A stretch of DNA of 64,000 nucleotides, taken from Kiritimatiellia bacterium. Its GTDB lineage: Bacteria > Verrucomicrobiota > Kiritimatiellia > RFP12 > UBA1067. Under the pieces are notes generated by a model. The model ran no database searches and was not told the DNA's origin. It was given only the letters and a program-made list of their open reading frames with translations. Shown one piece after another: positions 1-64,000 of the stretch. Both the position numbers and the translations under genes were made by a program. Location of the stretch: the NCBI GenBank assembly GCA_016296065.1, contig JAEDKA010000002.1, forward strand, positions 39,493-103,492, in the 5' to 3' direction. The number at the start of each line of letters is the position of its first letter. Position 1 is the stretch's first letter.

Positions 1-151
1 GTTCAGGGTGCCGGTCTCGGATTCCGGGCGGGCGTTCTTCAGGGTCGGACGGGCAGCGGCGCGGGAATAGGCCGAATGTCCGGCCCGGCAGACGCGGAAT
101 ATGGTAAAATATGCCCAGTGCCCCGCCATGGGGGCAAAGGAGGCAAATATC

Positions 152-1522
152 ATGTCGTCTGTATTCGAGAAGATAATGTCGGACCGCGTGAAGTACTCGT
201 GCAACGTGAAGACGCTGGGCGAGTGCAAGCTGCCGTCGCCTGTCCGTCACAAGAAGTACGTCGCGGATGGCGAACGCGTGTTCGCGACGGAGAACGAGAC
301 CTTCGCCAGGTACGCCGAGACAAGGCTAGGGCATCTGCCTACGTTCGAGAAGGCCGGGCCGAAGGAGCGCATCTTCCACGACCCGAGCTGGACGCGCGTC
401 GGCATCGTGACGGCCGGCGGACTCTGCCCCGGGCTCAACACGGTCATAAAGGGGCTTGTCGAAATCCTCAAGTTCGATTACGGCGTCACGAACGTCTATG
501 GCATCCGATACGGCTACGCGGGGCTTAATCCGAAATACGGCTACGAGCCGAAGATGCTCGACCCGGATGCGGTGGACACTATTCACGAGGTTGGCGGCAC
601 GGTGCTCGGCTCGAGCCGCGGACAGCAGCCGTCCGACATCATGGTGGACACGCTCGTCAGGATGAACATCAACGTCCTCTTCTGCATCGGCGGTGACGGG
701 TCCCTTCGCTGCGCGAGCGACATTGCCGCCGAAGTCGCGCGCCGGAATCTTAATATTTCCGTCGTGGGCATCCCGAAGACCGTCGACAACGACCTCATGT
801 TCGTCGGACGCAGCTTCGGCTTCGAAAGCGCCGTCGCCGAGGCGGCGGAAGTGATACGCAATGCGCATGTCGAGGCGAAGGGCACGCCGCACGGCATCGG
901 GCTCGTGAAGCTCATGGGACGCGATTCCGGCTTCATCGCGGCGGCGGCCACCATCGCCAACCCTGTCGTGAACTTCTGTCTCGTCCCCGAAGTGAAGTTC
1001 GAGATGGAGGGGCAGTGCGGCCTCCTCGCCGCGTTGGAGCGCCGCTTCGCCGCCGGGAAGTCGCACGCCGTCATCGTCGTGGCGGAGGGCGCGGGGCAGG
1101 AGCTCCTCGAGGGCGCCGAGGAGCGCGATGCGAGCGGAAACATCCTAAAGAAGGACATTGGAGAGTTCCTGAAGCGCCGGATCGCCGCCCACTTCAAGGC
1201 GAAGGGCCTCGACTCCAGCGTCAAGTACATAGACCCCAGCTACATCATCCGCAGCTGTCCCGCGCGCGGAACGGACGCGATACGGTGCTATGAGCTCGCC
1301 CGCGCGGCGGTACATGCCGCGATGGCCGGGCGCACCGACTGCGTCGTCGGGAACGTCGGCGAGAGCTGTTCGCTCGTGCCCATAGCCCTCGCGACGATCG
1401 AGCGCCAGAAGCTTGATACCGACAGCCAGGCCTGGAGGAGCGTCCTCGACGCGACCGGCCAGGAGTTTTACTTCAATGGAGTAGCCCGCGACATCTTTGC
1501 CGGCGACGCCTTTGCTCCGTGA
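152..1522 (+). CDS. 6-phosphofructokinase (PFK family, ATP- or PPi-dependent)
   Basis: GGDGS and GIPKTVDNDL motifs typical of PFK; start moved to MSSVFEK at 152, which has RBS aaaggagg and an upstream TGGTAAAAT promoter. Confidence 0.85.
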   Translation: MSSVFEKIMSDRVKYSCNVKTLGECKLPSPVRHKKYVADGERVFATENETFARYAETRLGHLPTFEKAGPKERIFHDPSWTRVGIVTAGGLCPGLNTVIKGLVEILKFDYGVTNVYGIRYGYAGLNPKYGYEPKMLDPDAVDTIHEVGGTVLGSSRGQQPSDIMVDTLVRMNINVLFCIGGDGSLRCASDIAAEVARRNLNISVVGIPKTVDNDLMFVGRSFGFESAVAEAAEVIRNAHVEAKGTPHGIGLVKLMGRDSGFIAAAATIANPVVNFCLVPEVKFEMEGQCGLLAALERRFAAGKSHAVIVVAEGAGQELLEGAEERDASGNILKKDIGEFLKRRIAAHFKAKGLDSSVKYIDPSYIIRSCPARGTDAIRCYELARAAVHAAMAGRTDCVVGNVGESCSLVPIALATIERQKLDTDSQAWRSVLDATGQEFYFNGVARDIFAGDAFAP

Positions 1523-1571
1523 ACGCGAATTTCCAGTGAACCGTCCGCCGCGCTGCGGCGTTTGACAGGGC

Positions 1572-3698
1572 ATGAAAAGCGATCTAGTTGTCTTCTGCGC
1601 CGCCGTCTCCGGCGCGCTTGCGTGTTTCGGACAGGAGCCGGCGGCTGATGGCGCCGCTTCCACTAACTCCGTCGCCGACCTCGGCACGGTCCTGGTGGAG
1701 GGCTCGGCGCTCTCCAGGTACCGCCCGGAGACGGTCAGCTCCGGAACCTTCACCGACGTTCCGCCCGAAAAGCTGCCCTGCGTGGTCGACACGCTCACCG
1801 AGGACTTCATCCGCGAGCACAACCCCACGGACCTGAACGACCTCCTCCGCCACGTGCCGGGAATAGAGACCGGCGGAACCTCGCTTCTCGTGCGCCAGCC
1901 GGGGCTCTTCACCATCCGCGGCAAGGGCGGCACTGAGCCGGCGATCGACGGAATGTACTCCGTCGGACGCGGCCCCGGGCTTTTCATGGATCCGTTCCTC
2001 ATGGAGCGCGTCGAGATCGTGAAGGGCCCGATAGCCTCCCTCGCGGGCGGCTCCGGCGCGGCCTCGAACGCCAACGGTGCCGGCGGCTCGATCAACATGT
2101 ACCTCAAGGGCGCCCACCTCGGGGGCGACGAGGTGAACCTCCAGGCCAACACGTCCGTCGGGAAGCACACCTTCCGCCAGCGCGGGATGGCCGACGCCAA
2201 CGAGACGTTTGCGGACGGGAAGGGCGCGGTGCGCGTCGTGGGGACGGCGGACTACTACGAGCCCGCGTACATCCACGAGGGATCGCAGAAGGGCGCGCGC
2301 GGCCGCGAGTCGTTCTCCGTCGCGCCGAGCTTCGTGTTCAAGCCGAACGACGACGTCACGTTCGGGCTCAAGACGATGTTCCAGTACGCCGACACGCCAA
2401 GCTACATCGGCGTTCCCGTGTGGCGCGGCCGCCCCGGCGGAGGCTATCGCTGGTACGAGTCGTCGTGCCTGCCCGGGGATCGTCAGCACTACGAGGGAAT
2501 GCTGATCAACCCCTGGGTCGACTGGCAGGTGACGGAGAACTGGCTCCTCAAGTTCGGCGGCGCGTTCCAGTTTGCGTCCATGGACCAGACGACGCGCGAG
2601 CCGTACGCCGGACGCGGCGCGGAGCTTCTGAACTACTACGACACGGGGCTATGGAGCTCCGGCGAGAAGTACATGACCTCAGGCTTTTCGGAGTCGAAGT
2701 CGCTCCTGCGCACCTACAGCGCCTACGGACGCTCGATCTACGACACGGAGTTCGACTTCGGGCTCAGGAACAGCTTCCTCACCCAGCTCGACACGCGCTA
2801 TAGCGACGGCTCCGTCTTCTCCGCGGCCTCCACGCGCCACGGCGTGACGCTGCAGGACTCCGTGACGTGGGGCTGGCTCTCGCTGCTCGGCGGGGTGAGG
2901 TACGACTACATCCACCTGAACGACGCCGCTGGGACGGCGGGGCAGGACGGGCACGGCGTGTCGCCGCGCGGCGGGATCTCCGTCCAGCCGCTCGACTGGC
3001 TCGTCTTCTTCGGCAACATCTCGCAGACGCGCACCCCCATGCTCAGCATGAAGGGCGCGGACGGAGATCCGCTGACGAAGCCATGGTACGCGACGCAGGT
3101 CGAGGGAGGCGTGAGGATCAAGACCTTCGAGCGCCTGTGGCTCACCGCGTCCGCATACCGCATCGAGCAGGAGAACACGCCGTCGCAGATCGCGAACACG
3201 ACGTACTACGAGCAGGAGGGGCGCAACACCTCGCGCGGCGCGGAGCTGTCGCTCTCCGGCGACATCACGGACAACTGGACGATGATGGCCATGTACGCGT
3301 ACAACAAGTACACCGACCGCACCGTCGCCCCGGGCGAGAAGGGGCGCGACTTCGAGCGCTACCCCGCGCACGCCGTGACGTTCTCCACGTCGTACCGAAT
3401 CTCGTCCGGCCCGCTGGAGGACGTTGTCCTCGGATGCGGCTTCCGCTTCCGCTCGATGAGCTATGCGTGCGTTCGCGGCGTTTATCAGGACAAAAACCTG
3501 AGATTTGATCCGTCCTACCTCTTCGACGTCAACGTGTCCATGCCGCTCTCCAAGTTCGGCGGACCGGAGAACTGGACCCTCACGCTCGGCGTTCGGAACC
3601 TCTTTGGGGAGAAGTACTTCGACACGGCGCGCCACTACTACGAGTGCCTTGTAGGCGAGCCGCGCACGTTCGAGATCGGGCTTCGCGCGAGGTTCTGA
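1572..3698 (+). CDS. TonB-dependent outer membrane receptor
   Basis: signal peptide; plug-domain-like N-terminus (DTLTEDFIREHNPTDLNDLLRHVPG); long beta-barrel-like body; C-terminal aromatic residue (…RARF). Confidence 0.8.
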   Translation: MKSDLVVFCAAVSGALACFGQEPAADGAASTNSVADLGTVLVEGSALSRYRPETVSSGTFTDVPPEKLPCVVDTLTEDFIREHNPTDLNDLLRHVPGIETGGTSLLVRQPGLFTIRGKGGTEPAIDGMYSVGRGPGLFMDPFLMERVEIVKGPIASLAGGSGAASNANGAGGSINMYLKGAHLGGDEVNLQANTSVGKHTFRQRGMADANETFADGKGAVRVVGTADYYEPAYIHEGSQKGARGRESFSVAPSFVFKPNDDVTFGLKTMFQYADTPSYIGVPVWRGRPGGGYRWYESSCLPGDRQHYEGMLINPWVDWQVTENWLLKFGGAFQFASMDQTTREPYAGRGAELLNYYDTGLWSSGEKYMTSGFSESKSLLRTYSAYGRSIYDTEFDFGLRNSFLTQLDTRYSDGSVFSAASTRHGVTLQDSVTWGWLSLLGGVRYDYIHLNDAAGTAGQDGHGVSPRGGISVQPLDWLVFFGNISQTRTPMLSMKGADGDPLTKPWYATQVEGGVRIKTFERLWLTASAYRIEQENTPSQIANTTYYEQEGRNTSRGAELSLSGDITDNWTMMAMYAYNKYTDRTVAPGEKGRDFERYPAHAVTFSTSYRISSGPLEDVVLGCGFRFRSMSYACVRGVYQDKNLRFDPSYLFDVNVSMPLSKFGGPENWTLTLGVRNLFGEKYFDTARHYYECLVGEPRTFEIGLRARF

Positions 3699-3699
3699 C

Positions 3700-4480
3700 C
3701 TCAATTTCGCCCTAATCGCGCACTTGATTGGGTGCAACGGGCGATTTATGCAAGGATGCAGCAAAGTGCCCGCATCTGCGCATAGCGCATATATTGGCGT
3801 ATATGTGTTTGCGCCTGCGTCGACGGAGCGACGCAACCCCCTGTAGCGCGACGGGATGCTCAGCGCCTCCCATGGAGACGCGGCTTCCAGCCGCGTTGCC
3901 CCCTAAACGTTCTTGCCTATAACTAATTCCCAGCCATTGCTTTCGCTACTTGGAGTTCTGGAGTTTTGGAGAACTTGAGATTCAGACGCGTTCTCCCAAA
4001 CTCCGAGACTCCCAATAGCGAAAGCAATCAAATGCTGCGGCGACGCAACCCCCTGCAAGCGATCCGTTCACTACAGGGCCACCCTACAGGGGGTCCGTCG
4101 CGCGGGGCCTTGCGGCTGCTTCGCAGTTCGCGCTACGCGCTCACCCAACCCGACGCCTTCGGCGCGGGCGCATCCCGCGACGGACATTCGCAGCTATCGC
4201 ACAGAATCAAAAGAATCGGGAGCGCGCGAGAAAAGCGAATGGAAAATGACTTTCTAGTCAACTGCTCCACGCCCTTCCTTGTTGCGTCGCGGAGCGACGC
4301 AACCCCCTGCCAAGATTCGTGGTCGCGCGTCAGCGCCAAACACACATATACTCCAATATATGCGCAATGCGCAAATCCTGGCAATTTGCCACGCTCTCGC
4401 ATAAATCTCTCGGTGCACCCGACCTCAATTTCGTCCTCATCGCGCACTTGATTTCCGCCCCCAGGTAATGGTATAATTAC
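3700..4480. repeat. composite non-coding repeat region: 32-bp direct repeats at both ends, ~85-bp inverted repeats inside them, three copies of GCGACGCAACCCCCTG and long palindromic hairpins
   Basis: 3700-3731 = 4421-4452 (direct); 3733-3815 is approximately the reverse complement of 4330-4415; hairpin 3943-4025; motif at 3826, 4036, 4283 with an inverted copy near 4093. Confidence 0.55.
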
Positions 4481-4483
4481 AGC

Positions 4484-4711
4484 ATGAAAATCAAAAAGCC
4501 TATGAAGGCGCCAGGCGCCGAAACCACTGGCGGGGCCGCAATCGCCGACAGGTTCAAGCTTGATCCTGTCGACAACGCCGCGAGCCGCGCTGGGACCGTC
4601 AGCAAGAAGTCTGCGACGACCGCGCTTATCTTCGGGCTGATCGCCCTTGCGGTCACGATTGCCCTTACGGCGACGATCTACCAGCACTGGAACTTCCTGA
4701 TGCCGGTCTGA
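4484..4711 (+). CDS. small hypothetical membrane protein
   Basis: 75-aa ORF with a C-terminal hydrophobic helix, directly upstream of nadC. Confidence 0.3.
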   Translation: MKIKKPMKAPGAETTGGAAIADRFKLDPVDNAASRAGTVSKKSATTALIFGLIALAVTIALTATIYQHWNFLMPV

Positions 4712-4724
4712 GGAGCGTCTCGCC

Positions 4725-5612
4725 ATGAAGGATGTGATGCTGAGCACCCGGGCCAAAGCCGCGGTGAAGCTTGCGCTTGACGAAGACCTGGCCGATGCGG
4801 CGGATGCGCGCCGCACTAAGTGGTGCGACGCCACGAGCGAGGCGCTGGTCGACCCGAAGGCCGTCGCAACAGGCGAGATATACTCCAAGGGGACGGGGTG
4901 CGTGGTTGCCGGCGCTACGGTCGCGAAGGCCGTCATGAAGGCGGTGGATCCGAAGATCAAGGTCAATATCCTCAAGCCGGACGGCTCCGTCGTCAAGCCT
5001 GGCGAGCCGATTCTGACTTTCCGCGGCAAGGCGCGTTCGATCCTCGCCGCGGAGCGCACGGCGCTCAACTTCATGCAGCGCATGTGCGCGACGGCGACGC
5101 TGGCGAAGAAGTTCGTGGACGCGACGAAGCGCTATGGGACCCTTATTCTGGACACGAGGAAGACGACTCCTGGCCTTAGGGTGTTCGAGAAGTACGCCGT
5201 CACCTGCGGCGGCGGTACGAACCACCGCTTTGGAATGTATGACCGCGTCCTCATGAAGGACAACCATCGCCGCCTCTGGAAGGGCGGGAATCCCGACGAG
5301 CTTGACCAGGCCGTAGTCGCCGCACGCAAGAAGTTCCCGAAGCTCGCCGTAGAGGTGGAGGTCGAGAGCCTCAGGGAGTGCGCGAGCGCGCTCAAGGCGA
5401 AGCCCGAGTGGATCATGCTCGACAACATGAGCTGCGCCGACATGAAGAAGTGCGTGAAGATGTGCCGCGGCATCTCGAAGACCGAGGCGTCCGGCGGCAT
5501 AACGCTCGAGCGCGCGAAGGAAGTCGCCGCAACAGGCGTCACCGCGATCTCGCTCGGCTGCCTCACCCATTCCGCCGGTTCGGTGGACCTTTCGCTCGAG
5601 TGGCGGACGTGA
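4725..5612 (+). CDS. nadC: nicotinate-nucleotide pyrophosphorylase (quinolinate phosphoribosyltransferase)
   Basis: strong similarity to NadC, including LDTRKTTPGLR and MKDNH motifs. Confidence 0.85.
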   Translation: MKDVMLSTRAKAAVKLALDEDLADAADARRTKWCDATSEALVDPKAVATGEIYSKGTGCVVAGATVAKAVMKAVDPKIKVNILKPDGSVVKPGEPILTFRGKARSILAAERTALNFMQRMCATATLAKKFVDATKRYGTLILDTRKTTPGLRVFEKYAVTCGGGTNHRFGMYDRVLMKDNHRRLWKGGNPDELDQAVVAARKKFPKLAVEVEVESLRECASALKAKPEWIMLDNMSCADMKKCVKMCRGISKTEASGGITLERAKEVAATGVTAISLGCLTHSAGSVDLSLEWRT

Positions 5613-5670
5613 CAGCGCCGTCGGATGGCCCGGACGATGCAATTTCCATACAGTTACAGAGACAAAGACA

Positions 5671-6969
5671 ATGAAAGACCTTAAGGAAGCCTACAAGACC
5701 ATCGAAGCGGACCATTTCGCGCCCAAGATGGAGATTTCGTTCATCGACGGCGATAGCCGCCAGACCTTCCAGTACGAGAAGGTGACATGGAACATCGGAG
5801 GGGAGGAGAAGGGACTCCGCTACGGAGAGAACCCCGGACAGGAGGCCGCGCTCTACAGGCTCGTGAACGTGAACCTCGTTCTCGGAGACGTCGAGATGCT
5901 TCAGGCGGGGCAGTACCTCGCGTCTGTCCCGGAGCTTCTCCAGAGCGGCAAGCACCCCGGCAAGACGAACGTCACCGACACTGACAACGCGCTGAATATC
6001 CTCCGCTACCTGATGGAGAAGCCCACGGCCGTCATCGTCAAGCACAACAACCCGTGCGGCGTCGCGACGGGCTCCACGCTCGCGGAGGCGTACTTCCGCG
6101 CGAACAAGGCCGATCGTCTCGCCGCGTTCGGCGGCGCGATCGCGCTGAACCGCGAGTGCGACATGGAGACGGCGAAGCTCATCGTCGAGAACTACGCCGA
6201 AGTGGTCGTCGCGCCAGACTTCAAGCCGGGCGTGATGGATCTCTTCGCGACGAAGAAGAACCTCAGGGTCTTCCGCATCAGGAACATGTCGCGCCTCACC
6301 GATTTCGTCGCGAAGCACGTCGTGGACTTCAAGTCCCTGATCGACGGAGGCATCGTCGCGCAGACGTCGTTCAGCGCGAACGCGAGGAAGCCCGAGGACT
6401 TCATGCCTGCGTACTGCAACCGCAAGATCACGAACAAGGAGACGGGAGAGGTCCGCTTCGAGGAGCACAAGATCGCCCGCCTCCCGTCCGCGAAGGAGTA
6501 CGAGGACCTCGTGTTCGGCTGGCTCGTCGAGGCCGGCGTCACGTCCAATTCGGTCCTCTACGTGAAGGACGGCGCCACTGTCGGAATCGGCACCGGCGAG
6601 CAGGATCGCGTCGGCGTCGCGGAGATCGCGCGCGACAAGGCGTACACGAAGCACGCGGACTGGATTGCGTGGGAGAAGTACCAGAAGCCATACAACGACC
6701 TCCGCCTCGTCTTCGGCGAGGAGGACGGCGCGAAGAAGCAGGCCGAGATCATGGAGCAGACGAAGTCCGAGAAGGGCGGGCTTCCCGGCTGCGCGATGGT
6801 GTCCGACGCGTTCTTCCCGTTCCGCGACGGAGCGGAAGTCGGCATCCGCGAGGGCATCACCTCGATCGTCCAGCCTGGCGGCGCTATCCGCGACTGGGAC
6901 GTCATCGACTGCTGCAACGACGCGGGCGTCGCAATGGTCTTCACCGGCCAGCGCTCGTTCAGGCACTGA
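5671..6969 (+). CDS. AICAR transformylase domain protein (PurH-like, lacks N-terminal MGS/IMP cyclohydrolase domain)
   Basis: LRYGENPGQ and KHNNPCGVA motifs of the PurH AICARFT domain; 432 aa. Confidence 0.7.
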   Translation: MKDLKEAYKTIEADHFAPKMEISFIDGDSRQTFQYEKVTWNIGGEEKGLRYGENPGQEAALYRLVNVNLVLGDVEMLQAGQYLASVPELLQSGKHPGKTNVTDTDNALNILRYLMEKPTAVIVKHNNPCGVATGSTLAEAYFRANKADRLAAFGGAIALNRECDMETAKLIVENYAEVVVAPDFKPGVMDLFATKKNLRVFRIRNMSRLTDFVAKHVVDFKSLIDGGIVAQTSFSANARKPEDFMPAYCNRKITNKETGEVRFEEHKIARLPSAKEYEDLVFGWLVEAGVTSNSVLYVKDGATVGIGTGEQDRVGVAEIARDKAYTKHADWIAWEKYQKPYNDLRLVFGEEDGAKKQAEIMEQTKSEKGGLPGCAMVSDAFFPFRDGAEVGIREGITSIVQPGGAIRDWDVIDCCNDAGVAMVFTGQRSFRH

Positions 6970-7109
6970 TACCGTGCCATGCTGCGCATAGCCTTTTTGA
7001 CGGCCGCCGTGTTGGCGAACTGCACGGTGGCCGCCTCGAACGGGGACTGCGGACAGGGAGTTCTGGGGCGACACGCTGCGAACTGAACGAGCTCGGGCGC
7101 AGCGGCGAT

Positions 7110-7228
7110 CTGGTAAAACGCGCTTCCAGCGCGTTTACGTCGGCGGGGGTGAAACGCGCAAGATGCGCGTTTTACCAGTTGGTGGCGGTTTTTTGAAACG
7201 CGCAAGATGCGCGTTTTACCAGTTGGCG
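7110..7228. terminator. three tandem GC-rich hairpins (one inverted copy, two direct copies of AAACGCGCAAGATGCGCGTTTTACCAGTTGG); probable bidirectional terminators
   Basis: hairpins at 7113-7138, 7152-7174 and 7196-7218, each ending in a T-run. Confidence 0.5.
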
Positions 7229-7278
7229 CGGGATTTGCTTATTGTTGGCGTCGAAACCGACAGAAAGGAAAACACGCC

Positions 7279-7473
7279 ATGAAGCCAAAGGCAAAGAAAA
7301 TCAGGATGACCGATGCCGAAATCAAGGAGGCGACCGAGCGCGACAAGGAATGGATGGACAGCATCGGTCCGGATGACGAGATCGTCGTCGACAAGAAAAT
7401 CCTCGGCGGCATCCTCGGCACTCTACCCCTCATACCCAAAAGGGGCATTGTAGTGGGATGCGCAATCTGGTAG
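7279..7473 (+). CDS. small hypothetical protein
   Basis: ORF with RBS gaaaggaaaa; charged N-terminus and hydrophobic C-terminus. Confidence 0.35.
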   Translation: MKPKAKKIRMTDAEIKEATERDKEWMDSIGPDDEIVVDKKILGGILGTLPLIPKRGIVVGCAIW

Positions 7474-7512
7474 AATTACGCTGTTGACTAGTAAAACGAC
7501 AAAGGGAAAGCT

Positions 7513-10029
7513 ATGAACAAATCAGTTGCCGCAGTATGTGCCCTTGCGGGCGTCGCGATTGCCGGAGCGACCTTTGCAGCGAACGAGGCAAGGATCGCAC
7601 TCCGCCCTGGAGACAAGGGACCGGATGTCCCCAAGACACTTTACGGGATATTCTTCGAGGACATCAACTACTCCGCCGACGGCGGAATCTACCCCGAGCT
7701 CGTGGCCAACCGCGGCTTCGACTGGGACAACGGCTCGACGCGCGGATGGGAGAACGACTTCCGCGGCGACGCGCAGGCGCGCGTCTCCATCGAGCACGGA
7801 CGCCCCGTGCACGAGGTGACCGCGAGCCATGTGAGGATCGACGCGTACGGCGCGGGAGGCGGCAAGGGCGCAGGACTCCGCAACCGCGGCTACCACGGCA
7901 TGTACGTCGAGAAGGGGAAGAAGTACGACCTCTCGTTCTATGTCCGCGGAATCGACGGATACAAAGGCGGCGTGCGCGTGGTGCTTGAGGCCGACGGACG
8001 CGTCCTCGCCGAGAAGCGCGTCGCCAATTCCGAGATGAACGTCGGCGGAGCGCGCGGTGACGCCATCTTCCCGGAACTGCCGGAGTGGACAAGGGTCGAA
8101 TCCGTGTTTGAGCCTTCGGAGACGACACGCAAGGCTACGCTGTCCATCCTGGCCGACTCCGCCGGAATCGTCGAATTCGAGCAGGTTTCGCTTTTCCCTC
8201 AGGACACGTTCAACGGCAGGAAGAACGGCCTGCGCAAAGATCTCGTGCAGATGCTAAAAGACCTGAAGCCCGGGATAATGCGCTTCCCGGGCGGATGCCT
8301 CGTCGAAGGCCGCGACTGGAACCTATGGTACGACTGGAAGATCTCAGTCGGCGACGGATCGCTTGAGTCGCGCCGGTGCATCTGGAACACGTGGGACTAC
8401 TGGCAGACGATGGGGCTCGGCTACTTCGAGTACTTCTGCCTCTGCGAGGACCTCGGCTGCGAACCGCTTCCCGTAATGGCGTCTGGCCTCACCTGCCAGT
8501 TTGCGAAGCCAGTCGACGCCGCGCCGATGGAGTCGATGCCCTACTTCGCGCAGAACCTCCTCGACCTCATCGAGTTCGCGAACGGCGATGTCTCGACGAA
8601 GTGGGGCGCGCTGCGCGCTAAGATGGGCCACCCCAAGCCGTTCAACATGAAGTACCTCGGCATCGGCAACGAAAACTGGGATCAGGTGTTTCTCGACCGC
8701 TTCGAGGCGATCGCGAAGATCATCCGCGAGAAGCATCCCGAGATCCGCATCGTTTCGTCCTCCGGCCCCGGCCCGGACGGACATTCCTTCGACTACGCCT
8801 GGAAGCGGCTGGACACGAAGCTTGCCGACGTCATCGACGAGCACTACTACAAGCCGCCGGAGTGGTTCCGCGAGCAGGGCGGACGCTACGACGGCTACGA
8901 CAGGTCGGGCAGGAAGCCGAACGTCTACGCCGGCGAATACGCATGCCACGTAAAGAACAGGGACAACAACCTCTACTCCGCGCTCTGCGAGGCCGGCGCG
9001 ATGACCGGCTTCGAGCGCAACTGCGACGTCGTCGAGATGACGAGCTATGCGCCGCTTTTCGCCAAGGTCGACTCCTTCAAGTGGAAGCCGGACCTCATCT
9101 GGTTCGACAACGCCGGATGCTTCGGGACGCCCAACTACTATGTCCAGCAGATGTTCGGCGTGAACCGCCCGACTCGCATCGTCCCGTCGTCTGAGAAGGT
9201 GTCTGGCGACGCCGCGTTCTCGTGCGAGGGAGAGCTCGCGCTCCACACATGGAACACGGCGGCCGAGTTCAAGGACATCAAGGTCGTCGACGGAAAAGGG
9301 AAGACGCTGCTCTCGTCCATGCCCGATCCGTCCAAGTGCAAGGTTGAGCGCAACGGACTCTGGACGCTTGCAGGCGGCGTGCTCAAGCAGTCGAACACCG
9401 GTGCGACGGACACGGCGCTTACGCTCCCCTGCGGCGTTGTCGGAGATGCGACTGTGACGTTCAAGGCGCGCCGCACTGCGGGCGACGAAGGGTTCCTCTT
9501 CAGGTTCCGCGCGAAGGACGGACGCCATGCGCACGTCAACATCGGCGGCTGGATGAACAAGGAGCACGGACTTGAGACGCTCGGCTTCCCCGCGGCGCTT
9601 CCGCCCAAAGTCGCCGGGTCGCTCGAGAACAACCGTTGGTACGACGTCAAGGTCATGCTCAAGGGCGACACCGTCACCGCTTCGCTCGACGGACGCGAGA
9701 TATTCTCCGCCGTGCACGTCACGGAGCGCGCTCAGAAGGACTTCTTCCACGTGTGTGGATTCGACGCCGAGAAGGGCGAGCTGGTCGTCAAGTGCGTGAA
9801 CATCTCCGACGAGGCGCGCGAGCTTACCATCGACTTCGGCATGGCGCTCAAGCCAGGAGAAGCGCGCAGGATCGAACTTTCCGGGAAGGCCGGCGAAGTA
9901 AACGACCTTGCGAACCCGAGGCGCGTGGCGCCTGTCGAGAAGACGTTCCGCTTCGCCGGCGGGCGCCAGTTCAAGACGGAGCTCGCGCCCAATTCGCTCA
10001 CGGTGTTCAGGCTGCGCGCCACCCTGTGA
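7513..10029 (+). CDS. alpha-L-arabinofuranosidase, GH51 family, secreted
   Basis: signal peptide; MRFPGGCLVEG and WKISVGDG motifs of GH51; TGGTAGAAT promoter at 7472. Confidence 0.8.
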   Translation: MNKSVAAVCALAGVAIAGATFAANEARIALRPGDKGPDVPKTLYGIFFEDINYSADGGIYPELVANRGFDWDNGSTRGWENDFRGDAQARVSIEHGRPVHEVTASHVRIDAYGAGGGKGAGLRNRGYHGMYVEKGKKYDLSFYVRGIDGYKGGVRVVLEADGRVLAEKRVANSEMNVGGARGDAIFPELPEWTRVESVFEPSETTRKATLSILADSAGIVEFEQVSLFPQDTFNGRKNGLRKDLVQMLKDLKPGIMRFPGGCLVEGRDWNLWYDWKISVGDGSLESRRCIWNTWDYWQTMGLGYFEYFCLCEDLGCEPLPVMASGLTCQFAKPVDAAPMESMPYFAQNLLDLIEFANGDVSTKWGALRAKMGHPKPFNMKYLGIGNENWDQVFLDRFEAIAKIIREKHPEIRIVSSSGPGPDGHSFDYAWKRLDTKLADVIDEHYYKPPEWFREQGGRYDGYDRSGRKPNVYAGEYACHVKNRDNNLYSALCEAGAMTGFERNCDVVEMTSYAPLFAKVDSFKWKPDLIWFDNAGCFGTPNYYVQQMFGVNRPTRIVPSSEKVSGDAAFSCEGELALHTWNTAAEFKDIKVVDGKGKTLLSSMPDPSKCKVERNGLWTLAGGVLKQSNTGATDTALTLPCGVVGDATVTFKARRTAGDEGFLFRFRAKDGRHAHVNIGGWMNKEHGLETLGFPAALPPKVAGSLENNRWYDVKVMLKGDTVTASLDGREIFSAVHVTERAQKDFFHVCGFDAEKGELVVKCVNISDEARELTIDFGMALKPGEARRIELSGKAGEVNDLANPRRVAPVEKTFRFAGGRQFKTELAPNSLTVFRLRATL

Positions 10030-10056
10030 GGGGCGTGGCAATCGCAGGGATTTGAC

Positions 10057-10650
10057 ATGGCGGTATTCCCCGAGACCTCGTACACGCTCATAAAGAAGCT
10101 GTCAGCGGATGTCACATCCGTGAGCGAGGCGGCGTGGGTGCGATTCTTCGACCTCTACGTCCCCGTCATGCGCAGGTTCGTGGAGTGGAACGACAAGACG
10201 CGCGATCCGGACGACGTCGTGCAGGACGTCCTCGTGAAGCTGCTGGACGCGGTTCGGAAGGGGCGCTACGATCCAGGGCGCGCGAAGTTCCGCTCCTTTC
10301 TCGCGACTGTCATCCGAAACCACCTCGTGTCGCTCTACCGCAGGGATGCGGCGCGCGGCGCGGGGTCCAACGTCTCCATCGGCGAGCTTCTGACGGAGCC
10401 TTCCGTTCCGGCTTCGCAGGGCGATGCGCTCGACCTTGCGTGGGCGCGGGCGCGCCACGAGGCGGCGGTGGAGCATGTGCTCACGAAGACGGCTCTTTCC
10501 GCGCAGTCGAAGGCCGTCTACCGAGCGCACGTCCTCGAGGGGCGTCCGGCGGGGGAGGTCGCGGCTGAGTTCGGCATCACGAAGGGCAACGTCGCGAAGA
10601 TAAAGTTCCGCGTCGAGGGCATGGTCGCCGCGCTCGAGGGCGAGCTGTAG
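10057..10650 (+). CDS. RNA polymerase ECF-type sigma factor
   Basis: sigma-70 region 2 and region 4 signatures; ~197 aa. Confidence 0.8.
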   Translation: MAVFPETSYTLIKKLSADVTSVSEAAWVRFFDLYVPVMRRFVEWNDKTRDPDDVVQDVLVKLLDAVRKGRYDPGRAKFRSFLATVIRNHLVSLYRRDAARGAGSNVSIGELLTEPSVPASQGDALDLAWARARHEAAVEHVLTKTALSAQSKAVYRAHVLEGRPAGEVAAEFGITKGNVAKIKFRVEGMVAALEGEL

Positions 10651-11024
10651 AAGATTTGGGCTCTTCAAAGTTTTTAGTGGAAGAGCATGGGTAAAAACTC
10701 CGATGGTTAGGGTTCTCGCTACCGCTTCACTGCTTCGCGCTTTTCAACCACGATCAATTGGCTCCATTCATAGTGTTTAGAGCGGCCTTCGGCCGATTTA
10801 TGCGACGCAGTCGCATCCCCAAATACTTCTATCGACATATGCAAAGTCGTTGAGTGGCGCGAAGCTGCGGAGCGGTAGCGGGAGCCCCAACGCTCGGAGT
10901 TTCTATTACTTAGAGGCATGCTGTTCCACTAAATTCTTCGATGAACCAATATTTTTTTCGCGGATGGTGGAATTTCATCCGTTTCCGTGCGTACCTTGCT
11001 TCAGAAAGGAAAGCGAGGTGCAAC

Positions 11025-11762
11025 ATGAACAACAACGGAAACAGAAACGGATTCACTCTTGTCGAGCTGCTGGTGGTAATCGGCATTCTCGGCATACTGA
11101 TGGGGGCGCTGTATCCTGCGATAACCGCAGCGATGCTGCGCGCCCAGACGTCTGCTACGGCGATGAAGGGGCACAAGCTATTCGTCGCCGTGACGCAGGC
11201 GAACACGGAGCGCGAGGCGCGGGGGCTCACCTCGGTGTGGCCGCACCAGAGCGAGGAGGACGGACTCAACACGGAGGATACCGAGGACATCGCCGGACGC
11301 CAGTTCGGATCGTCCACGGAGTACTTCAAGGAGCTGTTCGACCTCGACAGGTACGGCAGCGAGCGCTGGGCTCCGTATGTCGCGGGGATTGACCTGGACA
11401 TGCTGTGCGCGCCCGGCGTGCCGCCGGTCGTCGGCACGGCGCTGCAGGCGAGGAACGTCGCGTGGGCGGTGGCGTCGGGCGTGACGGCGGAGATGGAGGA
11501 CATAGTCCCCGTATTCGCGACGCGCAACATCGACACATCGGTGTTCCCGACGTCGGGGAGCAACGACATGTCCGCGAAGCACGACGAGGTGAAGCTGGGG
11601 GCGAAGTACCCGCAGCCGTTCGGAAACAAGGCCGGCGTGATCGTCCACAAGGGCGGCGCGACGCAGATCGTGACGCCGCGCTACGCGAAGCTCAACCACA
11701 TCTACGGACGCCAGAGCTTCACCGTCCCGGCCGGTGTCACGATGAAGTACCTGGAACCGTGA
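11025..11762 (+). CDS. prepilin-type N-terminal cleavage/methylation domain protein (pseudopilin-like)
   Basis: MNNNGNRNGFTLVELLVVIGILGIL N-terminus; start moved to 11025, which has RBS aggaaagcgagg. Confidence 0.75.
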   Translation: MNNNGNRNGFTLVELLVVIGILGILMGALYPAITAAMLRAQTSATAMKGHKLFVAVTQANTEREARGLTSVWPHQSEEDGLNTEDTEDIAGRQFGSSTEYFKELFDLDRYGSERWAPYVAGIDLDMLCAPGVPPVVGTALQARNVAWAVASGVTAEMEDIVPVFATRNIDTSVFPTSGSNDMSAKHDEVKLGAKYPQPFGNKAGVIVHKGGATQIVTPRYAKLNHIYGRQSFTVPAGVTMKYLEP

Positions 11763-11775
11763 CTGCCGGGGGGCG

Positions 11776-11990
11776 TTTGACTGGGGGAAGCGGCGTCTCG
11801 CCGCTTCGTCGTGACGCGCCGGGTCGGTGCGTCTCCTTGGATTGCGATGCCAGGTGGCTGAACCAAGGAGATGCGGCGTCTCGCCGCGTCGTCGTGACGC
11901 GCCGGGTCGGTGCGTCTCCTTGGATTGCGATGCCAGGTGGCTGAACCAAGGAGATGCGGCGTCTCGCCGCGTCGGTGTGGCGGAGCTGGA
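11776..11990. repeat. ~83-bp tandem direct repeat (2.5 copies) containing GC hairpins
   Basis: unit ggagatgcggcgtctcgccgcgtcgtcgtgacgcgccgggtcggtgcgtctccttggattgcgatgccaggtggctgaaccaa repeated head-to-tail. Confidence 0.7.
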
Positions 11991-12107
11991 AGCTCCACCT
12001 CCTTGTGAGAGGACGGGCGACGAACGACATAGGACAAACGATGGCGGCGATGGGCGCGCCGCGTTCCCTGCCGCGATCCTCAGTCCTTCGTCGTCCGTCG
12101 TCCGTAC

Positions 12108-12215
12108 TAATCCGTCGCATCGCATCGGATTGCTTTCGCTGCTGGGAGTTTCGGAGTCTTGGAGGATAGAGCCTCGGGAGTGCGCCGTATCGCCCACAGG
12201 GGGTTCCGTCGCTCG
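12108..12215. repeat. REP/MITE-like element (same family as 3940-4110)
   Basis: shares ttgctttcgctgctgggagtttcggagtcttggag and cagggggttccgtcgc with the 3.9-4.1 kb copies. Confidence 0.4.
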
Positions 12216-12303
12216 TCGTCTTTCCGCAATCTGATTACCCGCGAACGTGCGTTAAGGAATATGGTACAATATTCCGGCAATGGTAAAGGAATCAGGTGTC
12301 AGC

Positions 12304-12870
12304 ATGGAAATGTCGCGAGAGGCGAACAAGGAGCGGGAGAAAATGACGCTGCTCCACGTCTGCTGCGGACCGTGCGCGAGCGCGTGCGTTCCGCGGCTGA
12401 AGGACGAGGGGCGGCGGGTGACTATGCTTTTCGCCAACTCCAACATCGACACCGCCGAGGAGTTCGAGCACCGCCGCGCGGAGGCCGAGCGGCTTGCGGC
12501 CCACGACGGCGTCGCGTTTGCGTCTCTTCCCTACGACCACGCCGACTGGCTGGAGAAGGTCGCGCGCGGATACGAGGACGCGCCGGAGAAGGGGGCGAGA
12601 TGCGAAAGGTGCTTCCGCTACAATCTCGGCAAGGCCGCGGAGTGGGCGGCTGCGCACGGGTTCGACTCTTTCACCACCTCGCTCACCGTCTCGCCGCACA
12701 AGCCGAGCGCGATGGTCTTTGCGGCCGGACGCGAGGCGGCGGTCGGCGGACCGTCTTTTCTTGAGTGCGACTTCAAGAAGCGCGAGGGCTTCAAGCTCTC
12801 CGTCTCCAGGGCGAAGGAGCTGGGGCTCTACCGGCAGTCCTACTGCGGATGCGAATTTTCGCGCCGCTGA
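12304..12870 (+). CDS. queH: epoxyqueuosine reductase QueH (DUF208)
   Basis: LLHVCCGPCA…CERC…CGC Cys motifs; promoter aatatggtacaatat. Confidence 0.8.
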   Translation: MEMSREANKEREKMTLLHVCCGPCASACVPRLKDEGRRVTMLFANSNIDTAEEFEHRRAEAERLAAHDGVAFASLPYDHADWLEKVARGYEDAPEKGARCERCFRYNLGKAAEWAAAHGFDSFTTSLTVSPHKPSAMVFAAGREAAVGGPSFLECDFKKREGFKLSVSRAKELGLYRQSYCGCEFSRR

Positions 12871-12926
12871 ACCTTTTGCCGCCTCTGCGGCGTTTAACCA
12901 GGTAAACGGAACTAACAGGAGAAGAC

Positions 12927-13643
12927 ATGGAGGCTTTGAAGGCGAGCGGCGTATGCCGCAGGTACGGGAACCAGGAGGTCCTGAAGGATTTCTCCCTCAC
13001 TGTGCAGGAGGGAGGCTTCGAGGCGCTGATGGGTCCGAGCGGCAGCGGCAAGTCGACGTTTCTGCATCTGGCGGCCGGGCTTCTCTCCGCCGACGCGGGC
13101 GAGATACTCGTCGGCGGCAGGGACGTCGTGAAGATGGGCGACACGGAGGCGACGAAGTTCCGTCGCCGCCACGTCGGCGTGGTGTTCCAGTCGTTCAACC
13201 TCCTCAACGAGAAGACGGTTCGCGACAACATCGTCCTGCCGCTGCGCCTCGACGGTGCGAAGGTTGACGAATCGCGGCTGGCCTCCCTCGTCTCGGCCCT
13301 CGGCATAGATGGCATTCTCCACAAAAAGCCCGAGGAGCTCTCGGGAGGCGAGCAGCAGCGCGTCGCCATTGCGCGCGCGCTTCTCGCCGAGCCTGACGTC
13401 GTTCTTGCGGACGAGCCGACGGGAAATCTCGACGCGAAGGCGTCTAGGGCGATATGCGCGCTTCTCGGCGACCTTCACAAGTCGGAGAAAAGCGCCATTC
13501 TGGTCGTCACGCACGATCCGCAGGTCGCAGCCGCCGCGCAGAAGGTCCATTTCCTGAAGGACGGCAGGATCGCCGCCTCGCACGAGACGCAAGGCGACCC
13601 CGAGCTCGTTTCGAAGCTGTACCTCGAGACCTACCGCGGATAG
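12927..13643 (+). CDS. ABC transporter ATP-binding protein (MacB/LolD-like)
   Basis: Walker A GPSGSGKST; signature LSGGEQQRVAIARAL; Walker B. Confidence 0.85.
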   Translation: MEALKASGVCRRYGNQEVLKDFSLTVQEGGFEALMGPSGSGKSTFLHLAAGLLSADAGEILVGGRDVVKMGDTEATKFRRRHVGVVFQSFNLLNEKTVRDNIVLPLRLDGAKVDESRLASLVSALGIDGILHKKPEELSGGEQQRVAIARALLAEPDVVLADEPTGNLDAKASRAICALLGDLHKSEKSAILVVTHDPQVAAAAQKVHFLKDGRIAASHETQGDPELVSKLYLETYRG

Positions 13644-13649
13644 TGGAAT

Positions 13650-15815
13650 ATGAAAGCTAGGCATATCTGTGCGGCGCTTGGGATTGCCGCGGCCGTGGGG
13701 GCCGTGGTGTTCATGCAGTCGCTCGTCGCGACGAACGACCGGCAGGCGGTCGCGATGGCGGAGCGGATGCTCTCCGCCGTTCCCGTGGGGGAGGGCGCGA
13801 AGAGCGTGCAGCTGCAGCTCGACTTCCGTCCGGACGGACACGTCCTTCAGGGTCCGCCGATGATGGCCTTCGCGGCGACGCGCGAGGGGATCTCCGGCGC
13901 GCTCGTCACCAAGGCGCTCTTCGCACAGCGCCGCGTGAAGAACCTTCCATCTGTCGGCGACGAGCTCACCCTCGTCGGGAGGAAGGGCGCGTACCGCGTG
14001 AAGATAGCGGGCTTCATTGACTGGGAGCGTCCGGTGCGCGGCTATCCCAACATGTTCCTCCCGCCGGACGCCGTTCTTGAGATCGACGAGGAGTGGCAGG
14101 ATTTCGCGCCCGTCACGGCCGAAGAAGCGGCGCCGATGTTCATGTCGGACGCCGGACGCAACATGGACAGGGCGAAGGGACTGCTCCTCTGGGCCGCGGC
14201 GCTCACGGCGCTATGCCTCCTGCTGAATTCGCTCTACCTGTCCGTCGAGGCCCGCAGACGCGAGACGGCGATACTGCGCATGGTAGGCATGACGCGCGGC
14301 GGAGTCGCCGCGCTTGTCGTGCGCGAGGCGCTGGCGCTCACCTTCGCCGGACTCCTCCTCGGCGTGGCGGCCGCGCTCGCGGCGCTCCACATCTACGTCG
14401 CGTGCGATCCGGCGACGTTCCCGTCCGGCGCGGCAGTCGGCGTGAAGGGCATCGTCCTCTCCGCGCTGACCGCGCCCTTCGTGGCGCTGTTCGGAGTCCT
14501 GCTCGCGCTCAAGCCGGCGCTCTCCGTGCGTCCGCTGGAGGCGGCGTCCGGACGCGCCCCGCGCAAGCGGCATCTCGGCATGCTCGTCGCCTTCGCGTGC
14601 GGATTCGGCGCGTTCGTCGCGGTCGAGGTGTGGGGCTCGTCGCTGACGAAGCCGTTCGTGCCGTCGCCGGAGTGGCCGGACGCGATAGTGTCGATCCTTC
14701 CCGGGGGCGTCTCCAGCTTCGACATCGAAAAGCTCCGCGACCTTAAGGGCGTGAGGCGCATCGGCGAGCTGCAGCCGCTCCAGGTGAACATTCTCCCGCT
14801 GGAGGAGCTTTCCGGATTCGGCGCCGGCGGAGGGCGCGGCGGAAGGGGCGGCCCGCCCCGCAAGGCCTACCGCAACGCTCTCCTGCTCGCGAGCGCGTGG
14901 CTGCCGGACTTCAAATTCTCCGCCGGCGACAGGGCCTCGGCCGAGAAGGCGCTCGCCGAAGGCGACAACTGCGTCGTCACCGAGATGATGGCCCGCGCGC
15001 ACGGACTCTCCCTCGGCGGGGAGCTCAAGGTCGATGCCGGGCGCGGACTCGAGATCGCGCTCAAGATCGTCGGAATCGTCGACCTCAACTGGCATATGGT
15101 GACGAGCCGCGGACTTCTCCGCGGGATGAACCGCATGCCCGTGAACACCGACGGACCCGTCTTCGTCTCGTTCGACACCCTCGCGGCGTGCGACATGCGT
15201 CCGCAGGAGTTCGTCAAGATGACGCACGTGTGGCTGGACTACGATCCGGAATTCCTCGCCGGGCGCGGCGTATTTGCCGCGGGGCGCGAGGTTGAGCGCG
15301 AGATCGTGGAGGCGCTCGACGGCGCGTGGAGCGAGGACAAGGACGGCGAGGTGCGCGGAAACACCGTGCGCCTGCACGCACGCGACGAGGTGGCGGACGG
15401 AACGCTTGCGCACGGCACGGACCTAGTCGGCGCGATGGCTCGCGTCCCGTTCATCTTCCTCGCCGTCATATCGCTCGGCTTCGTCGCCATGCTCGTCGCG
15501 TCGTTCGAGTCGCGCCGCCGTGAGTTCGCCGTCATGCGCGCAGTCGGCGCGACGCGCCTCCAGCTTGCGAGGGTCCTGGTTGGGGAGGCGCTCCGCGTCG
15601 CATCCGCCGCGGTCGTGCTCGGACTTTTCGGCGGCGCGCTCGTCGGATGGCTCTGCACTGCCGGAACGCGCGCGGCGATGGCGAACTGGGGGCTTCCCGC
15701 GACGTTCTCCGTTCCGTTCGCCGTGATAGCCGAGGGCGCTTTCGGCGCGGTCGTGTTTGCGCTTCTCGTCGCCGTTCCGGCTTCGCTTGCAATCGTCCGC
15801 CGCCGCCGCTCGTAA
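13650..15815 (+). CDS. ABC transporter permease, FtsX/MacB family (two FtsX domains)
   Basis: 721 aa with N- and C-terminal 4-TM FtsX-like regions; adjacent to the ATPase. Confidence 0.8.
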   Translation: MKARHICAALGIAAAVGAVVFMQSLVATNDRQAVAMAERMLSAVPVGEGAKSVQLQLDFRPDGHVLQGPPMMAFAATREGISGALVTKALFAQRRVKNLPSVGDELTLVGRKGAYRVKIAGFIDWERPVRGYPNMFLPPDAVLEIDEEWQDFAPVTAEEAAPMFMSDAGRNMDRAKGLLLWAAALTALCLLLNSLYLSVEARRRETAILRMVGMTRGGVAALVVREALALTFAGLLLGVAAALAALHIYVACDPATFPSGAAVGVKGIVLSALTAPFVALFGVLLALKPALSVRPLEAASGRAPRKRHLGMLVAFACGFGAFVAVEVWGSSLTKPFVPSPEWPDAIVSILPGGVSSFDIEKLRDLKGVRRIGELQPLQVNILPLEELSGFGAGGGRGGRGGPPRKAYRNALLLASAWLPDFKFSAGDRASAEKALAEGDNCVVTEMMARAHGLSLGGELKVDAGRGLEIALKIVGIVDLNWHMVTSRGLLRGMNRMPVNTDGPVFVSFDTLAACDMRPQEFVKMTHVWLDYDPEFLAGRGVFAAGREVEREIVEALDGAWSEDKDGEVRGNTVRLHARDEVADGTLAHGTDLVGAMARVPFIFLAVISLGFVAMLVASFESRRREFAVMRAVGATRLQLARVLVGEALRVASAAVVLGLFGGALVGWLCTAGTRAAMANWGLPATFSVPFAVIAEGAFGAVVFALLVAVPASLAIVRRRRS

Positions 15816-15835
15816 ATTTGCTATAATATACGGCC

Positions 15836-16759
15836 ATGAAGAATTGTTGCATGTTTGCGGGCCAAGGTGCCCAGGTTCCGGGGATGGGCAAGGACTTTGC
15901 CGAGGCCGATCCCGAGGTGATGTCCCTCTTCGACAGGGCGAACGCCGTTCTTGGCTTCGACCTCAAGAAGACGTGTTTTGAAGGTCCGGCCGAGGAGCTG
16001 ACGAAGTCCAACATCTGCCAGCCCGCCATCTTCGTGACGAGCTACGCGGCGTATCTCACTCTGCAGAAGCGCCGTCCTGTCTCGTTCGACTGCGCGGCGG
16101 GCCTTTCGCTCGGCGAGTGGGGCGCGCTGTGCGCGGCCGGGGTTCTGGACTTCGAGTCAACGCTCAAGGTGCTCGAGGCGCGCGGCAGGTTCATGCAGGA
16201 GGCGTGCGAGGCAACTCCCTCCGGGATGATCGCGATTGTCGGTGCGTCCGCGGACCAGCTCAAGGCGCTCTGCGATGCGACGGGCTGCACGGTCGCCAAT
16301 GTCAATTCGGCGGCGCAGCAGGTTCTATCCGGCTCGAAGGACGCGATAGCGGCGTGCGCCGCGAAGGCGAAGGAGCTCGGCGTCAAGCGCGCGATACCGC
16401 TCGCCACGGCCGGCGGGTTCCATTCCGAGTTCATGCGCCCCGCGCGCGAGAAGCTCGCTCCTGTGCTGGACTCCATCTCGTTCTCCGCGCCGAAGTTCCC
16501 GGTCCTTTCCAACGTGACGGGGAAGCCCCACGCCTCCGACGGCGCGGCGATCAAGGCGATGATGCTCGAGCAGGTGACGGGCACGACCAACTGGGCAGCG
16601 GACGTAGAGGCTGCCAAGGCGCTCGGATGCGGCATGTTCGTCGAGTTCGGCCCCGGCAAGGTGCTTTCCGGTCTCGTCAAGAAGATCGACCCCGCGCTTG
16701 CGACGGCGAACGTCGCAGACCTCGCGTCGCTCGACGCTACGGTCGCGGCCCTCGGCTGA
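15836..16759 (+). CDS. fabD: malonyl-CoA:ACP transacylase
   Basis: GLSLGEW active-site motif; FabD-like throughout. Confidence 0.85.
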   Translation: MKNCCMFAGQGAQVPGMGKDFAEADPEVMSLFDRANAVLGFDLKKTCFEGPAEELTKSNICQPAIFVTSYAAYLTLQKRRPVSFDCAAGLSLGEWGALCAAGVLDFESTLKVLEARGRFMQEACEATPSGMIAIVGASADQLKALCDATGCTVANVNSAAQQVLSGSKDAIAACAAKAKELGVKRAIPLATAGGFHSEFMRPAREKLAPVLDSISFSAPKFPVLSNVTGKPHASDGAAIKAMMLEQVTGTTNWAADVEAAKALGCGMFVEFGPGKVLSGLVKKIDPALATANVADLASLDATVAALG

Positions 16760-16880
16760 GAATCCAGCGGCCGCCTGACCGGCGGCCGCTCCGCTTTTTT
16801 TTCTCCCCCTGCCCTATTGACATACATACCCGAAGGTATGTATAATATTCGGGTTTTTGAAGTGGGAAAAGGGAAAGACT

Positions 16881-18383
16881 ATGAGAAGTGGCATTCTGAC
16901 GACATCCGTGTTTGCGCTTGCGGCCGCAGGCTGTGCGTATCTTCCGTCCGTCGGGCCGGACTACTCCGAGCCTGCGATTGACGTCGGTGGGGAGGGGCTG
17001 CGCGCGTTGCCGGACGCGGGGTATCCGACGACGAACCGCACCGACATCGGCGAATGGAAGCCGGCGGATAGTGCGGACGATGTGCGTACGCTCGTCACAA
17101 CTAACGACATTGCGCGCTGGTGGTGCAGGTTCAATGACAACGTGCTGACGAACCTTGTCTCCGAAGCGGTGGAGGGTAATCTCTCGTACCAGATGGCGCA
17201 GCGCAGGCTGGAGCAGTCGCGGTGGGCGCTCTTCGGCTCGTACGCAGCATTCAGTCCGACCGTCGCAATGTACGGCAGCGGCACGATGACGCATGCGGAG
17301 CGCTACACGTCCTCGCAGTACGCGTCCTGGCGCTCTACGGGTTCTAAGCGCAGCTACGGCGACATATTCCGCGGCGGATTCGACGCATCGTGGGAGATTG
17401 ACATCTTCGGCGGCAACAGGAGGGCGACGGAGGCGGCCGAGGCGGAGATGGAGGCTACCGAGTGGAATCTGGCTGACGCATGGGTGACGCTCACATCCGA
17501 GGTCGGACGCGAATACATCGAACTGAGGACGACGCAGCAGCGCATCGCCGTTGCGCGCACGAACCTGGTTCTTCAGACTGAGACGTACGACATCCTGAAG
17601 TCGCGCTTTGATTCCGGAATCGGCGACGAGCTGGCCGTAAACCAGTCGAAGTACATCGTCGACCAGACGCTTGCGACGATTCCGCCGCTGCTCGCGCAGG
17701 AGGAGAAGCTCATGAACGCGATTGCGGTTCTCGCCGGCGGCATGCCGGGCACGCGCCACGACGAGCTCAGGGAATGCCCCAACCGCGACTGGCTGCTTGA
17801 CCCCGCCAGGGTGGCGGAGGTTTCTCTGGACATGCTTCGCGCGAGGCCGGACGTCCGCGCGGCGGAGCGCCGTCTCGCCGCGCAGACGGCGAAGGTCGGC
17901 GTCGCTAAGTCGCTCTGGTTCCCGAAGCTGTACATAAACGGAACCCTCGGGCTGGAGTCCGTAAAGGCGCACAAGTTCCTCGGTAAGGGCGACTTCTACG
18001 GCGCTATAGGTCCGTCGATAAGCTGGCCGATTTTCCAGGGCGGCAGCATCTACGCGAACGTGAAGGCCGAGGAGTCGAGGATGGACGAGGCGTTTCTCGC
18101 GTATGAGAGCGCTGTCCAGAACGCATACCGCGAGGTCCGCGACGCATACGCCGCGTACACGCAGGAGTATCACCGATACCAGGCGCTGCAAGGCGCCGTC
18201 AAGGCTGCGCAGGACGCGGTCGCGATTTCGAACGACCTGTACAAGAACGGACTCAGGGACTTCACCGCCGTCATCGACGCACAGCGCTCGCTGCTCTCGC
18301 TCGAAGAGGCGCTCGTCGTCTCCCGCGGCCAGATCACAGTCGACCTCATCGCGCTGTTCAAGTCCCTCGGCGGCGGCTTCTGA
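16881..18383 (+). CDS. RND/ABC efflux outer membrane factor lipoprotein, NodT/TolC family
   Basis: lipobox LAAAGC; two TolC-like repeats. Confidence 0.8.
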   Translation: MRSGILTTSVFALAAAGCAYLPSVGPDYSEPAIDVGGEGLRALPDAGYPTTNRTDIGEWKPADSADDVRTLVTTNDIARWWCRFNDNVLTNLVSEAVEGNLSYQMAQRRLEQSRWALFGSYAAFSPTVAMYGSGTMTHAERYTSSQYASWRSTGSKRSYGDIFRGGFDASWEIDIFGGNRRATEAAEAEMEATEWNLADAWVTLTSEVGREYIELRTTQQRIAVARTNLVLQTETYDILKSRFDSGIGDELAVNQSKYIVDQTLATIPPLLAQEEKLMNAIAVLAGGMPGTRHDELRECPNRDWLLDPARVAEVSLDMLRARPDVRAAERRLAAQTAKVGVAKSLWFPKLYINGTLGLESVKAHKFLGKGDFYGAIGPSISWPIFQGGSIYANVKAEESRMDEAFLAYESAVQNAYREVRDAYAAYTQEYHRYQALQGAVKAAQDAVAISNDLYKNGLRDFTAVIDAQRSLLSLEEALVVSRGQITVDLIALFKSLGGGF

Positions 18384-18546
18384 CCGGATGTCCGTTTCGC
18401 GTGGCCTGTTGCGGTTCCCGCAGTTGTTCCACGGCTGTGCGCAATCTGGTCGCCTGGCAAAGATATCTGTTTCGCGGCTTGAAAATTCCTCAAATTGCCC
18501 CATTGACGGCGGCCGCGAAGATATGATATACTATCACACGTTTTTC

Positions 18547-18623
18547 GGGCTATTAGCTCAGTTGGTTAGAGCGCTTCCTTGACATGGAAGAGGTCAGTGG
18601 TTCGAATCCACTATAGCCCACCA
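18547..18623 (+). tRNA. tRNA-Val (GAC)
   Basis: cloverleaf drawn by hand; anticodon loop TTGACAT; CCA encoded; upstream TTGACG-17-TATGATATACT promoter. Confidence 0.9.
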
Positions 18624-18649
18624 ATCCCCATAGATGGCATGAGGCAGGA

Positions 18650-18680
18650 GACCGCGGCACACGCTGCGGCCTTTTTGTTT
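18650..18680 (+). terminator. rho-independent terminator after tRNA-Val
   Basis: ccgcggcacacgctgcgg hairpin followed by cctttttgttt. Confidence 0.5.
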
Positions 18681-18753
18681 ACTTTGATGAAACTGCCGCA
18701 GTCCGCAGTCGGAAAAATATGATATAATATCCGAATTTTAAGGAGTAAAAAGA

Positions 18754-18960
18754 ATGGCAAGGCTAACGTTCAAGGAGGAACTTTGCAAGGGATGCGGTCT
18801 GTGCGTGACCGCGTGCCCCAAGAAGATTCTGGCTATTTCGAAGACGAAGCTCAACCACAAGGGCCACGCCCCGGTAGAGCTTACGAAGCCCGAGGAGTGC
18901 GTCGGGTGCGCGAGCTGCGCGCTGATGTGCCCCGACTGCGTCATCACTGTGGAGAGATAA
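18754..18960 (+). CDS. korD: 2-oxoacid:ferredoxin oxidoreductase delta subunit (4Fe-4S ferredoxin)
   Basis: two CxxCxxCxxxCP clusters; 68 aa. Confidence 0.8.
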   Translation: MARLTFKEELCKGCGLCVTACPKKILAISKTKLNHKGHAPVELTKPEECVGCASCALMCPDCVITVER

Positions 18961-18961
18961 G

Positions 18962-20026
18962 ATGAGTTCAAAAGTACTGATGAAGGGCAACGAGGCGATC
19001 GCCGAGGCGGCGATACGCTGCGGCTGCCGCCACTATTTCGGCTATCCCATTACGCCGCAGACGGAGATCGCGGCGTACATGTCGAAGCGCATGCCAAAGA
19101 TCGGCGGGACGTTCCTCCAGGCGGAGAGCGAGATCGCCGCGATCAACATGGTCTACGGCTGCGCGTCCACCGGACGCCGCGCGATGACGTCGAGCTCCAG
19201 CCCGGGCATTTCGCTCAAGGCCGAGGGCATGTCGTACCTCGCAGGCGCCGACCTTCCTGCGCTCATCGTCAACGTCCAGCGCGGCGGTCCCGGCCTCGGC
19301 GGCATACAGCCGTCGCAGTCCGACTACTTCTTCATGACGCGCGGACCCGGGCACGGAGACTTCCACATCATCGTCCTCGCCCCGGCGACTGTGCAGGAGA
19401 TGGCGGACATGACGCGCCTTGCCTTCGAGCTGGGCGAGAAGTACAGGATGCCGGCGATGCTGCTTGCGGACGGCACGATGGGACAGATGATGGAGCCCGT
19501 CGTCCTTCCCGAGGACACGGTCGATCCCGAGACGATCCCCGCCACGAAGCCCTGGGCGACGACGGGCACGCAGATGAAGCGCGAGCACAACATCGTCAAC
19601 TCCCTCTACCTCAAGCCGGACGAGCTCGAGAAGACGAACTTCGAGCGCTTCGAGCGCTACGCGAAGCTCGAGAAGGAGGAGTGCCGCTGGGAGGAGTACC
19701 TCATGGACGACGCGGAGGTCTGCGTTGTTTCGGTCGGCATCACGGCCCGCGTCGCGAAGAACGCGATCGTCGCCGCGCGCAAGGAGGGCATCAAGGTCGG
19801 CATGATCCGTCCGATCACCCTCTATCCGTTCCCCAAGGAGCCCCTCGCCAAGGCGGCGTCGAAGGTGAAGAGCTTCCTCACGGTCGAGCTGAACATGGGC
19901 CAGATGAACGAGGACGTGAAGCTGGCGATCAACTGCTCGAAGCCGGTCAACATGTGCAACCGCGTCGGCGGAATGATTCCGAGCGCGGACGAAGTGCTCG
20001 CCGCGATAAAGAAGGAGGCGAAGTAA
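18962..20026 (+). CDS. korA: 2-oxoacid:ferredoxin oxidoreductase alpha subunit
   Basis: KorA/PorA-like sequence. Confidence 0.85.
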   Translation: MSSKVLMKGNEAIAEAAIRCGCRHYFGYPITPQTEIAAYMSKRMPKIGGTFLQAESEIAAINMVYGCASTGRRAMTSSSSPGISLKAEGMSYLAGADLPALIVNVQRGGPGLGGIQPSQSDYFFMTRGPGHGDFHIIVLAPATVQEMADMTRLAFELGEKYRMPAMLLADGTMGQMMEPVVLPEDTVDPETIPATKPWATTGTQMKREHNIVNSLYLKPDELEKTNFERFERYAKLEKEECRWEEYLMDDAEVCVVSVGITARVAKNAIVAARKEGIKVGMIRPITLYPFPKEPLAKAASKVKSFLTVELNMGQMNEDVKLAINCSKPVNMCNRVGGMIPSADEVLAAIKKEAK

Positions 20027-20027
20027 A

Positions 20028-20780
20028 ATGGCAATTGTTTTCCAGAAGCCGAAGGCGCTCACCGACGCCGTTCTCCACTACTGCCCGGGATGCACCCACG
20101 GCATCGTGCACCGCCTCGTCGCTGAGGCGATAGACGAGCTCGGCATCGAGGGCCGCACGATCGGCATCGCGCCGGTCGGATGCTCCGTGATGGCGTACGA
20201 CTACTTCAGGTGCGACATGATCGAGGCGTCGCACGGGCGCGCCCCGGCCGTCGCGACGGGAGTCAAGCGCTCCATGCCCGACAACATCGTCTTCACCTAC
20301 CAGGGCGACGGCGATCTCGCGTCCATCGGACTGTGCGAGACGGTCTCCACCGCGTGCCGCGGCGAGAACATCACGATCATCTTCATCAACAACGCGATCT
20401 ACGGCATGACCGGTGGACAGATGGCGCCGACCTCGCTCATTGGGCAGGTCACGCAGACCTCGCCGTACGGACGCGACCCGAAGACGCAGGGAATGCCGAT
20501 CAGGATCTGCGAGCTTCTCGCGTCCCTCGACGCCCCGGCGTATCTCGAGCGCGTCGCCGTCAACTCCGTCGCGCACGTGCGCCAGGCGAAGAAGGCAATC
20601 CTCAAGGCGTTCAAGAACCAGGTCGAGGGCAAGGGCTTCTCGCTCGTCGAGGTCGTCTCGACGTGCCCGACGAACTGGGGCCTCACGCCCGACAAGGCGT
20701 GCCAGTTCGTCGAGGAGAAGATGATTCCGTTCTATCCGCTCGGATGCTACAAGGACCGCACGGCGGGGGAGGCTAAGTAA
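20028..20780 (+). CDS. korB: 2-oxoacid:ferredoxin oxidoreductase beta subunit (TPP-binding)
   Basis: CPGCTHG and GDG TPP motifs. Confidence 0.85.
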   Translation: MAIVFQKPKALTDAVLHYCPGCTHGIVHRLVAEAIDELGIEGRTIGIAPVGCSVMAYDYFRCDMIEASHGRAPAVATGVKRSMPDNIVFTYQGDGDLASIGLCETVSTACRGENITIIFINNAIYGMTGGQMAPTSLIGQVTQTSPYGRDPKTQGMPIRICELLASLDAPAYLERVAVNSVAHVRQAKKAILKAFKNQVEGKGFSLVEVVSTCPTNWGLTPDKACQFVEEKMIPFYPLGCYKDRTAGEAK

Positions 20781-20781
20781 G

Positions 20782-21321
20782 ATGACATACGAAACTATAA
20801 TGGCTGGCTTCGGCGGACAGGGGCTCCTGTTCTCCGGAAAGGTCCTCGCGCATGCGGCTCTCATCGAGAACAAGGAGCTTTCGTGGCTTCCGTCGTACGG
20901 ACCCGAGATGCGCGGCGGAACGTGCAACTGCTCCGTGATCGTCTCCGACGAGCCCGTGGGCTCTCCGATCATCGCGCACCCGAACGTGCTCATGGTGATG
21001 AACGAGCCGTCCCTCGACAAGTTCGAGGACACCGTCGCGCCCGGCGGGACGATCTTCGTCGACTCCGCGCTCATCGGACGCAAGGTGCGCCGCACCGACG
21101 TCGACGTCGTATACATCCCGGCGACGCAGATGGCGAAGGACATGGACGCTCTCTCGCTCGCGAACATGATCATCCTCGGCGCGATCGTCGAGAAGCTCCG
21201 CTGCGTCAATCCCGACACGATCGAGACTGCGCTCCGCGAGACGATATCCGCCCGCAAGGCGAACCTCCTCGACCTCAACCTCAAGGCGGTCGCGGCGGGA
21301 CGCGCGTTCATCCGCGGCTGA
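20782..21321 (+). CDS. korC: 2-oxoacid:ferredoxin oxidoreductase gamma subunit
   Basis: KorC/PorC-like; translationally coupled with korB. Confidence 0.85.
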   Translation: MTYETIMAGFGGQGLLFSGKVLAHAALIENKELSWLPSYGPEMRGGTCNCSVIVSDEPVGSPIIAHPNVLMVMNEPSLDKFEDTVAPGGTIFVDSALIGRKVRRTDVDVVYIPATQMAKDMDALSLANMIILGAIVEKLRCVNPDTIETALRETISARKANLLDLNLKAVAAGRAFIRG

Positions 21322-21406
21322 AGAAATCGATGCCGCCCATCCGGTAGCGCGTCCGCGCGAGATTTGGTATAATATCCTTTAATACCGCAGCGTGGCGGCA
21401 TCTTTA

Positions 21407-21484
<78 letters not shown>

Positions 21485-21537
21485 TTTCAAACGGTACAAA
21501 GGGAATCTCTCCTTATTGCCGTGTAATTCAGACCCAA

Positions 21538-21572
21538 GAAAACCCCAAGTAATCTGGGGTTTTCGCTTTTCT
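21538..21572 (+). terminator. rho-independent terminator after tRNA-Pro
   Basis: aaaaccccaagtaatctggggtttt hairpin followed by a T-run. Confidence 0.6.
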
Positions 21573-21661
21573 TGGCTATAGAGAATCGTGTGCATGGTTG
21601 CCGTAGAGCGGCTCTGATCAAGATTCTGTTTGCATCACATACGCCACCAGTCGGTCAAAAA

Positions 21662-21830
21662 TATGGTATAACATGCACCGTCGGGGCAGTTGTTTTGGTA
21701 GTACGGAGAAGGAGGTGTGCGGGTGCCGCGTAATAGCAACGTAGAAAAGTTGTTATTTCGCAACGACTGCTCCGCCAACATTGGCGGCAGACTCTCAGAA
21801 CGGATGTTCTGGGGGTTTTTCTTTTGCCTG
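21662..21830 (+). ncRNA. candidate small RNA (promoter + ~150 nt + intrinsic terminator, no plausible ORF)
   Basis: atatggtataac promoter at 21662; terminator cagaacggatgttctgggggtttttcttttg at 21795-21830. Confidence 0.3.
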
Positions 21831-21901
21831 AAAATCCGTGGGTGCGGAGGGAAAAAAATTTAACAAACCCCCTTGTGGCTAAAAAGGCAATATGATATAA
21901 T

Positions 21902-21916
21902 GTGTCTCGTCAACAC
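21902..21916. promoter_or_regulatory. GTGT-N7-ACAC palindrome abutting the -10 of the Nudix gene (NrtR-type operator core)
   Basis: gatataat then GTGTctcgtcaACAC; the NrtR family is described as binding palindromes with a GT-N7-AC core. Confidence 0.4.
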
Positions 21917-21946
21917 AAATGAGATGATTTCCAAAAGGCACATATC

Positions 21947-22819
21947 ATGAAGCGCACGGCAGATGACATGAAGAAGATCGCGGAATACCGCAAGACGCTC
22001 GGCAAGTATCCGAAGCCGAGCGTCACGGCCGACATCATCGCCGTGCGCCCTGCCTACAGCGAGCTTGAGGAGAGCCAGTGGCGGGAAAATCCGGAGTTCG
22101 CGCTCGAGGTGCTGTTCATCAGGCGCGGGCAATGGCCGTACGAGGGAAGCTGGGCGCTTCCCGGCGGATTCATCCGTCCGACGGAGTCCGTTGACGAGGG
22201 CGCGCGGCGCGAGCTGCGCGAGGAGACGGCCCTTGAGTCCGAGCACCTCATCCCCGTCGGCGTCTTTTCAAAGCCCGACCGCGACATGAGGGCGTGGGTC
22301 ATCTCCAACGCGTTCGTGTCCGTGCATAGACGCGGACAGGGCTGCCACGTGAAGGGCGGCGACGATGCGGCGTCCGCCAAGTGGCTCACGCTGAAATTGC
22401 CGACTGTCGGGGATGGCAGGTTCCATCTTCCGTTCTACGACGGCGTGAAGCAGGCCTTCTGCCTTTCCGGCACCTACCGCGAGGAGGACCTCGGCGGCGG
22501 AACGGTTCTCTCCGTTGAAAAGAATCCGCTCGCGTTCGACCATGCGGAGATCATCGCGCAGGCGTTCCTGCGGATGCTCTCGTTCGACACGAAGAAGCTC
22601 GTGTTCTTCTTCCTGCCGGAGAAGTTCACGCTCTCCAACTACATCGACGTCTACCAGTACCTCACGCGCTACTCCGTAAGCCCGGCCAACATCCCGAGCT
22701 TCCGTCGCCAGCTCACCGCGACGAAGGAGCCGCTTCTTGAGGTGTGCGAGGGCGAGTGGGAGGACCTCGGCGGACGCGCCCACGCCCCGGCTAAGTTGTA
22801 CAGAAGGAGAAATGATTAA
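21947..22819 (+). CDS. Nudix hydrolase / Nudix-related transcriptional regulator (NrtR family)
   Basis: Nudix box GFIRPTESVDEGARRELREETAL plus a C-terminal region with LAFDHAEII, FTLSNY and FRRQL motifs typical of the NrtR winged-helix domain. Confidence 0.7.
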   Translation: MKRTADDMKKIAEYRKTLGKYPKPSVTADIIAVRPAYSELEESQWRENPEFALEVLFIRRGQWPYEGSWALPGGFIRPTESVDEGARRELREETALESEHLIPVGVFSKPDRDMRAWVISNAFVSVHRRGQGCHVKGGDDAASAKWLTLKLPTVGDGRFHLPFYDGVKQAFCLSGTYREEDLGGGTVLSVEKNPLAFDHAEIIAQAFLRMLSFDTKKLVFFFLPEKFTLSNYIDVYQYLTRYSVSPANIPSFRRQLTATKEPLLEVCEGEWEDLGGRAHAPAKLYRRRND

Positions 22820-22890
22820 CAGCCGTTTGCCTAAAGGGCATCAACATTTCACAAACAAACATCATATAGCCAAAAAGGAAAGAAGAAAAA

Positions 22891-23757
22891 ATGAACAGAA
22901 ACAAGGCTAAGGGGATGCTGTGGGGACTGATCGTCGGCGACGCGTTCGGGAGCCCCATACAGTTCAGTGGCAAGGACAACCATCCGTGGATCACGGAGAT
23001 GGTGGCGTGTCCGGTGTTCAGGCTTCCGCCCGGCTACTGGACGGACGACGGCTCGATGGCCATGTGCATAATGGACTCATACGTCCGCAAGGGCGGCTAT
23101 GACCTGAAGGACATCGGCGACACGTTCGTGAAGTGGTTCATGGACGGATACCTTTCGTCAAAGGAAGGGGAGTCGTTTGACGTCGGCGGCGCGACGTGGT
23201 CCGCCTGCCAGCATATCGCGTTCGACCACAGATATGTCAATGGACGCGAAGACGGGCAGGGCAACGGATCCATCATGCGCTTCGCGCCGTCGTACCTTCT
23301 CGCGCAGAAGGAGGGCGACCCCGCGAAGGCGATGCACGAGATCAGCGACCTCACGCACAGCTCGAGCAGGATTCGCGAGGTCGTGGATCGCTTCGCAAAG
23401 GTGCTGGACGAGCACATGGCGGGCAATCGCACATCGGAGGCATCGCCTTACAAGACTCGCGCGGCGGTGAACAACTCCGGATGGGCGGTCTCGACGCTTG
23501 ACGCCGCGCTCTGGGCGTTCAACACGACGCAATCCTTCGAGGACGGTCTCATTGCCGCCGTCAACCTTGGCGGCGACTCTGACTCCATCGGTGCGGTCTT
23601 CGGGCAGATCGCCGGGGCATACTATGGCTTCGACGCGATCCCCGGGCGATGGGTGAAGGCGGTCAAGACATGGGAGAAGGTCGATTCCCTGATTGAGGGT
23701 TTTCTCGACGCAGTGGAATGTCGCTCCGCCGGCGACATAAAGGAGGGCGGCATTTAG
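22891..23757 (+). CDS. ADP-ribosylglycohydrolase (ARH/DraG/Tri1 family)
   Basis: GLIVGDAFGSP and GGDSDSIGAV motifs of the ARH family. Confidence 0.8.
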   Translation: MNRNKAKGMLWGLIVGDAFGSPIQFSGKDNHPWITEMVACPVFRLPPGYWTDDGSMAMCIMDSYVRKGGYDLKDIGDTFVKWFMDGYLSSKEGESFDVGGATWSACQHIAFDHRYVNGREDGQGNGSIMRFAPSYLLAQKEGDPAKAMHEISDLTHSSSRIREVVDRFAKVLDEHMAGNRTSEASPYKTRAAVNNSGWAVSTLDAALWAFNTTQSFEDGLIAAVNLGGDSDSIGAVFGQIAGAYYGFDAIPGRWVKAVKTWEKVDSLIEGFLDAVECRSAGDIKEGGI

Positions 23758-23798
23758 TAGAATTGGCGGCGTAAACCAAACAGGAAAGGAACACGCTG

Positions 23799-24836
23799 AT
23801 GAAATTCACCGAGAAGACGATCGAGGAAGCGACGAGCAAGATGTGCGAGGACTCGTTCTGGTCCGAAGTGTACGAGAACGCGCCCGAAGGCGCGAAGAAA
23901 CGTCTGCGCGTCGCGTTCTGGGGCAATGCGCACATGCGCGAGAGGGAGGATCTTGACGCATACCGCATTGAGCGCGAGCGCATCGAGCGCGAGGAGATGA
24001 CGTACGAGGACGCCATGTATCTCGCGCGGCGCTTCCCCGAGGGCGCGGGGAAGACGCACTACGCGGAGCTCGCCGAGCGCATTGCGCGGCGTCCGATGAT
24101 GACGGACGCAAAGCTCGACGCGGCGATCGACGCGCTCGCCGCGATGCTTCCGGCGGAGGACCGCGCGCTCGTCGCGGCGAGCAGGGAGCGCTACGACCGC
24201 TGCGAGGACGGATTCTTCACGAAGGAACTGTTCTGGAAGGCCGTCGGAGGAGACGGCGATTCATGCGGACTCGTCGGCGACTGCTTCGCGCACGGACACG
24301 GGGTGGATCCGGACCCGGAGCTTGCGCTCTACTGGTTCCGCCGCGGCGCGTTCGGAGGAGACGCCGACTGCTGTCTCCATCTCGCATATATCCACGAGGA
24401 CGAGGAGTCGGGGCATTTCGACATGCCGGCGGCGGTGTTCTGGATGATGGAGGCGCTGCGGCGCGGAGATGCCGACGCCAAGCGCAACTTCGGCTACCGG
24501 CTTGCGCTTGGGGACGGTCCGTGGGAGAGATACAGGAATCCGAAGGCGGGCGTCGCTCTCATAACGGAGGCGACGCAGGACGATCCGCACGGGTACGCCT
24601 ACTACAACCTCGCGCTATGCTTTGAGCGCGGCGCGGGCGTCGAACGGAACATGGAAAGGGCGCTGGAGCTGTACATGGAGGCGAGGCGGCGCGGACACTA
24701 CGCGGCGGACGATGCAATCAGCCGCATAGAGACCCAGATGGCCGCGGCGGACGAGGGTGCGGAGCGGAAGCCTGCCCGCAGGGTGCCGGCGAAGAAGCCA
24801 GCGAAGAGGAAAAAAGGAAAGGGGACGCGGAAATGA
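23799..24836 (+). CDS. Sel1-repeat protein
   Basis: multiple Sel1-like repeats (A..YNLALCFERGAGVERNMERALELY); lysine-rich tail; upstream promoter TTTAGTAGAATTGGCGGCGTAAAC resembles the island cassette but lacks the palindrome. Confidence 0.7.
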   Translation: MKFTEKTIEEATSKMCEDSFWSEVYENAPEGAKKRLRVAFWGNAHMREREDLDAYRIERERIEREEMTYEDAMYLARRFPEGAGKTHYAELAERIARRPMMTDAKLDAAIDALAAMLPAEDRALVAASRERYDRCEDGFFTKELFWKAVGGDGDSCGLVGDCFAHGHGVDPDPELALYWFRRGAFGGDADCCLHLAYIHEDEESGHFDMPAAVFWMMEALRRGDADAKRNFGYRLALGDGPWERYRNPKAGVALITEATQDDPHGYAYYNLALCFERGAGVERNMERALELYMEARRRGHYAADDAISRIETQMAAADEGAERKPARRVPAKKPAKRKKGKGTRK

Positions 24837-25399
24837 ACACAAGGATCGAAACCGACCTGATGATGGACGACATGCTCTCCAGGATCCTGGAAGACGTCAG
24901 GAACCGATATCCTACGGCCCTCTCCGAGCCAGAGGAGAATCCGCCTCCCGCGCCGCCGCTCCGTGCGGAGGATGCGGTGGACGCAATCGGATGGGACGGC
25001 GCGGACGAGTTCAAGCTGGCCGATTCCTTTCCGCGCACCCTCGCGCGCATGCTGCGCGAGAAGGGGCTCACCGGGCCCAAGGTCTACAACAAGATCGGGA
25101 TGGACAGGAAGGAGTTCTCCAAGATTGCAAGCATCGCGGAGACGAAGACGCCGATCAAGGGAGAGGTGCTCGCCCTTGCTGTCGGCATGGGCCTTTCGCC
25201 GGCCGAGGCGAGGGAGCTCATGGCGAGCGCGGGATTCGCGTTTTCGCTTTCCAGCAAGGTAGACAACATCATCATGTACTTCCTGCAGAATGGCGAGAAG
25301 GACATCGTCAAGATCGACGCCGCCCTCTGGAAGCAGGCGAACACGTCGGTCAACACGATCCTGCAGCGGCGGAAGGGCTCCGCGCGCTCGGCGCGGTAG
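24833..25399 (+). CDS. hypothetical protein with HTH-like segment, start overlaps the Sel1 gene stop
   Basis: ATGA start/stop overlap; LARMLREKGLTGPKVYNKIGMDRKEFSKI resembles an XRE-type HTH. Confidence 0.5.
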   Translation: MNTRIETDLMMDDMLSRILEDVRNRYPTALSEPEENPPPAPPLRAEDAVDAIGWDGADEFKLADSFPRTLARMLREKGLTGPKVYNKIGMDRKEFSKIASIAETKTPIKGEVLALAVGMGLSPAEARELMASAGFAFSLSSKVDNIIMYFLQNGEKDIVKIDAALWKQANTSVNTILQRRKGSARSAR

Positions 25400-25792
25400 C
25401 GCCCGAACCGTCAATTGGTGGCAGCCTGTCGACCGAAACGCTCCGGGATGTTTCGCGAAGGTCTCCCAAACCGTCGGGTCTTGGCGTCGCGACGGCTTCC
25501 GCGCTTCCAACAACAAGCTGCGCTTAGCCTGCCATGCCTCGGCGTCTATCACTGGTTGCGTATGATACGCCTCCTACGCCTGCGAGCCAAGACCACTCCT
25601 CTTGTGAGACCTTCGCCTCCACACCCCTCCGCTTGAATTCACCACTATTTCCCAGCCACGTCGGGCCACCAATTTCCTCTCGTGCGCCCCCGCGCCTCAT
25701 GCGCTCCGCTTGAATTCATGGCTTTGCTCGCTTGTGAATCAGACATGAACGGCTACGCTTCGTTGGTTATGCGATTGCGAGGCGAGCTATGA

Positions 25793-25821
25793 CTGGGGGA
25801 AGCGGCGTCTCGCCGCTTCTG
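25793..25821. repeat. REP-like hairpin GACTGGGGGAAGCGGCGTCTCGCCGCTTC (second copy at 11774)
   Basis: identical 29-mer at two loci; 9-bp perfect stem. Confidence 0.45.
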
Positions 25822-26452
25822 GCACTCTGCGCCTCTGCGTTAAACATGAAACATCAAACTTCAAACATCAAACATCTGTACGCTCTACACGGCTAAACCT
25901 CAACCTCCCGATTTTCACAATGCCAACACGGGAGGGTCCAAATATGCTATACAACAAGTAATCGCAAACCAAGGAGACCCAAAGGAATCGACCTGAAACC
26001 ATCGCCAAGCCGACCGTGCGCGAGGTGATGGAGGAGTTCACTCGAATCCCGCTCATCGACGGCAAGACGTTCTGGGAGCTGGAGAACGAACTCGAGTGGG
26101 TGTAGCGGCATCTCCCGGCACTCTCATTTATATGCGGCAAATCCGCCGCTTGCAAAAGTAAACGTGGGTTTGAAAAGGTAAACGTTGGTTTGGTATCGTG
26201 AAGTACGGTTACATTTTCAAAAGTGGTCGCCATGCACGTGCCTGGCGTGCAAAAGCGCGGCCTGAGAGGCGGCTGCGCGGCGTTTGCGCACGCTTGGCCG
26301 GGATTTGCTACAATAGCCTCCCCTACCCACGACGCCTGGAAAGTTTCCGGCTTGCCGACTGGCGTCAAGGGAACATCCCCATGGAGGGGCTGGGCCTCCC
26401 GACGGAGGCTCAGTTTATTTCTCGTGCTTCAGTGCCTTTTTCGTTCTGTCCT

Positions 26453-27595
26453 TCATTTCACGCCGTTCCGCCTGAGGATGATGCGGTCGGCGTGGCGCTT
26501 GAACTTCTTGCCGAGCACGTACGGGTCGAGCGTCACCTCGTTCGCGGGGACCTTCACGATGCCGAGGCGGTCGAGGAGCCGGCGGCCTTCGTAGCCGTAG
26601 GCCTTCGCGAACTTGTCGTATGGCGTGGAGCCTTCGAGCGAGGCGCGCGTGTAGCTGTTGACGTGCGAGAGCGCGACGTTGACGTCGTCCTGTCCCAGCG
26701 AGTTGAAGCTCGTGCCCTTGATGAGGATGCGCCTGAGCTCCTCGTGGTTCCGCTCGACATGGGGCTTCTGCGTCGCGCAGTACGGGTCGCAGTAGAAGAC
26801 CCTCGTGCGGGGGATCAGCCGGTACGGGTTGTTGTCCGCGCGGGCGTTCTCGGTCATGACCGGGTCGGAGAACGGCGCTCCGTTGTCCTCGAGGATCGCG
26901 GGGAAGAGCTTCATGAACAGCGGCCTTCCTGCGGTGCGGTAGAGCATGTTCACGATGCCGGTCCACGTCTGGGCGGTCTCGCGCTCCTTGAGGAATGCCA
27001 TCATGAGCTGGCAGGGGAACTGGATCGTGAAGAGCACGCATCCGCCTACCTGGCCCTTGAGCGTGTCGGCTTCCGGCACGAGTGCCCCGGGGTTCTGCTC
27101 CTTCCAGAGGACGAAGAGGTCGTGCGTCCTGTTGACGCGGCACTTTGCGTCGGTCTTCGTCGCGGCCTGCTTCGGGCGGGGCCTGCGGGAGCATGCGTAG
27201 GGGAGGTCTCCGCGCCCGACGTCGAGGGCGTCCAGCCCGTCCGACCCGATGTAGCTGTAGACGGTCCTTTCGCTGAGCCCCCCGAAAGCGTCCGCGTTCG
27301 ACGCCATGATGTGGCGGACGGACTGCTTGCTGAGGAGCCCGTCCTTCAGTGCGGCGTTCATCTTCGCAAGAGTCTCGTCCGAGGCGTGGACGTGGCTGCG
27401 CGAGACGCGCAGCTTCGACTCGCGGTCGGCCTGGGCGACCCTGGCGACGTAGAACTTCTTCGGCAGGTGGCAGATGCGCTCGTTCGTGCATCCGTTGCAG
27501 ACGAAGGGCGGTGCGACGAGCCTGTCGCACGTGCGCGCCTCGTAGTCCCTGCACTGGAGGAAGCACTGGTGGCAGTTCTTGCACCACTTGTCCAT
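26453..27595 (-). CDS. IS30-family transposase, DDE catalytic part (Cys-rich N-terminus)
   Basis: CDPYCATQKPHVERNHEELRR matches the IS30 catalytic motif (DPY..WQ.G..EN.N); 380 aa. Confidence 0.75.
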   Translation of the reverse strand: MDKWCKNCHQCFLQCRDYEARTCDRLVAPPFVCNGCTNERICHLPKKFYVARVAQADRESKLRVSRSHVHASDETLAKMNAALKDGLLSKQSVRHIMASNADAFGGLSERTVYSYIGSDGLDALDVGRGDLPYACSRRPRPKQAATKTDAKCRVNRTHDLFVLWKEQNPGALVPEADTLKGQVGGCVLFTIQFPCQLMMAFLKERETAQTWTGIVNMLYRTAGRPLFMKLFPAILEDNGAPFSDPVMTENARADNNPYRLIPRTRVFYCDPYCATQKPHVERNHEELRRILIKGTSFNSLGQDDVNVALSHVNSYTRASLEGSTPYDKFAKAYGYEGRRLLDRLGIVKVPANEVTLDPYVLGKKFKRHADRIILRRNGVK

Positions 27596-27632
27596 GCCGC
27601 AGTTGGTGTCGCAGACGTGCGTGCGCCTGCAT

Positions 27633-27821
27633 TCACCGTACCACCTGACACGTCGAGTTCGTCTCCTTGAAGCCCTTGTTCGAGTCGACCCTCCTGTTCT
27701 TGATCTCGTTTGTTATGGTCTGTGGCGGCCTCTTCACGTAGGCTGCGATCTCGGGGATCGTCCACCCGCGCTTGAGCCCATCCTCTATTCCTTCCCGTTC
27801 GACTATGGTCATCTGTGCCAT
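27633..27821 (-). CDS. IS30-family transposase N-terminal HTH ORF; reading frame differs from the DDE ORF (frameshifted or disrupted)
   Basis: TIVEREGIEDGLKRGWTIPEIAAYVKRPPQTITNEIKNRR matches the IS30 HTH_38; 37-nt gap and a +1 frame offset to the downstream ORF. Confidence 0.6.
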   Translation of the reverse strand: MAQMTIVEREGIEDGLKRGWTIPEIAAYVKRPPQTITNEIKNRRVDSNKGFKETNSTCQVVR

Positions 27822-27899
27822 GTCAGTATCCTTTCTGATGTGGGCATCCCAGTCTGGCGACATGCCCGGCCATCGTGCCAAGCCGGGAAGTATAGCGAA

Positions 27900-28082
27900 T
27901 TTGCAGAACTAAACGAGGGTCATCCCCAAGGGGATGATAGCTGGGAGATATTATGCTCTCCATCAATCATATGCAAGGAGAATCAATGTCCTTTGAAGAA
28001 CTAAACGTTTCCAAAAACCATGTTTACTTTTCAAACCACAGACAGCTCTTTACAAAGGTGGGGATATTCCAGGTCTCACATC
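27900..28082 (+). mobile_element. IS4-family element terminal remnant
   Basis: shares ccaaaaacc…caaaggtggggatattccag with the tail of the IS4-type transposase fragment at 42540-42597. Confidence 0.4.
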
Positions 28083-28331
28083 AGCCGCGATTTTTGCTAT
28101 AATATTGTGCAGACGGTACAAGAAGATCTTGCTGTCGTCTCAGACCAGCTTCCGAAAACTACGACATTCTGAAGTTGCCAATAAACGGTTTGCGAGGTGC
28201 AACACATTTGGATGCGCCTTGTCGTGTGTTTATTGGCGGCTGTCGTAGGCCTTCGGAAGATGCACGGCATGGCGTGTCCTTTATATAAACTTAAAGGACG
28301 CGTCCTCTCGGGTGCGTTGGAAAGTCATAAG

Positions 28332-29291
28332 ATGGACAAGATGCAACCAGATGCGTCGAAAATTTCGATAGACGACAACCTTGCTAAGATTAAGTTGTTC
28401 TTGCGTGAGGTCATTCTAGAACCACGCAGGAAAATGCATAAATGGTCTATAATAACAAATCAAACGCCAAATCTTAAGATTGGGTATCCTGGACAACATC
28501 TTGCATCCCTAATTCTTGGAATGAAGGGGACAGGTACTGGTGCTCGAGGAGACGACATCGTTGACGGAACTGAAGTTAAGTCTTGCAGCCGTATCGATCA
28601 ACTTGATAAATGCAAGAAATGCAACGGCAACGTGTTGCGATCACAGAAAAATTGTCCAACATGTGGGTCTTCGGAAATCAAGCGGAACGATGATTCTAAG
28701 TGGTTGATAGCTATTCGAAGTGAAAGTGAACTTGAAATGTATCTTCGTAGAATTCCGAGGATGTTACTTATCATTTCTGATTATCCCGGCTTTGATTACA
28801 ACGACTTCTCATCCATGCGAATTAGAGCATACGAAATCTGGAACCAGTCATCCAGGGCGGCTGGTTTTCGTAATATTCTTACCCACTACTTTAATAACAT
28901 CTTTCTTGAGCATATCAAGAAGAACCCCAAGGCTACTCCTGCCCCTTACAATTTTTGGCCGGACTCTTTCGCATTTTACATGTGTAACCCGATCAAGATC
29001 TTTGAATCAATAATTACCGACATTGACGGCGACGATCCTGGAATTTCAATAACGCACTACATTGAGCCAAACAGGGATCGTAGTTCTCTCGCAAGCGAAT
29101 CAATGCCATCGTCCCTCCTTGTAGAGGAGGAAAAAGAATGCCTTCGTGCTAAGGGTGTTGATTTCTGCGTGGACGGTACAATTGATGAAACAATGAGAGT
29201 CTTTTTGCCGATACGCCTTGGCAAAGCGGTTTCTCACATGCGAAAATACCAGCGCAAGACAGGGCGTTCGACTTCACCCAAGCGGAAGTAG
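28332..29291 (+). CDS. putative Type II restriction endonuclease (PD-(D/E)XK-like)
   Basis: low-GC gene convergent with, and overlapping the 3' end of, the methyltransferase; GDDIVDGTEVKS resembles D…E.K; start moved to MDKMQ at 28332. Confidence 0.5.
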   Translation: MDKMQPDASKISIDDNLAKIKLFLREVILEPRRKMHKWSIITNQTPNLKIGYPGQHLASLILGMKGTGTGARGDDIVDGTEVKSCSRIDQLDKCKKCNGNVLRSQKNCPTCGSSEIKRNDDSKWLIAIRSESELEMYLRRIPRMLLIISDYPGFDYNDFSSMRIRAYEIWNQSSRAAGFRNILTHYFNNIFLEHIKKNPKATPAPYNFWPDSFAFYMCNPIKIFESIITDIDGDDPGISITHYIEPNRDRSSLASESMPSSLLVEEEKECLRAKGVDFCVDGTIDETMRVFLPIRLGKAVSHMRKYQRKTGRSTSPKRK

Positions 29292-30452
29292 ATCAGTTAC
29301 TTCGCTCGAATAGCGCTTTTTAATTGCCTTAATATATTGCTCGTCCATCTCAATTGTGAACGACTCACGATTGAGATGCTCAGCTGAAATCATTGTGGCT
29401 CCACTTCCGCCAAAAGGGTCAAGTACTTTGTCGCCAGGATTAGACGATGCCTTGATAAGGCGTTCAATCAATTTAATAGGTTTCTGGGTTGGGTGATATC
29501 GCTTCTCGCTATAAAAATCAATATCGGTCCACACGTCGCTATACCCCATTAAAGGATTGAAAGTCTGAACGATTTTATCGTAGGGGAAATTGAAATCAAG
29601 AATATCTTGAAGTTTGGCCCAGATTTCTCTGGTTGGGAATTGTTCACAAATATTCTTTCCTGTGTATATTGACCACATTCCTCCGCCATTTGACTTAACA
29701 CCTAGACGTTCATTAATTTCTTTTGATGTCAGCCCAAGTGCCTTTTGTCGCTCTTTTAGCAAATTTCTGGAGAATTCAATGTTGCTCTTTGTCAAGAATA
29801 AGATACTCTCTGTAACGCACGGGAACATCTTGTAGTTCTTGGTTGCTCTGCCCGCAACGGCTTTTATCCCCTTGTCAACTATTATCTGCTGGCGAAGGGA
29901 GAAGCCAATGTCTCGTAATGTTGGCAAGAGCAGGGCAAGCATCCTGAAATATCCAAAGAGATAGAAGGTTCCACCAATGCGCAATTTTTTATATACATCT
30001 GTCATCCACTGCTTCGACCATTCAATATAATCTTCTTCTGTCCTCCATTGGTAATCCCATTTTTCTCCAATCACTTTCCAATATGGAGGATCGGCGATAA
30101 CTAGATCCATTGTGGGAATTTCTTTACACTTCAAGACTTTAAGGCAATCTCCTGCATAAAGAGTGTGGCGACCTAACCTTGAAGTATGAAGTTCAAATGG
30201 CGACGAATCGTTGATAGATGGAGAGGCAATAGAGATTTGCTGATCTTTTTTAAGACGTGTACGCTTGCTATGAATGGTTTGATCGCTTTGTGTATCTTGT
30301 TTGATAGCATTGTCAGCGATAACTAGCTCTGGCAATGTGCTTGCAACACCCAATGCTACATTCTTGCAAAATGACCTTCTGCTGAGACTTTTATTTCCCG
30401 AAGGCCCGATTCGTTTATTGCTTTTAATTGTTTCTAGATTTGAATTAGACAT
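29274..30452 (-). CDS. DNA methyltransferase, beta-class N6-adenine/N4-cytosine (DPPY before FGGSG)
   Basis: IADPPYW (motif IV) followed by DPFGGSGAT (motif I); low GC. Confidence 0.85.
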   Translation of the reverse strand: MSNSNLETIKSNKRIGPSGNKSLSRRSFCKNVALGVASTLPELVIADNAIKQDTQSDQTIHSKRTRLKKDQQISIASPSINDSSPFELHTSRLGRHTLYAGDCLKVLKCKEIPTMDLVIADPPYWKVIGEKWDYQWRTEEDYIEWSKQWMTDVYKKLRIGGTFYLFGYFRMLALLLPTLRDIGFSLRQQIIVDKGIKAVAGRATKNYKMFPCVTESILFLTKSNIEFSRNLLKERQKALGLTSKEINERLGVKSNGGGMWSIYTGKNICEQFPTREIWAKLQDILDFNFPYDKIVQTFNPLMGYSDVWTDIDFYSEKRYHPTQKPIKLIERLIKASSNPGDKVLDPFGGSGATMISAEHLNRESFTIEMDEQYIKAIKKRYSSEVTDLLPLG

Positions 30453-30473
30453 GCTAAGACCTTGTTTGAGCTA

Positions 30474-30674
30474 CTATTTTACGATGTCAACAATGTCTCC
30501 AATATTGCAATTCATTACCGTGCATATACGCTTAAGAACGGACATGCTTACATCGTCTCCGCGCGTCATTTTCGCAATGGTAAATGATGATATGCCGGTC
30601 GCATGTCGGAGATCGGTCTTGTTCATGTCCTTGTCAATTAGCAGCTTCCACAGCTTTTTATATGAAACACTCAT
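30474..30674 (-). CDS. HTH XRE-family controller (C) protein of the R-M system
   Basis: 66 aa; helix-turn-helix LRHATGISSFTIAKMTRGDDVSMSVLKRI; 21 bp upstream of the MTase on the same strand. Confidence 0.6.
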   Translation of the reverse strand: MSVSYKKLWKLLIDKDMNKTDLRHATGISSFTIAKMTRGDDVSMSVLKRICTVMNCNIGDIVDIVK

Positions 30675-30926
30675 TTGCTACTCTTGTCTTATGCATATAA
30701 GATGATTTGTGGTTATTATAACAAAAAAACGGCTGAATCACAATAGGGGTTGCAATCATTTCCAAATTTGATATTTGTACAAACTAATGCAATGTTTGGA
30801 GATGCTAACGTCTAGTTTGTATTGGGGGTCAGCGTTATTCTTCGCGAATCTCCGCGCATCCTTGAAGAACTTCTGTTTGATTCAATCACAAGTGCGACGA
30901 CATAAGATTTGGTATAATGCACAGCA

Positions 30927-31853
30927 ATGGTAAAAAGTTGGCTATCGGCAAGTGTTGCTATCGTGATTTGGGGCGTGACGTTCGCCTCGACGCGGGTGCT
31001 ACTGGAGGAGTTCTCGGCGCTTGAGATCAACATCGTGCGGTTCGCCCTTGCGTGGGTGGCGCTCGCATGCGCGGCAAAAGTGCCGCGGAAGGGCGGGGTG
31101 TGCGCGGCTCCGTGGTGGCTGTTCGCGGCGATGGGCTTCACGGGCGTGTTCGCCTACCAGTTCCTCGAGAACTGCGCGATCTACTATACGAACGCGAGCA
31201 ACGTCGCGATACTCGTCTCGTTCGGGCCGGTCGTTACGGCCATAATGGCGCGGGCGCTGACAGCAGACCGCTCGCTTTCGCCGCGGCTCATCTTCGGGTC
31301 GCTAGTGGCGGTTGTTGGCGTCGCGTTCGTCGCACTGAACGGCGTCGTCAACTTTCAGCTGCGTCCGCTTGGCGACGCGATGGCGCTCTGCGCGATGGTA
31401 AGTTGGGGCATCTACTCCGTCCTCATCGAGAAGGCGAACCGACTTGGCGTGGAGCCGATTGTAGCCGTCAGGAAGTCGTTCGGCTGGGCGCTACTTATGA
31501 TGCTTCCGTTGGCTGTTTGGGGCGTTACGCCTTCCGGATTTGTCGCGCTCGATGGATCGTATTCCGTCACTATTGACGCCGACGCGAACCTTGACCGCTT
31601 TGCCTCGTTCTGGAATTGGGTCAACCTGGGCTTTCTCGGCGTTCTGGCGTCCGCTGCATGCTTCGTCCTCTGGAGTCGCGCGTGCAGGGTCATCGGCATG
31701 GTGCGGACAACGATTGGCCTTTATCTCACGCCAGTTGTCGGCGTGGCTTTTGCGGCGTTGTTCCTGAAGGAGCGGCTTACTTGGCTTTCGGTCGCCGGCG
31801 GAGTTCTTATTCTCGGCGGCGTGGCGATCGCGAACATGAGAAGGGAGGCGTAG
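30927..31853 (+). CDS. EamA/DMT-family transporter
   Basis: ten predicted TM segments; two EamA-like halves; promoter gatttggtataatgc. Confidence 0.8.
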   Translation: MVKSWLSASVAIVIWGVTFASTRVLLEEFSALEINIVRFALAWVALACAAKVPRKGGVCAAPWWLFAAMGFTGVFAYQFLENCAIYYTNASNVAILVSFGPVVTAIMARALTADRSLSPRLIFGSLVAVVGVAFVALNGVVNFQLRPLGDAMALCAMVSWGIYSVLIEKANRLGVEPIVAVRKSFGWALLMMLPLAVWGVTPSGFVALDGSYSVTIDADANLDRFASFWNWVNLGFLGVLASAACFVLWSRACRVIGMVRTTIGLYLTPVVGVAFAALFLKERLTWLSVAGGVLILGGVAIANMRREA

Positions 31854-31855
31854 AA

Positions 31856-32170
31856 ATGAGAGGCGTGATATTCCTGATGGCGTTTACGGTCGCGTTGTCT
31901 GCGTGCGCGGGAGACGAGACAAAGGTCGTCTTGTCTACGAACGACGTCGCTGCGGTGGTGCAGCGCGTCCAGTGCCATTCCGTCACGAAGTCCGGCAACA
32001 GGTGCAAGCGCAAGGCGGCGCCCGGCAAGCTCTATTGCCGCCAGCACGCAGCGCAGTCGTCTGCGGCGAAGCCGGCGGAGACTTGTGCCTACATTTCCGA
32101 CGACGGGAAGCGCTGTGCGGCGTCTGCCGCTTCTGGCAGCCGATTCTGCGCCAAGCACCAGGACAAGTGA
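31856..32170 (+). CDS. small lipoprotein with duplicated Cys/His zinc-ribbon-like motif
   Basis: lipobox LSAC; two repeats C-x(8,9)-C-x10-C-x2-H. Confidence 0.5.
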   Translation: MRGVIFLMAFTVALSACAGDETKVVLSTNDVAAVVQRVQCHSVTKSGNRCKRKAAPGKLYCRQHAAQSSAAKPAETCAYISDDGKRCAASAASGSRFCAKHQDK

Positions 32171-32309
32171 CCGCGGCAAAAGTGCCGTGGAAGCGATGAA
32201 AATTCTCCGCCCAGTTTTAGATTCGATTTGGTACAATATTTCTTGTCAGGAGGGGTGTGTGGCAGAAGATCGTCCACAAAAGTGAAACAATGTTGGTGGA
32301 GTAGCGGAA

Positions 32310-32450
32310 ATGGCGATGCCGCAGAGAGACGATACAATAGAGGCGATCAAGCGATTGGACGCGTTACTTGAGTATGCCGTCATGCATGGTGACGCGGCAG
32401 AGGCCGAGCGCATCCGCGCGGAGCTTCGCAAATTGACGGACGATATCTGA
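32310..32450 (+). CDS. small hypothetical protein (46 aa)
   Basis: ORF below the ORF-track size cutoff; RBS gagtagcggaa; promoter gatttggtacaatat at 32228. Confidence 0.25.
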   Translation: MAMPQRDDTIEAIKRLDALLEYAVMHGDAAEAERIRAELRKLTDDI

Positions 32451-32476
32451 TCTCCGCGGCGGAAGTGCCGCGCATT

Positions 32477-32532
32477 TTGTCGCTCGGCTGGCGACATGGG
32501 GCGGGGCGGGATTTGGTAGAATAGGCGGCGAA
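32477..32532 (+). promoter_or_regulatory. island promoter-operator cassette A (palindrome TTGTCGCTCGGCTGGCGACA + G-rich spacer + TTTGGTAGAATAGGCGGCGAAA)
   Basis: one of six near-identical cassettes; -10 TAGAAT at 32516; the right half-site overlaps a -35-like TGGCGACA. Confidence 0.6.
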
Positions 32533-32559
32533 ATATCAATGACAGGAAAGGAGAAGAGC

Positions 32560-33915
32560 ATGACGGCATACTTTGAAATTCGAACATCCGACGGCAATCA
32601 ATATGTCTGGCCGGAACCGCTCGGAGACAAGGGCGAGGCGCGGCTTGTAATAGAGAAGGTCGGCCACTCGGTGGAATGCGGGCTGCTGTTTGCGTACACA
32701 GACAACTATCCGTACATTGACCTTGAGTTTAACTCTGGCACTGTCCACTATGTCATAAATCATCGGCATTCGCGTCTCTATTGGGATGGATGCGTATGGG
32801 CGCGCAATTCTATAGAAGATGTCCGCTACTCACTGCCTGACCGCGTGCGGCTTTGTGTCAATGGCCGATATTTTCAGGATGTTGACTATGAGGAATTTGC
32901 GCGGGTTGTTCGGAATACGAAATCCGGTTTCGGAGAGCCGCAATACAGGTGTTCCGTGGTGATAACCGATCCGAGAGTGCGCTTTTTGGCGCTAGCTTCC
33001 CTTGCCTATTTTGACGTCAATGGTGGAAGGGCGAAATGTGAGCTTTACAAGCGAATGAACCCGACTTGCCAGGAGGCATTGGCGGCATTGCGGAGGTTTG
33101 GCCTTGACGTTGGACTCGGTCCCAACAAGGCGGATGAGCGGACCGTGTACGGACATCTTGAAGATTTCAGTGCCGCAAGCATGAAGGAGACCCCGGCTCA
33201 AATTCTTGGTCGAACAATACCTCTTAGAGTTGAATGTGAAGGTCTTTTGGAGCCTGGTAATCTTGGGTCTGGCACTTTGACTTTGAGTCTCTCGAATGAA
33301 CAGACGGGTGTAGTGCTGCGAGGAGTTGAGATGGTTGGGGGAATCCGCAGGAATTATGCATTTAGAGTCCCGACAGAGTGGGCTCGGAAAAGTGTCGTGA
33401 ACATAATAGAGAAGATTTCGGTTTCACCCACGATGCCGGCAGATCGTGAGGGATGCACAAGCCAAAATGTCTTAAGGATATTCAAAGGAGACAGCGCGTT
33501 TTCGCTATCATGGGGTGGGGTTGTCGGTGGTACTTGGCATCCGCTTGTGCGAATGGCCAGGAAGCTCAGGCTCGTCTACGACATGCTGAAAGAGGATGCT
33601 GCAGAGGGTGTTGAAGAGTCCGATATACGCCTCATAGGCGAGTTTAAGATTGCGCATGCTCACGTGAAAGACCAGAATGAGGCGTTTGCGGTGTTCCCTG
33701 CGGGGAAGCGGGTATTTCTGCGTTGCGGTGAGGACGGGGCGAATGTAGTGTTCGTGCAGGGCAGTGAAGATGGAGATGTTCTCGGTGAGGTTCCTACCGT
33801 GTTTGGCGATGTTCACAGCGCACTGCTAAACGGTTGTCACAGTGTCACTGCAAGAATCGAATCGCCATGCAGCCATCAGGGTAAACCTTCGGCTTGCGTT
33901 GTGGTTGTCGAGTGA
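32560..33915 (+). CDS. hypothetical protein (452 aa), cassette-driven
   Basis: RBS aggaaaggagaag; no recognisable domain by eye. Confidence 0.6.
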   Translation: MTAYFEIRTSDGNQYVWPEPLGDKGEARLVIEKVGHSVECGLLFAYTDNYPYIDLEFNSGTVHYVINHRHSRLYWDGCVWARNSIEDVRYSLPDRVRLCVNGRYFQDVDYEEFARVVRNTKSGFGEPQYRCSVVITDPRVRFLALASLAYFDVNGGRAKCELYKRMNPTCQEALAALRRFGLDVGLGPNKADERTVYGHLEDFSAASMKETPAQILGRTIPLRVECEGLLEPGNLGSGTLTLSLSNEQTGVVLRGVEMVGGIRRNYAFRVPTEWARKSVVNIIEKISVSPTMPADREGCTSQNVLRIFKGDSAFSLSWGGVVGGTWHPLVRMARKLRLVYDMLKEDAAEGVEESDIRLIGEFKIAHAHVKDQNEAFAVFPAGKRVFLRCGEDGANVVFVQGSEDGDVLGEVPTVFGDVHSALLNGCHSVTARIESPCSHQGKPSACVVVVE

Positions 33916-34147
33916 TGAAATTCAACAGACCAAGGTACTTTGGCGATAATGGCCGGGGTTTGGTAGAATAGGCGGTGTATGGCGGAGTCCATGCCAGGGA
34001 TGGTTCTCGCAGCGCTGTTCCACGATTGCTGCAAGAGGGGGATGCCTGGCGATAGGGGATAATTGGGGGCCTGGCACGGGGTGTGCTAATAGTCTGGTGT
34101 GTGCGCGGCGGTTCGCGTGCGAAGGAAAACGAAAAGGAGGTTCGGCT

Positions 34148-35479
34148 ATGAGGCAGGTTAATGTTAAGATCGGTGACATCACCGAGGAAACGGTTGATGC
34201 AATTGTGAATGCGGCGAACCGCAGCATGCTTGGCGGCGGCGGGGTGGATGGCGCTATACACAGAGCAGCGGGGCCGCAGCTCAAGTCCGAATGTGAAAAG
34301 TATCCACCAGATGCGCATGGGTATCGTCTAAAGACAGGAGAGGCGAAGATTACGATTGGATGCAATCTTTCTGCGAAGTTCGTGATACATACGGCGGGGC
34401 CGGACTGCAGTGAGGTTCGTGATGCTGCTGAGCAGGATCGGCTGCTGACGGCATCGTGGCGCAACTCCCTTGCCATTGTCGCCGAGCGTGGATTGAAGTC
34501 CGTCGCGTTCCCGTCAATTTCGACCGGAATCTATGGTTTCCCTAAGGAACGGGCGGCAAAGATCGCCGCTGCCGAAGTAGCCAAGTTCCTCGCCGACTAT
34601 CCCGATGTCGAAGTGCGGATATGCCTGCTGGGTCACGATGCCGAGTCGACGAAACGGCTTTACGAGGATGCGTTTGCCCATTCAATGCCCACGTCATTTC
34701 CTACCATTTCCGTTTCCAGACGAGCCCGGTTCCCGGATGAACTTTCATACGATGTCATTGCAGGTGAGTTTAGGCAGACAGCGAACGGTGCAACGTGTCC
34801 GCGTCATGGGTATATCGATGGCGTTCACTACATTGCGAAGTGCGAGACATTCCAGCAGTTGGTGAATCGCCCCAAGACCACTTCGGAAAAACATGTTCAC
34901 AACGAGTTCGTCGCGGACGGGGTGATTCGCGGCATGGGGTTTAATGTCCCGGAGAGTAGAGAGTATAGGACGCGAGAGAATAGAGTGCTCGTTCGCCTTG
35001 CCAAGTTCATCGCGCCAACGAGTCCTCTCTGCAATGCCTGGAATGCTGCAGATAGTGAAGCGAAAGAAGCGATACGTCGACAGGTGGTTGCGGCATATCC
35101 ACTTCTGCATCTGATTGCCGGATTTGATACGTTCCAGAACGACAATGTCATTGTAACAGAGGATGGGAAACTGTGGTTTGTTGACAACGGTGCATCGTTT
35201 GGGTGGAGCGCTATGGGAGCGTACGACAAGTACTACAAATACAGTGGGAGAACAGATCCAGACGATTCCCAATATGGCTTTCTTTCGTTGCGTAATCATC
35301 CAGGGCAAAAGTTGCTTCAGAGAGTTCTGTCGGGTGTAGCGGATGCGGAACTGTGGGCTGGGGCGGCTAAGCTTGACGTCGACAGGTTCGTCTCGCTGCT
35401 TCCTGCAGACGAATATGACGTATCATCCATTCGCACCTATGCAGAGACTCTCGTAAGAGAGGCAAAAAAGCATTGTTGA
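34148..35479 (+). CDS. MacroD-type macro domain fused to a C-terminal PI3K/PI4K-like (atypical kinase-like) domain
   Basis: N-terminus: VDAIVNAAN, GGGGVDGAIHRAAGP, VIHTAGP, AFPSISTGIYGFP (MacroD catalytic motifs). C-terminus: LIAGFDTFQNDNVIVTEDGKLWFVDNGASFG aligns with the PI3K catalytic and activation loops (GDRHxxN…DFG). Confidence 0.75.
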   Translation: MRQVNVKIGDITEETVDAIVNAANRSMLGGGGVDGAIHRAAGPQLKSECEKYPPDAHGYRLKTGEAKITIGCNLSAKFVIHTAGPDCSEVRDAAEQDRLLTASWRNSLAIVAERGLKSVAFPSISTGIYGFPKERAAKIAAAEVAKFLADYPDVEVRICLLGHDAESTKRLYEDAFAHSMPTSFPTISVSRRARFPDELSYDVIAGEFRQTANGATCPRHGYIDGVHYIAKCETFQQLVNRPKTTSEKHVHNEFVADGVIRGMGFNVPESREYRTRENRVLVRLAKFIAPTSPLCNAWNAADSEAKEAIRRQVVAAYPLLHLIAGFDTFQNDNVIVTEDGKLWFVDNGASFGWSAMGAYDKYYKYSGRTDPDDSQYGFLSLRNHPGQKLLQRVLSGVADAELWAGAAKLDVDRFVSLLPADEYDVSSIRTYAETLVREAKKHC

Positions 35480-35658
35480 TTGAATGATGTATGTTGTTCC
35501 ACTGGCGAGATGTGGAAGGGTCGACCACCGGCCGGCCAGGATTGTGGCGCGCTCAGTGATCGCGCAACGGCGTGGCACAATGAGGTGGAGCTTCCAGCTC
35601 CTCCCGTCCGGGCACGTGGCGCGGCGAGACGCCGCACCTCCTTGTCTGTCGCATGAAA

Positions 35659-35714
35659 TGTCGCTCCGCTTGCGACATGGGGTGCGGCGGGATTTGGTAG
35701 AATAGGCGGTGAAA
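35659..35714 (+). promoter_or_regulatory. island promoter-operator cassette C
   Basis: TGTCGCTCCGCTTGCGACA + tggggtgcggcgggat + TTGGTAGAATAGGCGGTGAAAG; 15 nt upstream of the CYTH gene ATG. Confidence 0.6.
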
Positions 35715-35728
35715 GAAAGGAGAGTCAG

Positions 35729-36205
35729 ATGGCGCTTGAGATAGAGAGGAAGTTCCTTGTGAAGGGCGACGGATGGCGCGGGCTGGCGCAGCCGGAGCTG
35801 ATGAAGCAGGGGTATGTGCCGACCGAGAACCACGTGACGGTGCGAGTGCGGACGGCCGGGGTGAAGGCGTGGATAACGTTGAAGACGCCCGCGAAGAATC
35901 TCGTCCGTCAGGAGTTCGAGTACGAGATTCCGATCGCGGACGCGGAGGCCATGCTGAAGTCGATGTGCGGAAATGTCGTGGAGAAGAAGCGATACAGGAT
36001 TCCGGCTGCGGAGCACAGGCTCGCCTGGGAAGTCGACGAGTTCCTCGGCGCAAACGCGCCGCTCGTCACGGCGGAGATTGAGCTGCCAAGCGCGGAGTTT
36101 GCCGTCCAGCTGCCGGAATGGGTTGGCCGCGAGGTCACAGAGGAAAACCGCTTTAAGAACAACCGCCTAGCGGAGCGGCCTTATTCGGCTTGGTCGAATG
36201 TCTGA
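35729..36205 (+). CDS. CYTH-domain protein (CyaB/ThTPase triphosphate-tunnel family)
   Basis: N-terminal EIERKFLV motif diagnostic of CYTH; 158 aa. Confidence 0.75.
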   Translation: MALEIERKFLVKGDGWRGLAQPELMKQGYVPTENHVTVRVRTAGVKAWITLKTPAKNLVRQEFEYEIPIADAEAMLKSMCGNVVEKKRYRIPAAEHRLAWEVDEFLGANAPLVTAEIELPSAEFAVQLPEWVGREVTEENRFKNNRLAERPYSAWSNV

Positions 36206-36291
36206 AATTTCGCTTTGGCGGCGCGGAGATCTGAGTCTCCTGGCAATTGGAGCCTACGAGCAGATTTTCTCCGCGCGCCTTTTTCTTGCAC

Positions 36292-36350
36292 TTGTCGCTC
36301 CGTTGGCGACATGGGGTGGGATGGGTTTTGGTAGAATAGGCGGCGAAAAG
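36292..36350 (+). promoter_or_regulatory. island promoter-operator cassette D (orphan: no ORF downstream)
   Basis: TGTCGCTCCGTTGGCGACA + tggggtgggatgggtt + TTGGTAGAATAGGCGGCGAAAAG. Confidence 0.6.
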
Positions 36351-36445
36351 AGTCGAAAACGAGTAGCCTTTTCGCGGGTGTAATCCGTCACTTCGACTGC
36401 CCCCGAGTGCGAACCGCCATGCGGTCGGGGGCTTTCTATTTGGCG
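36343..36445 (+). ncRNA. candidate ~100-nt small RNA transcribed from cassette D and ended by an intrinsic terminator
   Basis: predicted TSS after TAGAAT; internal hairpin GCGAAAAG…CTTTTCGC; terminator GCCCCCGAGTG…TCGGGGGC + TTTCTATTT at 36398-36445; longest ORF is 20 aa. Confidence 0.35.
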
Positions 36446-36584
36446 GACTATGTGCTCCCTGTGTCTCGCGCGAGATTAGTCTGAATCCAATTCTTCGAGC
36501 GCCGATTCGGCTTCCTCCTGCTCGCGAAGACGCTCCTCGTCCTCTGTGGTCCATTCCGTCTCTGCATTGATAGGAGGCCGGACG

Positions 36585-36752
36585 CTACTTCTCCGGGGTC
36601 ACTCTCATAGCGCGTTGCCACTCGCCGGAGTCGTCCCAGCCGTCCGCCGCCTTGCGGATCCGCTTTGCCCTTGCCTCGATCGAGCGCTTCCGCTCCGCCT
36701 CCGTCCATGTCGGAGGATTCCAGTGATAGGATGTAGTTCCAGAGTTGCTCAT
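36585..36752 (-). CDS. small hypothetical protein (55 aa, Trp-rich)
   Basis: MSNSGTTSYHWNPPTWTEAERKRSIEARAKRIRKAADGWDDSGEWQRAMRVTPEK; RBS gaagggaa; below the ORF-track size cutoff. Confidence 0.3.
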   Translation of the reverse strand: MSNSGTTSYHWNPPTWTEAERKRSIEARAKRIRKAADGWDDSGEWQRAMRVTPEK

Positions 36753-36961
36753 GTTGCGTTCCCTTCGAGGCTGCGAACTCTTCTCGGGTGAAGCGCGGAT
36801 GCCTCAGTTCGCCAGTCTCAAGCCCGCGCATCACCGCCTTCAGCTTTTCCTGGTTCACGTTGGGTAGTGTAGCATTTTTCCCTTGAGCAGTCAACGAGTG
36901 CAGGGCGGTTTTCCGGGCTTCGCGTTCATTTCTTCGGAAACTACGATAGCGGGTCGGGAAA

Positions 36962-37020
36962 TGTCGCTCCGCTGGCGACATGGGGAAGGATGGGGTTTGG
37001 TAGAATAGGCGGCGAAAGGA
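36962..37020 (+). promoter_or_regulatory. island promoter-operator cassette E
   Basis: TGTCGCTCCGCTGGCGACA + tggggaaggatggggt + TTGGTAGAATAGGCGGCGAAAGG. Confidence 0.6.
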
Positions 37021-37033
37021 AAGGACTGAAAAC

Positions 37034-37699
37034 ATGAAACAGGAACTGATCGACAAATTCAATGCCGTGACCGACGAGACGGTCGAGGACTACTGCAAGG
37101 CGAAGGACGGCGGATTCTGCTGGCTGTGGTTCCTTGAGCGGGCGCGGCTGAAGATCATGGAGAGCGGATACCTTCCGCAGCAGGGAACGGCGCTGATCGA
37201 TGCTCGCTACAACAATTCGGCGGATGCGGTCCTGAACGGACTGCTCTGCGCGGCGCGTTCGGTGGAGAGCCCGGCGATCCAGGCGACCAAGGTCCAGCCG
37301 TGGGAAGGCGGGGACCTGGAGCGGTGGAAGCAGGGGCTGCTGGCGTTTTCCGCGATGATGTTCGACGCCGGATGCGTCGCCGCGTACACGCGCGGATACG
37401 AAGACGGGTTCGATCCGGTGGAGGCGAACGCCCCCGCGGCGATTTTCGGCGACGTGGGGTTTACGGGGCTACGCGTCAAGGCGTCGGCATTCCTCCAGGA
37501 GGTCGGCGGGGAGCAGGCGAAGGATCTTGCAGGGGAAATCGGAGACTGCGCGTGCTCGCACCTCTATGCCGACCGGCATATCGTCGAGTGCGCGTTCAAG
37601 GAGGGTGCGGCACTGCGCGAGGCGTATTTTCGCGGGGTCTGCAAGGCGGCATACGTTGTCGGCGCGCTTTTTGCCGAGTTCGTCGCCGCCGGGCGCTGA
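37034..37699 (+). CDS. hypothetical protein (221 aa), cassette-driven
   Basis: ATG 14 nt after the cassette; no recognisable domain. Confidence 0.55.
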   Translation: MKQELIDKFNAVTDETVEDYCKAKDGGFCWLWFLERARLKIMESGYLPQQGTALIDARYNNSADAVLNGLLCAARSVESPAIQATKVQPWEGGDLERWKQGLLAFSAMMFDAGCVAAYTRGYEDGFDPVEANAPAAIFGDVGFTGLRVKASAFLQEVGGEQAKDLAGEIGDCACSHLYADRHIVECAFKEGAALREAYFRGVCKAAYVVGALFAEFVAAGR

Positions 37700-37806
37700 A
37701 CGATGGTAATTCTTTTTGCATTCGCCACGAGCGGAAAGGCTTCCGCCGGGTGCCGCCGATACGGCATGACTGATTGGGGAACGGCCGCCCCCAGGCGAAT
37801 GCATTT

Positions 37807-37865
37807 TGTCGCTCCGCCGGCGACAAGGAGATGGACGGGGTGTGGTAGAATTTGCGGTGGAAAGA
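37807..37865 (+). promoter_or_regulatory. island promoter-operator cassette F
   Basis: TGTCGCTCCGCCGGCGACA + aggagatggacggggtg + TGGTAGAATTTGCGGTGGAAAG. Confidence 0.55.
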
Positions 37866-37877
37866 TGAGGTCTTGGC

Positions 37878-38357
37878 ATGGAAGAGGAAGTGATAACATT
37901 TCTTTCGGACGAGCGCACGGAAATCGGGCGCATCGTTAAGTCGCAGGCTTTGGGCTTTGGCTTCGACTGGCAGTCCAGTGAGGGAGCGGTGCTGAATATT
38001 GACAGTGCTGTCGTTGCGGTCGGAATGGATGAAGCGAGCGCCGAGGCGATATTGAGTAGGACTGTGTCCCCGCAGTTCGGAGAGCAGGAGTCGTGCGCCA
38101 CCTACGCACTCGACGCGTCGCGTCCGATTATAGACGAGGATGGCGGCGAATGTCCTTATGTCGGCGAGTCCCTGGCGGACTGGATACTCTGCGAGCACTG
38201 TCTCTATGGACGCGGCCGGATAACAGTTCTTGGTGACGACGGAATGCTCCCTGCCGAATTGCAATTGATCGAGCATTTGTTCGAGAAGCTTATGGTGTCG
38301 CTCATCAAGAGAGATGGATCGCCTCGCGCCGAGGCGACGCTGACTACAGAATGTTGA
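37878..38357 (+). CDS. hypothetical protein (159 aa), cassette-driven
   Basis: acidic protein; no recognisable domain. Confidence 0.55.
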   Translation: MEEEVITFLSDERTEIGRIVKSQALGFGFDWQSSEGAVLNIDSAVVAVGMDEASAEAILSRTVSPQFGEQESCATYALDASRPIIDEDGGECPYVGESLADWILCEHCLYGRGRITVLGDDGMLPAELQLIEHLFEKLMVSLIKRDGSPRAEATLTTEC

Positions 38358-38362
38358 GGAAA

Positions 38363-38420
38363 TGTCGCTCCGCCGGCGACAAGGGGAGGGGCGGGTTTTG
38401 GTAGAATAGGCGGCGTAAAA
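38363..38420 (+). promoter_or_regulatory. island promoter-operator cassette G
   Basis: TGTCGCTCCGCCGGCGACA + aggggaggggcgggtt + TTGGTAGAATAGGCGGCGTAAAAC. Confidence 0.6.
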
Positions 38421-38440
38421 CAAAACGAAAGGAGATTGGC

Positions 38441-39082
38441 ATGAAGCATGCAACGAAATACGGCGAGGCGGCGCAGATAACCGGCGGCCAGGTCGCCGAA
38501 TCCGGCGACGAAGACGCGCGTCGGGCGTGGGCGGATCAGAAACGCGACTGCGCGGAGGCGGAGTACTTTCTCGGCGAGTGCCATGACTTCGGCGAGCACG
38601 GCCTTTCCAAGGACGATGCGCTCGCGCGCTACTGGTACGAGCGAGCGGCGCGGCATGGCGATGTGTGCGCGATGACGAATCTCGGCTACATGTTCGCGCA
38701 CGGCAACGGAGTCGAGGTGGACGGCGAGAAGTCGGTCGGGTGGTACGAGCTCGCGTCGGCGAACGGCAGCTATCTTGCAATGGGAAATCTTGCCTATTTC
38801 CATCTCACGGGCATATTCGTCGGCAAGGCGGATCCCGTGAAGGCCGTGCGGTTGTACGAGAAGGTCGTCAAGATGGAGCCGGAGTGCGAGTGCTACAAGT
38901 ACGACCTCGGGACCTGCTACGAGAACGGTGTGGGTACGGCGGTCGACATGGAGCGAGCGATTGCGCTCTATCGTGACGCGGCGCGGCTCGGGTCAGGACT
39001 TGCAAAGAAGGCGCTCAAGCGCCTTGGTGTAGACCGGAATGTTGAGTGCGGAACAGGGAAAGCGGAAGGAGTCGCGGTATGA
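38441..39082 (+). CDS. Sel1-repeat protein, cassette-driven
   Basis: Sel1 repeats (YWYERAARHGDVCAMTNLGYMFAHGNGVEVD…). Confidence 0.7.
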   Translation: MKHATKYGEAAQITGGQVAESGDEDARRAWADQKRDCAEAEYFLGECHDFGEHGLSKDDALARYWYERAARHGDVCAMTNLGYMFAHGNGVEVDGEKSVGWYELASANGSYLAMGNLAYFHLTGIFVGKADPVKAVRLYEKVVKMEPECECYKYDLGTCYENGVGTAVDMERAIALYRDAARLGSGLAKKALKRLGVDRNVECGTGKAEGVAV

Positions 39083-39891
39083 ACGAACTTGGAATGAACG
39101 AGGAATGGACGAAGGCGAAGATGCGCGAGGGATATCTCCGCGAGAAGTGCGCCGAAGAGGTGGAGGAGTACATGCACCTCACGACATGCGTCGGGCCGAA
39201 CTTGAAGACGCAGTACATGCTGTGCATCGGACAGCTTGAGTACCGCGTCTTCCAGCTCAAGACGGACGTCGCGCGTTGGCAGCGGCGCTTCACGCTGAGG
39301 CAGCAGGCGCTGAACCGGGGCGAGACGCCGAACCTGGTCCAGATCGAGGCGCAGTTGGACGAGGAGTTCCAGGACTACCTTCGCCAGGTCAAGGAACATC
39401 TTGCGGCGATCAAGGCCGCCGCGCAGCATGCGTCCATGGCAAGATTAAGCGACGAGGAGACGTCGGCGATCCGCGTTAACTACTTGAAGGCCGTCAAGCG
39501 GCTGCATCCGGACATCAACCCCGGTTTGCCCAAGGGCGCGGCGGAGCTGTGGAACAAGATACAGGAGGCCTATGCGAACGGAGACTGGAAGGAGCTTGAG
39601 TTTCTCGTTGCGATGGTCGACGGTGTGCTCGGTGGCGCGGCGACCGTTCCCGAAGACGGCGATGCCCTTGAGGCGTTGAAGAAGTCCATCGCGCGCCTCG
39701 AAAAGAGTCTTGAGGAGCTTAAGGAGCGGAGGAAGAATCTTGAACAACAGGAGCCGTTCGTCTGGAAGGACTTTCTGGGCGACGAGGAAGAGGTGGCCTT
39801 GCGGCAGGCGGTCCTTAACAAGAAGATCGCGGAGCTCGAGGAGGTCGTTTCGGAATACGAATCGCTTTGGAGCGCGAAGGAGGTGGCGTAG
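39079..39891 (+). CDS. J-domain (DnaJ-like HPD) containing protein
   Basis: YLKAVKRLHPDINPGLPKGAAELWNKIQEAYANGDW: a J-domain with an HPD motif in the central region; start overlaps the Sel1 stop (ATGA). Confidence 0.65.
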   Translation: MNELGMNEEWTKAKMREGYLREKCAEEVEEYMHLTTCVGPNLKTQYMLCIGQLEYRVFQLKTDVARWQRRFTLRQQALNRGETPNLVQIEAQLDEEFQDYLRQVKEHLAAIKAAAQHASMARLSDEETSAIRVNYLKAVKRLHPDINPGLPKGAAELWNKIQEAYANGDWKELEFLVAMVDGVLGGAATVPEDGDALEALKKSIARLEKSLEELKERRKNLEQQEPFVWKDFLGDEEEVALRQAVLNKKIAELEEVVSEYESLWSAKEVA

Positions 39892-39892
39892 A

Positions 39893-40285
39893 ATGGCAGG
39901 GGAACTTGTGATCAGCGACAGGAACTGGCTCGACGTCCGAAATTCGGCGTCGTCGGTTCCGATGCCGTTTTCGCACGAGGTATTCCTCAAGGAGTGCCAC
40001 GTCGCGGGGACGATGCACGTTGACGACGTTCTGTACAAGACGAAGTCCGTCGACGTCGGCGCTCCGCTCGTGCTGAAGCGCGAGCCGGAGAACGGTTACG
40101 ACGAGCTGGCGATCCGCGTTGAGACCGCCGCGGGCGAGGGCATCGGGTGGGTGCCTAAAAAGCACAACGACGTCCTTGCGCGGCTGATGGACGCCGGAAA
40201 GCTCCTCGTCGCGAAGGTCGTCCATAAGGAACTCGAGGACCACTGGCTGAACATGAGAATCGAGATATTCCTGAAGGACATATGA
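39893..40285 (+). CDS. HIRAN-domain protein
   Basis: LVLKREPENGYDELAIRVETAAGEGIGWVPKKHNDVLARLMDAG matches the HIRAN consensus (L..EP.NP.D.NAI.V…G..IGY…); 1 nt after the J-domain gene stop. Confidence 0.6.
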   Translation: MAGELVISDRNWLDVRNSASSVPMPFSHEVFLKECHVAGTMHVDDVLYKTKSVDVGAPLVLKREPENGYDELAIRVETAAGEGIGWVPKKHNDVLARLMDAGKLLVAKVVHKELEDHWLNMRIEIFLKDI

Positions 40286-40329
40286 CATGGTAGAATTGTC
40301 GTCAAAAGGAGGAGAAAACGAGGAGGATT

Positions 40330-40953
40330 ATGAACAAGCGCATTAAACAGCTGACGATCGCCGACAGGGTGCCTGGATTTACGAGATACGCAGAGTTCTT
40401 CGACCGGCTTGGTGGTGCTGGCTCTCCCATCCGTCCGTCGCGAGAGGAGAAGGAGCGCCTTGTCGAGCGGCTGTCGCAAATCAGAGGTCGGCCGCGTTAC
40501 CTTTTCGACGGTGTGCGCGAGGACATCCTGTCGACTGCGGAGGTCAGGGAATGCCGGCGATTCCCCGACGGACGGCTGTACGTCCGCTACGAAGTGGAAG
40601 CAATGCTGACCGACGGGAGTTGGGACGGTCCGCATGAGCTGCTTACGGCATGGGGCACCGACGGGCGGCTTGACGCCTATACCTTCTTGCATGGCACCGG
40701 ACGTGGCACGGAGGTCGCGGCGACATTGCACTTGGCCTGTAATGTCGATGGTTATGGCGACGAATACGTGAGCGACGTGGGCAGCGTCCTTGCGTTCGCC
40801 GAAGAGATGGACATCGGCGATGGGGTTGTCGTCGGGAACGACGAGTGCTGCGGTGAGTTCATGATGGCGACGAAGGAGAAGTGCGGCATCCGGCTCTGTT
40901 GGCAGGTCTTCGCATCCCCGTGGATCTTCTTCGCGTTCGTGCGTCGGGCTTGA
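40330..40953 (+). CDS. hypothetical protein (207 aa)
   Basis: promoter TGGTAGAATTGTCGTCAAAAGG at 40283 (cassette-like, no palindrome). Confidence 0.5.
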   Translation: MNKRIKQLTIADRVPGFTRYAEFFDRLGGAGSPIRPSREEKERLVERLSQIRGRPRYLFDGVREDILSTAEVRECRRFPDGRLYVRYEVEAMLTDGSWDGPHELLTAWGTDGRLDAYTFLHGTGRGTEVAATLHLACNVDGYGDEYVSDVGSVLAFAEEMDIGDGVVVGNDECCGEFMMATKEKCGIRLCWQVFASPWIFFAFVRRA

Positions 40954-41026
40954 GCGTGCGTCGGAGGCGATCCGCACCTACTTCGACAAGGGGATCCTTG
41001 GCATACAGGATTTTTGCGAATGGGAG

Positions 41027-41356
41027 ATGGCGGAGGAATACGATGAACAATCCGGGCTCGTGACATTCCACATTTCGCGCGAACTGCGGCGCGACCTTCT
41101 GCGTGCAATGCGCAAAGGCGACAGGATTGCAGAGCAGACGCTCCGCGACGCGGGGGTGAAAAATTCTGGCGCAATGGACGAACAGGAGGTCCGCGTTCCG
41201 TATGCTCCGTATCGAAAGATGCTGTCCACGCTTCGGGAAGCGCTTGACGATATCAAGCCAAGAGAAGAGTATCGTCGGCTCCAACTTTATCTCGCGCTTC
41301 GTGATGATGAGCTGGCGCAGAACAATCTAGGTAATATATACAGAAAATCAAAATAG
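41027..41356 (+). CDS. hypothetical protein (109 aa)
   Basis: ORF only; start uncertain. Confidence 0.35.
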   Translation: MAEEYDEQSGLVTFHISRELRRDLLRAMRKGDRIAEQTLRDAGVKNSGAMDEQEVRVPYAPYRKMLSTLREALDDIKPREEYRRLQLYLALRDDELAQNNLGNIYRKSK

Positions 41357-41551
41357 CGGTTAGCCGTGAGTACGGACTTTCCGAAAACTGGGAGGAGATT
41401 GATTTGACATGTGGCTGGCGAATGGTATTAGCATCGCCTCGGACGTAAAGGGCAATGGGTCGGGAAACCGGCATAGCTCATGCAAGAGATTCGCCAGCCA
41501 CTTTTATCTGACAGTAATGAAATGGTGGCGCACTAACAGGAGAAGTGCACG

Positions 41552-42481
41552 ATGAGAACCAACGAAGCGACAACTGACGACAAGTTCTGGACGGAACTTG
41601 CTCGCGCCGGGGAAGCGGGCGACATGAAGCGGTTCAACGAGCTGTTGGATTCTATCGGCAAGATACAGATCAGCACAGTCAACGATTTTGACTCTGGATT
41701 CTGGACGCCGCTCATGCATGCCGTCGAAGATGGCGATCTGAAGCGTTTTGATGAGCTAATTGCTGATGGTGCGGATGTCAACGTAGGTAATTTTGAAACA
41801 GAGACATACCCCATTACCCTTGCTGCCGAATATGGTCGTGATGAGATGTTCTTCCGCCTGGTTGAGCTTGGCGCCAGCATGGACGTGGACCAGTATTGCT
41901 GCCCATGCTGCGATATGTGGTATGGATTCAATCCTGCAGATCTGTTTGTTCTCGCAATGGAGGCGGGAAGTGTGAAAATTGCTCGCTATCTCAGCTTCAT
42001 GGGAGTGCGTCCGTGGTCGTCTACGCGGTCGCTTCGCAACTGCGGGGATACTGTCCGTGAAGTGGCGAAAGCCTCAGGGAATGGGGATTTTCTCAGGCGC
42101 GTCATTATGACGAAAGAGCTCGCACAGGGGTACATCACGAGATGGCGCGTCGAGGAAACGATAAGGTTCATCAAGCAGTCGTACCGTCTGGAGCACATGA
42201 GGCTGCTGGACTTCCAGCGGCTGAGGAACATGGCGGCGCTTGTCGTGGCTGTGGCGTACTTCGCGGCGGCCTGGCTCGGCAAGAAGGTGAAGCTCGACGC
42301 GCTCGCCAGGCACGTCGCAAAGGTCTCGCGCAAAATGTTCGAGGTGCCGGAGTTCTTCTACTACGCAATCGCGGACGGCCTCCGCTGGCTCTTCGTGCGC
42401 CACGGGAAGTGGCGCGGATGGAAGTGCCCGCGAGAGGAATGCGGCGACTTGCAGATGGAGTTCGAGCTGCTGACGGGATGA
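41552..42481 (+). CDS. chimeric ORF: N-terminal ankyrin-repeat protein fused in frame to a C-terminal IS4-family transposase fragment
   Basis: ANK repeats (GFWTPLMHAVEDGDLKRFDELIADGADVNV); from ~aa 195, YITRWRVEETIRFIKQ is the Y-x2-R-x3-E-x6-K signature of DDE_Tnp_1 (IS4). Confidence 0.55.
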   Translation: MRTNEATTDDKFWTELARAGEAGDMKRFNELLDSIGKIQISTVNDFDSGFWTPLMHAVEDGDLKRFDELIADGADVNVGNFETETYPITLAAEYGRDEMFFRLVELGASMDVDQYCCPCCDMWYGFNPADLFVLAMEAGSVKIARYLSFMGVRPWSSTRSLRNCGDTVREVAKASGNGDFLRRVIMTKELAQGYITRWRVEETIRFIKQSYRLEHMRLLDFQRLRNMAALVVAVAYFAAAWLGKKVKLDALARHVAKVSRKMFEVPEFFYYAIADGLRWLFVRHGKWRGWKCPREECGDLQMEFELLTG

Positions 42482-42597
42482 CGGCACTCGCATTCGCGGC
42501 AAAACATACTCCAAAAACCCTCCGAAGCCCGCAAAAACGCGCAAGGCCCTCCAAGGGCTCGGTAGCGTTTCCCAAAGGTGGGGATATTCCAGTGATC
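42130..42597 (+). mobile_element. IS4-family IS remnant (3' part of transposase plus terminal sequence)
   Basis: YREK-motif transposase C-terminus; terminal motif caaaggtggggatattccag also present at 28063-28082. Confidence 0.5.
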
Positions 42598-42642
42598 GAG
42601 GTGTCTTGAGCGGAGACGCGCGGATTTTGATATAATAGTCGC

Positions 42643-43425
42643 ATGGCGCAGGAAAACGACAGTAGCAATCGTCCGTTCCTCCGCGGCAGGGCCGTGGGGA
42701 GGGTGCTCTCGTTCGCGCTTGTCCTCTCGCTTGCGGCTGCCGCAGCCTGCGCGCAGCTTGCGCTTCGCGGTGCGCGGCCCGCAGGTGCGCCGGCGATGGC
42801 CGAAGGTGCGCTAGCCGCGCTCGGCGGACTGAGGTCCATCGCGGCGGAGGTCGTGTGGTTCCGCGCGGACCGCCTGCAGGACGAGGGGCGCTACGTCGAG
42901 CTCGCGCAGCTCGCGTCCACGCTCGCCTACCTGGAGCCGCACACCCCCGAGGTGTGGAGCCACGCGGCGTGGAACCTCGCGTACAACATCTCGATAATGA
43001 TGCCGACCCCAGAGGACCGCTGGCGCTGGGTCCATGCGGCGATACGCCTCCTCCGCGACAAGGGCCTCGCGCTGAATCCGCTGGAAAGCGAGCTGTACCG
43101 CGAGCTCGCGTGGATGTTCGAGCTGAAGCTCGGCACGGACCTCGACTCGGCCGCGGGCGTGTACCGCGAGAAGTGGCGCGAGATAGTGAAGGACGTCGAG
43201 CGTCGCGGCGCGTGGCCGGAGATAAGGATGGACGGCGCGGTCGTCGGGGAGGTGCGGCGCGGATACGGAATCGACGACGTGGCGGACCCGCAGTTCTCCG
43301 CCGTCTACTGGGCGCACATCGGACGCACCGTGGCGACGAAGAAGGAGGATTTCCTCTTCCTCAATGAGATCATCAGGCAGGCGCGTCAGATATACTTCAG
43401 AAAGCGCTCGGAAGCCGGGCGGTGA
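42643..43425 (+). CDS. hypothetical exported or membrane protein
   Basis: N-terminal hydrophobic segment; promoter ttttgatataatagtc. Confidence 0.55.
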   Translation: MAQENDSSNRPFLRGRAVGRVLSFALVLSLAAAAACAQLALRGARPAGAPAMAEGALAALGGLRSIAAEVVWFRADRLQDEGRYVELAQLASTLAYLEPHTPEVWSHAAWNLAYNISIMMPTPEDRWRWVHAAIRLLRDKGLALNPLESELYRELAWMFELKLGTDLDSAAGVYREKWREIVKDVERRGAWPEIRMDGAVVGEVRRGYGIDDVADPQFSAVYWAHIGRTVATKKEDFLFLNEIIRQARQIYFRKRSEAGR

Positions 43426-43434
43426 ACAGCCGAG

Positions 43435-43821
43435 CTAGAACCTGTGGATGCATGCGGTCACCTTGCCGAAGTAGTCGAGTTCCTGTCCGGGCTTTAGTCG
43501 GATCGTCGGGAAGTCGGGGTTCGCCGGTTCCAGGCGGACGCCGTTGGCGTCCTTGCGGTAGGTCTTCACCGTGAACTCGCCGTCCACCGATGCGATGATG
43601 ACGTCGCCCGAGGCCGGGCGCAGCGAGCGGTCCACGACAAGAAGGTCCTTGTCGTGGATTCCCGCGCCAATCATGGAGTCTCCGCTGACCTTGACGAAGA
43701 ACGTCGCCGCAGGGCGCTTGACAAGGAACTCGTTGAGGTCGAGCGGCGGCTCCTGGTACTGTTCGGCCGGCGAGGGGAACCCCGCGGCCACCGAGCCGGA
43801 AACCTTTGTCTTTGCTGGCAT
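43435..43821 (-). CDS. umuD: UmuD-like S24 LexA-family peptidase (translesion polymerase V accessory subunit homologue)
   Basis: GFPSPAEQY, VSGDSMIGAGI, GEFTVK: full-length match to UmuD/LexA C-terminal domain; the long upstream ORF extension is rejected. Confidence 0.8.
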   Translation of the reverse strand: MPAKTKVSGSVAAGFPSPAEQYQEPPLDLNEFLVKRPAATFFVKVSGDSMIGAGIHDKDLLVVDRSLRPASGDVIIASVDGEFTVKTYRKDANGVRLEPANPDFPTIRLKPGQELDYFGKVTACIHRF

Positions 43822-43835
43822 GGTGGCTCCAGTCT

Positions 43836-44813
43836 TCAGACCGGACGCGGCACCGCGCCAGATATCTCGTGCGCGCGGTACGGTTCTTCGAGGTACTTGA
43901 CTTCGTCGGACGAAAGCTCGAGGTCCACGGACCTCACGGCGTCGTCGAAGTGGCGTGCATTCGTGGCGCCGACGATCGGCGCGGCAACGCCCTTGGCGAA
44001 GTGCCAGGCGAGCGCGATCTCGCTCATCGTGACCGCGCGCCGCCTGGCGAGCTCGGCAACGCGTCCGACTATGACGATGTCGCTGTCCTTCGAGCGGTCG
44101 TACTTGCGGTGCAGTATCTTGTCCGTCGCGTCGCGCCTGGATCCGCTGTCCCATCCTGGGTGCGTGAGGTGCCCGCCGGCGAGCGGGGAGTAGGGGATGC
44201 GCGAGACGCCGTACTGCTCCGCCACGGGTATGAGGTCGCGCTCGTCCTCGCGGTAGAGGAGGTTGTAGTGGTCCTGCAGCGTCGAGAAGAGCGTGAGCCC
44301 GTTGCGCTCTGCGCACAGCTGCAGGTTGTGGAACTGGTAGCCGTACATGGCGGATGCGCCCAGGGCGCGCACCTTGCCGGACTTTACGAGCGCGTCGAGC
44401 GCCGACATCGTCTCCTCCATCGGCGTCGCATAGTCGAAGCGGTGTATCTGGTAGAGGTCGAGGTAGTCGGTCCCGAGTCTGGAGAGGGTGCCGTCTATCT
44501 CGCGTTCGATCGCCTTCTTCGACAGGTGCCCGTCGTTGAAATAGACCTTGGACGCGATGACGACTTTGTCGCGCCTGACGCCGAGGTCCCTGAGCGCGTT
44601 GCCCAGGAACTCCTCGCTCGTCCCGTGCGCGTAGCAGTTCGCGGTGTCGAAGAAATTGACTCCGAGGTCGATTGCGTGGCCAATCATCTTCGTCGTCTCG
44701 TCCTGCGGAAGAGTCCAGAGGTGGAAGTCCTCCGAGGCCTTGCCGTACGACATGCAGCCGACGCAGATGCGGCTGACTTCTATTCCTGTGCTGCCAAGCT
44801 TAGCGTATTTCAT
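43836..44813 (-). CDS. aldo/keto reductase
   Basis: AKR family signatures (GCMSYG…, IHRFD…). Confidence 0.85.
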   Translation of the reverse strand: MKYAKLGSTGIEVSRICVGCMSYGKASEDFHLWTLPQDETTKMIGHAIDLGVNFFDTANCYAHGTSEEFLGNALRDLGVRRDKVVIASKVYFNDGHLSKKAIEREIDGTLSRLGTDYLDLYQIHRFDYATPMEETMSALDALVKSGKVRALGASAMYGYQFHNLQLCAERNGLTLFSTLQDHYNLLYREDERDLIPVAEQYGVSRIPYSPLAGGHLTHPGWDSGSRRDATDKILHRKYDRSKDSDIVIVGRVAELARRRAVTMSEIALAWHFAKGVAAPIVGATNARHFDDAVRSVDLELSSDEVKYLEEPYRAHEISGAVPRPV

Positions 44814-44855
44814 GCATGTGTCTCCAATGTGCGCTTGTTTCGTCGAACGCGGTCA

Positions 44856-45476
44856 TTATATCATTTTCGCGGGTTCGTAGGGGCGGACGCGAAGTGTCGC
44901 GCCGAGCGACTCGGCGATGGCGCGGCAGCGTTGCTGCTTTTCGGCGCTTGTCACCGGCTCGCCCACGACCGTCATGACGACGCTAGGCACGCTTGACGCC
45001 GACTCCTTTGCGAATTCCAGCATTGCGGGATACGCAGCCTCGCCGAACTTCGGTCTGCACAGCGACTGGTATTCCTCAGGATCGTCAGTGTTGAGGCTTA
45101 TCGAGATGCAGTCCACCTTGCCTGCGAAGAGCGCTGCGGTAGGCCTTCCGTTGATGAGGTCGGAGAGTCCGTTCGTGTTAACGCGGACGCGCAGCGACGC
45201 GTCGAGAGACTTGAGGTGTCCCGCTGCGGCGAGCAGGACGTCCAGCCGCTCGGTGGGCTCGCCGTATCCGCAGAACACGACCTCGCGGAATCGTCCGAAG
45301 TCGCACGCGTCGAGGCTCGCGACGACTTCCTCGAGCGTTGGTTCGCGCTCAAGCCACAGCGAGTCGGAGCCGTATACGCCCGGCCCGTTGTGCCTGAGGC
45401 AGAACGTGCAGTCGCAGGGGCACCTATTCGTAAGGTTGACGTATATCGAGTTCTTTACCTGGTATGTGATGGTCAT
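44856..45476 (-). CDS. radical SAM protein (small, TIGR04038-like)
   Basis: CPCDCTFC (CxxxCxxC) cluster near the N-terminus; ~206 aa; minus-strand promoter gatatgatataatac. Confidence 0.6.
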   Translation of the reverse strand: MTITYQVKNSIYVNLTNRCPCDCTFCLRHNGPGVYGSDSLWLEREPTLEEVVASLDACDFGRFREVVFCGYGEPTERLDVLLAAAGHLKSLDASLRVRVNTNGLSDLINGRPTAALFAGKVDCISISLNTDDPEEYQSLCRPKFGEAAYPAMLEFAKESASSVPSVVMTVVGEPVTSAEKQQRCRAIAESLGATLRVRPYEPAKMI

Positions 45477-45621
45477 TTCGCATGTCCTTTTGCCGCCGTT
45501 CCGCGGCATGTCCGCCGCAACGCGGTCGGCGGGTATTATATCATATCCCCCACCGCGGTGGGGGTTGGGGGAGTCCGTGTCCTGTGGTAAAATTAACTCA
45601 GTGAAAATGGGAGCTGGAGCA

Positions 45622-48600
45622 ATGAACAGAGCAAATGCTATGATTTTGGCCGCCGCTGCCGCCATCGCTGGCGCGTTCACGTGCGCATGGGCGGAGGTGT
45701 CGCTGCCCGTCGTCACAAACATGGTGCTGCCGGAGGGGGTCGCGCAGGCGCGCTTCTCGAATGTGTTCGGAAGCGACATGGTCCTTCAGCGCGACTGCGA
45801 GATTCCGGTCTGGGGCTTCGCGCCGCAGGGCACGGCGGTTAGGGTCTCGCTCGACGGAGGCGCGCCGCTCTCCGCGACGGCAGATTCCACCGGACGCTGG
45901 ATCGTGACCTTCCCCGCGATCGCCACCCCGGGCGGAAGCCACACGCTCGCGCTTTCCGCCGACGGGCAGGCCGACGTCGTTCTCGCCAACATAGCGATCG
46001 GCGACGTATGGCTGTGCACGGGCCAGTCCAACATGGAGATGAGCATCTCCTGGGGCAATGTCGTCGGACAGGACGAGGCGCTTGCAGCCGCCGCGAATTC
46101 CCCAAACCTGCGCTTCTACATTGTGCCGCGCACGTCGGACAGGAGTGCGCCCCATGCGGACGTGAAGCCAGGGCTCTACGTCAACGACGGAGAGTCCAAT
46201 CCCACGGACCAGACGGTCGGCGTGTGGAAGGTGAGCAGCAGCGACTATGCAAAAGTGTTCTCCGCCGCCGGTCTCTTCTTTGCGCTGAAGCTCCAGTCCG
46301 AGAACATCGGCGTCCCGATCGGACTAGTCTCGTCGTGCAAGGGCGGAACCGACATCGAGGCATGGATGTCCGCGGAACGCTACAATTCTCTCTCCGGCAT
46401 AACGAAGCGCAATTTCAGCGGCGACAGGTTCAACCCGATGACGTTCCCGCTCTTCCCGATGGCCGTCAAGGGCGCGATATGGTACCAGGGCTGCAATAAC
46501 GTCTGGGCCGGCAACCAGAAAGACTACGATGTCCTCCTGCCGGCGATGGTTGACGAGTGGCGCCGTAATTTCACAAGCGCAGGCGGAAGTTTCCCGTTCT
46601 ACATCGTCGCGCTTTCCGCCGCCGAGCGCTCGACCACCTCGACCCCCATCGAGTCGGGTTGGGCGGAGATGCGCTGGATACAGCACCGGCTCGGCGAGAG
46701 CATTTCAAACAGCGGAACGATCGCCACCGTCGACGTCGGAGGCGATCTCCATCCGGCGGACAAGCGGACGGTCGGCGACCGTCTCGCGCGAATGGCGCTG
46801 GCCAGGACATACGGGCGCACGGGCTTCACGGACGGCGGACCGCGTCCGACAGGCGCCGTCGGCTTCGGTGACACCGTCGTCGTGTCTTTCGCCAACGCGG
46901 CGCATCTAGCGACGACGGACGGGGAGTATCCTAGCGGATTCCAGATCGCCGGCGCCGACAGGGTGTTCAGGTGGGCCGAGGCCGCCATCGTGGGCGACAA
47001 GGTGCATGTCTACGCTCCGGCCGGCATGACGGCCGCATACGTCCGCCATGCGTGGGACTCGTATCCTGTGCGCAATCTCGTCGGCGACGACGGAATCCCT
47101 TGCGACGCCTTCGAGCTCGCCGCGGCGAATCCGTCTGCGGGCGAAGTGCGTCCTCCATCTCTCCGCGACGTGCGCGTTGCCTGCGATGCAGCTACCCGCG
47201 CGTGGAGCGGATCGCTCAGGCTCCAGAGGCTTGGCGGCGACACTGCAGCGGGCACGCAGGTGTATGTCGCATACGGAACCTCCGACGGAGGCGGCGCGAG
47301 GTCCGGATGGCAGAACGTGTTCCAGATTCCCGGCACGACGTCGGTAGGGGAGTATGCCTTTCGGCTTTCCGGCATTTCCGCCGGCACGAAATATTTTCTG
47401 AAGGCATTTGTGGAGAACGGCGCAGTCGCGACGAGCGGCGAGACGCTGTCGTTTCTTGCGCCGACTGCCGCGGATGCGGATCCCGCCGCGGACATCGCGG
47501 AAAACTCCTGGTCGCTCTCTCCTGTGACCGGAGCGGCGTATGCAGGGATTGATTCGTCGAAGAAGTACGCGCTCGCGCTGAATTTCGGACCTGACTACGC
47601 CGTCAACGGCGATGACAGCTTTGTGGACACGACGGAATATGCGCCGTCGTACACAGCCGTCAACGGAGTTTCCTTCCTGAACATGCGAGGATCCGACACA
47701 ACCGTAAACACAGCGCCTTCCGGCGTGACATGGTCGGGATTCACCTGGTTCACGGGCAGGCCGGAAACATCGCCGACAATCGCCGCGAGCGATCCGCTAT
47801 CGAGGCTTCTCCGCGGCGAGTCGGACTGCGCCTACCTGTCGCCCAGGATTGTCATTGGCGGACTGAGAGCCGGCGCACTTTACGAAGTGTGCCTGTTCAA
47901 CGCGGCGCTCGCGAACGTGAAGGGCGAGGCGACCGTGTTCACCGTCGGCGAACAGTCCGATTCATCCGCGCCGTTCTCGTTCTCCTTTGCGCAGTACAAT
48001 CCATTCGGAGACGGGAGGCCGCGCGAGAATGTGCTGAAGTTCCGCAGGCGCGCGAATGCGAACGGAGCGCTGGTGTGGTCCACGGACAGGCATGACAACG
48101 CCCCCTATCTCTACTTCGCGCTGACCGTTCGGTCACTTGACGGCGAACCAGATCCCGACCCCGATCCCGACCCTGACCCCGATCCCGATCCCGACCCAGA
48201 CCCAGAACCCGATCCCGACCCTGACCCAGATCCAGATCCGGCACCGGTTTCCGGGGAAAACATCGTAACCTCTGGCGGGTTTCAGATCGAGAAGAAGCTG
48301 ATGGGAGCATTCGTTCCGCCGGACTGGCATTACGAAGGGGTGTCGTACACGGATCTCGCCTCCGCTCTAGCCGATTCCGGAGATCACTGGAGCATGTCCG
48401 GGTCGTATGCCGTTATCGCTGGCTACATTGGTGATGCCGAGAAGGGGGACTTCAACTACGACGGGTTCGGGACGACAGGAGGCGCTACTGACGGAGGATT
48501 CCCGGCGGGTCGCGGGCAGTGGGAGGGTTGTACACTCTTCACCTGCACGGCAACGCTCGTCGTTCCCGCGGCAGGCAAGTGGACGTTTGCGCTCGGTGCG

Positions 48601-49098
48601 GCGGTCGGGTCTGATTTCGCCATGTCGATGGAGGGGGGCGGCGCGACGTTTGCGATGTCCACGGCGGACTACGATTCCGGGACGAGGCGTGCCGTCAAGA
48701 CGTTCGACTTCCCGGCGGCCGGGAGCTATTCGTTTTCGCTGCAGCTGTACCGCAACGCGTCCGGTGTTGCGTTCATGGAGCTTTCCTGCGCGAAGGGCGA
48801 GGTCGCGGCGTCAGCGTTCTCGACGGACACTTTCCATCTCGTCGGGCTTGAGGGGACCGCGCCTGAAGTCGAAGCTCCCGTCGCGGGGAAGATAGACGTT
48901 TCCGGCGGCAAGGTGACTGTAAGCATCGGCAACGCAAAGGCCGGAGTCCGCTACGGCTACAGGTTCGCCGAGCGTCTGCAGGACATCGACTCTGCCGAAA
49001 TCGTCTGGCTTGACGGCGCGGACGTAGCGGACGGGGAGCTGTTGATCGAGCTGAACGTAGTGAGGCCTTCCGGATTCTTGCGTCTCGTAGCTGAATGA
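45622..49098 (+). CDS. sialate O-acetylesterase-family (SASA/DUF303) protein with DP-repeat linker and C-terminal beta-sandwich domains
   Basis: GDVWLCTGQSNME motif; signal peptide; (D/E)P repeat at 48139-48240. Confidence 0.75.
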   Translation: MNRANAMILAAAAAIAGAFTCAWAEVSLPVVTNMVLPEGVAQARFSNVFGSDMVLQRDCEIPVWGFAPQGTAVRVSLDGGAPLSATADSTGRWIVTFPAIATPGGSHTLALSADGQADVVLANIAIGDVWLCTGQSNMEMSISWGNVVGQDEALAAAANSPNLRFYIVPRTSDRSAPHADVKPGLYVNDGESNPTDQTVGVWKVSSSDYAKVFSAAGLFFALKLQSENIGVPIGLVSSCKGGTDIEAWMSAERYNSLSGITKRNFSGDRFNPMTFPLFPMAVKGAIWYQGCNNVWAGNQKDYDVLLPAMVDEWRRNFTSAGGSFPFYIVALSAAERSTTSTPIESGWAEMRWIQHRLGESISNSGTIATVDVGGDLHPADKRTVGDRLARMALARTYGRTGFTDGGPRPTGAVGFGDTVVVSFANAAHLATTDGEYPSGFQIAGADRVFRWAEAAIVGDKVHVYAPAGMTAAYVRHAWDSYPVRNLVGDDGIPCDAFELAAANPSAGEVRPPSLRDVRVACDAATRAWSGSLRLQRLGGDTAAGTQVYVAYGTSDGGGARSGWQNVFQIPGTTSVGEYAFRLSGISAGTKYFLKAFVENGAVATSGETLSFLAPTAADADPAADIAENSWSLSPVTGAAYAGIDSSKKYALALNFGPDYAVNGDDSFVDTTEYAPSYTAVNGVSFLNMRGSDTTVNTAPSGVTWSGFTWFTGRPETSPTIAASDPLSRLLRGESDCAYLSPRIVIGGLRAGALYEVCLFNAALANVKGEATVFTVGEQSDSSAPFSFSFAQYNPFGDGRPRENVLKFRRRANANGALVWSTDRHDNAPYLYFALTVRSLDGEPDPDPDPDPDPDPDPDPDPEPDPDPDPDPDPAPVSGENIVTSGGFQIEKKLMGAFVPPDWHYEGVSYTDLASALADSGDHWSMSGSYAVIAGYIGDAEKGDFNYDGFGTTGGATDGGFPAGRGQWEGCTLFTCTATLVVPAAGKWTFALGAAVGSDFAMSMEGGGATFAMSTADYDSGTRRAVKTFDFPAAGSYSFSLQLYRNASGVAFMELSCAKGEVAASAFSTDTFHLVGLEGTAPEVEAPVAGKIDVSGGKVTVSIGNAKAGVRYGYRFAERLQDIDSAEIVWLDGADVADGELLIELNVVRPSGFLRLVAE

Positions 49099-49157
49099 CC
49101 GCTATGCCGTATTTTTGGTATAATAGCGGGAAACGGCAAGGAGACGATGGAATATAG

Positions 49158-52100
49158 ATGGCTGACGAACTGACCCCAATGCAGCGGCAGTATCTCGCGC
49201 TGAAGCGCGAGATACCCCCGGGCGCGATACTGATGTTCCGCCTCGGCGACTTTTACGAGATGTTCGGGGAGGACGCGGTCGTCGCGTCCCCTATACTCGG
49301 CGCGACGTTGACGCACCGCGGCAGCCAGCCGATGTGCGGCGTCCCGTACCACGCCCTCAACAGCTACCTCGCGAAGCTCATCCGCGCCGGCAAGACTGCC
49401 GCGCTCTGCGACCAGGTGGAGGATCCTAAGACGGCGAAGGGGCTCGTCCGCCGCGAGATCACCCGCATCGTCACGCCCGGCACCGTCACAGAGGACGGAC
49501 TCCTCGACGAGACCGTCAACAACTACGTCGCCGCTGTGCACGGGCTTGGGCTTGCGCTTCTCGACCTCGCGACCGGCGAGTTCACCGTCGAGTCGTTCGC
49601 AACGCAGGCGAAGTTCGACGAGGCGATGGAGCGGTACCGTCCGGCGGAGACGCTTGCCGAGACGGAGGAGAACCGCTGGACCTTCGCGCTCGACGCGGCG
49701 ACGGACGTCCTCACGCGCCACTTCAAGGTGCTTTCGCTGGACGGATTCGGACTCGAGGGGAAGGGCGACCTCATATCGGCGGCGGGTGCGCTTCTGTACT
49801 ACGTCGGCACGACGCTGCGCCATTCCATAGCGCACGTCAGGAAGCTTGCGATACGACAGTCGGACGACGCGCTCGTCCTTGACGCGGGGACTCTGCGCCA
49901 CCTGCAGCTCGTGCCGGGAGGGGACGTTCCCAAGGCGGCGTCGCTCCTCGGAGTCCTCGACGTCACCAGGACCCCCATGGGCGCGCGCACGCTCAGGAAC
50001 TGGACGGTGCGTCCGCTCGCTCGCTCCGCCGACGTCAACGCGCGGCTGGACCGCGTGCAGGCGTTCGTAGACGACCGCGGCACACTTGCCGCGCTCAGGA
50101 GGCTCCTTACGGGTGTGCGCGACCTCGAGAGGCTCGTGCAGAAGGTCGACTCGATGCGGGCGAATCCGCGCGACCTCAGGGCGCTTGCGGATTCGCTGCG
50201 TCCGATACCGGAGATTGTCGACATTCTTCGTGCCGTGACGCGGCGGGACGCCGCATCTCCTTGTGTTGGTGGGGCGCTTGGTGTTGTGACGCGGCAGGAT
50301 GCCGCATCTCCTTGTGTTGGTGGGGCGCTTGGCGCTGTGACGCGGCGGGACGCCGCATCTCCTTGCGGTGGTGAGGCGCTTGCGCCGCAGCCGGACGTCG
50401 TTTCGCTGATTGACCGCGCGATAGTCGAGGAGCCGCCGGCGCTTCTCGCGGACGGAGGCTTCATCGCGCCGGGATACGACCAGGAGCTGGACGAGCTCCG
50501 CGAGATATCGCACGAGGGGCACAAGTGGCTCGCGGAGTTCCAGGCGCGCGAGCAGGCGCGTACGGGCATCACGAAGCTGAAGGTCAAGCACGTGTCGACG
50601 TTCGGATTCGTCATCGAGATTCCCAAGGGATCCGTCTCGCAGGCGCCGGAGGACTACATCCGCCGCCAGACGCTGACGACGGGCGAGCGCTACACGACGC
50701 CAGAGCTGAAGGAGTACGAGTCCAAGGTGCTCGGCGCGCAGGAGAAGTCGATCGCGATAGAGCAGCGGCTCTTCAGGGAGATGCTTGCGACGATCGCGGC
50801 GAAGACGGTGGAGATTCAGGACACCGCGCTCGCGATAGGCGACCTCGATGCCACGCTGGCGCTGGCGGACCGCGCGCTCGCTGCGGGGTACGTGAGGCCG
50901 GTCGTCGACGATTCGGACGTTCTCGAGATCAGGGACGGGAGGCATCCGATAATCGAGCAGCTTCCCGACGCGGAACCGTTCGTCCCGAACTCGGCGTTCC
51001 TGAACACGACGACGGACCAGATAATGCTCATCACCGGGCCGAACATGGCCGGAAAGTCGACGTACATCCGCCAGGTCGCGACGATTGCGGTGATGGCGCA
51101 GATGGGCTCGTTCGTGCCCGCGTCGTCGATGCGGCTCGGAGTGCTGGACCGGGTGTTCACGCGCATCGGCGCGGGAGACGACCTCGCGCGCGGGCGGTCC
51201 ACGTTCCTCGTCGAGATGCAGGAGACCGCGAACATCCTCAACAACGCGACGCCGAAGTCGCTCATCGTCCTCGACGAGATCGGACGCGGCACGTCCACTT
51301 TCGACGGAATCTCAATCGCTTGGTCCGTGGCGGAGTACCTTCACGGCAACGCGCGCTCGAAGGCGAAGACGCTTTTCGCGACGCACTACCACGAGCTCAC
51401 CGACCTGGCGGACACCTTCAAGGGCGTGAAGAACTACACGGTGAAGGTGAAGGAGGAGGGTTCGCGCGTCGTCTTCCTGAGGCGCATTGCTCCCGGAGTC
51501 GCGGAGAAGAGCTTCGGCATCCACGTCGGCGCGATGGCGGGGCTTCCGCAGGAGGTCGTAGCGCGCGCGTCGCAGATACTGAAGAACCTCGAGGCGAACG
51601 AGATCGACGTCAACGCGAAGGAAAAAGCGGTGAGGCGTCCGAGAAAGCGGCTTTCCGACCTTCCGGGGCAGATGACGTTCTTCTCTATCGCCGTTGCGCT
51701 GTCGCTCGTGTTCCAGTGCGGCGCGGCGACGACGATACACAGGAGCTTCCGGAACAGGGACACGGGGTATGTCAACGGCGCGACGCCCGGCTTTTCGGCT
51801 CCGTCGGCCCGCAAGTCGACCGGCGCATCGTCCGTTCCGAAGGCCGTAAGGGGCAAGTCGCCGAACAAGCTGATGGGAAAGCTTGGCGAAGTGGTGGACG
51901 GCGGTCTCATCAGCGTAGTCGACGGATCGGGGAATACCCATGCCGTCTCGCTGAGGCACATCGACGCGCCGGCGGCGGACCAGCCGTTCGGTCCGGAGGC
52001 CGCGAAGTTCCTCGGCGACCTGCTGCGCGGGAAGGAGATCGAGGTGCTATGGACGAAAAAAGACGCCGCAGGCGCGATTTCCGGCGATGTATACTACAGG

Positions 52101-52286
52101 CACGAGAAGTTCGGGATGGTCGACGCCAACATGACGATGGTGAAGAACGGCGCGGCGTGGCAGGCCTACAGGGACACGGAAAAGACATACGCGGCGGCGG
52201 AAAAGGAGGCGCGCGCGGCGAAGCGCGGGCTTTGGTCCGCGCCGAAGCCAGTGAGGCCGTCCGAATGGCGAAAGAGGAAGAAATGA
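49158..52286 (+). CDS. mutS: DNA mismatch repair protein MutS with internal tandem repeats and a C-terminal staphylococcal-nuclease-like (SNase) domain
   Basis: GPNMAGKSTYIRQ Walker A; DEIGRGTSTFDG; C-terminal ~190 aa with SNase motifs (VVDGSGNTHAVSLRHIDAPAADQPFG…AKRGLW) and no intervening stop. Confidence 0.85.
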   Translation: MADELTPMQRQYLALKREIPPGAILMFRLGDFYEMFGEDAVVASPILGATLTHRGSQPMCGVPYHALNSYLAKLIRAGKTAALCDQVEDPKTAKGLVRREITRIVTPGTVTEDGLLDETVNNYVAAVHGLGLALLDLATGEFTVESFATQAKFDEAMERYRPAETLAETEENRWTFALDAATDVLTRHFKVLSLDGFGLEGKGDLISAAGALLYYVGTTLRHSIAHVRKLAIRQSDDALVLDAGTLRHLQLVPGGDVPKAASLLGVLDVTRTPMGARTLRNWTVRPLARSADVNARLDRVQAFVDDRGTLAALRRLLTGVRDLERLVQKVDSMRANPRDLRALADSLRPIPEIVDILRAVTRRDAASPCVGGALGVVTRQDAASPCVGGALGAVTRRDAASPCGGEALAPQPDVVSLIDRAIVEEPPALLADGGFIAPGYDQELDELREISHEGHKWLAEFQAREQARTGITKLKVKHVSTFGFVIEIPKGSVSQAPEDYIRRQTLTTGERYTTPELKEYESKVLGAQEKSIAIEQRLFREMLATIAAKTVEIQDTALAIGDLDATLALADRALAAGYVRPVVDDSDVLEIRDGRHPIIEQLPDAEPFVPNSAFLNTTTDQIMLITGPNMAGKSTYIRQVATIAVMAQMGSFVPASSMRLGVLDRVFTRIGAGDDLARGRSTFLVEMQETANILNNATPKSLIVLDEIGRGTSTFDGISIAWSVAEYLHGNARSKAKTLFATHYHELTDLADTFKGVKNYTVKVKEEGSRVVFLRRIAPGVAEKSFGIHVGAMAGLPQEVVARASQILKNLEANEIDVNAKEKAVRRPRKRLSDLPGQMTFFSIAVALSLVFQCGAATTIHRSFRNRDTGYVNGATPGFSAPSARKSTGASSVPKAVRGKSPNKLMGKLGEVVDGGLISVVDGSGNTHAVSLRHIDAPAADQPFGPEAAKFLGDLLRGKEIEVLWTKKDAAGAISGDVYYRHEKFGMVDANMTMVKNGAAWQAYRDTEKTYAAAEKEARAAKRGLWSAPKPVRPSEWRKRKK
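50236..50388 (+). repeat. 3 x 51-bp in-frame tandem repeat inside mutS (17-aa repeat VTRRDAASPCVGGALGV)
   Basis: three consecutive near-identical 51-mers. Confidence 0.75.
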
Positions 52287-52372
52287 GGAAAAATGCAAAT
52301 CCCCCCTTGAAACCCAAGGGCATTTTTCGCTATAATATGTATTCATTTGTGAGAAAAAAGGACAAATAGAAA

Positions 52373-54475
52373 ATGGCAAAGCGTGACATTCCGCTCGATC
52401 ATGTGAGAAACTTCGGCATTATGGCCCACATCGACGGTGGCAAGACCACCACGTCGGAGCGTATTCTCTACTATTCGGGCAAGAACTACAAGATCGGCGA
52501 GGTGCATGACGGCGCCGCGACGATGGACTTCATGGTGCAGGAGCAGGAGCGCGGCATCACGATTCAGTCCGCCGCGACGTGCGTTCAGTGGGGCGACTAC
52601 CGCCTGTCGCTGATCGACACTCCCGGACACGTCGACTTCACGGCTGAGGTGGAGCGCTCGCTCCGCGTTCTCGACGGCGCCGTGGCTCTCTACTGCGCGG
52701 TCGGCGGCGTGCAGCCCCAGTCCGAGCAGGTGTGGCGCCAGTCCGAGAAGTACAAGGTGCCGAAGATCGCGTTCGTCAACAAGATGGACCGCGTCGGCGC
52801 GAACTTCTACAGCGTCATGGAGCAGATGAAGAACCAGCTCGGCGCGAACCCGGTTCCGGTCGTCATCCCGATCGGCGCGGCGGAGTCGTTCGAGGGTGTC
52901 ATCGACCTCATCAAGATGAAGGCGCTCTACTTCGACATGAAGAGCCTCGGCAAGACGGTCCTCGAGAAGGACATCCCCGAGGAGTACGTCGAGAAGGCCA
53001 AGGAGTGGCGCCAGAAGATGCTCGAGAGCGCGGCCGAGCAGGACGATGCGCTTATGGAGAAGTTCTTCGCGGGCGAGGAGCTCACGAACGAGGAGATCGA
53101 GATGGGCCTCCGCAAGGGTTGCCTCTCCCGCGCCATCACTCCCGCGTTCTGCGGCACGGCGTTCAAGGACAAGGGCATCCAGCCGCTCCTCGACGGCGTG
53201 TGCAAGTATCTTCCCTCCCCGCTCGACGCGGGCGCTGCGGTTTCGCAGGACAACCCCGACGAGAAGCGCGAGGTCAGCGACGATGCGCCTTTCTGCGGTC
53301 TTGCGTTCAAGATCATGAACGACCCGAAGTCCGGCGGCAAGATCACGTTCGTGCGCGTCTACTCGGGCACGATGAAGCTTGGCGCCGAGATGCTCGACTC
53401 CACGATCAACAAGGAGCAGCGCATCTCCCGTCTCTTCCGCATGCACGCCGCCAAGCAGGAGCCTCTCGACGAGGCGCATGCCGGCGACATCGTCGCGTGC
53501 GTCGGCCTCACCGAGACCAGGACGGGCGACACGCTCTGCGACCCCGAGCATCCGATCACGCTCGAGTCCATCGACTTCCCCGCGCCCGTCATCTCGGTCG
53601 CCGTCAAGCCGAAGAGCCGCGGCGACAACGAGAAGCTCGGCGTTGCGCTGCACGCGCTCGCGATGGAGGACCCGACGTTCGTCGTCAGCTTCGACCAGGA
53701 GACTTCCGAGACGATCATCGCCGGCATGGGCGAGCTCTACCTTGAGGTCATCGTCGACCGTCTGAAGCGCGAGTTCAACGTCGAGTGCGACGTGGGCGCC
53801 CCGCAGGTCGCGTACCGCGAGACGATCACGGTTCCGGTCGACAACGAGTACAAGCACGTCAAGCAGTCCGGCGGCCGCGGCCAGTACGCGCACGTCTGCC
53901 TCAAGCTCGCTCCGCAGGAGCCGGGCAAGGGCTTCGAGTTCGTCAACGAGGTCAAGGGCGGCGTGATTCCGACGGAGTACATCCCGGCGGTCGAGAAGGG
54001 CGTCCGCAAGGCGCTCGAGTCGGGTCCGCTCGCGGGCTTCCCGGTCGTGGACGTCAAGGCGACGGTCTACTTCGGTTCCTATCACGAAGTCGACTCGAAC
54101 GAATTCGCGTTCATCACCTGCGCGATGCAGTGCTTCAAGCAGGCGTTCATGAAGGCGAAGCCGCAGCTCCTCGAGCCGATGATGGACGTCGAGGTCGTGG
54201 TGCCCGAGCAGTACATGGGCGCGGCGAACGGCTCGATCAACCAGCGTCGTGGCCGCATCGAGGGCATGGAGGACCGCGCGGGCGTGAAGCTCCTCAAGGC
54301 GACGGTCCCGCTCGGCGAGATGTTCGGCTACTCGAACGCGATCCGCACCGTGACCCAGGGCCGCGGCTCCTTCACGATGATCTTCAAGCAGTACGAGCCC
54401 GTCCCGAAGAACATCGCGGCGGAGGTCGTCGAGAAGCGCATCAAGGAAGGCAAGGTCCGCCCGATGGCCGACTGA
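52373..54475 (+). CDS. fusA: translation elongation factor G
   Basis: [31 protein letters not shown]; full-length EF-G. Confidence 0.9.
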
Positions 54476-54494
54476 CCGTCGACGGGTCATTGAC

Positions 54495-54532
54495 CAAAAA
54501 AAGGCGCGGCGCATCTGCCGCGCCTTTTTTGC
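54495..54532 (+). terminator. rho-independent terminator after fusA
   Basis: aaggcgcggcgcatctgccgcgcc followed by tttttt. Confidence 0.65.
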
Positions 54533-54579
54533 TGTTTGGCACACGTCGGACGCAATATTTGGTATAATATTCGCCCGAT

Positions 54580-55896
54580 ATGAACAAACTGGCGATTGCT
54601 CTCAACAAGACACTTGCCGACGCTGCGGGATTTCTGTCCCCCGCCGGCAAGCGGATGTATTTTCCGTACGGCGGCATCCTCGGTCAGGGTGCTGAGGCGA
54701 AGACCTGCGACATCAACGCGACGGTCGGCATGGCGTTTGAGGAGGACGGGTCCCCTCTGGTCATGGACTGCTTCAGGACGGGCGTAAACCTCGACAAGAA
54801 GTCGTTCCTCTATGCAGGCAGCTTCGGTCTTCCCGCTCTGCGCAAGGCCTGGAAGGAGATGGAGTTCGTGAAGAATCCGTCCCTCAAGGGCAAGCGGTTC
54901 TCGTCACCCGTCGTGACCAACGCGCTGACGCACGGCATCCGCGTGTGCGCGGAGCTGTTCGCGGGTCCTTCCGACACGCTGGTCTGCCCCGACCTCTACT
55001 GGGACAACTACGAGCTCATATTCCAGGAGGCTGTCGGCTGCAAGATCGTCCACTTCAACACCTTCAGGCGCGGCGCGTTCGACGCGGCGGCGATGAAGGA
55101 GGCGCTTCTCGCCCCCGGCGCGAAGAAGATACTCATCCTCAACTTTCCCAACAACCCGACGGGCTACACGGCGACGCTTGAGGACGCGAAGAAGATCGTC
55201 TCGGCCGTGCGCGCGGCGGCGGCGAAGGGCAAACGCATCGTCGTGGTGTGCGACGACGCGTACTTCGGGCTCGTGTACGAGAAGGGCGTCCACGGCGAGT
55301 CGCTGTTCGCCGAGTTCGCGGACCTTCACCGGAACGTCCTCGCAGTCAAGCTCGACGGTACGACGAAGGAAGACTACGTCTGGGGTCTCCGCGTCGGCTT
55401 CGTCAGCTTCGCTTTCAAGGGCGCGACTGAGGATCAGCTCAAGGCGCTTGAGGCGAAGGCCGCCGGCAACGTGCGCTCGGGCATCTCCAACGCGACGGCG
55501 ATCGGGCAGCATCTCGCGATACGCGCGTTCGCCGATCCGGACTATGTCGCGCAGAAGCGAGAGAAGTTCGCCGTCCTCAAGAAGCGCTACCACGAGATTC
55601 GCGTCATCCTCAGGACGCATCCGGAGTATGCGAAGCACTTCGAGGCGATGCCGTTCAACTCGGGCTACTTCATGTGCGTGAAGCCCATCGGCGTGGAAGC
55701 CGAGAAGGTGCGCCGCCATCTGATAGAGAAGTACTCCGTAGGAACGATCGTCCTCTCGGGGCTCATCCGACTCGCGTTCTCGACCGTCCCGACCGCACGT
55801 CTGGGCAAGCTCTTCGCGTCCGTTGACGCGGCAATCGCCGACCTCGTCGGCGAAACCACGAAAACCAAAACCTCCAAGAGGAGAAATGCGAAATGA
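54580..55896 (+). CDS. class I/II PLP-dependent aminotransferase
   Basis: NFPNNPTGY and VCDDAYF motifs. Confidence 0.75.
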   Translation: MNKLAIALNKTLADAAGFLSPAGKRMYFPYGGILGQGAEAKTCDINATVGMAFEEDGSPLVMDCFRTGVNLDKKSFLYAGSFGLPALRKAWKEMEFVKNPSLKGKRFSSPVVTNALTHGIRVCAELFAGPSDTLVCPDLYWDNYELIFQEAVGCKIVHFNTFRRGAFDAAAMKEALLAPGAKKILILNFPNNPTGYTATLEDAKKIVSAVRAAAAKGKRIVVVCDDAYFGLVYEKGVHGESLFAEFADLHRNVLAVKLDGTTKEDYVWGLRVGFVSFAFKGATEDQLKALEAKAAGNVRSGISNATAIGQHLAIRAFADPDYVAQKREKFAVLKKRYHEIRVILRTHPEYAKHFEAMPFNSGYFMCVKPIGVEAEKVRRHLIEKYSVGTIVLSGLIRLAFSTVPTARLGKLFASVDAAIADLVGETTKTKTSKRRNAK

Positions 55897-57377
55897 AGAA
55901 AGCACTAGCGTCAGTTCTCGCGGCTCTGTCGATTTCCGCCTTTGCGGCGTGGGATCGCGTCGGATCGCTTCAGGTCGCGGATGTCGCCGCACAGGGCGAG
56001 GCCGCGGCAAAGGTCGGGCAGATGATCGGAAACCCGTTCGCGGCGGCGGCGCTCGCGGCGGCGCTGGCGGACCTGCCGACGGTCAAGTTCTTCGGGCCGG
56101 CTCGCGAAAAGGCGACGCTCCTCGTCCCGCTCTTCCTCGACACGAAGGACGTCGCGGAGAATCCGGCGGACGCGCTCGACAGTCTTGAGTACGCGGTGCT
56201 GTACCCGGTCTCGATCTCGAAGGAGGAGTTCATGAAGCGCCACGAGGGATCCGTCGAGAAGGACGGCGTGGTGATCGTGAAGGGCGATCTTTCCGGCGAG
56301 GACAAGGACGATGAGAAGACGTACGTCGTGTTCTCGCAGGACGGCAAGTGGGCAGGCGCCTCCGACGACATCGAGCAGGCCAAGCTCGCGCTCGCCGAAG
56401 TCAAGGTCGCGGAGAAGCCGCTCAAGGGCGAGGTCGCGCGTCTGCGCGTCGGGCCCAAGGCCGTCAAGTCCCTGGTCGAGGCGGTGAAGGCCTCGGCAAA
56501 GGAGATGTCGCCGGAAGACAAGGCCGCGCTCGACTCGCTCAAGTCCTTCGCCGTCGGGTTCAAGGTCTCGGATCGCGGCGTGGACATGAACGGTTCCGTG
56601 TCGTTCGCGGACGGATCCGAATTCGCCAAGGTCGGGCTCAAGCCGCTCGGTGCCGATCCATTCGCCTTCGCGGACAAGAGCGTGCTCGCGGCAAGCGTAA
56701 AGGCGGAGGACGCCGGCAACAACGACATCATGACGGACAAGAAGTGGAACGATCTGCTCGCCGTCGTGAAGAAGCACGGAATCGACCTCGCCAAATTCTT
56801 CTCGCGCGGGAAGACGGGCATCGCCGAAATATACACCTTCGACATTCCCGCGTTCGTGAAGTACATGACGGAAAACATGGAGGCGCTGTCCAAGGTCGAC
56901 TCCGAGAAGCTTCTCGAGGACGTCAGCAAGATCGGCGAGGGCGAGAAGTTCGCCGCGAAGGCCCCGGCGTATGCCTCCGCAGTCTCCGTCAAGGACTTCG
57001 AGTCGCAGTGGAAGATCGGCGAGCGCTTCGCCGCGACGCTTCCCGAGGCTGCGGGCAGGAAGCCTTTCTACGTCTACTTCTGCTCCGTCTCCTCCATCCT
57101 CAAGGCTGTCGCCCCTCACGCCCTCGCGCAGGTCCCGGAGGAACAGCGCGCGGCGATGAAGCCCGTCGTCGACGCCTTTGCGGTCGAGACGAAGACGGGA
57201 ATCGCTTTCATGCTGTGGCGTCCGAAGGAGGGCGGCTCGATGCGCATGACGCTCCGCTTCTCGGCGGACGAGATACGCGGCGTCGGCGGGCTGGTAGGCG
57301 CGGCCATGATGCTTGGCGGCCCTGCGCATACCGGAGTCGACGTTGAAGATGGCGACGACGGAGACGATGAAGACTGA
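55893..57377 (+). CDS. hypothetical secreted protein with acidic C-terminus
   Basis: signal peptide; Ala/Lys-rich; DGDDGDDED tail. Confidence 0.6.
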   Translation: MKKALASVLAALSISAFAAWDRVGSLQVADVAAQGEAAAKVGQMIGNPFAAAALAAALADLPTVKFFGPAREKATLLVPLFLDTKDVAENPADALDSLEYAVLYPVSISKEEFMKRHEGSVEKDGVVIVKGDLSGEDKDDEKTYVVFSQDGKWAGASDDIEQAKLALAEVKVAEKPLKGEVARLRVGPKAVKSLVEAVKASAKEMSPEDKAALDSLKSFAVGFKVSDRGVDMNGSVSFADGSEFAKVGLKPLGADPFAFADKSVLAASVKAEDAGNNDIMTDKKWNDLLAVVKKHGIDLAKFFSRGKTGIAEIYTFDIPAFVKYMTENMEALSKVDSEKLLEDVSKIGEGEKFAAKAPAYASAVSVKDFESQWKIGERFAATLPEAAGRKPFYVYFCSVSSILKAVAPHALAQVPEEQRAAMKPVVDAFAVETKTGIAFMLWRPKEGGSMRMTLRFSADEIRGVGGLVGAAMMLGGPAHTGVDVEDGDDGDDED

Positions 57378-58188
57378 GGCGTACGCCAAGGTAAACCTCA
57401 CGCTTGAGGTGTTCGGGGTGCGTGGTGACGGATACCACGCGCTCCGTTCCATAGTGGCCCCCATATCGCTGTCGGACATGCTTGAGATCGAGCCGTCCGA
57501 CGGACTTTCGTCCGACACGGGATATCCCGACGACCTCATCCTCAAGGCGGCGCGCGCGCTCGATCCGTCGCGCGGCGCGCGCTTTCGCGTTACGAAGCGC
57601 ATCCCGGCTGGGGGCGGACTAGGCGGCGGTAGCGCGGACGCGGCGGCGGCGCTTGTCGCGCTGAACGAGATGTGGGGCCTCGGACGCACCCGAGAGGAGC
57701 TCGCCGAAATCGGGGCGGCGGTCGGGTCGGACGTTCCGGCGCTCGTCCTCGGCGGACCCGTGATAATGACCGGACGCGGCGAGTTCGTGGAGCGCGTGGA
57801 GTGTCCGCGCCTCGACCTCGTTCTCGTGAACCCCGGGATAAACACCTCGACGCGCGAGGTGTACGCGCGCACAGCGGTGCGCGGGGAGGGCGGACCGTCC
57901 GCGACGGACGCGTGCCTTGAGGCGCTGGAGTCGGGCGAAATCGGCCTTATAGCGGAGACTTTTGCAAACGACCTCGAGGCGGCGGCTTGCGCGATGCATC
58001 CGGAGATCGCCGACGCGATGTCCGCCCTGCGCGCGGAAGGCGCGCTGGGCGTGACGATGAGCGGAAGCGGCTCCTCGGCGTTCGGAATCGTGGAGTCCGG
58101 CTCGCGCGCGCACGAGATCGCGCTCGCGCTGCGCGGACGCGGACTTTCCGCATGGGCGGTTCACACGATCGGCGCAGATATGGTATAA
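57349..58188 (+). CDS. ispE: 4-diphosphocytidyl-2-C-methyl-D-erythritol kinase
   Basis: AKVNLTLEV…RGDGYH and PAGGGLGGGSADAAAAL GHMP-kinase motifs. Confidence 0.8.
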   Translation: MATTETMKTEAYAKVNLTLEVFGVRGDGYHALRSIVAPISLSDMLEIEPSDGLSSDTGYPDDLILKAARALDPSRGARFRVTKRIPAGGGLGGGSADAAAALVALNEMWGLGRTREELAEIGAAVGSDVPALVLGGPVIMTGRGEFVERVECPRLDLVLVNPGINTSTREVYARTAVRGEGGPSATDACLEALESGEIGLIAETFANDLEAAACAMHPEIADAMSALRAEGALGVTMSGSGSSAFGIVESGSRAHEIALALRGRGLSAWAVHTIGADMV

Positions 58189-58204
58189 TATATTTTCAAA
58201 CGGC

Positions 58205-58278
58205 TGTCCCATGGTGTAGCGGCTGCACACGGGTTTTTGATACCTAGAGTTCTGGTTCGACTCCAGATGGGACAACCA
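58205..58278 (+). tRNA. tRNA-Gln (TTG), anticodon stem weakened, discriminator A
   Basis: arm sequence matches E. coli tRNA-Gln (GGTTTTTGATACC); T-arm TCTGG-TTCGACT-CCAGA; acceptor TGTCCCA/TGGGACA; CCA encoded. Confidence 0.65.
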
Positions 58279-58372
58279 GCGGGGGATTTCGTTTATCTTG
58301 CAGCCCCTTGCATTGCGTCGGCGGATATGATATACTATGCGCCAATCATTCACCGAAAAGGAAGATAAAGAC

Positions 58373-58669
58373 ATGGTTAAGATCAGAATGCGTCGCACGG
58401 GCTGCACCAATCATGCAACCTACCGCATCGTCGCCGCGGACTCCCGTTCGCCCCGCGACGGCAAGTTCCTTGAGATTCTCGGCTGGTACGACACGCAGAT
58501 CAAGGACGAGAACTTCAAGCTCGACCTTCCGCGCGTTGAGTACTGGCTCTCGAAGGGCGCCAAGCCCTCCACGACGGTGGCGTCGCTCATCCGCCGTGCG
58601 AAGAACCCCAACCTCAAGCCGCATCACGCGACCCCGGCCAAGAAGACCGAGGCGAAGAAGGAGGCCTAA
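58373..58669 (+). CDS. rpsP: 30S ribosomal protein S16
   Basis: MVKIRMRRTG…YRIVAADSRSPRDG. Confidence 0.9.
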   Translation: MVKIRMRRTGCTNHATYRIVAADSRSPRDGKFLEILGWYDTQIKDENFKLDLPRVEYWLSKGAKPSTTVASLIRRAKNPNLKPHHATPAKKTEAKKEA

Positions 58670-58672
58670 GCA

Positions 58673-59041
58673 ATGGGTATCAAGCTTATAGACAAGATCA
58701 ACGCCGAGCAGACTGCGAAGCTCTCCGAGAAGAAGTTCCCCGAGTTCCGCACCGGCGACATCGTCCGCGTCTCCATCAAGATCAAGGAAGGCGAGAAGTT
58801 CCGCATCCAGGACTTCGAGGGCAAGGTCCTCGCAATCGACAACGGCCGTTCCAACGTTGCGGGCAACTTCACCGTCTCCCGCGATGCCTTCGGCGTCCGC
58901 GTCGAGAAGCTCTTCCCGTTCAACAGCCCGTGGATCCAGGCGATCAAGGTCGTCAAGAAGGGCAATGGCTGGCGCGCGAAGCTCTACACGGAGCGCACCT
59001 TCTGCTCGCACAAGGCTGTCCGCAAGCTGGTGAAGAAATAA
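58673..59041 (+). CDS. rplS: 50S ribosomal protein L19
   Basis: FRTGDIVRV…FEGKVLA…GVRVEKLFP…RAKLY. Confidence 0.9.
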   Translation: MGIKLIDKINAEQTAKLSEKKFPEFRTGDIVRVSIKIKEGEKFRIQDFEGKVLAIDNGRSNVAGNFTVSRDAFGVRVEKLFPFNSPWIQAIKVVKKGNGWRAKLYTERTFCSHKAVRKLVKK

Positions 59042-59169
59042 TCCCAGCGCACAGAGCCGCAAGTTCGGTGAATGAAACAGGCCGTCCCCAATGCGGGGGC
59101 GGTCAGTTTTTTGGTATAATATCACACGCTTAACACCAAAAGGAACAACCGCATTTCTAAGAAAGGAAA

Positions 59170-60354
59170 ATGAAAATGGCTGTTACGGAAACGACAACGG
59201 TATCATGGGGATCCAGGCTCGGGAATTCCATAAAGGGTATTCTCGTGGGACTCGCCCTGTTCGTGATAGGATTCCCGGTTCTGTTCTGGAACGAAGGCAA
59301 CAGCGTGAAGACCGCCAAGGCGCTCGACGAGGGCGAGGGGGCGTGCATACCGGTCGAGTCGATCGAGAAGGTCGATCCCGAGATGGAGGGACAGCTTGTC
59401 CACATGACAGGGATGGCAAAGACTTCGGATGTCCTTTCCGACGACCAGTTCGGCGTTTCCGCTACGGCGATCGCGCTCGCGAGGAAGACCGAGATGTTCC
59501 AGTGGGTCGAGCACTCCGAGACGAAGGAGACGAAGAAGCTCGGCGGCAAGGTCGAGCGGACCACGACATACACCTACTCGCAGGAGTGGGTCGAGAACGC
59601 GGTCGACTCGAGCGGATTCAAGGAGCAGGGGCACGACAACCCCGGAATGATTGAGTTCCCGTCCGAGGAGAAGCGCGCCGCCAACGTCACGTTCGGCGCA
59701 TTCCGCCTGAGCGAAGGCCAGATCGGACGCATCGGATCGGGGCAGCGGTACGCCTTCCCGACTGGATTCGTCTGCAAGGTCGAGCGCGTGCAGATACAGG
59801 GCGGGACGATCTACGTTCCCAACAAGGCTACGCGCGACAACGAAAAGAACAACCGCGACGTCGCCTCGCAGCCGCGCGTGGGCGACATGCGCGTCAGCTT
59901 CAGCGTCGTGTATCCGCACGACATATCCATCGTGGCGAAGCAGAAGGGAGACACCTTCGTCGGCTATCTCGCGAAGACCAAGAAGAAGATCGACATGCTC
60001 TCCGACGGCGTCAAGGACGCGGCGGAGATGTTCGAGGCGGCGCGCTCGGCCAACACGATGATGACGTGGATCGTTCGTCTTGTCGGCTTCCTCCTCATGT
60101 TCTTCGGACTGTCCATGGTCTTCAAGCCGCTGTCGGTGCTTGCGGACGTGCTGCCTATACTCGGCGACATCGTCGGAATCGGCACTGGACTCGTCGCAGG
60201 CGTCATTGCGTTCGTCTGCGCGCTCGTCACCATCGCCATCGCATGGATATTCTACCGTCCGGTCCTCGGCATCCTGCTCCTCGCCGCAGCAGGCGCGGCA
60301 ATCTTCCTCCTCTGGAAGAAAAAACAGGAGAAGAAGCCCGCCGTGGCCGCATAA
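59170..60354 (+). CDS. hypothetical membrane protein (TMEM43/DUF1625-like topology)
   Basis: N-terminal TM; long soluble region; C-terminal multi-TM segment. Confidence 0.55.
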   Translation: MKMAVTETTTVSWGSRLGNSIKGILVGLALFVIGFPVLFWNEGNSVKTAKALDEGEGACIPVESIEKVDPEMEGQLVHMTGMAKTSDVLSDDQFGVSATAIALARKTEMFQWVEHSETKETKKLGGKVERTTTYTYSQEWVENAVDSSGFKEQGHDNPGMIEFPSEEKRAANVTFGAFRLSEGQIGRIGSGQRYAFPTGFVCKVERVQIQGGTIYVPNKATRDNEKNNRDVASQPRVGDMRVSFSVVYPHDISIVAKQKGDTFVGYLAKTKKKIDMLSDGVKDAAEMFEAARSANTMMTWIVRLVGFLLMFFGLSMVFKPLSVLADVLPILGDIVGIGTGLVAGVIAFVCALVTIAIAWIFYRPVLGILLLAAAGAAIFLLWKKKQEKKPAVAA

Positions 60355-60425
60355 ACGCCAAAAATTTGGTATAATCCATCCATAAGTCAGTCAACAAACA
60401 AGCATTGCAAAGGAGCAAAAAGACA

Positions 60426-61340
60426 ATGAAGAAGCTTACGACACTCGCGCTCGCGGCGTTCGCAGCAGCCGCGGCTTTCGCTGAAGGCGGAAACCTCCGC
60501 TACTCCATCATGGTCAACAAGTTCGAGAACAAGGCCAACTGGCGCGGCCAGTGGGAGCTTGGCGACGCTTGGGGCACGATTCTCACCGACCAGCTTGTTC
60601 AGAGCGGCAAGTTCATCGTCCTCGGCGAGGCAGACATGCGCGGCGCGGCGATGCAGGAGCAGGACCTCGCGGCGTCCGGACGCACCGCCGGCGGCAAGAA
60701 GGCTCCCCAGATGGGACGCATGACGCCCGCGCAGCTGCTCGTCAAGGGCGCGATAACCCACGTGCAGGAGACGAAGGGCGGCAGCGGAGGCTTCTCGCTC
60801 GGAAAGGGCATCCTAAGCGGAGTGTCCATTGGCGGCAGTGCAGGTGGAGCGGAAATAAACATCACGATCTACATCTGCGACTCCGCGACCGGACAGGTCA
60901 AGGCTTCCAAGAGCGTGATCGGCAAGAGCGGAAAGCGCGGCATCGGTCTCGGCTACCACGGCAACAAGCTCGGCGGCCTCACCGGCGACCTCGAGGGCTT
61001 CGAGAAGGACAACATGGGCCAGGCCTGCACCGATGCGGTCACGCAGGCCGTCGAATTCCTCGTCGCCCAGCTCGAATCGATTCCGTGGGAAGGCTCCGTC
61101 TCTCTCGTCAAGCCAGACAAGCTCCTCATCAACCGCGGGTCGCGCGAAGGCGTCGCGGTCGGCATGAAGTTTGACATCGGCAAGGTCGAGGAGATCGTCG
61201 ACGAGGATACCGGAGAGGTGCTCGACAGCGAGATGACAAAAATCGGCACTGTCGTCGTCACCGAGGTGAAGGAGAAGATCTCCTACACGACTCCGCTCGA
61301 AGGCGCCGAGAAGGGCATGGGCGTCCATCCCGCGAAGTAA
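60426..61340 (+). CDS. secreted protein, CsgG/LpoB-like
   Basis: signal peptide; Gly-rich; weak CsgG-like pattern. Confidence 0.45.
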   Translation: MKKLTTLALAAFAAAAAFAEGGNLRYSIMVNKFENKANWRGQWELGDAWGTILTDQLVQSGKFIVLGEADMRGAAMQEQDLAASGRTAGGKKAPQMGRMTPAQLLVKGAITHVQETKGGSGGFSLGKGILSGVSIGGSAGGAEINITIYICDSATGQVKASKSVIGKSGKRGIGLGYHGNKLGGLTGDLEGFEKDNMGQACTDAVTQAVEFLVAQLESIPWEGSVSLVKPDKLLINRGSREGVAVGMKFDIGKVEEIVDEDTGEVLDSEMTKIGTVVVTEVKEKISYTTPLEGAEKGMGVHPAK

Positions 61341-61364
61341 AGTGAAGCGCAGCCAAACTTCGTG

Positions 61365-61399
61365 AAAAAGGGGCCGGCATCCGCCGGTCCTTTTTTTTC
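61365..61399 (+). terminator. rho-independent terminator
   Basis: ggggccggcatccgccggtcc followed by ttttttttc. Confidence 0.7.
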
Positions 61400-61454
61400 A
61401 TGCCCTGAAAATTTTCCGCACCCCCGTTGACAAGTCCACCCGATTTATGATAAA

Positions 61455-61470
61455 GTAATCGCGTGATTAC
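61455..61470. promoter_or_regulatory. GTAATC-N4-GATTAC palindrome overlapping the TetR gene promoter (likely autoregulatory operator)
   Basis: perfect 6-bp inverted half-sites 20 nt upstream of the TetR gene ATG. Confidence 0.4.
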
Positions 61471-61489
61471 GATAAAAGGAGTTTCGGCG

Positions 61490-62128
61490 ATGGAGAAGAC
61501 ATTTAAGAGAAAGGCACGGCAGGACGGCGTGGAGACGCGCGAGGCGATACTCGCCGCGGCGGAGGCGGAGTTCGCGGAGAAGGGCTTCGCGCTCGCTTCG
61601 GCGCGGGAGATATGCCGCCGCGCGCGGGCGAACTCGGCTCTTATGAACCGCTACTTCGGCTCGAAGGAGGCACTCTACCGCCTCGTCGCGAAGCGGCTCT
61701 TCGGCGACCTCGGCGCGCCGCTCGCGCGCCTCCACGAGAAGGCGGTCGACGAAAAGTCGTGGCGCGCGGCCGTGAGCGAATGGGTGGACGACATGCTCTT
61801 CATGACGATCCCGACCGAGCGCGCCCAGAAGCTCTGCGCGGGTCTATTTCGCCACGAGGTCACGCGGCCGACGAAATTCCACGACGAGTTCAAGGAGGCG
61901 TTTGGCCGTCCTGTCTACGAAGGGCTTAGGAAACTCCTTGCCATGAAGGTGAAGGATGAAGAGCGGCTGGAGCTTCTGACGACTTCCATCTGGGCGCAGG
62001 TCTCGGTCTATGCGCTTGCGGACGTCAAGTGGCACAAATCCTTCCGTCCGGCAGGCGTCGACAACCGCGCCTGGGCCGAGAAGGTCGCCGCGCACATCTG
62101 CGAAGGCATTTTTACACGTGTGAAATAA
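61490..62128 (+). CDS. TetR/AcrR-family transcriptional regulator
   Basis: N-terminal HTH REAILAAAEAEFAEKGFALASAREICRRA. Confidence 0.75.
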   Translation: MEKTFKRKARQDGVETREAILAAAEAEFAEKGFALASAREICRRARANSALMNRYFGSKEALYRLVAKRLFGDLGAPLARLHEKAVDEKSWRAAVSEWVDDMLFMTIPTERAQKLCAGLFRHEVTRPTKFHDEFKEAFGRPVYEGLRKLLAMKVKDEERLELLTTSIWAQVSVYALADVKWHKSFRPAGVDNRAWAEKVAAHICEGIFTRVK

Positions 62129-62134
62129 GGAGGA

Positions 62135-62368
62135 ATGGCAATGAAGAAGTTGATTGCGATAGTTCTTGCTATATCGATGCTGGGGTCGGGCTGCTGCACG
62201 GTCGCCGCGGTTAGCAATGACCTGCCCTGGGCGGCACCCGTTACAGTGCCGGTTGATATCGTGTTGATGCCGGTAGAAGTCCTCGGTCTCGAGGTTCTAG
62301 CCAGGGTCGAGACGGAAGGCAAGTGTGGCGCAATGGTCTTTATCGCACCTTTTGGAGGAGCGAAATGA
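62135..62368 (+). CDS. small lipoprotein
   Basis: lipobox LGSGC; 77 aa. Confidence 0.5.
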   Translation: MAMKKLIAIVLAISMLGSGCCTVAAVSNDLPWAAPVTVPVDIVLMPVEVLGLEVLARVETEGKCGAMVFIAPFGGAK

Positions 62369-62445
62369 ATGGCATGGGAATGAAGAACGCGTGGAAGAGG
62401 AATGCTGCCCGTTCTACACGGCGGAAACTTGAAAGGATGGCAAAA

Positions 62446-64000
62446 ATGAAAAGACTGATGATTGCGGCAATGGCTGTCGCGACGGCTTGCGCGACGTGCG
62501 AGAGCCGTGCGGACGAGAACCGCCTCAACCTGTGGCCGCTTGTCGGCTACAACGACGGCGCACTAGACTTCATCTGGCCGCTCGGACATTTCAAGGACTC
62601 CGACGAGTGGCGGTTTTTCCCGATTATCCGCGACCGCGGCCTGTTTTGCATTTTCCCCGAGCTCTGGTTCACGGACGATGGATTCGCCGTGCTTCCGCTG
62701 GCCGCGGAATACGATTTCGGGCGCGGGACGCTCTTCCCCGTTCTCTGGTGGGACTTCGAGGGTTCGGACATAACGCACAGCGTGTTCCCTGCCTACTATT
62801 ACCATGGCGGCAAGTACGGGACGACTTTCTGGGCTGCGTGCGGGCTAGCGGGGTTCAAAAGCGACAAGGGAAAGGTCTTTCATCATCGCTTTCTCCCTCT
62901 CTACTACTGGGACCGCGGCGACTTCTTCTCCATTCCGTATTCGCGCTATCGCAGCGGCGGACATCTGAAGAGCCGTTTCTTCTTCGGCCTCGCGGGATGC
63001 GACTCGGACGCAAACGGCGACTACGAGGCGTCGTGGCTCTTCCCGCTCTATGCACACGACAAAGCCAATGACGAGTTCTTGACTCCGCTCTTCGGCAAGA
63101 CAAAAGACGCGAACTGGCTAATCCCGTTTTACTACCACGACGAGAGTCTGACGCTCACTCCGCTCTTCGGCAAGACGGTCGAGGCCAACTGGACGCTGCC
63201 GCTCTACTACAAGGACAAGGAGAAGTTCCTGACGCTGATTGGCGGCAATAGCGGTGACGCCAACTGGGTCGTGCCGTTTTACTGGCGCGACAAGAGGACT
63301 TTCGCTTCGCTTCCCTATTGGCGGCAGCTTGGGTCGGACGGCGAGATCGACAGGGCGTTTTCTCTCCCGCTTCTCTCGGGCTACGAACGCGACGACAAGG
63401 CCGGCGATCGGCTTCTCTATCTTCTCATGGGGCTTGGCGGCCATGTCTGGAATGATGCGACAGGCGGCGCGAGCTGGGTGTTCCCGCTTTTCTACAGCGA
63501 CCGCGAAAGCTTCTACACTCTCCTCTACGGGCACAACCCGCGCCGCACCTGGCTCTTCCCCGTCTACTTCGACGGCGAGGAACGCACATACATAACGCCG
63601 CTCTACGGGCGCAACAAGAGGGACGGCAGCGACTGGCTCATTCCCCTCTACTACCGCAACAAGGAGTCGTTCATCACTCCGCTCTACGGGAGGTCGGGCG
63701 AGGCGTCGTGGCTCTTCCCGCTCTACTGCCGCGACGAGTCGCAGTTCAACACCCTCGTCTATTCGCATTGGGACGACGCGAAGAAGGGAACGCGCGGATT
63801 CTTCTCCCTGCCGCTTCTCTCGGGTGCCAATTGGGAGACGAATTCATGCGACAAGACATGGTTCACGCTCGCGGGGCTCGTCGGCGGATCGTCCAATGCC
63901 TCGGGCTCGCACAAGGCCAACTGGGCGCTTCCTCTTTTCGTCCGCGAAGAGAACGAGTCGTTCTATTCCATCCCGTTCGGCTGGAGCGGCGGCGGCTCGG
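62446..64000 (+). CDS. large repeat protein (~22-aa W-[LV]-F-P-L-Y-Y…F-x-T-P-L-Y-G repeats), 3' partial (runs off the window end)
   Basis: hand translation of frame 1 shows no stop from 62446 to 64000; signal peptide MKRLMIAAMAVATACA; >20 tandem degenerate repeats; absent from the ORF track, presumably because it has no in-window stop. Confidence 0.65.
   Translation, partial: MKRLMIAAMAVATACATCESRADENRLNLWPLVGYNDGALDFIWPLGHFKDSDEWRFFPIIRDRGLFCIFPELWFTDDGFAVLPLAAEYDFGRGTLFPVLWWDFEGSDITHSVFPAYYYHGGKYGTTFWAACGLAGFKSDKGKVFHHRFLPLYYWDRGDFFSIPYSRYRSGGHLKSRFFFGLAGCDSDANGDYEASWLFPLYAHDKANDEFLTPLFGKTKDANWLIPFYYHDESLTLTPLFGKTVEANWTLPLYYKDKEKFLTLIGGNSGDANWVVPFYWRDKRTFASLPYWRQLGSDGEIDRAFSLPLLSGYERDDKAGDRLLYLLMGLGGHVWNDATGGASWVFPLFYSDRESFYTLLYGHNPRRTWLFPVYFDGEERTYITPLYGRNKRDGSDWLIPLYYRNKESFITPLYGRSGEASWLFPLYCRDESQFNTLVYSHWDDAKKGTRGFFSLPLLSGANWETNSCDKTWFTLAGLVGGSSNASGSHKANWALPLFVREENESFYSIPFGWSGGGS

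Follow-up and report, generated by a model that had tools for sequence, protein, structure and literature searches.

A promoter-terminator unit lacking an open reading frame in a cassette island of rumen bacteria: predicted transcript, recurrence and possible roles

Integron arrays are made up of interchangeable cargo units, and an occasional unit has no open reading frame (ORF), its content being perhaps limited to a promoter or a small RNA. Prophage morons are autonomous units of promoter, gene and terminator. InvR of Salmonella SPI-1 is an island-encoded sRNA under the control of the island's own regulator, while GadY/gadX and the type I pairs RatA/txpA and SR4/bsrG are examples of convergent antisense RNAs that overlap their partners at the 3' end. 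The unit described here, D, resembles each of these in part. It lies in the window, the whole stretch of 64,000 nucleotides of Kiritimatiellia DNA that was analysed, within a modular island. Like an integron cassette, D is interchangeable, slot for slot, with units that bear an ORF, but every unit of this island has its own operator and promoter, shuffling apparently occurs by homologous recombination between cassettes of ~55 nt, and neither an attC-type recombination site nor, within 22-46 kb, an ORF resembling an integrase was noticed. Like a moron, it stands among the genes of a mobile island as a self-contained unit, equipped with both a promoter and a terminator, but it has no gene, the promoters form one regulated family, and the island gave no hits in viral contigs. 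With InvR it shares the concept of a short, terminator-ended RNA on the promoter type that drives island protein genes, but D is a candidate with no standout target in the island, no compensatory pairs and a variability close to neutral. As in the GadY/gadX-type pairs, D lies tail-to-tail with a protein gene and could pair with the 3' UTR of its partner; unlike GadY, RatA and SR4, it stops 36 nt before the partner ORF and also occurs without it, and, unlike the type I pairs, this partner is a kinase of 325-390 aa rather than a small toxin.

The cassette family and its island

A module of ~55 nt, made up of the palindrome TGTCGC-N7-GCGACA, a G-rich spacer and the block TTTGGTAGAATAGGCGG, occurs eight times on the plus strand of the window (Table 1). 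The palindrome pattern matches nine times in the window against 0.47 expected, and the -10 block nine times against 0.26 expected; eight cassettes were counted after dropping a minus-strand re-reading of D's own palindrome and chance matches. The seven cassettes other than D each lead into an ORF, and in six of the seven an SD sequence and ATG are found 16-35 nt past TAGAAT, a spacing to be expected of a promoter that leaves a short 5' UTR. Downstream of the degenerate cassette at 33925 come a long leader of ~130-180 nt and then a macro-domain ORF. A second arrangement was also observed, in the window and in related contigs, in which the cassette is followed by a conserved non-coding leader of ~165 nt (GGCGGCGTGTGACGGTCGGAGAGAG...GGTTGTCAGAAT...), a palindrome and promoter of a different type (e.g., CGTCGCCAGACAGTCGATA...TAATAGAAC) and an ORF.

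The island begins beside a tRNA-Pro (region 21407-23757), and its early genes specify a Nudix/NrtR-like protein and an ADP-ribosylglycohydrolase. The former, at the island edge, combines a Nudix domain with an NrtR-type winged helix, the match to NrtR_WHD reaching 20.9 bits, under the Pfam cut-off of 27, and it is a candidate regulator for the palindromes. NrtR operators have a 21-bp symmetry with the core GT-N7-AC (Rodionov et al. 2008, PMC2330246). Most cassettes similarly extend to a 21-bp palindrome, ATGTCGC-N7-GCGACAT, but their core is GC-N7-GC rather than GT-N7-AC, and the left flank in D is T, not A. Together with the macro and CYTH cargo, the first genes of the island suggest an ADP-ribose/NAD theme. 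Across the island family the cargo domains include macro, ADP-ribosylglycohydrolase, Nudix/NrtR-like, CYTH, Kinase-PolyVal, HIRAN and Sel1, a set that suggests roles in conflict or stress linked to ADP-ribose/NAD. When the cargo proteins were scanned with PHROG and PADLOC, the results did not assign the island to a phage, conjugative or defence class.

Unit D and its predicted transcript

Every feature that a preliminary description had listed for cassette D was found where it had been placed. A full palindrome and promoter had been claimed, and the palindrome and an extended -10 are both intact. The centre of the operator lies ~42 nt upstream of the predicted start site, so that the palindrome covers the -35 position, and TGn directly precedes a TAnnnT hexamer, as in sigma-70 extended -10 promoters. 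No -35 hexamer is recognisable in D: ACATGG stands 17 bp upstream, where the palindrome lies, and a consensus scan did not call D. In a comparison of leaders, the initial ~8 nt were those of the generic cassette leader, and ~20 nt after the -10 were common to D and the ORF-poor unit E (L022, L023 and L033). The statement that no ORF lies downstream also stands, there being none of at least 30 aa with a plus-strand start codon in the interval from the predicted start site to the terminator. A small peptide was considered and rejected, as no start codon is preceded by an SD and the only starts within the transcript are a GUG-UAA and an AUG inside the terminator. A riboswitch or leader of a downstream gene was rejected too, since no plus-strand gene follows; next to D is a convergent gene in the window and a MITE-like element in L031.

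On its left, D is bounded by the 3' UTR of the CYTH gene, the hairpin of which folds at -32.2 kcal/mol (z = -2.1), and in L020 the same junction of hairpin and cassette comes after a 276-aa gene. On its right, the stretch 36442-36468 moves with D into other contexts. Between these, the strong intrinsic terminator of the preliminary description was borne out: its G+C-rich hairpin folds at -23.8 kcal/mol, beyond chance (z = -3.09; matched by none of 200 shuffles), and in the RNA the stem GCCCCCGA/UCGGGGGC is followed by a U-rich tract, UUUCUAUUU, with 7 U of 9. On the minus strand the same hairpin runs into AGUCGAAGUG, which is U-poor and has no U-run, so the terminator is polar and serves the plus strand only; that polarity rules it out as a terminator of the minus-strand kinase gene. 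The CYTH unit and the 221-aa unit likewise end in terminator-like hairpins.

The ~100 nt of D had been called structured, and this holds for the terminator hairpin but less clearly for the 5' half. The whole 102-nt stretch has z = -1.9, the 55-nt 5' domain folds no better than its shuffles (z = -0.3 to -1.2), and hairpin 1 has a competitor in a long-range stem (36351-57/36392-98) that RNAalifold prefers and that is invariant in all copies of D. The arms of the two helices alternate in the order a-b-a'-b', which is a pseudoknot topology. The 5' 15-17 nt of D are complementary to two downstream segments beyond chance (P about 0.001-0.008, dinucleotide shuffles), a hint of a designed fold that falls short of a structure.

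With these elements D very probably gives a terminated transcript of ~97 nt when the cassette promoters fire. Once the promoters of the regulon are on, RNA polymerase would start ~7 nt past TAGAAT (about 36344), and the leader-derived RNA would be halted by the plus-strand terminator.

Table 1. Location of features of unit D, its neighbours and related elements (window coordinates unless a contig is named)
Feature	Location	Strand	Remarks
Cassettes in the window	23719, 32478, 33925 (degenerate palindrome), 35659, 36293 (D), 36962, 37807, 38363	+	
Palindromic operator of D, TGTCGCTCCGTTGGCGACA (TGTCGC-N7-GCGACA)	36293-36311	no strand	Half-sites perfect in 6/6 D haplotypes
Extended -10, TGgTAGAAT	36329-36337	+	Block invariant across cassettes; putative promoter
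5' leader of D, GCGAAAAGAGUCGAA	36343-36358	+	Start site about 36343-36346, predicted from the -10
Hairpin 1, GCGAAAAG with CTTTTCGC (RNA CUUUUCGC)	36343-36350 with 36368-36375	+	
Alternative long-range stem, AGUCGAA/UUCGACU	36351-57/36392-98	+	RNAalifold consensus, single-sequence folds, shuffle test
Intrinsic terminator of D	36399-36441	+	8-bp GC-rich outer helix and inner 4-bp helix, then U-tract; arms GCCCCCGA (36399-36406) and TCGGGGGC (36425-36432), then TTTCTATTT (36433-36441)
Post-terminator stretch, GGCGGACUAUG...	36442-36468	+	Right boundary of D-specific segment; alignment of window, L031 and L005
D-specific sequence patterns			CACTTCGACTGCCCCCGAG-N18-TCGGGGGC; GAGTCGAAAACGAGTAGCC
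3' UTR of upstream CYTH gene	36206-36287	+	Long hairpin about 36217-36279, then UUUUUCUU; terminator-like; left boundary of D
Kinase-PolyVal pseudogene, convergent on D	36478-36870	-	Homologues cover full length
Intact kinase copy	L009 3867-~4900	-	Pfam PF18762, E = 2e-11
Putative sigma-70-like promoter of kinase module, TTGACT-17-TACACT with TG	36866-36894	-	Consensus scan; not cassette type
Nudix and NrtR-type winged-helix protein	21947-22819		At island edge
D context 1: CYTH gene, D, convergent kinase gene	Window, L009, L019, L029		
D context 2: 159-aa gene, D, convergent kinase gene	L022, L033		
D context 3: 316-aa gene, D, MITE-like inverted-repeat element, next cassette	L031		Right flank shared by L005
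Cassette with ~165-nt leader (second arrangement)	Window 33925-34145; L012 344-590, 5646-; L019 1931-1677 (-); L020 1251-1497, 3968-4222		
MITE-like element	L031 4689-4790; L005 about 2200-2100, 1160-1100 (-); L024 4420-4510		
Unit E	L033 800-456 (-); L022 1-101; L023 1-300		Cassette-type promoter

Recurrence, context and variation of D

Relatives were gathered by a cassette scan of metagenomes, which gave 11 contigs, and further ones came through members of the 90% protein clusters of both neighbours. The samples with related islands are ruminant gut metagenomes. The D-specific segment (36346-~36468, ~120 nt) is present at 96-99% identity in 10 other contigs, or 11 with L001, a Logan contig identical to the window; it was found in L009, L019, L022, L031, L033, L034 and L035, and as fragments cut by contig ends in L029, L023 and L005. 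Conservation of the segment elsewhere had been proposed as a check, and the outcome was positive, in three neighbourhoods. The copies comprise six haplotypes in three contexts and several samples, and this recurrence marks D as a separate 'cargo' unit without an ORF rather than as a scar that arose once. Its palindrome half-sites, TAGAAT and terminator are intact in all six haplotypes, while other orphan cassettes have decayed (window 33925; L005 2025-1982; L010 4048). A covariance model of D detected no diverged copies among 35 loci and the window, D was not found in more distant islands, and neither two pattern scans of representative genomes nor viral contigs gave any match.

In 8 of the 10 other contigs, as in the window, D is tail-to-tail with an inverted gene for a Kinase-PolyVal protein. 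Within the kinase cluster of at least 90% identity, D is at the 3' end in all seven copies that have downstream DNA, and also in the window. The window copy of the gene lacks 613 nt at about 36577-36581, at a 5-nt microhomology (GCCGG), and its frame is shifted. Kinase homologues of ~70% identity (L013-L018) have neither D nor canonical cassettes downstream, and the one in L018 converges on a cargo gene across a 4-nt gap, with no terminator. Two homologues (~56-58% identical to the query) are named as Kiritimatiellae MAGs.

Slots occupied by D in some islands hold other units elsewhere. In L020 and L021, a 276-aa ORF is driven by the cassette directly after the CYTH terminator, the place where D would be, and the slot between the 316-aa gene and the MITE-like element, filled by D in L031, carries a cassette and a 69-aa ORF in L024. 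The cassette ahead of D in L031 is identical to that of the CYTH gene in the window; cassettes therefore recombine, with the D-specific ~120 nt acting as ORF-less cargo. Presence or absence of whole units between near-identical islands would fit such cassette-mediated shuffling. The leader of D resembles the long-type leaders (that of the cassette at 38363 and in L006), its SD is degenerate, with GAAAGGAG changed to GA-GUAG, and a GUG-UAA stands 16 nt before the terminator stem, its UAA being lost in L022 and L029. A parent gene ending in the 3' UTR or terminator of D was not found in the 35 loci. The scenario that would have undone the preliminary description, a remnant of a lost cargo gene, could apply: ORFs occupy the same slots elsewhere (L020, L024), and deletions and orphaned cassettes abound in these islands.

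Variation within D gives little sign of a constrained RNA fold. Compensatory changes are absent from the 26 predicted pairs, divergence being shallow and power low, and in four of the six haplotypes hairpin 1 has uncompensated defects, either A>U in its 5' arm (L009, L029) or a deleted A (L022, L031), variants that also occur in the generic leaders of other cassettes. The terminator has changed at one stem position, a C>U that keeps a G.U pair (L029), and at one loop position (L031), and most changes fall in the 5' domain. D varies at ~11 sites per ~100 nt, close to the synonymous divergence of its neighbours: 12 of 76 four-fold sites vary in the adjacent CYTH gene, and pS between pairs lies at 0.04-0.07 in the kinase gene and at 0.04-0.15 in CYTH. 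In the comparison with L009, no segment is less conserved than D, whose predicted transcript contains all three of the differences within 36206-36580; in that with L019, D is the most conserved (99% vs 87-97%). On this shallow sampling D appears to be a mosaic that evolves at about the neutral rate.

Searches for a known family or a target gave few leads. Rfam 15 had no match at E <= 1 on either strand of 22000-44000, and there is no tRNA or tmRNA in 22-44 kb, ARAGORN finding three ordinary tRNAs elsewhere only. Of the two analyses that had been proposed beside conservation, the covariance model gave, as above, no diverged copy, and target prediction against the island produced no hit clearly above shuffles. 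In a duplex scan with the 5' domain of D (21-44 kb, both strands), the best non-self values were -44.9 and -44.0, where the minima of shuffles ranged from -36.7 to -42.5, and these two duplexes are inside ORFs (at 34606 in the macro gene, and at 42406), away from translation starts.

Possible roles of D and further observations on the islands

The reading we favour, tentatively and a little short of calling it probable, is that D is an orphan promoter under operator control, with a terminator that protects the inverted kinase module against transcription in the antisense direction, the RNA being a by-product. Transcription, termination, the insulating role and the origin of D are all deduced here from sequence. 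Most likely, an inverted, independently promoted kinase module, or a deletion, would have replaced the cargo ORF behind the D cassette. The part that matters would then be the promoter-terminator pair, which would stop cassette transcription from running antisense into the convergent gene, and the short RNA would probably be incidental rather than a selected trans-acting regulator. Insulation is not the sole reason for D to exist, since D persists where there is no kinase gene (L031 and L005). Also counting against insulation are the kinase homologue of L018, which manages with a 4-nt gap and no terminator, and the five other loci of ~70% identity that lack D. The complementarity within the leader, the failure to find a parent gene in 35 loci and the high conservation of D relative to L019 also tell against this reading.

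A regulatory role for the D RNA is possible, if on the unlikely side. The preliminary description had suggested a small RNA belonging to the regulon, and what survives of this is the recurrent, ORF-less unit running from promoter to terminator; compensatory pairs, variability below neutral, an Rfam family and a standout target in the island did not emerge. Stated specifically, D would encode a trans-acting sRNA, co-regulated with the cargo through the common operator and promoter, whose targets in the island or the host would be affected through base pairing or protein binding, and this we regard as distinctly unlikely. The unit is complete and without an ORF, but it matches nothing in Rfam at E <= 1, shows no compensatory pair, and its U-tract UUUCUAUUU is interrupted. 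It behaves as mobile 'cargo', behind different cassette variants and in three contexts, yet it is absent from more distant islands and its best island duplexes barely pass the shuffle minima and avoid translation starts. Its promoter and terminator are intact in 6/6 haplotypes while other orphan cassettes have decayed, but its variability is about neutral. Finally, the leader may be sequestered, its complementarity exceeding chance, but the 5' domain does not fold above shuffles and hairpin 1 is defective, without compensation, in 4/6 haplotypes.

It is also clearly unlikely that D is a neutral scar, left when an internal deletion fused the 5' UTR of a cargo gene to its 3' UTR and terminator, then spread by recombination between cassettes, with a transcript that is noise. 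The degenerate SD and the GUG-UAA, which is placed where a stop codon would be expected, suit such a history, as does the microhomology-mediated deletion documented 200 nt away, but no parent gene with the D terminator is present at any locus. Substitutions accumulate at about the neutral density and alternative ORFs occupy the same slots, yet the promoter and terminator show no decay in six haplotypes, the unit has been retained in three contexts, and the self-complementarity of the leader is not random.

A broader proposition, which we judge very unlikely as a whole, is that the ~55-nt cassettes are portable modules for recombination and expression, a promoter-borne counterpart of integron cassettes, in islands of rumen and probably Kiritimatiellae bacteria, and that D is an RNA cargo of the system: a regulon-coupled RNA of ~97 nt, its leader locked by two segments, possibly as a pseudoknot, that would tune the kinase module or other island transcripts. 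Least credible is a cis-antisense role, in which kinase mRNA, having no proper terminator of its own, would read through D and the D RNA would pair with its 3' UTR to alter processing or stability: read-through is plausible because the hairpin lacks a U-run after it on the minus strand, the linkage of D to the kinase is tight (8/10 other contigs and the window), and a separate promoter of sigma-70-like type would keep the kinase module outside the operator regulon, but the overlap would be confined to the UTR because D ends 36 nt before the stop codon, D survives without the kinase (L031, L005) and beside the dead gene of the window, the homologues of ~70% identity have no D, and there is no sign that the kinase is toxic or needs such control.

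Should the D RNA prove to have a function, this uncharacterised and highly modular family of islands in uncultured rumen bacteria would gain its first non-coding component. If D is only an insulated orphan promoter, it would still mark the turnover of cargo behind identical promoters, where slots are exchanged, become empty and are filled anew, and it would show that a terminator is retained at places where a cassette promoter points at an inverted module. By itself D is a routine sRNA candidate, and the surrounding cassette system is the more interesting object.

Several other features of these islands were observed. The MITE-like element is ~115 nt long with terminal inverted repeats (AGGGGGTTCCGTCGCTCCGCGACGGAAC ... 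GGTCCGTCGCGGAGCGACGGACCCCCT), and its insertions were seen after D, after a 69-aa gene and inside a CYTH gene. Two units in L005 carry little or no cargo: at 2025-1407 (-/+) the -10 of an orphan cassette runs straight into a convergent YoeB/DinJ toxin-antitoxin pair at its 3' end, and at 1283-1100 (-) a cassette drives only a CYTH stub of ~25 codons, with its ATG changed to ATT and cut by the MITE-like element. A search for more of the L005 context by way of its YoeB toxin gave short or unrelated contigs only. Unit E has 20 nt of leader as in D (GCGAAAAGAGTCGAA), followed by ~330 nt without a called gene, and is a mosaic of fragments that are also present in L019, L034, L003, L012 and the window (41413-41493); it had no credible match in Rfam, where a miRNA fell below threshold (23 bits, the gathering score being 97; E = 0.23). 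Relative to the window (35486-35659), L009 (1925-3049) has ~1.1 kb of additional cargo, with ORFs of 133 and 206 aa, that lies between its macro unit and its CYTH unit.

Within the N-terminal part of the kinase gene, a 55-aa ORF occupies a second frame (window 36585-36752, minus strand). By eye it resembles a free-standing, cassette-driven protein of 69 aa in L024 (4177-4386, plus strand; ...RKAA[D/E]GWD..G.WQRAM...), and this overlap may represent either overlapping genes or a mis-called N-terminus of the kinase. The cassette array of the window is interrupted at about 26400-31900 by a block that includes a transposase-like ORF (26453-27595, minus strand) and a low-GC (43-51%) pair of restriction enzyme-like and DPPY-motif methylase-like genes (28197-30452), all identified by eye, with a DMT/EamA transporter gene, named from the annotations of its protein cluster, after the pair. 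Further along, at 40330-41356 on the plus strand, ORFs of 207 and 109 aa correspond to one intact gene of 342 aa in L018 (2588-1560, minus strand), and so a cargo gene has been split in the window.

Follow-up and report, generated by a model that had tools for sequence, protein, structure and literature searches.

Does a reading frame that begins as mutS and ends in a nuclease-like domain encode a mismatch-repair nuclease, two nested proteins, or nothing more than an assembly error? The question is raised by an open reading frame of 1042 codons (49158..52286, + strand, ATG start) in the window, the 64,000-nt stretch of Kiritimatiellia DNA that was analyzed here. The fusion turned out to be genuine. 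Probably two genes were fused by accident and the result was tolerated; a new repair nuclease is the less probable reading.

Architecture of the fused reading frame

The preliminary description had placed MutS and an SNase-like domain in a single reading frame. The open-reading-frame listing returned the same coordinates and Pfam detected both parts, i.e. MutS domains I–V (residues 6–812) and the SNase family PF00565 (residues 930–1027). Along the product, MutS1 with an internal repeat array is followed by a hydrophobic segment, a linker and the SNase-fold (SN) domain. A missing stop codon after DLPGQMTFF and a subsequent hydrophobic segment had also been described, and both are seen in the sequence: LSDLPGQMTFF reads on into SIAVALSLVFQCGAA without a stop. 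The peptide stretch at the junction is ...LPGQMTFFSIAVALSLVFQ....

A σ70-like promoter match (ATGACC-18-TATAAT with TG extension; 49095..49124, + strand), which is a consensus match only, lies 34 nt 5' of the mutS start. It is the sole promoter-like site found by the consensus scan ahead of or within the reading frame. The same kind of scan located a terminator-like hairpin with a T-run 18 nt past the stop codon (52304..52330, + strand) and, after this hairpin, a promoter-like site (52307–52336, + strand) for fusA (52373–54475 in the open-reading-frame listing). By consensus scan, the mutS-SN mRNA appears to be one transcription unit.

The MutS1 part

MutS1 proper comprises residues 1–842 (49158..51683, + strand) and ends with QMTFF. 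PF01624, PF05188, PF05192, PF05190 and PF00488 each exceed the Pfam gathering score. The NCBIfam equivalog models NF003810 (952 bits, cut-off 480) and TIGR01070 (862 bits, cut-off 641.7) are matched far above their cut-offs, whereas the MutS2 model reaches only 165 bits and remains below its cut-off of 400. The Phe-x-Glu mismatch motif is found in GDFYEMF (residues 30–36), the Walker A motif is GPNMAGKST (residues 627–635) and the Walker B motif is LIVLDEIGRGTS (residues 702–713). With five domains, these scores and these motifs, the designation as a canonical MutS1 is well founded. Between fused loci, ω of the MutS part is 0.02–0.06, which is consistent with a working mutS gene.

The pentapeptide QMTFF (residues 838–842; 51669..51683, + strand) does not vary among 120 relatives and is the very C-terminus in most of them. 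MutS ends at or near QMTFF in ~80 related species and ~90 related proteins. By this comparison, QMTFF evidently represents the ancestral C-terminus of MutS in the group. It matches the Qxx[LF]F pattern in a flexible C-terminal region and fits the clamp-binding consensus QL[S/D]LF quoted in PMC5027486, so that QMTFF is predicted to bind the β-clamp. A stop codon between mutS and a separate nuclease gene in relatives had been named as evidence against the fusion. The outcome of this check is mixed: a stop codon directly after QMTFF is indeed present in relatives, but no SNase-like gene is located within 6 kb of mutS in 80 species loci.

The SNase-fold domain lacks the catalytic residues

The SN domain comprises residues 903–1042 and, including the stop codon, nucleotides 51864..52286 (+ strand). 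It was recognized by Pfam, AF2 and Foldseek. The PF00565 score is 57.1 bits (cut-off 21, E = 2.9e-15), SNase is among the PDB matches of the domain in phmmer, and the AF2 model has pLDDT values above 93. Top Foldseek matches are S. aureus nuclease (TM-score 0.81, r.m.s.d. 2.4 Å) and the SN domains of SND1.

In the alignment with S. aureus nuclease, the positions of Asp21, Arg35, Asp40, Glu43 and Arg87 are occupied by G, S, D, A and A, respectively. Asp40 alone is retained; the remaining positions correspond to the replacements D21G, R35S, E43A and R87A. The roles of Arg35, Glu43 and Arg87 in SNase have been described (PMC8436206). More distant homologues (P0126–P0135) retain the catalytic DGDT/R/E/R set and the active-site alignment is therefore informative. 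In the secreted standalone orthologues the catalytic residues are already replaced. The catalytic and Ca2+-binding residues were evidently lost before the fusion. The domain had been called a complete SNase-like domain. This is true of the fold; as judged from the substituted catalytic and Ca2+-binding residues, it would not be complete as an enzyme.

Hydrophobic segment, linker and secreted ancestry

The hydrophobic segment (51684..51728, + strand) was identified by alignment with the signal peptides of two standalone homologues (P0123 and P0124). It resembles an h-region followed by a small-x-small (G-A-A) cleavage-type site. No other 15-mer of the protein is as hydrophobic as the one found here (KD 1.97); the standalone signal peptides exceed it somewhat (KD 2.3–2.65). 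Six sequence variants of the h-region occur across the fused strains and every one is hydrophobic. A helix is predicted with low confidence. Reading the segment as a lipobox was rejected because the Cys is not conserved. The adjacent linker (residues 858–902; 51729..51863, + strand) starts with the conserved motif TTIHRSFRNRDTGY (51729–51770), which the fused and standalone proteins share with more distantly related homologues. The rest is of low complexity and disordered, and the pLDDT of the linker is below 50.

The standalone orthologues are proteins of ~210 residues with Sec-type signal peptides, as assigned by manual reading of n-, h- and c-regions. P0123, P0124 and L100 begin with MSIRK, MNIRK or MNIRR, continue with a hydrophobic core and an A-x-A site and proceed to (V/T)T(V/I/L)HRSF; basic n-region, h-region and small-x-small site are all clear. 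The fusion retains the h-region and the G-A-A site, and the tail of MutS stands in place of the n-region. A basic n-region is available in the fusion only with a start at GTG 51630 or with the MutS tail acting in cis. By these alignments, the segment between the MutS and SN parts evidently corresponds to the h-region and cleavage site of an ancestral Sec signal peptide, now internal, and the SN-like module descends from small secreted proteins. The only constant neighbor of the standalone copies is an NTase-like gene. The standalone gene directly follows recJ in three loci (L005–L007), which could hint at a link to DNA metabolism; other copies follow thiF or unrelated genes.

Reality and age of the fusion

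In a lineage of gut Kiritimatiellae the fusion is genuine, old, evolutionarily stable and in frame. A junction without a stop codon was seen in 23 fused-type protein clusters with ~95 member sequences. MutS and PF00565 occur together in P0001–P0021 at 90–96% identity. Moreover, 10 DNA loci from independent metagenomes (ENA, NCBI and JGI, assembled with different programs) have an unbroken fusion reading frame. Between the fused loci dS is 0.12–0.48, and the amino acids are kept across the junction despite many synonymous differences. In the same comparison ω is 0.03–0.15 for the SN domain and 0.14–0.37 for the linker. By these values, purifying selection acts on the SNase-like part.

An assembly, binning or sequencing error that joined two genes or erased a stop codon was one of the options raised earlier. 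The exact protein of the window has no record elsewhere, and a few related contigs are defective (P0022 and P0023 are frameshifted, P0021 has a deletion in Walker A). However, the junction is the same across at least 21 clusters and across 10 loci, the latter with many synonymous differences, and the deletion scars of sister lineages described below make sense only with a fused ancestor. The chance of an artefact is practically negligible.

MutS proteins with any tail beyond QMTFF form one clade, which points to a single origin, and the fusion does not extend beyond one species-level clade. In sister lineages remnants of the module are recognizable. The scar TCG ATG CTG TCG GAA TGA in L001 combines the start of the fused h-region with the 3' end of the SN part (TCG GAA TGG). 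Further scar tails on MutS are SLLAAFATAFT and SLPAAFAAAFALGC, each followed by a stop codon. MutS of the scar lineages carries a hydrophobic tail of 11–14 residues. The scars imply that the fusion existed in the ancestor of these lineages, and the SNase-like part was evidently deleted in frame at least twice with mutS intact. Since the sister lineages lost the module without harm to mutS, MutS appears to have no need of it.

The 17-residue repeats belong to a dispersed hairpin element

Three near-identical 17-residue repeats had been noticed near residue 360. TRF delimits 2.9 copies of a 51-bp in-frame unit, VTR[RQ]DAASPC(V)GG(A/E)ALG(V/A), at residues 360–409 (50235..50382, + strand), with 90% matches and no indels. 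The third copy diverges toward its 3' end. Each unit bears a hairpin, GCGGCG-NNN-CGCCGC. The array is located in the hypervariable loop of MutS domain III, the length of which varies in all relatives. In a full-length model that is itself poor, the loop is of low pLDDT and has confidently predicted helices on either side. Copy-number variation between strains, proposed as a check, was found: other strains have 1, 2, 3 or 5 copies.

The repeat is not private to mutS. Its core (19–27 nt) is also present in intergenic DNA of the window and occurs 6–8 times in the window versus 0–0.01 expected by chance. At 11784..11975 (− strand; DNA fold z = −3.7), which the gene map shows to be intergenic, three 83-bp units form an array; each has the hairpin core GACGCGGCGAGACGCCGCATCTCCTTG of the mutS repeat. 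Another copy, the variant GAAGCGGCGAGACGCCGCTTC, lies between convergent genes (25796..25819, − strand) and a further one (35618..35641, + strand) is 5' of a CYTH-domain gene at 35729. For the intergenic copies the z-score of the fold ranges from −3.5 to −3.7. A paired change of the stem, to GCGGCA...TGCCGC, is seen in other strains. The 17-residue repeats are copies, in frame, of a short REP-like hairpin element that is also scattered through intergenic DNA of this genome; the element landed in the hypervariable surface loop of domain III.

A candidate internal start

A nested gene for a secreted protein, initiated at an internal ATG near 51672, had been another option. This ATG exists at 51672 (codon 839, within QMTFF) and is in frame, and a signal peptide begun there would lack a basic n-region. 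A second candidate consists of the SD-like sequence AAGGAA (51618–51623), a 6-nt spacer and an in-frame GTG (51630–51632, codon 825), together 51618..51632 (+ strand). Initiation at this GTG would yield MRRPRKRLSDLPGQMTFF..., a signal peptide in which the n-region is basic. The pattern AAGGA[GA]-N6-GTG is present in all 10 of the fused loci and is decayed in L097 and L098, from which the SN part was deleted; outgroups have a different sequence at this position. Chance alone yields such an in-frame motif in roughly one of 2,400 codons, and AAGGAG...GTG also occurs in the close non-fused relatives L001 and L004. Internal initiation is therefore only suggested. With its SD-like motif, GTG 51630 is a better candidate than ATG 51672, and a nested secreted-protein gene with an internal start codon is plausible.

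Origin of the fusion and fate of the module

The best explanation as a whole, which we regard as fairly probable, is a fusion of two genes in which the module keeps a non-catalytic extracytoplasmic job and the repeats are REP-like. The upstream partner would have been an ordinary MutS1 ending at QMTFF and the downstream partner a gene for a secreted SNase (OB)-fold protein of ~210 residues, catalytically dead before the fusion. A small deletion may have taken away the mutS stop codon and, from the downstream gene, the start and the basic n-region, so that MutS would run on through h-region, A-x-A-type site, linker and SN fold. The appended module would retain its old role outside the cytoplasm, and sister lineages would later have deleted it in frame. 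That this old role is most likely kept is suggested by purifying selection, which acts on the module, on the segment's hydrophobicity and on the cleavage-type site. The module could be exported by internal initiation, either at GTG 51630 with the MutS tail RRPRKR as n-region or at ATG 51672. Alternatively, the full-length polypeptide could use its hydrophobic segment as an internal signal-anchor and so export its last 185 residues. Internal initiation, with both products made, is slightly favored. Ribosomes that finish MutS meet no stop codon and must make all 1042 residues; at least some true fusion protein would thus be produced. Two unrelated products of one reading frame in two compartments, or a membrane-inserted MutS that exports its own C-terminus, can be proposed only tentatively. 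In the first case, the last 18 codons of MutS (RRPRKR and QMTFF) would double as n-region and start of the h-region for an internally initiated, secreted and catalytically dead SNase-fold protein. In both cases, a core repair gene and a gene for a secreted protein would have codons in common, read in one frame, and would be regulated together.

The full-length polypeptide might be the only product, with the segment (residues ~840–857) holding MutS at the inner membrane as a signal-anchor and the C-terminal 185 residues translocated and possibly clipped by signal peptidase. The missing stop codon and the missing internal promoter-like site agree with this, as do the basic RRPRKR N-terminal of the hydrophobic stretch (positive-inside), the G-A-A C-terminal of it and the hydrophobic MutS C-termini tolerated by the scar lineages. 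However, 15–17 residues of moderate hydrophobicity (KD 1.97) are short for a membrane anchor, and 840 residues of a folded, dimeric protein of the cytoplasm emerge before them. A tethered MutS would be expected to hinder replisome-coupled repair, and a good SD-like motif with a GTG is present 14 codons upstream. Translation of the full-length product only, with no internal initiation, is accordingly unlikely in our view. Even less likely is a functional fusion, analogous to MutS2-Smr, MSH1-GIY-YIG or MutS7-HNH, in which a cytoplasmic SN fold tethered to MutS assists mismatch repair by cutting DNA through a non-canonical site or by providing an OB-fold surface for DNA binding. The frame kept over dS values of up to ~0.45 and the low ω of the SN domain argue for it, MutS–nuclease fusions are a recurrent theme (PMC12292046; PMC3200294), and recJ precedes some standalone orthologues. 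A new non-catalytic role on MutS in the cytoplasm, e.g. extra DNA binding, would account equally well for the purifying selection seen on the SN fold. On the other hand, four active-site residues are replaced, already so in the secreted orthologues, the h-region and the A-x-A site are kept and not eroded, the module was deleted at least twice without damage to mutS, and the NTase-like gene is the only constant neighbor. A real MutS–nuclease fusion like MutS2-Smr, as had been envisaged, is hence borne out as far as a long-lived in-frame fusion is concerned and fails with respect to the lost residues, the retained secretion signal and the secreted ancestry. Since the partner was secreted and dead before the fusion and the core of its signal peptide is kept, the appended module is most likely not a mismatch-repair nuclease. 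Export, internal initiation and the absence of a repair role are inferences, in contrast to the fusion itself, its age, the selection, the lost catalytic residues, the signal-peptide ancestry, the deletion scars and the origin of the repeats, which are documented here.

Comparison with known systems

The MutS part resembles canonical MutS1 of the E. coli, P. aeruginosa and B. subtilis type in its five domains, the Phe-x-Glu and Walker A/B motifs and a Qxx[LF]F pentapeptide close to the C-terminus, as in clamp-binding motifs (PMC5027486; PMC8744996). It differs in that the pentapeptide forms the last five residues of the relatives, whereas here 200 residues of foreign origin come after it, and in the repeat array of the domain III loop. 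A parallel to the repeats are the in-frame Rickettsia palindromic elements (RPEs) in protein-coding genes (PMC10969869). As with RPEs and intragenic ERIC, BOX and MITE elements, a dispersed hairpin element is also found in frame in a housekeeping gene, at a surface-variable site and with the protein preserved. The shared core is ~27 nt here and ~100–150 bp in RPEs, and the unit is amplified in tandem (1–5 copies). The copies were compared over the shared core, and neither terminal inverted repeats nor target-site duplications came to light.

The SN module shares the OB-type fold with the SNase/thermonuclease family (PF00565) according to HMM, AF2 and Foldseek, and its standalone orthologues have signal peptides as secreted thermonucleases do. 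Like several SN domains of SND1/Tudor-SN, which are inactive, it matches in structure without the catalytic set. Besides G, S, A and A in place of D21, R35, E43 and R87, it is distinguished from the family by an extra RHEKF loop, a conserved N-terminal motif TIHRSFR and the constant pairing of the standalone gene with an NTase-like gene. In-frame nested genes with a long and a short product of one reading frame are known from infB, cheA and clpB. A plausible SD sequence and an in-frame start within a longer reading frame are present here, too. The two products of those genes share function and compartment, whereas the predicted short product here would be an unrelated secreted protein.

A nuclease-fold domain at one end of a MutS core is also found in MutS2-Smr, plant-type MSH1 (GIY-YIG), octocoral and viral MutS7 (HNH), Viridiplantae MutS1-DPD1 and Cyanophora MutS1. 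The last of these is especially similar, as it is a MutS1 with a C-terminal Mrr_cat-like domain that misses the catalytic residues (PMC12292046). A text search found no report of a MutS–SNase fusion. In the present protein the domain joined to MutS would not be a catalytically competent nuclease: the residues are absent, a signal-peptide core lies between the parts and the fold is unlike Smr, GIY-YIG or HNH according to Foldseek. The known MutS–nuclease proteins, with Smr, GIY-YIG, HNH and Mrr folds, are ancient and define subfamilies, whereas the protein described here combines MutS1 with an SNase fold in one species-level clade, with the signal-peptide core between the two parts and a partner of apparently secreted descent.

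Architecture of the fused reading frame

A single open reading frame of 1042 residues occupies positions 49158–52286 of the + strand (ORF listing of the window). Pfam places MutS domains I–V within residues 6–812 and the staphylococcal nuclease homologue family PF00565 at residues 930–1027 (E-value 2.9e-15, 57.1 bits, cut-off 21). The ancestral MutS C-terminus QMTFF (residues 838–842, + strand), which holds an in-frame ATG at 51672, is followed by a hydrophobic h-region segment (residues 843–857), a linker (858–902) and the SNase-fold (SN) domain (903–1042). The junction DNA, ...CCG GGG CAG ATG ACG TTC TTC TCT ATC GCC..., is free of stop codons. ORF listing, Pfam and DNA thus agree with the preliminary description, in which MutS and an SNase-like domain share one uninterrupted frame.

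The MutS part is an ordinary MutS1. It passes both NCBIfam equivalogs, NF003810 (952 bits, cut-off 480) and TIGR01070 (862 bits, cut-off 641.7), and the MutS2 model stays far under its cut-off. The sequence also contains the mismatch motif GDFYEMF, Walker A (GPNMAGKST) and Walker B (LIVLDEIGRGTS); scores and motifs bear out the earlier assignment as a canonical MutS1.

The 80 best species-level loci are nearly all metagenome-assembled genomes labelled Kiritimatiellae, Verrucomicrobia or Lentisphaerae, and the organism is a gut or rumen member of the Kiritimatiellae. In nearly all of these loci the match stops at residue 842 or before; in 11 it extends slightly further, up to residue 902. Among the 120 best protein hits, ...PGQMTFF is the exact end of every protein outside the immediate clade. 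Other MutS proteins carry a beta-clamp-binding motif close to their C-terminus (PMC5027486; PMC8744996); QMTFF matches its consensus QL[S/D]LF and may bind the clamp.

Recurrence of the fusion

Twenty-one protein clusters with 90–96% identity (~95 member sequences from ENA, NCBI and JGI) span the whole query and contain PF00565, and the junction was seen in nine more DNA loci (L088–L096), several of them from pig-gut metagenomes. A metagenome scan using the SN part as query gave 4 loci only, and an exact look-up of the window's fused protein gave no record. The fused loci differ mutually and from the window at many synonymous sites (Nei–Gojobori dS of 0.16–0.36 in MutS and 0.12–0.48 in the SN domain). 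Among these loci ω is 0.02–0.06 for MutS, 0.03–0.15 for the SN domain and 0.14–0.37 for the linker. The SN domains of the window and the fused locus L093 show 30 synonymous and 6 non-synonymous differences (90 and 300 sites, respectively). As the junction recurs in clusters and loci with synonymous divergence, an assembly error that removed a stop codon, one of the origins proposed earlier, is rejected. Synonymous divergence with conserved amino acids indicates that the fused ORF is old and that both halves are under purifying selection. The SN part is frameshifted in two related clusters (P0022 and P0023) and one cluster (P0021) has no Walker A region; these lesions may be assembly defects or defective alleles.

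Fold and active site of the SN domain

AlphaFold2 (residues 826–1042, 16 homologues) models residues 903–1042 with pLDDT above 93. The best PDB matches found by Foldseek are S. aureus nuclease variants (TM 0.81, r.m.s.d. 2.4 Å), and the SN domains of human SND1 are also among them. The full-length AlphaFold model is poor (mean pLDDT 50.8) and uninformative on docking of the SN domain to MutS.

In the nuclease, Arg35, Arg87 and Glu43 serve to polarise the phosphate and to keep hold of the attacking water (PMC8436206). In both a phmmer alignment to SNase and a 17-sequence alignment, Gly, Ser, Ala and Ala take the places of Asp21, Arg35, Glu43 and Arg87, respectively, and Asp40 is the sole remaining residue of the catalytic set. 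The more distant homologues P0126–P0135 retain DGDT, Arg, IDAPE and YGR, which makes the alignment informative on this loss. The closest standalone proteins P0123, P0124 and P0125 share it. Thus, the active site was lost before the fusion. A MutS–nuclease fusion comparable to MutS2–Smr, as previously considered, is unsupported since the canonical SNase active site is absent.

Secreted ancestry of the appended module

Judged from their sequences, the closest standalone homologues, among them P0123 (207 aa, 68% identity) and P0124 (211 aa, 70% identity, on a 145-kb contig), open with textbook Sec-type signal peptides, and (V/T)T(V/I/L)HRSF(R/N)NRDTG(Y/F) comes right after the signal peptide. The N-termini of P0123, P0124 and the standalone gene of locus L100 are MSIRKTTVLLSVLAAVGAAAA, MNIRKTVVAAFALAAACAALAA and MNIRRTIVAVAVIAAVGAAAAG, respectively. 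In the alignment, FFSIAVALSLVFQCGAA of the fusion coincides exactly with the h-region and cleavage site and immediately precedes TTIHRSFRNRDTGY. The n-region alone is exchanged and the MutS tail takes its place. The module appended to MutS thus derives from a protein that was secreted.

The h-region segment holds the most hydrophobic 15-mer of the 1042 residues (mean Kyte–Doolittle 1.97; standalone signal peptides 2.3–2.65). Its six sequence variants in fused strains are all hydrophobic, with G-A-A before TT in every one. A lipoprotein reading of LVFQC was discarded: Cys854 is replaced by Ala in several fused strains, so the segment is not a lipobox. T(I/V)HRSFR is also found directly past the signal peptide of the catalytically intact relatives P0126–P0128.

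Expression of the module

Consensus scans, which may not suit this phylum, gave one promoter-like site upstream of mutS (49095–49124) and no internal promoter within the fused ORF; a terminator-like hairpin (52304–52330) lies directly past the stop. A single mRNA is therefore likely. Since no stop codon intervenes, the 1042-residue chain must result whenever a ribosome translates MutS to its end.

All ten fused loci contain AAGGA(G/A) followed after six nucleotides by an in-frame GTG (codon 825, position 51630; 51618–51632 in the window). By chance, 6 such in-frame motifs occur in 14,544 window codons. Initiation at this GTG would yield MRRPRKRLSDLPGQMTFF followed by the h-region and by GAA and TT on either side of the cleavage site, a complete signal peptide with the MutS tail as basic n-region. 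The Lys-Glu-Lys codons that create the Shine-Dalgarno-like motif are typical of the clade of fused and scar-bearing sequences, and outgroups have other sequences at this position. L097 and L098, which no longer have the module, show AAGGACAAGGTGGTT at the motif. The GTG by itself is non-discriminating as many non-fused relatives have it too. The preliminary description had proposed a nested secreted nuclease gene starting at the ATG (51672). In modified form, with a start at the GTG, a nested secreted gene may apply and forms part of the preferred explanation; the motif is only suggestive of internal initiation, because it also arises by chance and because L001 and L004, relatives without the module, retain it. 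Alternatively, the internal hydrophobic segment may act as a signal-anchor within the long chain, RRPRKR then facing the cytoplasm. Should the module still be exported, the locus would be a test case: it could illustrate same-frame nested genes feeding two compartments or the effect of an internal signal sequence where a large cytoplasmic protein ends.

Gene neighbourhood and history of the fusion

The standalone SN gene sits after recJ (L005–L007) or thiF (L100) and always precedes an NTP-transferase-like (NTase) gene of ~305 residues, usually with an ATGA overlap (Pfam/NCBIfam). The two form a conserved, translationally coupled ATGA-overlap pair with three upstream contexts, recJ, thiF and mutS (e.g. 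L005 6340–9547, L100 1516–3886 and L093 3001–7034). In one fused sublineage (L090, L091 and L093–L096) the NTase gene overlaps the end of the fused ORF and is followed by argG; in the window and L092, fusA is located downstream instead. No SN-like gene adjoins mutS in the 80 species loci; a separate thermonuclease gene beside mutS, the state that would have told against a fusion, was never found there. A deletion of recJ between mutS and the SN gene was considered as origin of the fusion and dropped after inspection of L072, in which an NTase gene lies 2 kb from mutS and the interval is taken up, instead of by recJ, by a hydrolase and an exonuclease-like gene on the other strand.

In a neighbour-joining tree built on 782 ungapped columns of the MutS core, all sequences with any residues past QMTFF form one clade; the sister clade and all others end at FF. 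Within the tailed clade the fusion is retained in one branch, and the others carry short tails (SMLSE/SMLNE/SMLSN, SFLSEPGAVEEKGDGK, SLLAAFATAFT, SLAAAFAAALT and SLPAAFAAAFALGC). The NTase gene comes next after the short tail in every case inspected. The L001 tail, TTC TTC TCG ATG CTG TCG GAA TGA, corresponds to the fused TCC AT[CGCCGTTGC]G CTG TCG of the h-region start joined to the SN 3' end (CCG TCG) GAA TGG, with TGG changed to TGA. L004 retains CTT TCG GAG with a tail that resembles the standalone gene at its 3' end, and the overlap with the NTase gene by ATGA persists there. In L097 and L099, most of the h-region is retained, followed by a stop. At this level the short tails are thus scars that deletions left in the fusion. 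The opposite order, insertion into a pre-existing tail, is much less parsimonious because PSxW is part of the conserved SNase-like C-terminus in the alignment. It is concluded that the fusion happened once, that one branch retained it under selection, and that elsewhere the module was lost through in-frame deletion at least twice independently. Evidently, MutS does not need the SN module.

Repeats in domain III and a dispersed hairpin element

The in-frame 51-bp repeats reported near residue 360 were recovered by Tandem Repeats Finder (2.9 copies, 90% matches, no indels) at 50235–50382, i.e. residues 360–409. Comparison of strains revealed copy-number variation: most have one copy (1008/1009 aa), others two (1025 aa), three (window, P0002, L089) or five (P0001). 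The loop at this site varies in length in all relatives (shortest EIGVGTPQPD, P0078), and the repeat is absent from sister lineages without the fusion. In the otherwise poor full-length model, the repeat region (pLDDT below 50) is flanked by confidently predicted domain III helices, with residues 364–406 unstructured between them.

A 27-nt core, GACGCGGCG(A/G)GACGCCGCATCTCCTTG, is shared with three intergenic sites of the window (chance expectation 0.00–0.01): an array of three 83-bp units at 11784–11975 (− strand) and copies at 25796–25819 (−) and 35618–35641 (+). Within the core lies the palindrome GCGGCG-NNN-CGCCGC; compared with shuffled sequences, the intergenic copies fold significantly better. 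Flanking GGAGCTTCCAGCTCC and CAAGGAG...CTCCTTG palindromes often accompany the dispersed element, whose core is GCGGCGAGACGCCGC. As core and palindrome are shared with the intergenic copies, the mutS repeat is an in-frame copy of a REP-like element that was later tandem-amplified. Units 1 and 3 of the window share the stem GCGGCG...CGCCGC exactly with the intergenic copies; every remaining unit and strain has GCGGCA...TGCCGC (L088–L096 compared with window 50237–50362), a paired change that replaces Arg by Gln and is synonymous for Asp. Mixed stem states are absent from L088–L096 and the window repeat units. The restriction to two stem states suggests hairpin constraint or gene conversion from intergenic copies. 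A REP-like hairpin element is thus able to settle and amplify in frame within mutS, and in this it resembles the Rickettsia palindromic elements, which reside in coding genes (PMC10969869).

The NTase gene has an in-frame repeat of its own (...GSDRVGVGSNRVEIGSDRVEIGSD...; L093 6027–7034, L094 4058–5107, L095 4027–5055), its products measuring 335, 342 and 349 residues in different samples versus 305 in relatives. Minisatellites that keep the frame and sit in surface loops seem to be common in this lineage.

Other features of the window

Upstream of mutS, a 4.2-kb gene (44917–49098, + strand) encodes a large secreted SASA (sialate O-acetylesterase) domain protein with a (Pro-Asp)n repeat (48145–48239) and follows an aldo-keto reductase gene. 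In L092 (1397–2534 compared) it is absent and the reductase gene lies directly upstream of mutS; its presence or absence is strain-level variation in gene content. The region 28000–36000 has a GC content of 0.43–0.55 versus 0.62 elsewhere and encodes a MamI-type restriction endonuclease (28197–29291, +), an N6/N4 DNA methylase (29274–30452, −), an EamA transporter (30927–31853) and a Macro-domain protein (34097–35479). It is probably a horizontally acquired restriction-modification island. The ORF at 41552–42481 (+) combines ankyrin repeats (residues 27–112) with a DDE transposase domain fragment (residues 188–236) and may represent the remnant of a transposase joined to an Ank protein. Several predicted genes (starts e.g. 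at 12280, 15836, 16857, 30927, 42643 and 54580) have a TATAAT-like hexamer 6–10 nt before the start and no Shine-Dalgarno sequence, which suggests leaderless or near-leaderless mRNAs beside genes led by such sequences. Rfam at the gathering threshold gave nothing in the window besides three tRNA genes, Val-GAC (18547–18623), Pro-TGG (21407–21483) and Gln-TTG (58205–58278).

Comparison with known MutS–nuclease proteins

The feature is a lineage-specific domain accretion on MutS through stop-codon loss, and its history is unusually easy to read. As a natural example it is clean and datable: loss of a stop codon joined a housekeeping gene to an unrelated neighbour, and three states are visible, namely ancestral MutS ending in QMTFF, fused proteins and several deletion scars of independent origin. 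The literature search gave no relevant report of a fusion of MutS with a staphylococcal nuclease. A library search with the C-terminal 217 residues gave 9,904 SNase-like representatives; MutS domains are absent from the best 150 of these, and the two long proteins among them are ankyrin-repeat proteins. Within the literature and the 150 best matches searched, the combination is therefore new as an architecture. Understanding of mismatch repair itself is unchanged, and the annotation 'MutS + SNase domain' invites misreading as a new mismatch-repair nuclease, although the added domain lacks the canonical active site and bears remnants of a signal for secretion.

Well-known nuclease-type domains on MutS proteins are Smr on MutS2 (PMC3200294), GIY-YIG on plant-type MSH1, DPD1 on Viridiplantae MutS1 and HNH on octocoral mt-MutS (bioRxiv 10.1101/2021.09.08.459357). 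A competent nuclease that works together with MutS is the hallmark of this class; a test for this property indicates that the fused protein lacks it. The MutS1 of Cyanophora carries a C-terminal Mrr_cat-like domain without key catalytic residues (PMC12292046); in the fused protein of the window, an SNase fold without the canonical active site takes this place.

Follow-up and report, generated by a model that had tools for sequence, protein, structure and literature searches.

Proteins built from MORN repeats are classically linked to membranes. In Pseudomonas aeruginosa, a system of lysophospholipid repair centered on Arc3 and on LplT and Aas has been described. Passages of the paper on Arc3 (PMC8926400) report that Arc3A, a DUF2339 protein, stops the build-up of lysophospholipids under phospholipase attack, and that aas genes adjoin arc3 in many bacteria.

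We have analyzed a stretch of 64,000 nucleotides (the window) from a gut or rumen Kiritimatiellae bacterium, and in particular a long frame that runs off its end. The frame is genuine and belongs to a conserved gene, whose product is an all-beta protein with repeats that is exported. The original prediction had described the frame as open through position 64000, and on re-translation we observe neither a stop nor a frameshift: there are zero stops in the 545 codons of frame 1 between 62365 and 64000, and zero in the 518 amino acids encoded by 62446-63999. It had also been right about why the frame was not listed among the open reading frames, since the listing omits frames that run off the source sequence, and the want of a stop inside the window is the only reason for its absence. 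To extend the contig until a stop is found had been suggested as a check, and another contig (L001) provides it. Up to base 64000, that contig and the window are co-linear at 96-98% DNA identity (96.4-97.6%); beyond that base the frame is kept in the contig, and it reaches a stop after a further 740 bases, equivalent to window position ~64740. With the stop taken from this near-identical contig, the full repeat protein has 764-791 amino acids. A homologous protein, P0001 (791 amino acids), is 97% identical, and the frame is kept in 241 homologues (E<=1e-3, down to 0; lengths 720-880 amino acids).

The gene likely starts at ATG 62446, or else at 62437. We favor 62446 because an AAGGA ribosome-binding site is found 8 nt upstream, and because most homologues begin with MKRLM or MKKL. 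A further possible start is ATG 62365, which overlaps the stop codon of the upstream gene.

Read from the sequence, the window holds an operon in the order promoter, palindrome, tetR, small lipoprotein gene, and repeat gene last (Table 1), and a terminator-like hairpin separates it from the CsgG-like gene that precedes it. Of 28 loci, 18 keep the palindrome 5' of tetR, and among these are some whose TetR is only 73-89% identical. The tetR gene is likely to start after an AAAGGAG ribosome-binding site, at the ATG given in Table 1 rather than at the listed GTG 61463. Among the 76 family loci in reference genomes, 21 have a TetR gene in their flanks, and every time it is on the same strand. The small lipoprotein has no Pfam match, and homologues of it are present in the same cluster at loci L001, L013, L017, L031 and L079. 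Downstream of the repeat gene, no convincing terminator was found in L001 or in L013, the locus of the nearest orthologue.

Table 1. Coordinates in the window of the repeat-protein gene, its parts, and the elements of the operon that precede it.
Feature	Position	Strand	Basis or remark
Terminator-like GC hairpin plus T8	61373..61399	+	3' of the CsgG-like gene; from sequence; same hairpin flagged on the minus strand by the scan
Promoter-like TTGACA-18-TAAAGT	61427-61456	+	promoter scan
Palindrome TAATCGCGTGATTA, candidate TetR operator	61456-61469	+	conserved upstream of tetR
tetR, TetR-family regulator	61491..62128	+	Pfam TetR_N, E 2.8e-12
Small lipoprotein gene (MKKLIAIVLAISMLGSGC...), 75-77 aa	62141..62368	+	translation; between tetR and repeat gene
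Repeat-protein gene, 5' two-thirds (518/~764 codons)	62446..64000	+	frame 1 stop-free
Signal peptide MKRLMIAAMAVATACATCESRA	62446..62517	+	cleavage predicted before DENR; read from sequence
N-terminal block of 13-14 aa half-units	62518..62950	+	NLWPL, FIWPL, RFFPI, CIFPE, AVLPL, TLFPV, SVFPA
Core repeat region	62953..63999	+	25-aa hairpin units, most of the window's 10; HMM positions and autocorrelation

The N-terminal signal peptide of the original prediction holds up as a Sec signal followed by DENR. How is the protein processed? In the close homologues, the cleavage site reads ...AGRA/DENR and is without a Cys, which points to signal peptidase I. The window protein itself, which is hydrophilic overall (GRAVY -0.5), has only a poor lipobox-like VATAC. 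The lipobox pattern [LVI][ASTVI][GAS]C is found in 169 of the 264 family members, as LLxGC at the position of the signal peptide, and in the distant members G23 and C24 are nearly invariant. By these signals, most family members are likely lipoproteins, and the window protein is likely a substrate of signal peptidase I.

A profile search finds a family of ~1,140 clusters at 50% identity, and almost all the named ones come from metagenome genomes of Kiritimatiellae, Verrucomicrobia or Lentisphaerae. Members range from 291 to 1220 amino acids, and there are several paralogues per genome. Searches of the window fragment and of a full-length homologue against Pfam, NCBIfam and PHROGs give no match above cut-off, and the repeat type, originally reported as unrecognized by eye, is thus unrecognized by the Pfam and NCBIfam models at their thresholds as well. 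Below threshold, there are matches to ORF29-like PF23698 (6 of 47 members), to DUF5342, and to the YqgU propeller (Pfam E 0.16). A literature search for PF23698 found nothing, and a sequence-profile search of the PDB returned chance immunoglobulin matches only (E ~0.2).

At E<=0.01, the Leptospira LA_1737 C-terminal domain (NF047486) is matched by 27 of 50 distant members; the lowest E-value is 5.6e-16, and the scores, among the members inspected, are 25.6-35.3 bits vs. a curated cut-off of 60. The window protein and homologues P0001, P0060, P0088 and P0105 have no match to this model at E<=1. A distant kinship of the family to LA_1737, short of membership, is plausible at the sequence level. 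Literature searches for LA_1737 and for LA_2272 yielded nothing useful.

The degenerate repeats of the original prediction are real, and the core motif it gave is close to the family consensus D-A-S-W-L-F-P-L-Y-Y-R-D-K-D-S-F-L-T-[LP]-[LP]-Y-G-R-x-D, but the period is 25 amino acids and not ~22. A BLOSUM-based autocorrelation, scored against 200 shuffles, is highest at lag 25 (z 6.5), followed by lag 148 (z 5.5), lag 50 (z 4.2) and lag 13 (z 4.1). The repeat unit is one of 25 amino acids made of two half-units of 12-13, nested in a super-repeat of 148 amino acids, and in the core region the super-repeats begin at GLAG or GLGG motifs. With an iterated repeat HMM, 11 full units are detected over the whole length of the protein, of which 10 lie in the portion encoded by the window. 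The number of repeats, predicted as more than 20, stands if half-units are counted (there are 20 h-h-P-h-aromatic half-units, vs. 0.03 per composition shuffle), but not for full units. At the DNA level, Tandem Repeats Finder reports no repeat, and the repetition is apparent in the protein only. The N-terminal block is rich in family-invariant residues (W57, P58, W71, P72, F85, P86, F97 and P98 in the numbering of P0001), and after the repeats comes a polar, basic C-terminal beta domain with a conserved ...FIPVWR end. These N- and C-terminal blocks are strongly conserved across the family, and the central region looks like a mosaic.

What fold do these repeats adopt? The AlphaFold model of the full-length protein has a pLDDT of 75, which falls below 50 for P0001 residues 24-100, where the start of the N-terminal block, some 50 residues, is poorly modelled. 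The repeat core has a pLDDT of 90.3, a pTM of 0.48, and 45 short strands. A pTM that low at a pLDDT of 90 suggests an open and elongated shape, and the models as a whole suggest an antiparallel beta-hairpin meander or ribbon rather than a closed form such as a barrel, a propeller or a shell. In Foldseek, the strongest hits are to YD/Rhs shells, engineered OspA, the CPAP G-box and MORN proteins, with probabilities of 0.9-1.0 and TM-scores of 0.12-0.25, or at most 0.28 within the group of MORN, OspA and CPAP; for YD/Rhs, MORN and OspA these low TM-scores indicate a likeness that is local only.

It had been proposed to check for a beta-propeller or a beta-solenoid, and the hairpin meander of the models is a different answer. 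We consider a propeller or a parallel solenoid very improbable. Propeller proteins do appear low in the Foldseek lists (Hsv2, virginiamycin lyase, AztD and WD40 proteins), and there is the sub-threshold YqgU match, but the TM-scores of the propeller matches do not go above 0.15, and the best structural analogues are antiparallel ribbons. Besides, a 25-residue unit within a 148-residue super-repeat does not fit blades of 40-50 residues, and a closed propeller modelled at pLDDT 90 would have a high pTM.

The top of the Foldseek lists is occupied by teneurin YD shells and T6SS Rhs cores (E 1.6e-7 to 1e-3, probability up to 1.0), and the YYRD at the hairpin turn recalls YxYD. One could read the protein as a shell of the YD/Rhs type, much diverged in sequence, with a cargo or a toxin inside. 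We find this reading hardly credible. The alignments have TM-scores of 0.12-0.15 at an rmsd of ~50 A, which leaves a closed hollow shell unsupported, and no match to RHS_repeat (PF05593) or YD (TIGR01643) is found with Pfam and NCBIfam in more than 100 members tested (the scans covered the window fragment, 47 members, 8 long members, and, with NCBIfam, 8 plus 50 members). A DPxG[LWIV] motif, as in the autoprotease, is present in no more than 4 of 264 members; the C-terminal domain is without a Pfam match, and a toxin domain is lacking there. The proteins carry a Sec or lipoprotein signal instead of parts for T6SS or Tc delivery, and the gene calls for the examined loci include no VgrG, PAAR or immunity genes.

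A third structural alternative places the protein in the outer membrane as an integral beta-barrel, which could be a very large one or a C-terminal barrel with an N-terminal passenger, and which would act as a channel for the uptake or export of the lipophilic substrates of the neighboring MFS protein. The full-length model does match LptD, FimD, FecA, AlgE and OmpC in Foldseek (E 1e-4 to 5e-2), the strands modelled for the C-terminal third are 8-14 residues long, and the repeat strands are bounded by W on one side and by YY on the opposite one, similar to an aromatic girdle. However, the TM-scores of those matches are only 0.07-0.12, and the long C-terminal strands are strongly polar (33.6% of their residues are charged, and the pI is 9.2). 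In the repeat strands, hydrophobic or aromatic residues follow one another in runs of seven instead of alternating, and a conserved proline kink splits the strands into segments of 3-4 residues. There is no aromatic C-terminal beta-signal: 165 of 264 family members end in Arg, and 4 end in F, W or Y. Lengths that vary from 291 to 1220 amino acids are also hard to reconcile with a closed barrel whose size is fixed, as is the open shape that pTM and pLDDT suggest. A barrel is thus improbable in our view, and we retain the open ribbon, a protein in which W, F and Y together make up 19.6% of the residues.

To ask about function, we turn to the neighboring genes. The window ends inside the repeat gene, and none of its 64 kb contains an LplT, DUF2339 or DUF3999 gene. 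In relatives, the same-strand neighbors of the family are an LplT-acyltransferase fusion, two serine hydrolases, DUF2339 (Arc3A) and DUF3999. The identities of the DUF2339 and DUF3999 genes are confirmed, and the MFS gene matches LplT and the N-terminal half of Aas (PRK08633, E 1.8e-61) and has the NHPAMVD acyltransferase motif; such a fusion is a lysophospholipid flippase plus a re-acylase. A neighbor of 226 amino acids is a Ser_hydrolase/cutinase-like protein. Another one, of 160 amino acids, matches the 'LA_2272 surface repeat' model, and a comparison of its profile to that of the repeat family shows no relationship. At locus L012, the DUF3999 protein carries a signal peptide as well as a membrane helix at its C-terminus.

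In a tblastn survey of 89 loci with eight gene families, all 119 of the 119 co-located cluster genes are on the strand of the repeat gene. At least one cluster gene is found in the available flanks of 21 of the 23 close orthologue loci and 40 of the 76 reference-genome loci; for at least one of DUF2339, DUF3999 and LplT-acyltransferase on the same strand, the numbers are 16 of 23 and 30 of 76, respectively. The repeat gene is placed between LplT and Arc3A in many species, and in locus L033 two paralogues flank DUF2339. Locus L026 has the order TMEM43-CsgG-TetR-LplT...target-hydrolase-DUF2339, and its TMEM43-CsgG-TetR start is shared with the window. About half of the family loci have no cluster gene, mostly those of distant paralogues or on short contigs, and P0060 is one such case.

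Based on these neighborhoods, we tentatively favor, at somewhat less than even chances, an envelope protein that assists the handling of lysophospholipids or of membrane damage, encoded last in a TetR-headed operon. The lipid link rests on the more distant orthologues and on guilt by association, since the window has none of these three genes (LplT, DUF2339, DUF3999) and the gene downstream of the nearest orthologue in L013 (399 amino acids, no Pfam match) is unrelated to the downstream genes of L006.

The same loci allow for another reading, in which the protein is a structural or adhesive repeat protein, surface-exposed or anchored to the outer membrane and TetR-controlled, that has no part in lipid repair, and the lipid genes are mere operon companions. 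It would explain why the lipid genes are absent at about half of the loci. Coat and surface antigens of Leptospira offer a likeness, most members of the family are lipoproteins, more than half of the distant members inspected weakly match the LA_1737 domain, and the 160-residue neighbor matches a surface-repeat model; having several paralogues per genome, widely varying lengths and a mosaic center are typical traits of surface proteins. On the other hand, it is hard to explain in this way that the cluster genes are on the same strand without exception and that the gene sits between LplT and Arc3A in many species, and the strong conservation of the terminal blocks is unlike that of antigens under diversifying selection. 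We regard a pure surface protein as unlikely, though a serious competitor.

Under the favored role in lysophospholipid handling, the repeat protein, in the periplasm or on the outer membrane, would be an accessory part of a response to lysophospholipids or membrane damage. The TetR repressor would release the operon upon encountering lipophilic or amphiphilic compounds. The hydrophobic and aromatic runs of successive hairpins, going by the sequence and the secondary-structure string, could join into a continuous aromatic stripe along the ribbon, and this stripe may bind lipid, lysolipid or a membrane surface, although no lipid-binding domain is detected in the protein. It would then either pass lipids to the LplT-acyltransferase and Arc3A, or shield the envelope alongside both. 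A bolder version, which we consider a long shot, is that of an unrecognized envelope component of Arc3/LplT-Aas repair in PVC bacteria, an outer-membrane-tethered or periplasmic ribbon whose continuous aromatic stripe, kinked at prolines, would bind lysolipids and fatty acids or conduct them between the outer membrane and the flippase-acyltransferase of the inner membrane.

Why does it matter? Kiritimatiellae are common but barely cultured bacteria of gut and rumen, and the family is large, unannotated, and has a hairpin-repeat architecture that is predicted with confidence but unclassified. Its recurrent placement between LplT-acyltransferase and Arc3A/Arc3B makes it a concrete candidate, amenable to testing, for a partner in the periplasm or outer membrane that lysophospholipid repair is missing. 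If the bolder version is true, the family would define a novel structural type of lipid-handling protein in bacteria, with the LA_1737 proteins of Leptospira as distant relatives; if the lipid link is false, it is one more uncharacterized exported repeat protein.

How does the family compare with known systems? The YD/Rhs shells of teneurins, T6SS Rhs cores and Tc toxins, with their beta-hairpin repeats of ~20 residues and an aromatic-x-aromatic-Asp turn motif, resemble it in local structure, and it differs from them in sequence models, in the closed shell, in autoprotease and toxin, in export route, and in gene context. MORN proteins, the single-layer beta-sheet of OspA and the CPAP G-box resemble it as elongated series of consecutive antiparallel hairpins (Foldseek probability 0.96-1.0). 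MORN repeats have ~23 residues per hairpin and the consensus YxGxWxxGxxxGxG, whereas the repeats described here are proline-kinked and much richer in aromatics, and the Pfam MORN models (PF02493/PF07661) match neither the window fragment, nor the 47 members, nor the 8 long members scanned. With the jellyroll of LptA, LptC and the N-terminus of LptD, and with the TamB/AsmA-like beta-taco, the family may share long runs of antiparallel strands, a hydrophobic lining, and a place in an envelope lipid pathway, as a functional analogy only; LptD chains are among the Foldseek matches of the full-length model (E ~1e-4, TM ~0.11), and Pfam scans of the family give no AsmA, DUF490 or OstA match.

The Leptospira LA_1737 C-terminal domain is the sole catalogued model with repeated sequence-level similarity to the family. 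In both cases the proteins are exported, repetitive and rich in beta structure, and come from diderm bacteria, but one belongs to Spirochaetes and the other to the PVC group, and the window protein and its close relatives are without a match. As for Arc3 and LplT/Aas repair in P. aeruginosa, the passages of PMC8926400 considered here mention no such repeat protein, and the paper does not name the Pfam family DUF3999, which we infer to be Arc3B. The topology of the L012 DUF3999 protein is like that predicted for Arc3B, and the arc3-aas-estA neighborhood described in the paper matches the family clusters with their DUF2339, DUF3999, LplT-acyltransferase and esterase genes.

The repeat gene is a real, conserved gene, and its frame is open as originally predicted: reading frame 1 between 62365 and 64000 yields 545 codons with zero stops, and the ATG at 62446 gives 518 residues inside the window. 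The ORF listing shows only short out-of-frame ORFs here because it skips ORFs that run off the source, much as had been presumed. An AAGGA ribosome-binding site lies 8 nt ahead of ATG 62446, which is equivalent to the MKRLM/MKKL start of most homologues and opens the expected signal peptide, of classical type (MKRLMIAAMAVATACATCESRA, followed by DENR). The protein is exported, and the signal peptides of the closest homologues contain no Cys, which points to cleavage by signal peptidase I. A possible alternative start is ATG 62365, which shares bases with the stop codon of the 75-77 aa lipoprotein gene before it and is chosen by some gene callers (as in P0001, a full-length homologue). The stop sought beyond the window is supplied by L001, a related contig that runs co-linear with the window between 54256 and base 64000 at 96.4-97.6% DNA identity, and that extends the frame 740 bases past 64000 before a stop. 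Thus, we read the complete protein as 764 aa (MKRLM start) or 791 aa (upstream ATG).

No DNA-level tandem repeat was found in the repeat-gene sequence. At the protein level, autocorrelation (BLOSUM62, compared with 200 shuffles) peaks at lags 25 (z 6.5), 148 (z 5.5), 50 (z 4.2), and 13 (z 4.1): the protein is built of 25-aa units within 148-aa super-repeats. An iterated HMM of the 25-aa unit detects 11 units over the full length of the protein, of which 10 fall in the window; across 257 family members the median is 7 units. The family consensus of the unit, D-A-S-W-L-F-P-L-Y-Y-R-D-K-D-S-F-L-T-[LP]-[LP]-Y-G-R-x-D, agrees with the core motif originally proposed. The proposed count of more than 20 repeats of about 22 aa holds for half-units only (20 of the form h-h-P-h-aromatic in the window fragment, vs. 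0.03 per composition shuffle), and the period is 25 aa instead. Unit positions 4-10 are nearly always hydrophobic or aromatic save for a fixed proline at position 7, and the consensus has no polar/non-polar alternation there. W, F, and Y together make up 19.6% of the repeat region; of the C-terminal 211 residues, 33.6% carry a charge, and the pI there is 9.2.

The structural class is, like the existence of the gene, near certain: the models predict an all-beta hairpin ribbon. AlphaFold2 on a full-length homologue with an 89-sequence alignment (mean pLDDT 75, pTM 0.38) places about 80 short strands in residues 100-580 and three-residue helices at 148-residue spacing; the C-terminal third contains long strands. 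Window residues 170-518 are modeled with pLDDT 90.3 and pTM 0.48 as 45 strands and zero helices. Mapped on the sequence, strands of about 10 residues are each interrupted at the conserved proline (xDWL / FPL / YYR), with RDxE and GxxGD forming the hairpin turns. A beta-propeller or beta-solenoid, the folds first put forward for checking, is very improbable. We also regard an outer-membrane barrel as improbable, given that the C-terminal residue is Arg, that the long strands are polar, that strands are non-alternating and kinked, and that length varies across the family.

Foldseek against the PDB ranks teneurin YD shells and T6SS Rhs cores at the top, then engineered OspA and the CPAP G-box, all with probability 0.77-0.99. 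Yet TM is 0.12-0.15 for YD/Rhs and OspA (at most 0.28 for CPAP, normalised to the short CPAP target), and the rmsd for YD/Rhs is about 50 A. With this low TM, no YD sequence-model match in the more than 100 members tested, and neither an autoprotease motif nor a toxin domain, a YD/Rhs shell is scarcely credible. The full-length model also retrieves the ApoB100 beta-belt and LptD, at TM about 0.1. Against BFVD, MORN-repeat proteins are prominent at the top with probability 0.99-1.0, yet TM is at most 0.25.

A search of 5.8 billion proteins returned 241 homologues, all hypothetical proteins of 720-880 aa, almost none with Pfam domains; the named ones come from Kiritimatiellae or Lentisphaerae metagenome-assembled genomes. 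An exhaustive profile search over 1.84 billion representatives gives 1,140 clusters at E ≤ 1e-3 and 357 at E ≤ 1e-30; the 150 matches listed span 212-1220 aa. A scan of reference genomes, one per species, finds 76 loci, nearly all in Kiritimatiellae of the gut or rumen or in metagenome genomes that bear the label Verrucomicrobia or Lentisphaerae, and often two paralogues per genome. The most invariant residues are in the N-terminal half-units and the C-terminal ~60 residues, and a 291-aa lipoprotein mini-paralogue (L008 4294-5169, within the cluster) has a few units and the C-terminal domain, so repeat number varies and it is the protein ends that are conserved. Of 264 members, 169 carry a lipobox pattern, and Gly-Cys is near-invariant in a distant group. 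In alignment A3, the central repeats (window 62953-63999) are 89-94% identical to an 826-aa lipoprotein subfamily and only 78-89% identical to the full-length-closest proteins, pointing to a mosaic history or to recombination among paralogues.

Sequence searches of Pfam, NCBIfam, PHROGs, and the PDB turn up no match above threshold for the family. Two weak leads to known families may be mentioned: Pfam ORF29-like PF23698, in 6 of 47 members (best E 1.7e-5), and NCBIfam NF047486, the Leptospira LA_1737 family C-terminal domain, in 27 of 50 distant members (best E 5.6e-16). Individual NF047486 scores seen are 25.6-35.3 bits vs. a cut-off of 60, and the model does not match the window protein; no literature on LA_1737 was found. 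Unannotated and fairly large, the family has its centre in the PVC superphylum; its repeat is a new variant of the beta-hairpin type, and we place it among the exported beta-hairpin repeat proteins.

The operon that contains the repeat gene is headed by tetR and has a conserved palindrome (see table). Gaps of 6 to about 80 nt separate tetR, the lipoprotein gene, and the repeat gene, and a scan of the window finds no terminator-like site between them. Of 28 related loci, 18 keep the palindrome ahead of tetR; it is a candidate TetR operator. The small lipoprotein has no Pfam match; its homologues are present in the cluster of L001, L013, L017, L031, and L079. The TMEM43-like and CsgG-like pair is directly upstream of the operon, and farther upstream are housekeeping genes (MutS, EF-G, aminotransferase, S16, L19).

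Table. Positions of the repeat gene, its operon, and other features in the window
Feature	Position	Strand	Detail
ORF	41552-42481	+	ankyrin repeats combined with DDE transposase domain fragment; may be insertion-sequence remnant or fusion
1393-aa protein	44917-49098	+	SASA (sialic-acid-specific acetylesterase) domain; no assignment outside it
MutS	49158-52286	+	domains I-V plus C-terminal staphylococcal-nuclease (SNase) domain, residues 930-1027
TMEM43-like and CsgG-like lipoprotein genes	59170-61340	+	TMEM43 Pfam E 9e-76
Terminator-like GC hairpin + T8	61373-61399		after CsgG-like gene
Promoter-like site	61427-61456		TTGACA-18-TAAAGT
Palindrome TAATCGCGTGATTA	61456-61469	+	just after promoter -10 TAAAGT
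tetR	between palindrome and lipoprotein gene	+	Pfam TetR_N, E 2.8e-12
75-77 aa lipoprotein gene	62141-62368	+	lipobox LGSGC; between tetR and repeat gene
Repeat gene	62446 (or 62365) to past 64000		frame 1

At the family level, the repeat gene sits on the same strand in a LplT-acyltransferase/Arc3 cluster. In four loci (L004, L006, L008, L010) it adjoins a long MFS gene, whose product resembles LplT and the N-terminal half of acyl-ACP-phospholipid O-acyltransferase/Aas (PRK08633, E 1.8e-61), and carries in its C-terminal extension NHPAMVD, the HX4D acyltransferase motif; by these two matches it is a fusion of lysophospholipid flippase and acyltransferase. Other recurring neighbours are DUF2339 (Arc3A), DUF3999 (32.7 bits vs. 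a cut-off of 30), a 284-aa alpha/beta hydrolase, and a 226-aa Ser_hydrolase/cutinase-like protein. The typical order by tblastn across 89 loci is TetR, hydrolase, LplT-acyltransferase, repeat protein, 226-aa hydrolase, DUF2339, DUF3999. All 119 co-located cluster matches at the 76 reference-genome loci share the strand of the repeat gene. Among close orthologue loci, 21 of 23 have one or more cluster genes, as do 40 of the 76 overall, many contigs being short. Locus L026 starts with TMEM43-CsgG-TetR as in the window (pair at 662-2828), and continues with LplT ... repeat gene, hydrolase, DUF2339, so the window operon looks like a compacted form of this cluster. Locus L079 has the small lipoprotein gene between TetR and LplT, and in L033 two repeat-gene paralogues flank DUF2339.

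A 160-aa exported protein is encoded immediately upstream of the repeat gene in L008 (7493-7975) and about 2 kb upstream in L006 (5494-5976). It scores 31.9 bits (cut-off 25) against the LA_2272 surface-repeat model of NCBIfam, and its C-terminus ...LPLLRVWW recalls the ...LLFIPVWR of the repeat protein; hhalign does not relate the two proteins.

Such a cluster neighbour is not seen at about half of the family loci, none of the lipid genes of the cluster is within the 64-kb window, which ends inside the repeat gene, and the gene downstream of the nearest orthologue is unrelated. A surface or coat protein with no part in lipid repair is a rather unlikely reading. We tentatively prefer, at somewhat less than an even chance, an envelope accessory in a lysophospholipid or membrane-damage response, in which the uninterrupted aromatic stripe of the repeat protein may bind lipid or a membrane surface. 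That the ribbon would represent a new lipid-handling class, acting together with Arc3 and LplT, is doubtful. The link of the family to the Arc3/LplT pathway is suggestive and unproven.

In that pathway, as described by Ting et al. (eLife 2022, PMC8926400), Arc3A, a DUF2339 protein, keeps lysophospholipids from accumulating and so protects Pseudomonas aeruginosa against the phospholipase toxin Tle3, and associates with Arc3B, predicted to span the periplasm; in many bacteria aas (LplT-acyltransferase) genes adjoin arc3, with an esterase gene adjacent. In L012 (8481-9821), the DUF3999 protein adjoins DUF2339 and combines a signal peptide with a transmembrane helix at its C-terminal end, like the topology predicted for Arc3B in that paper.
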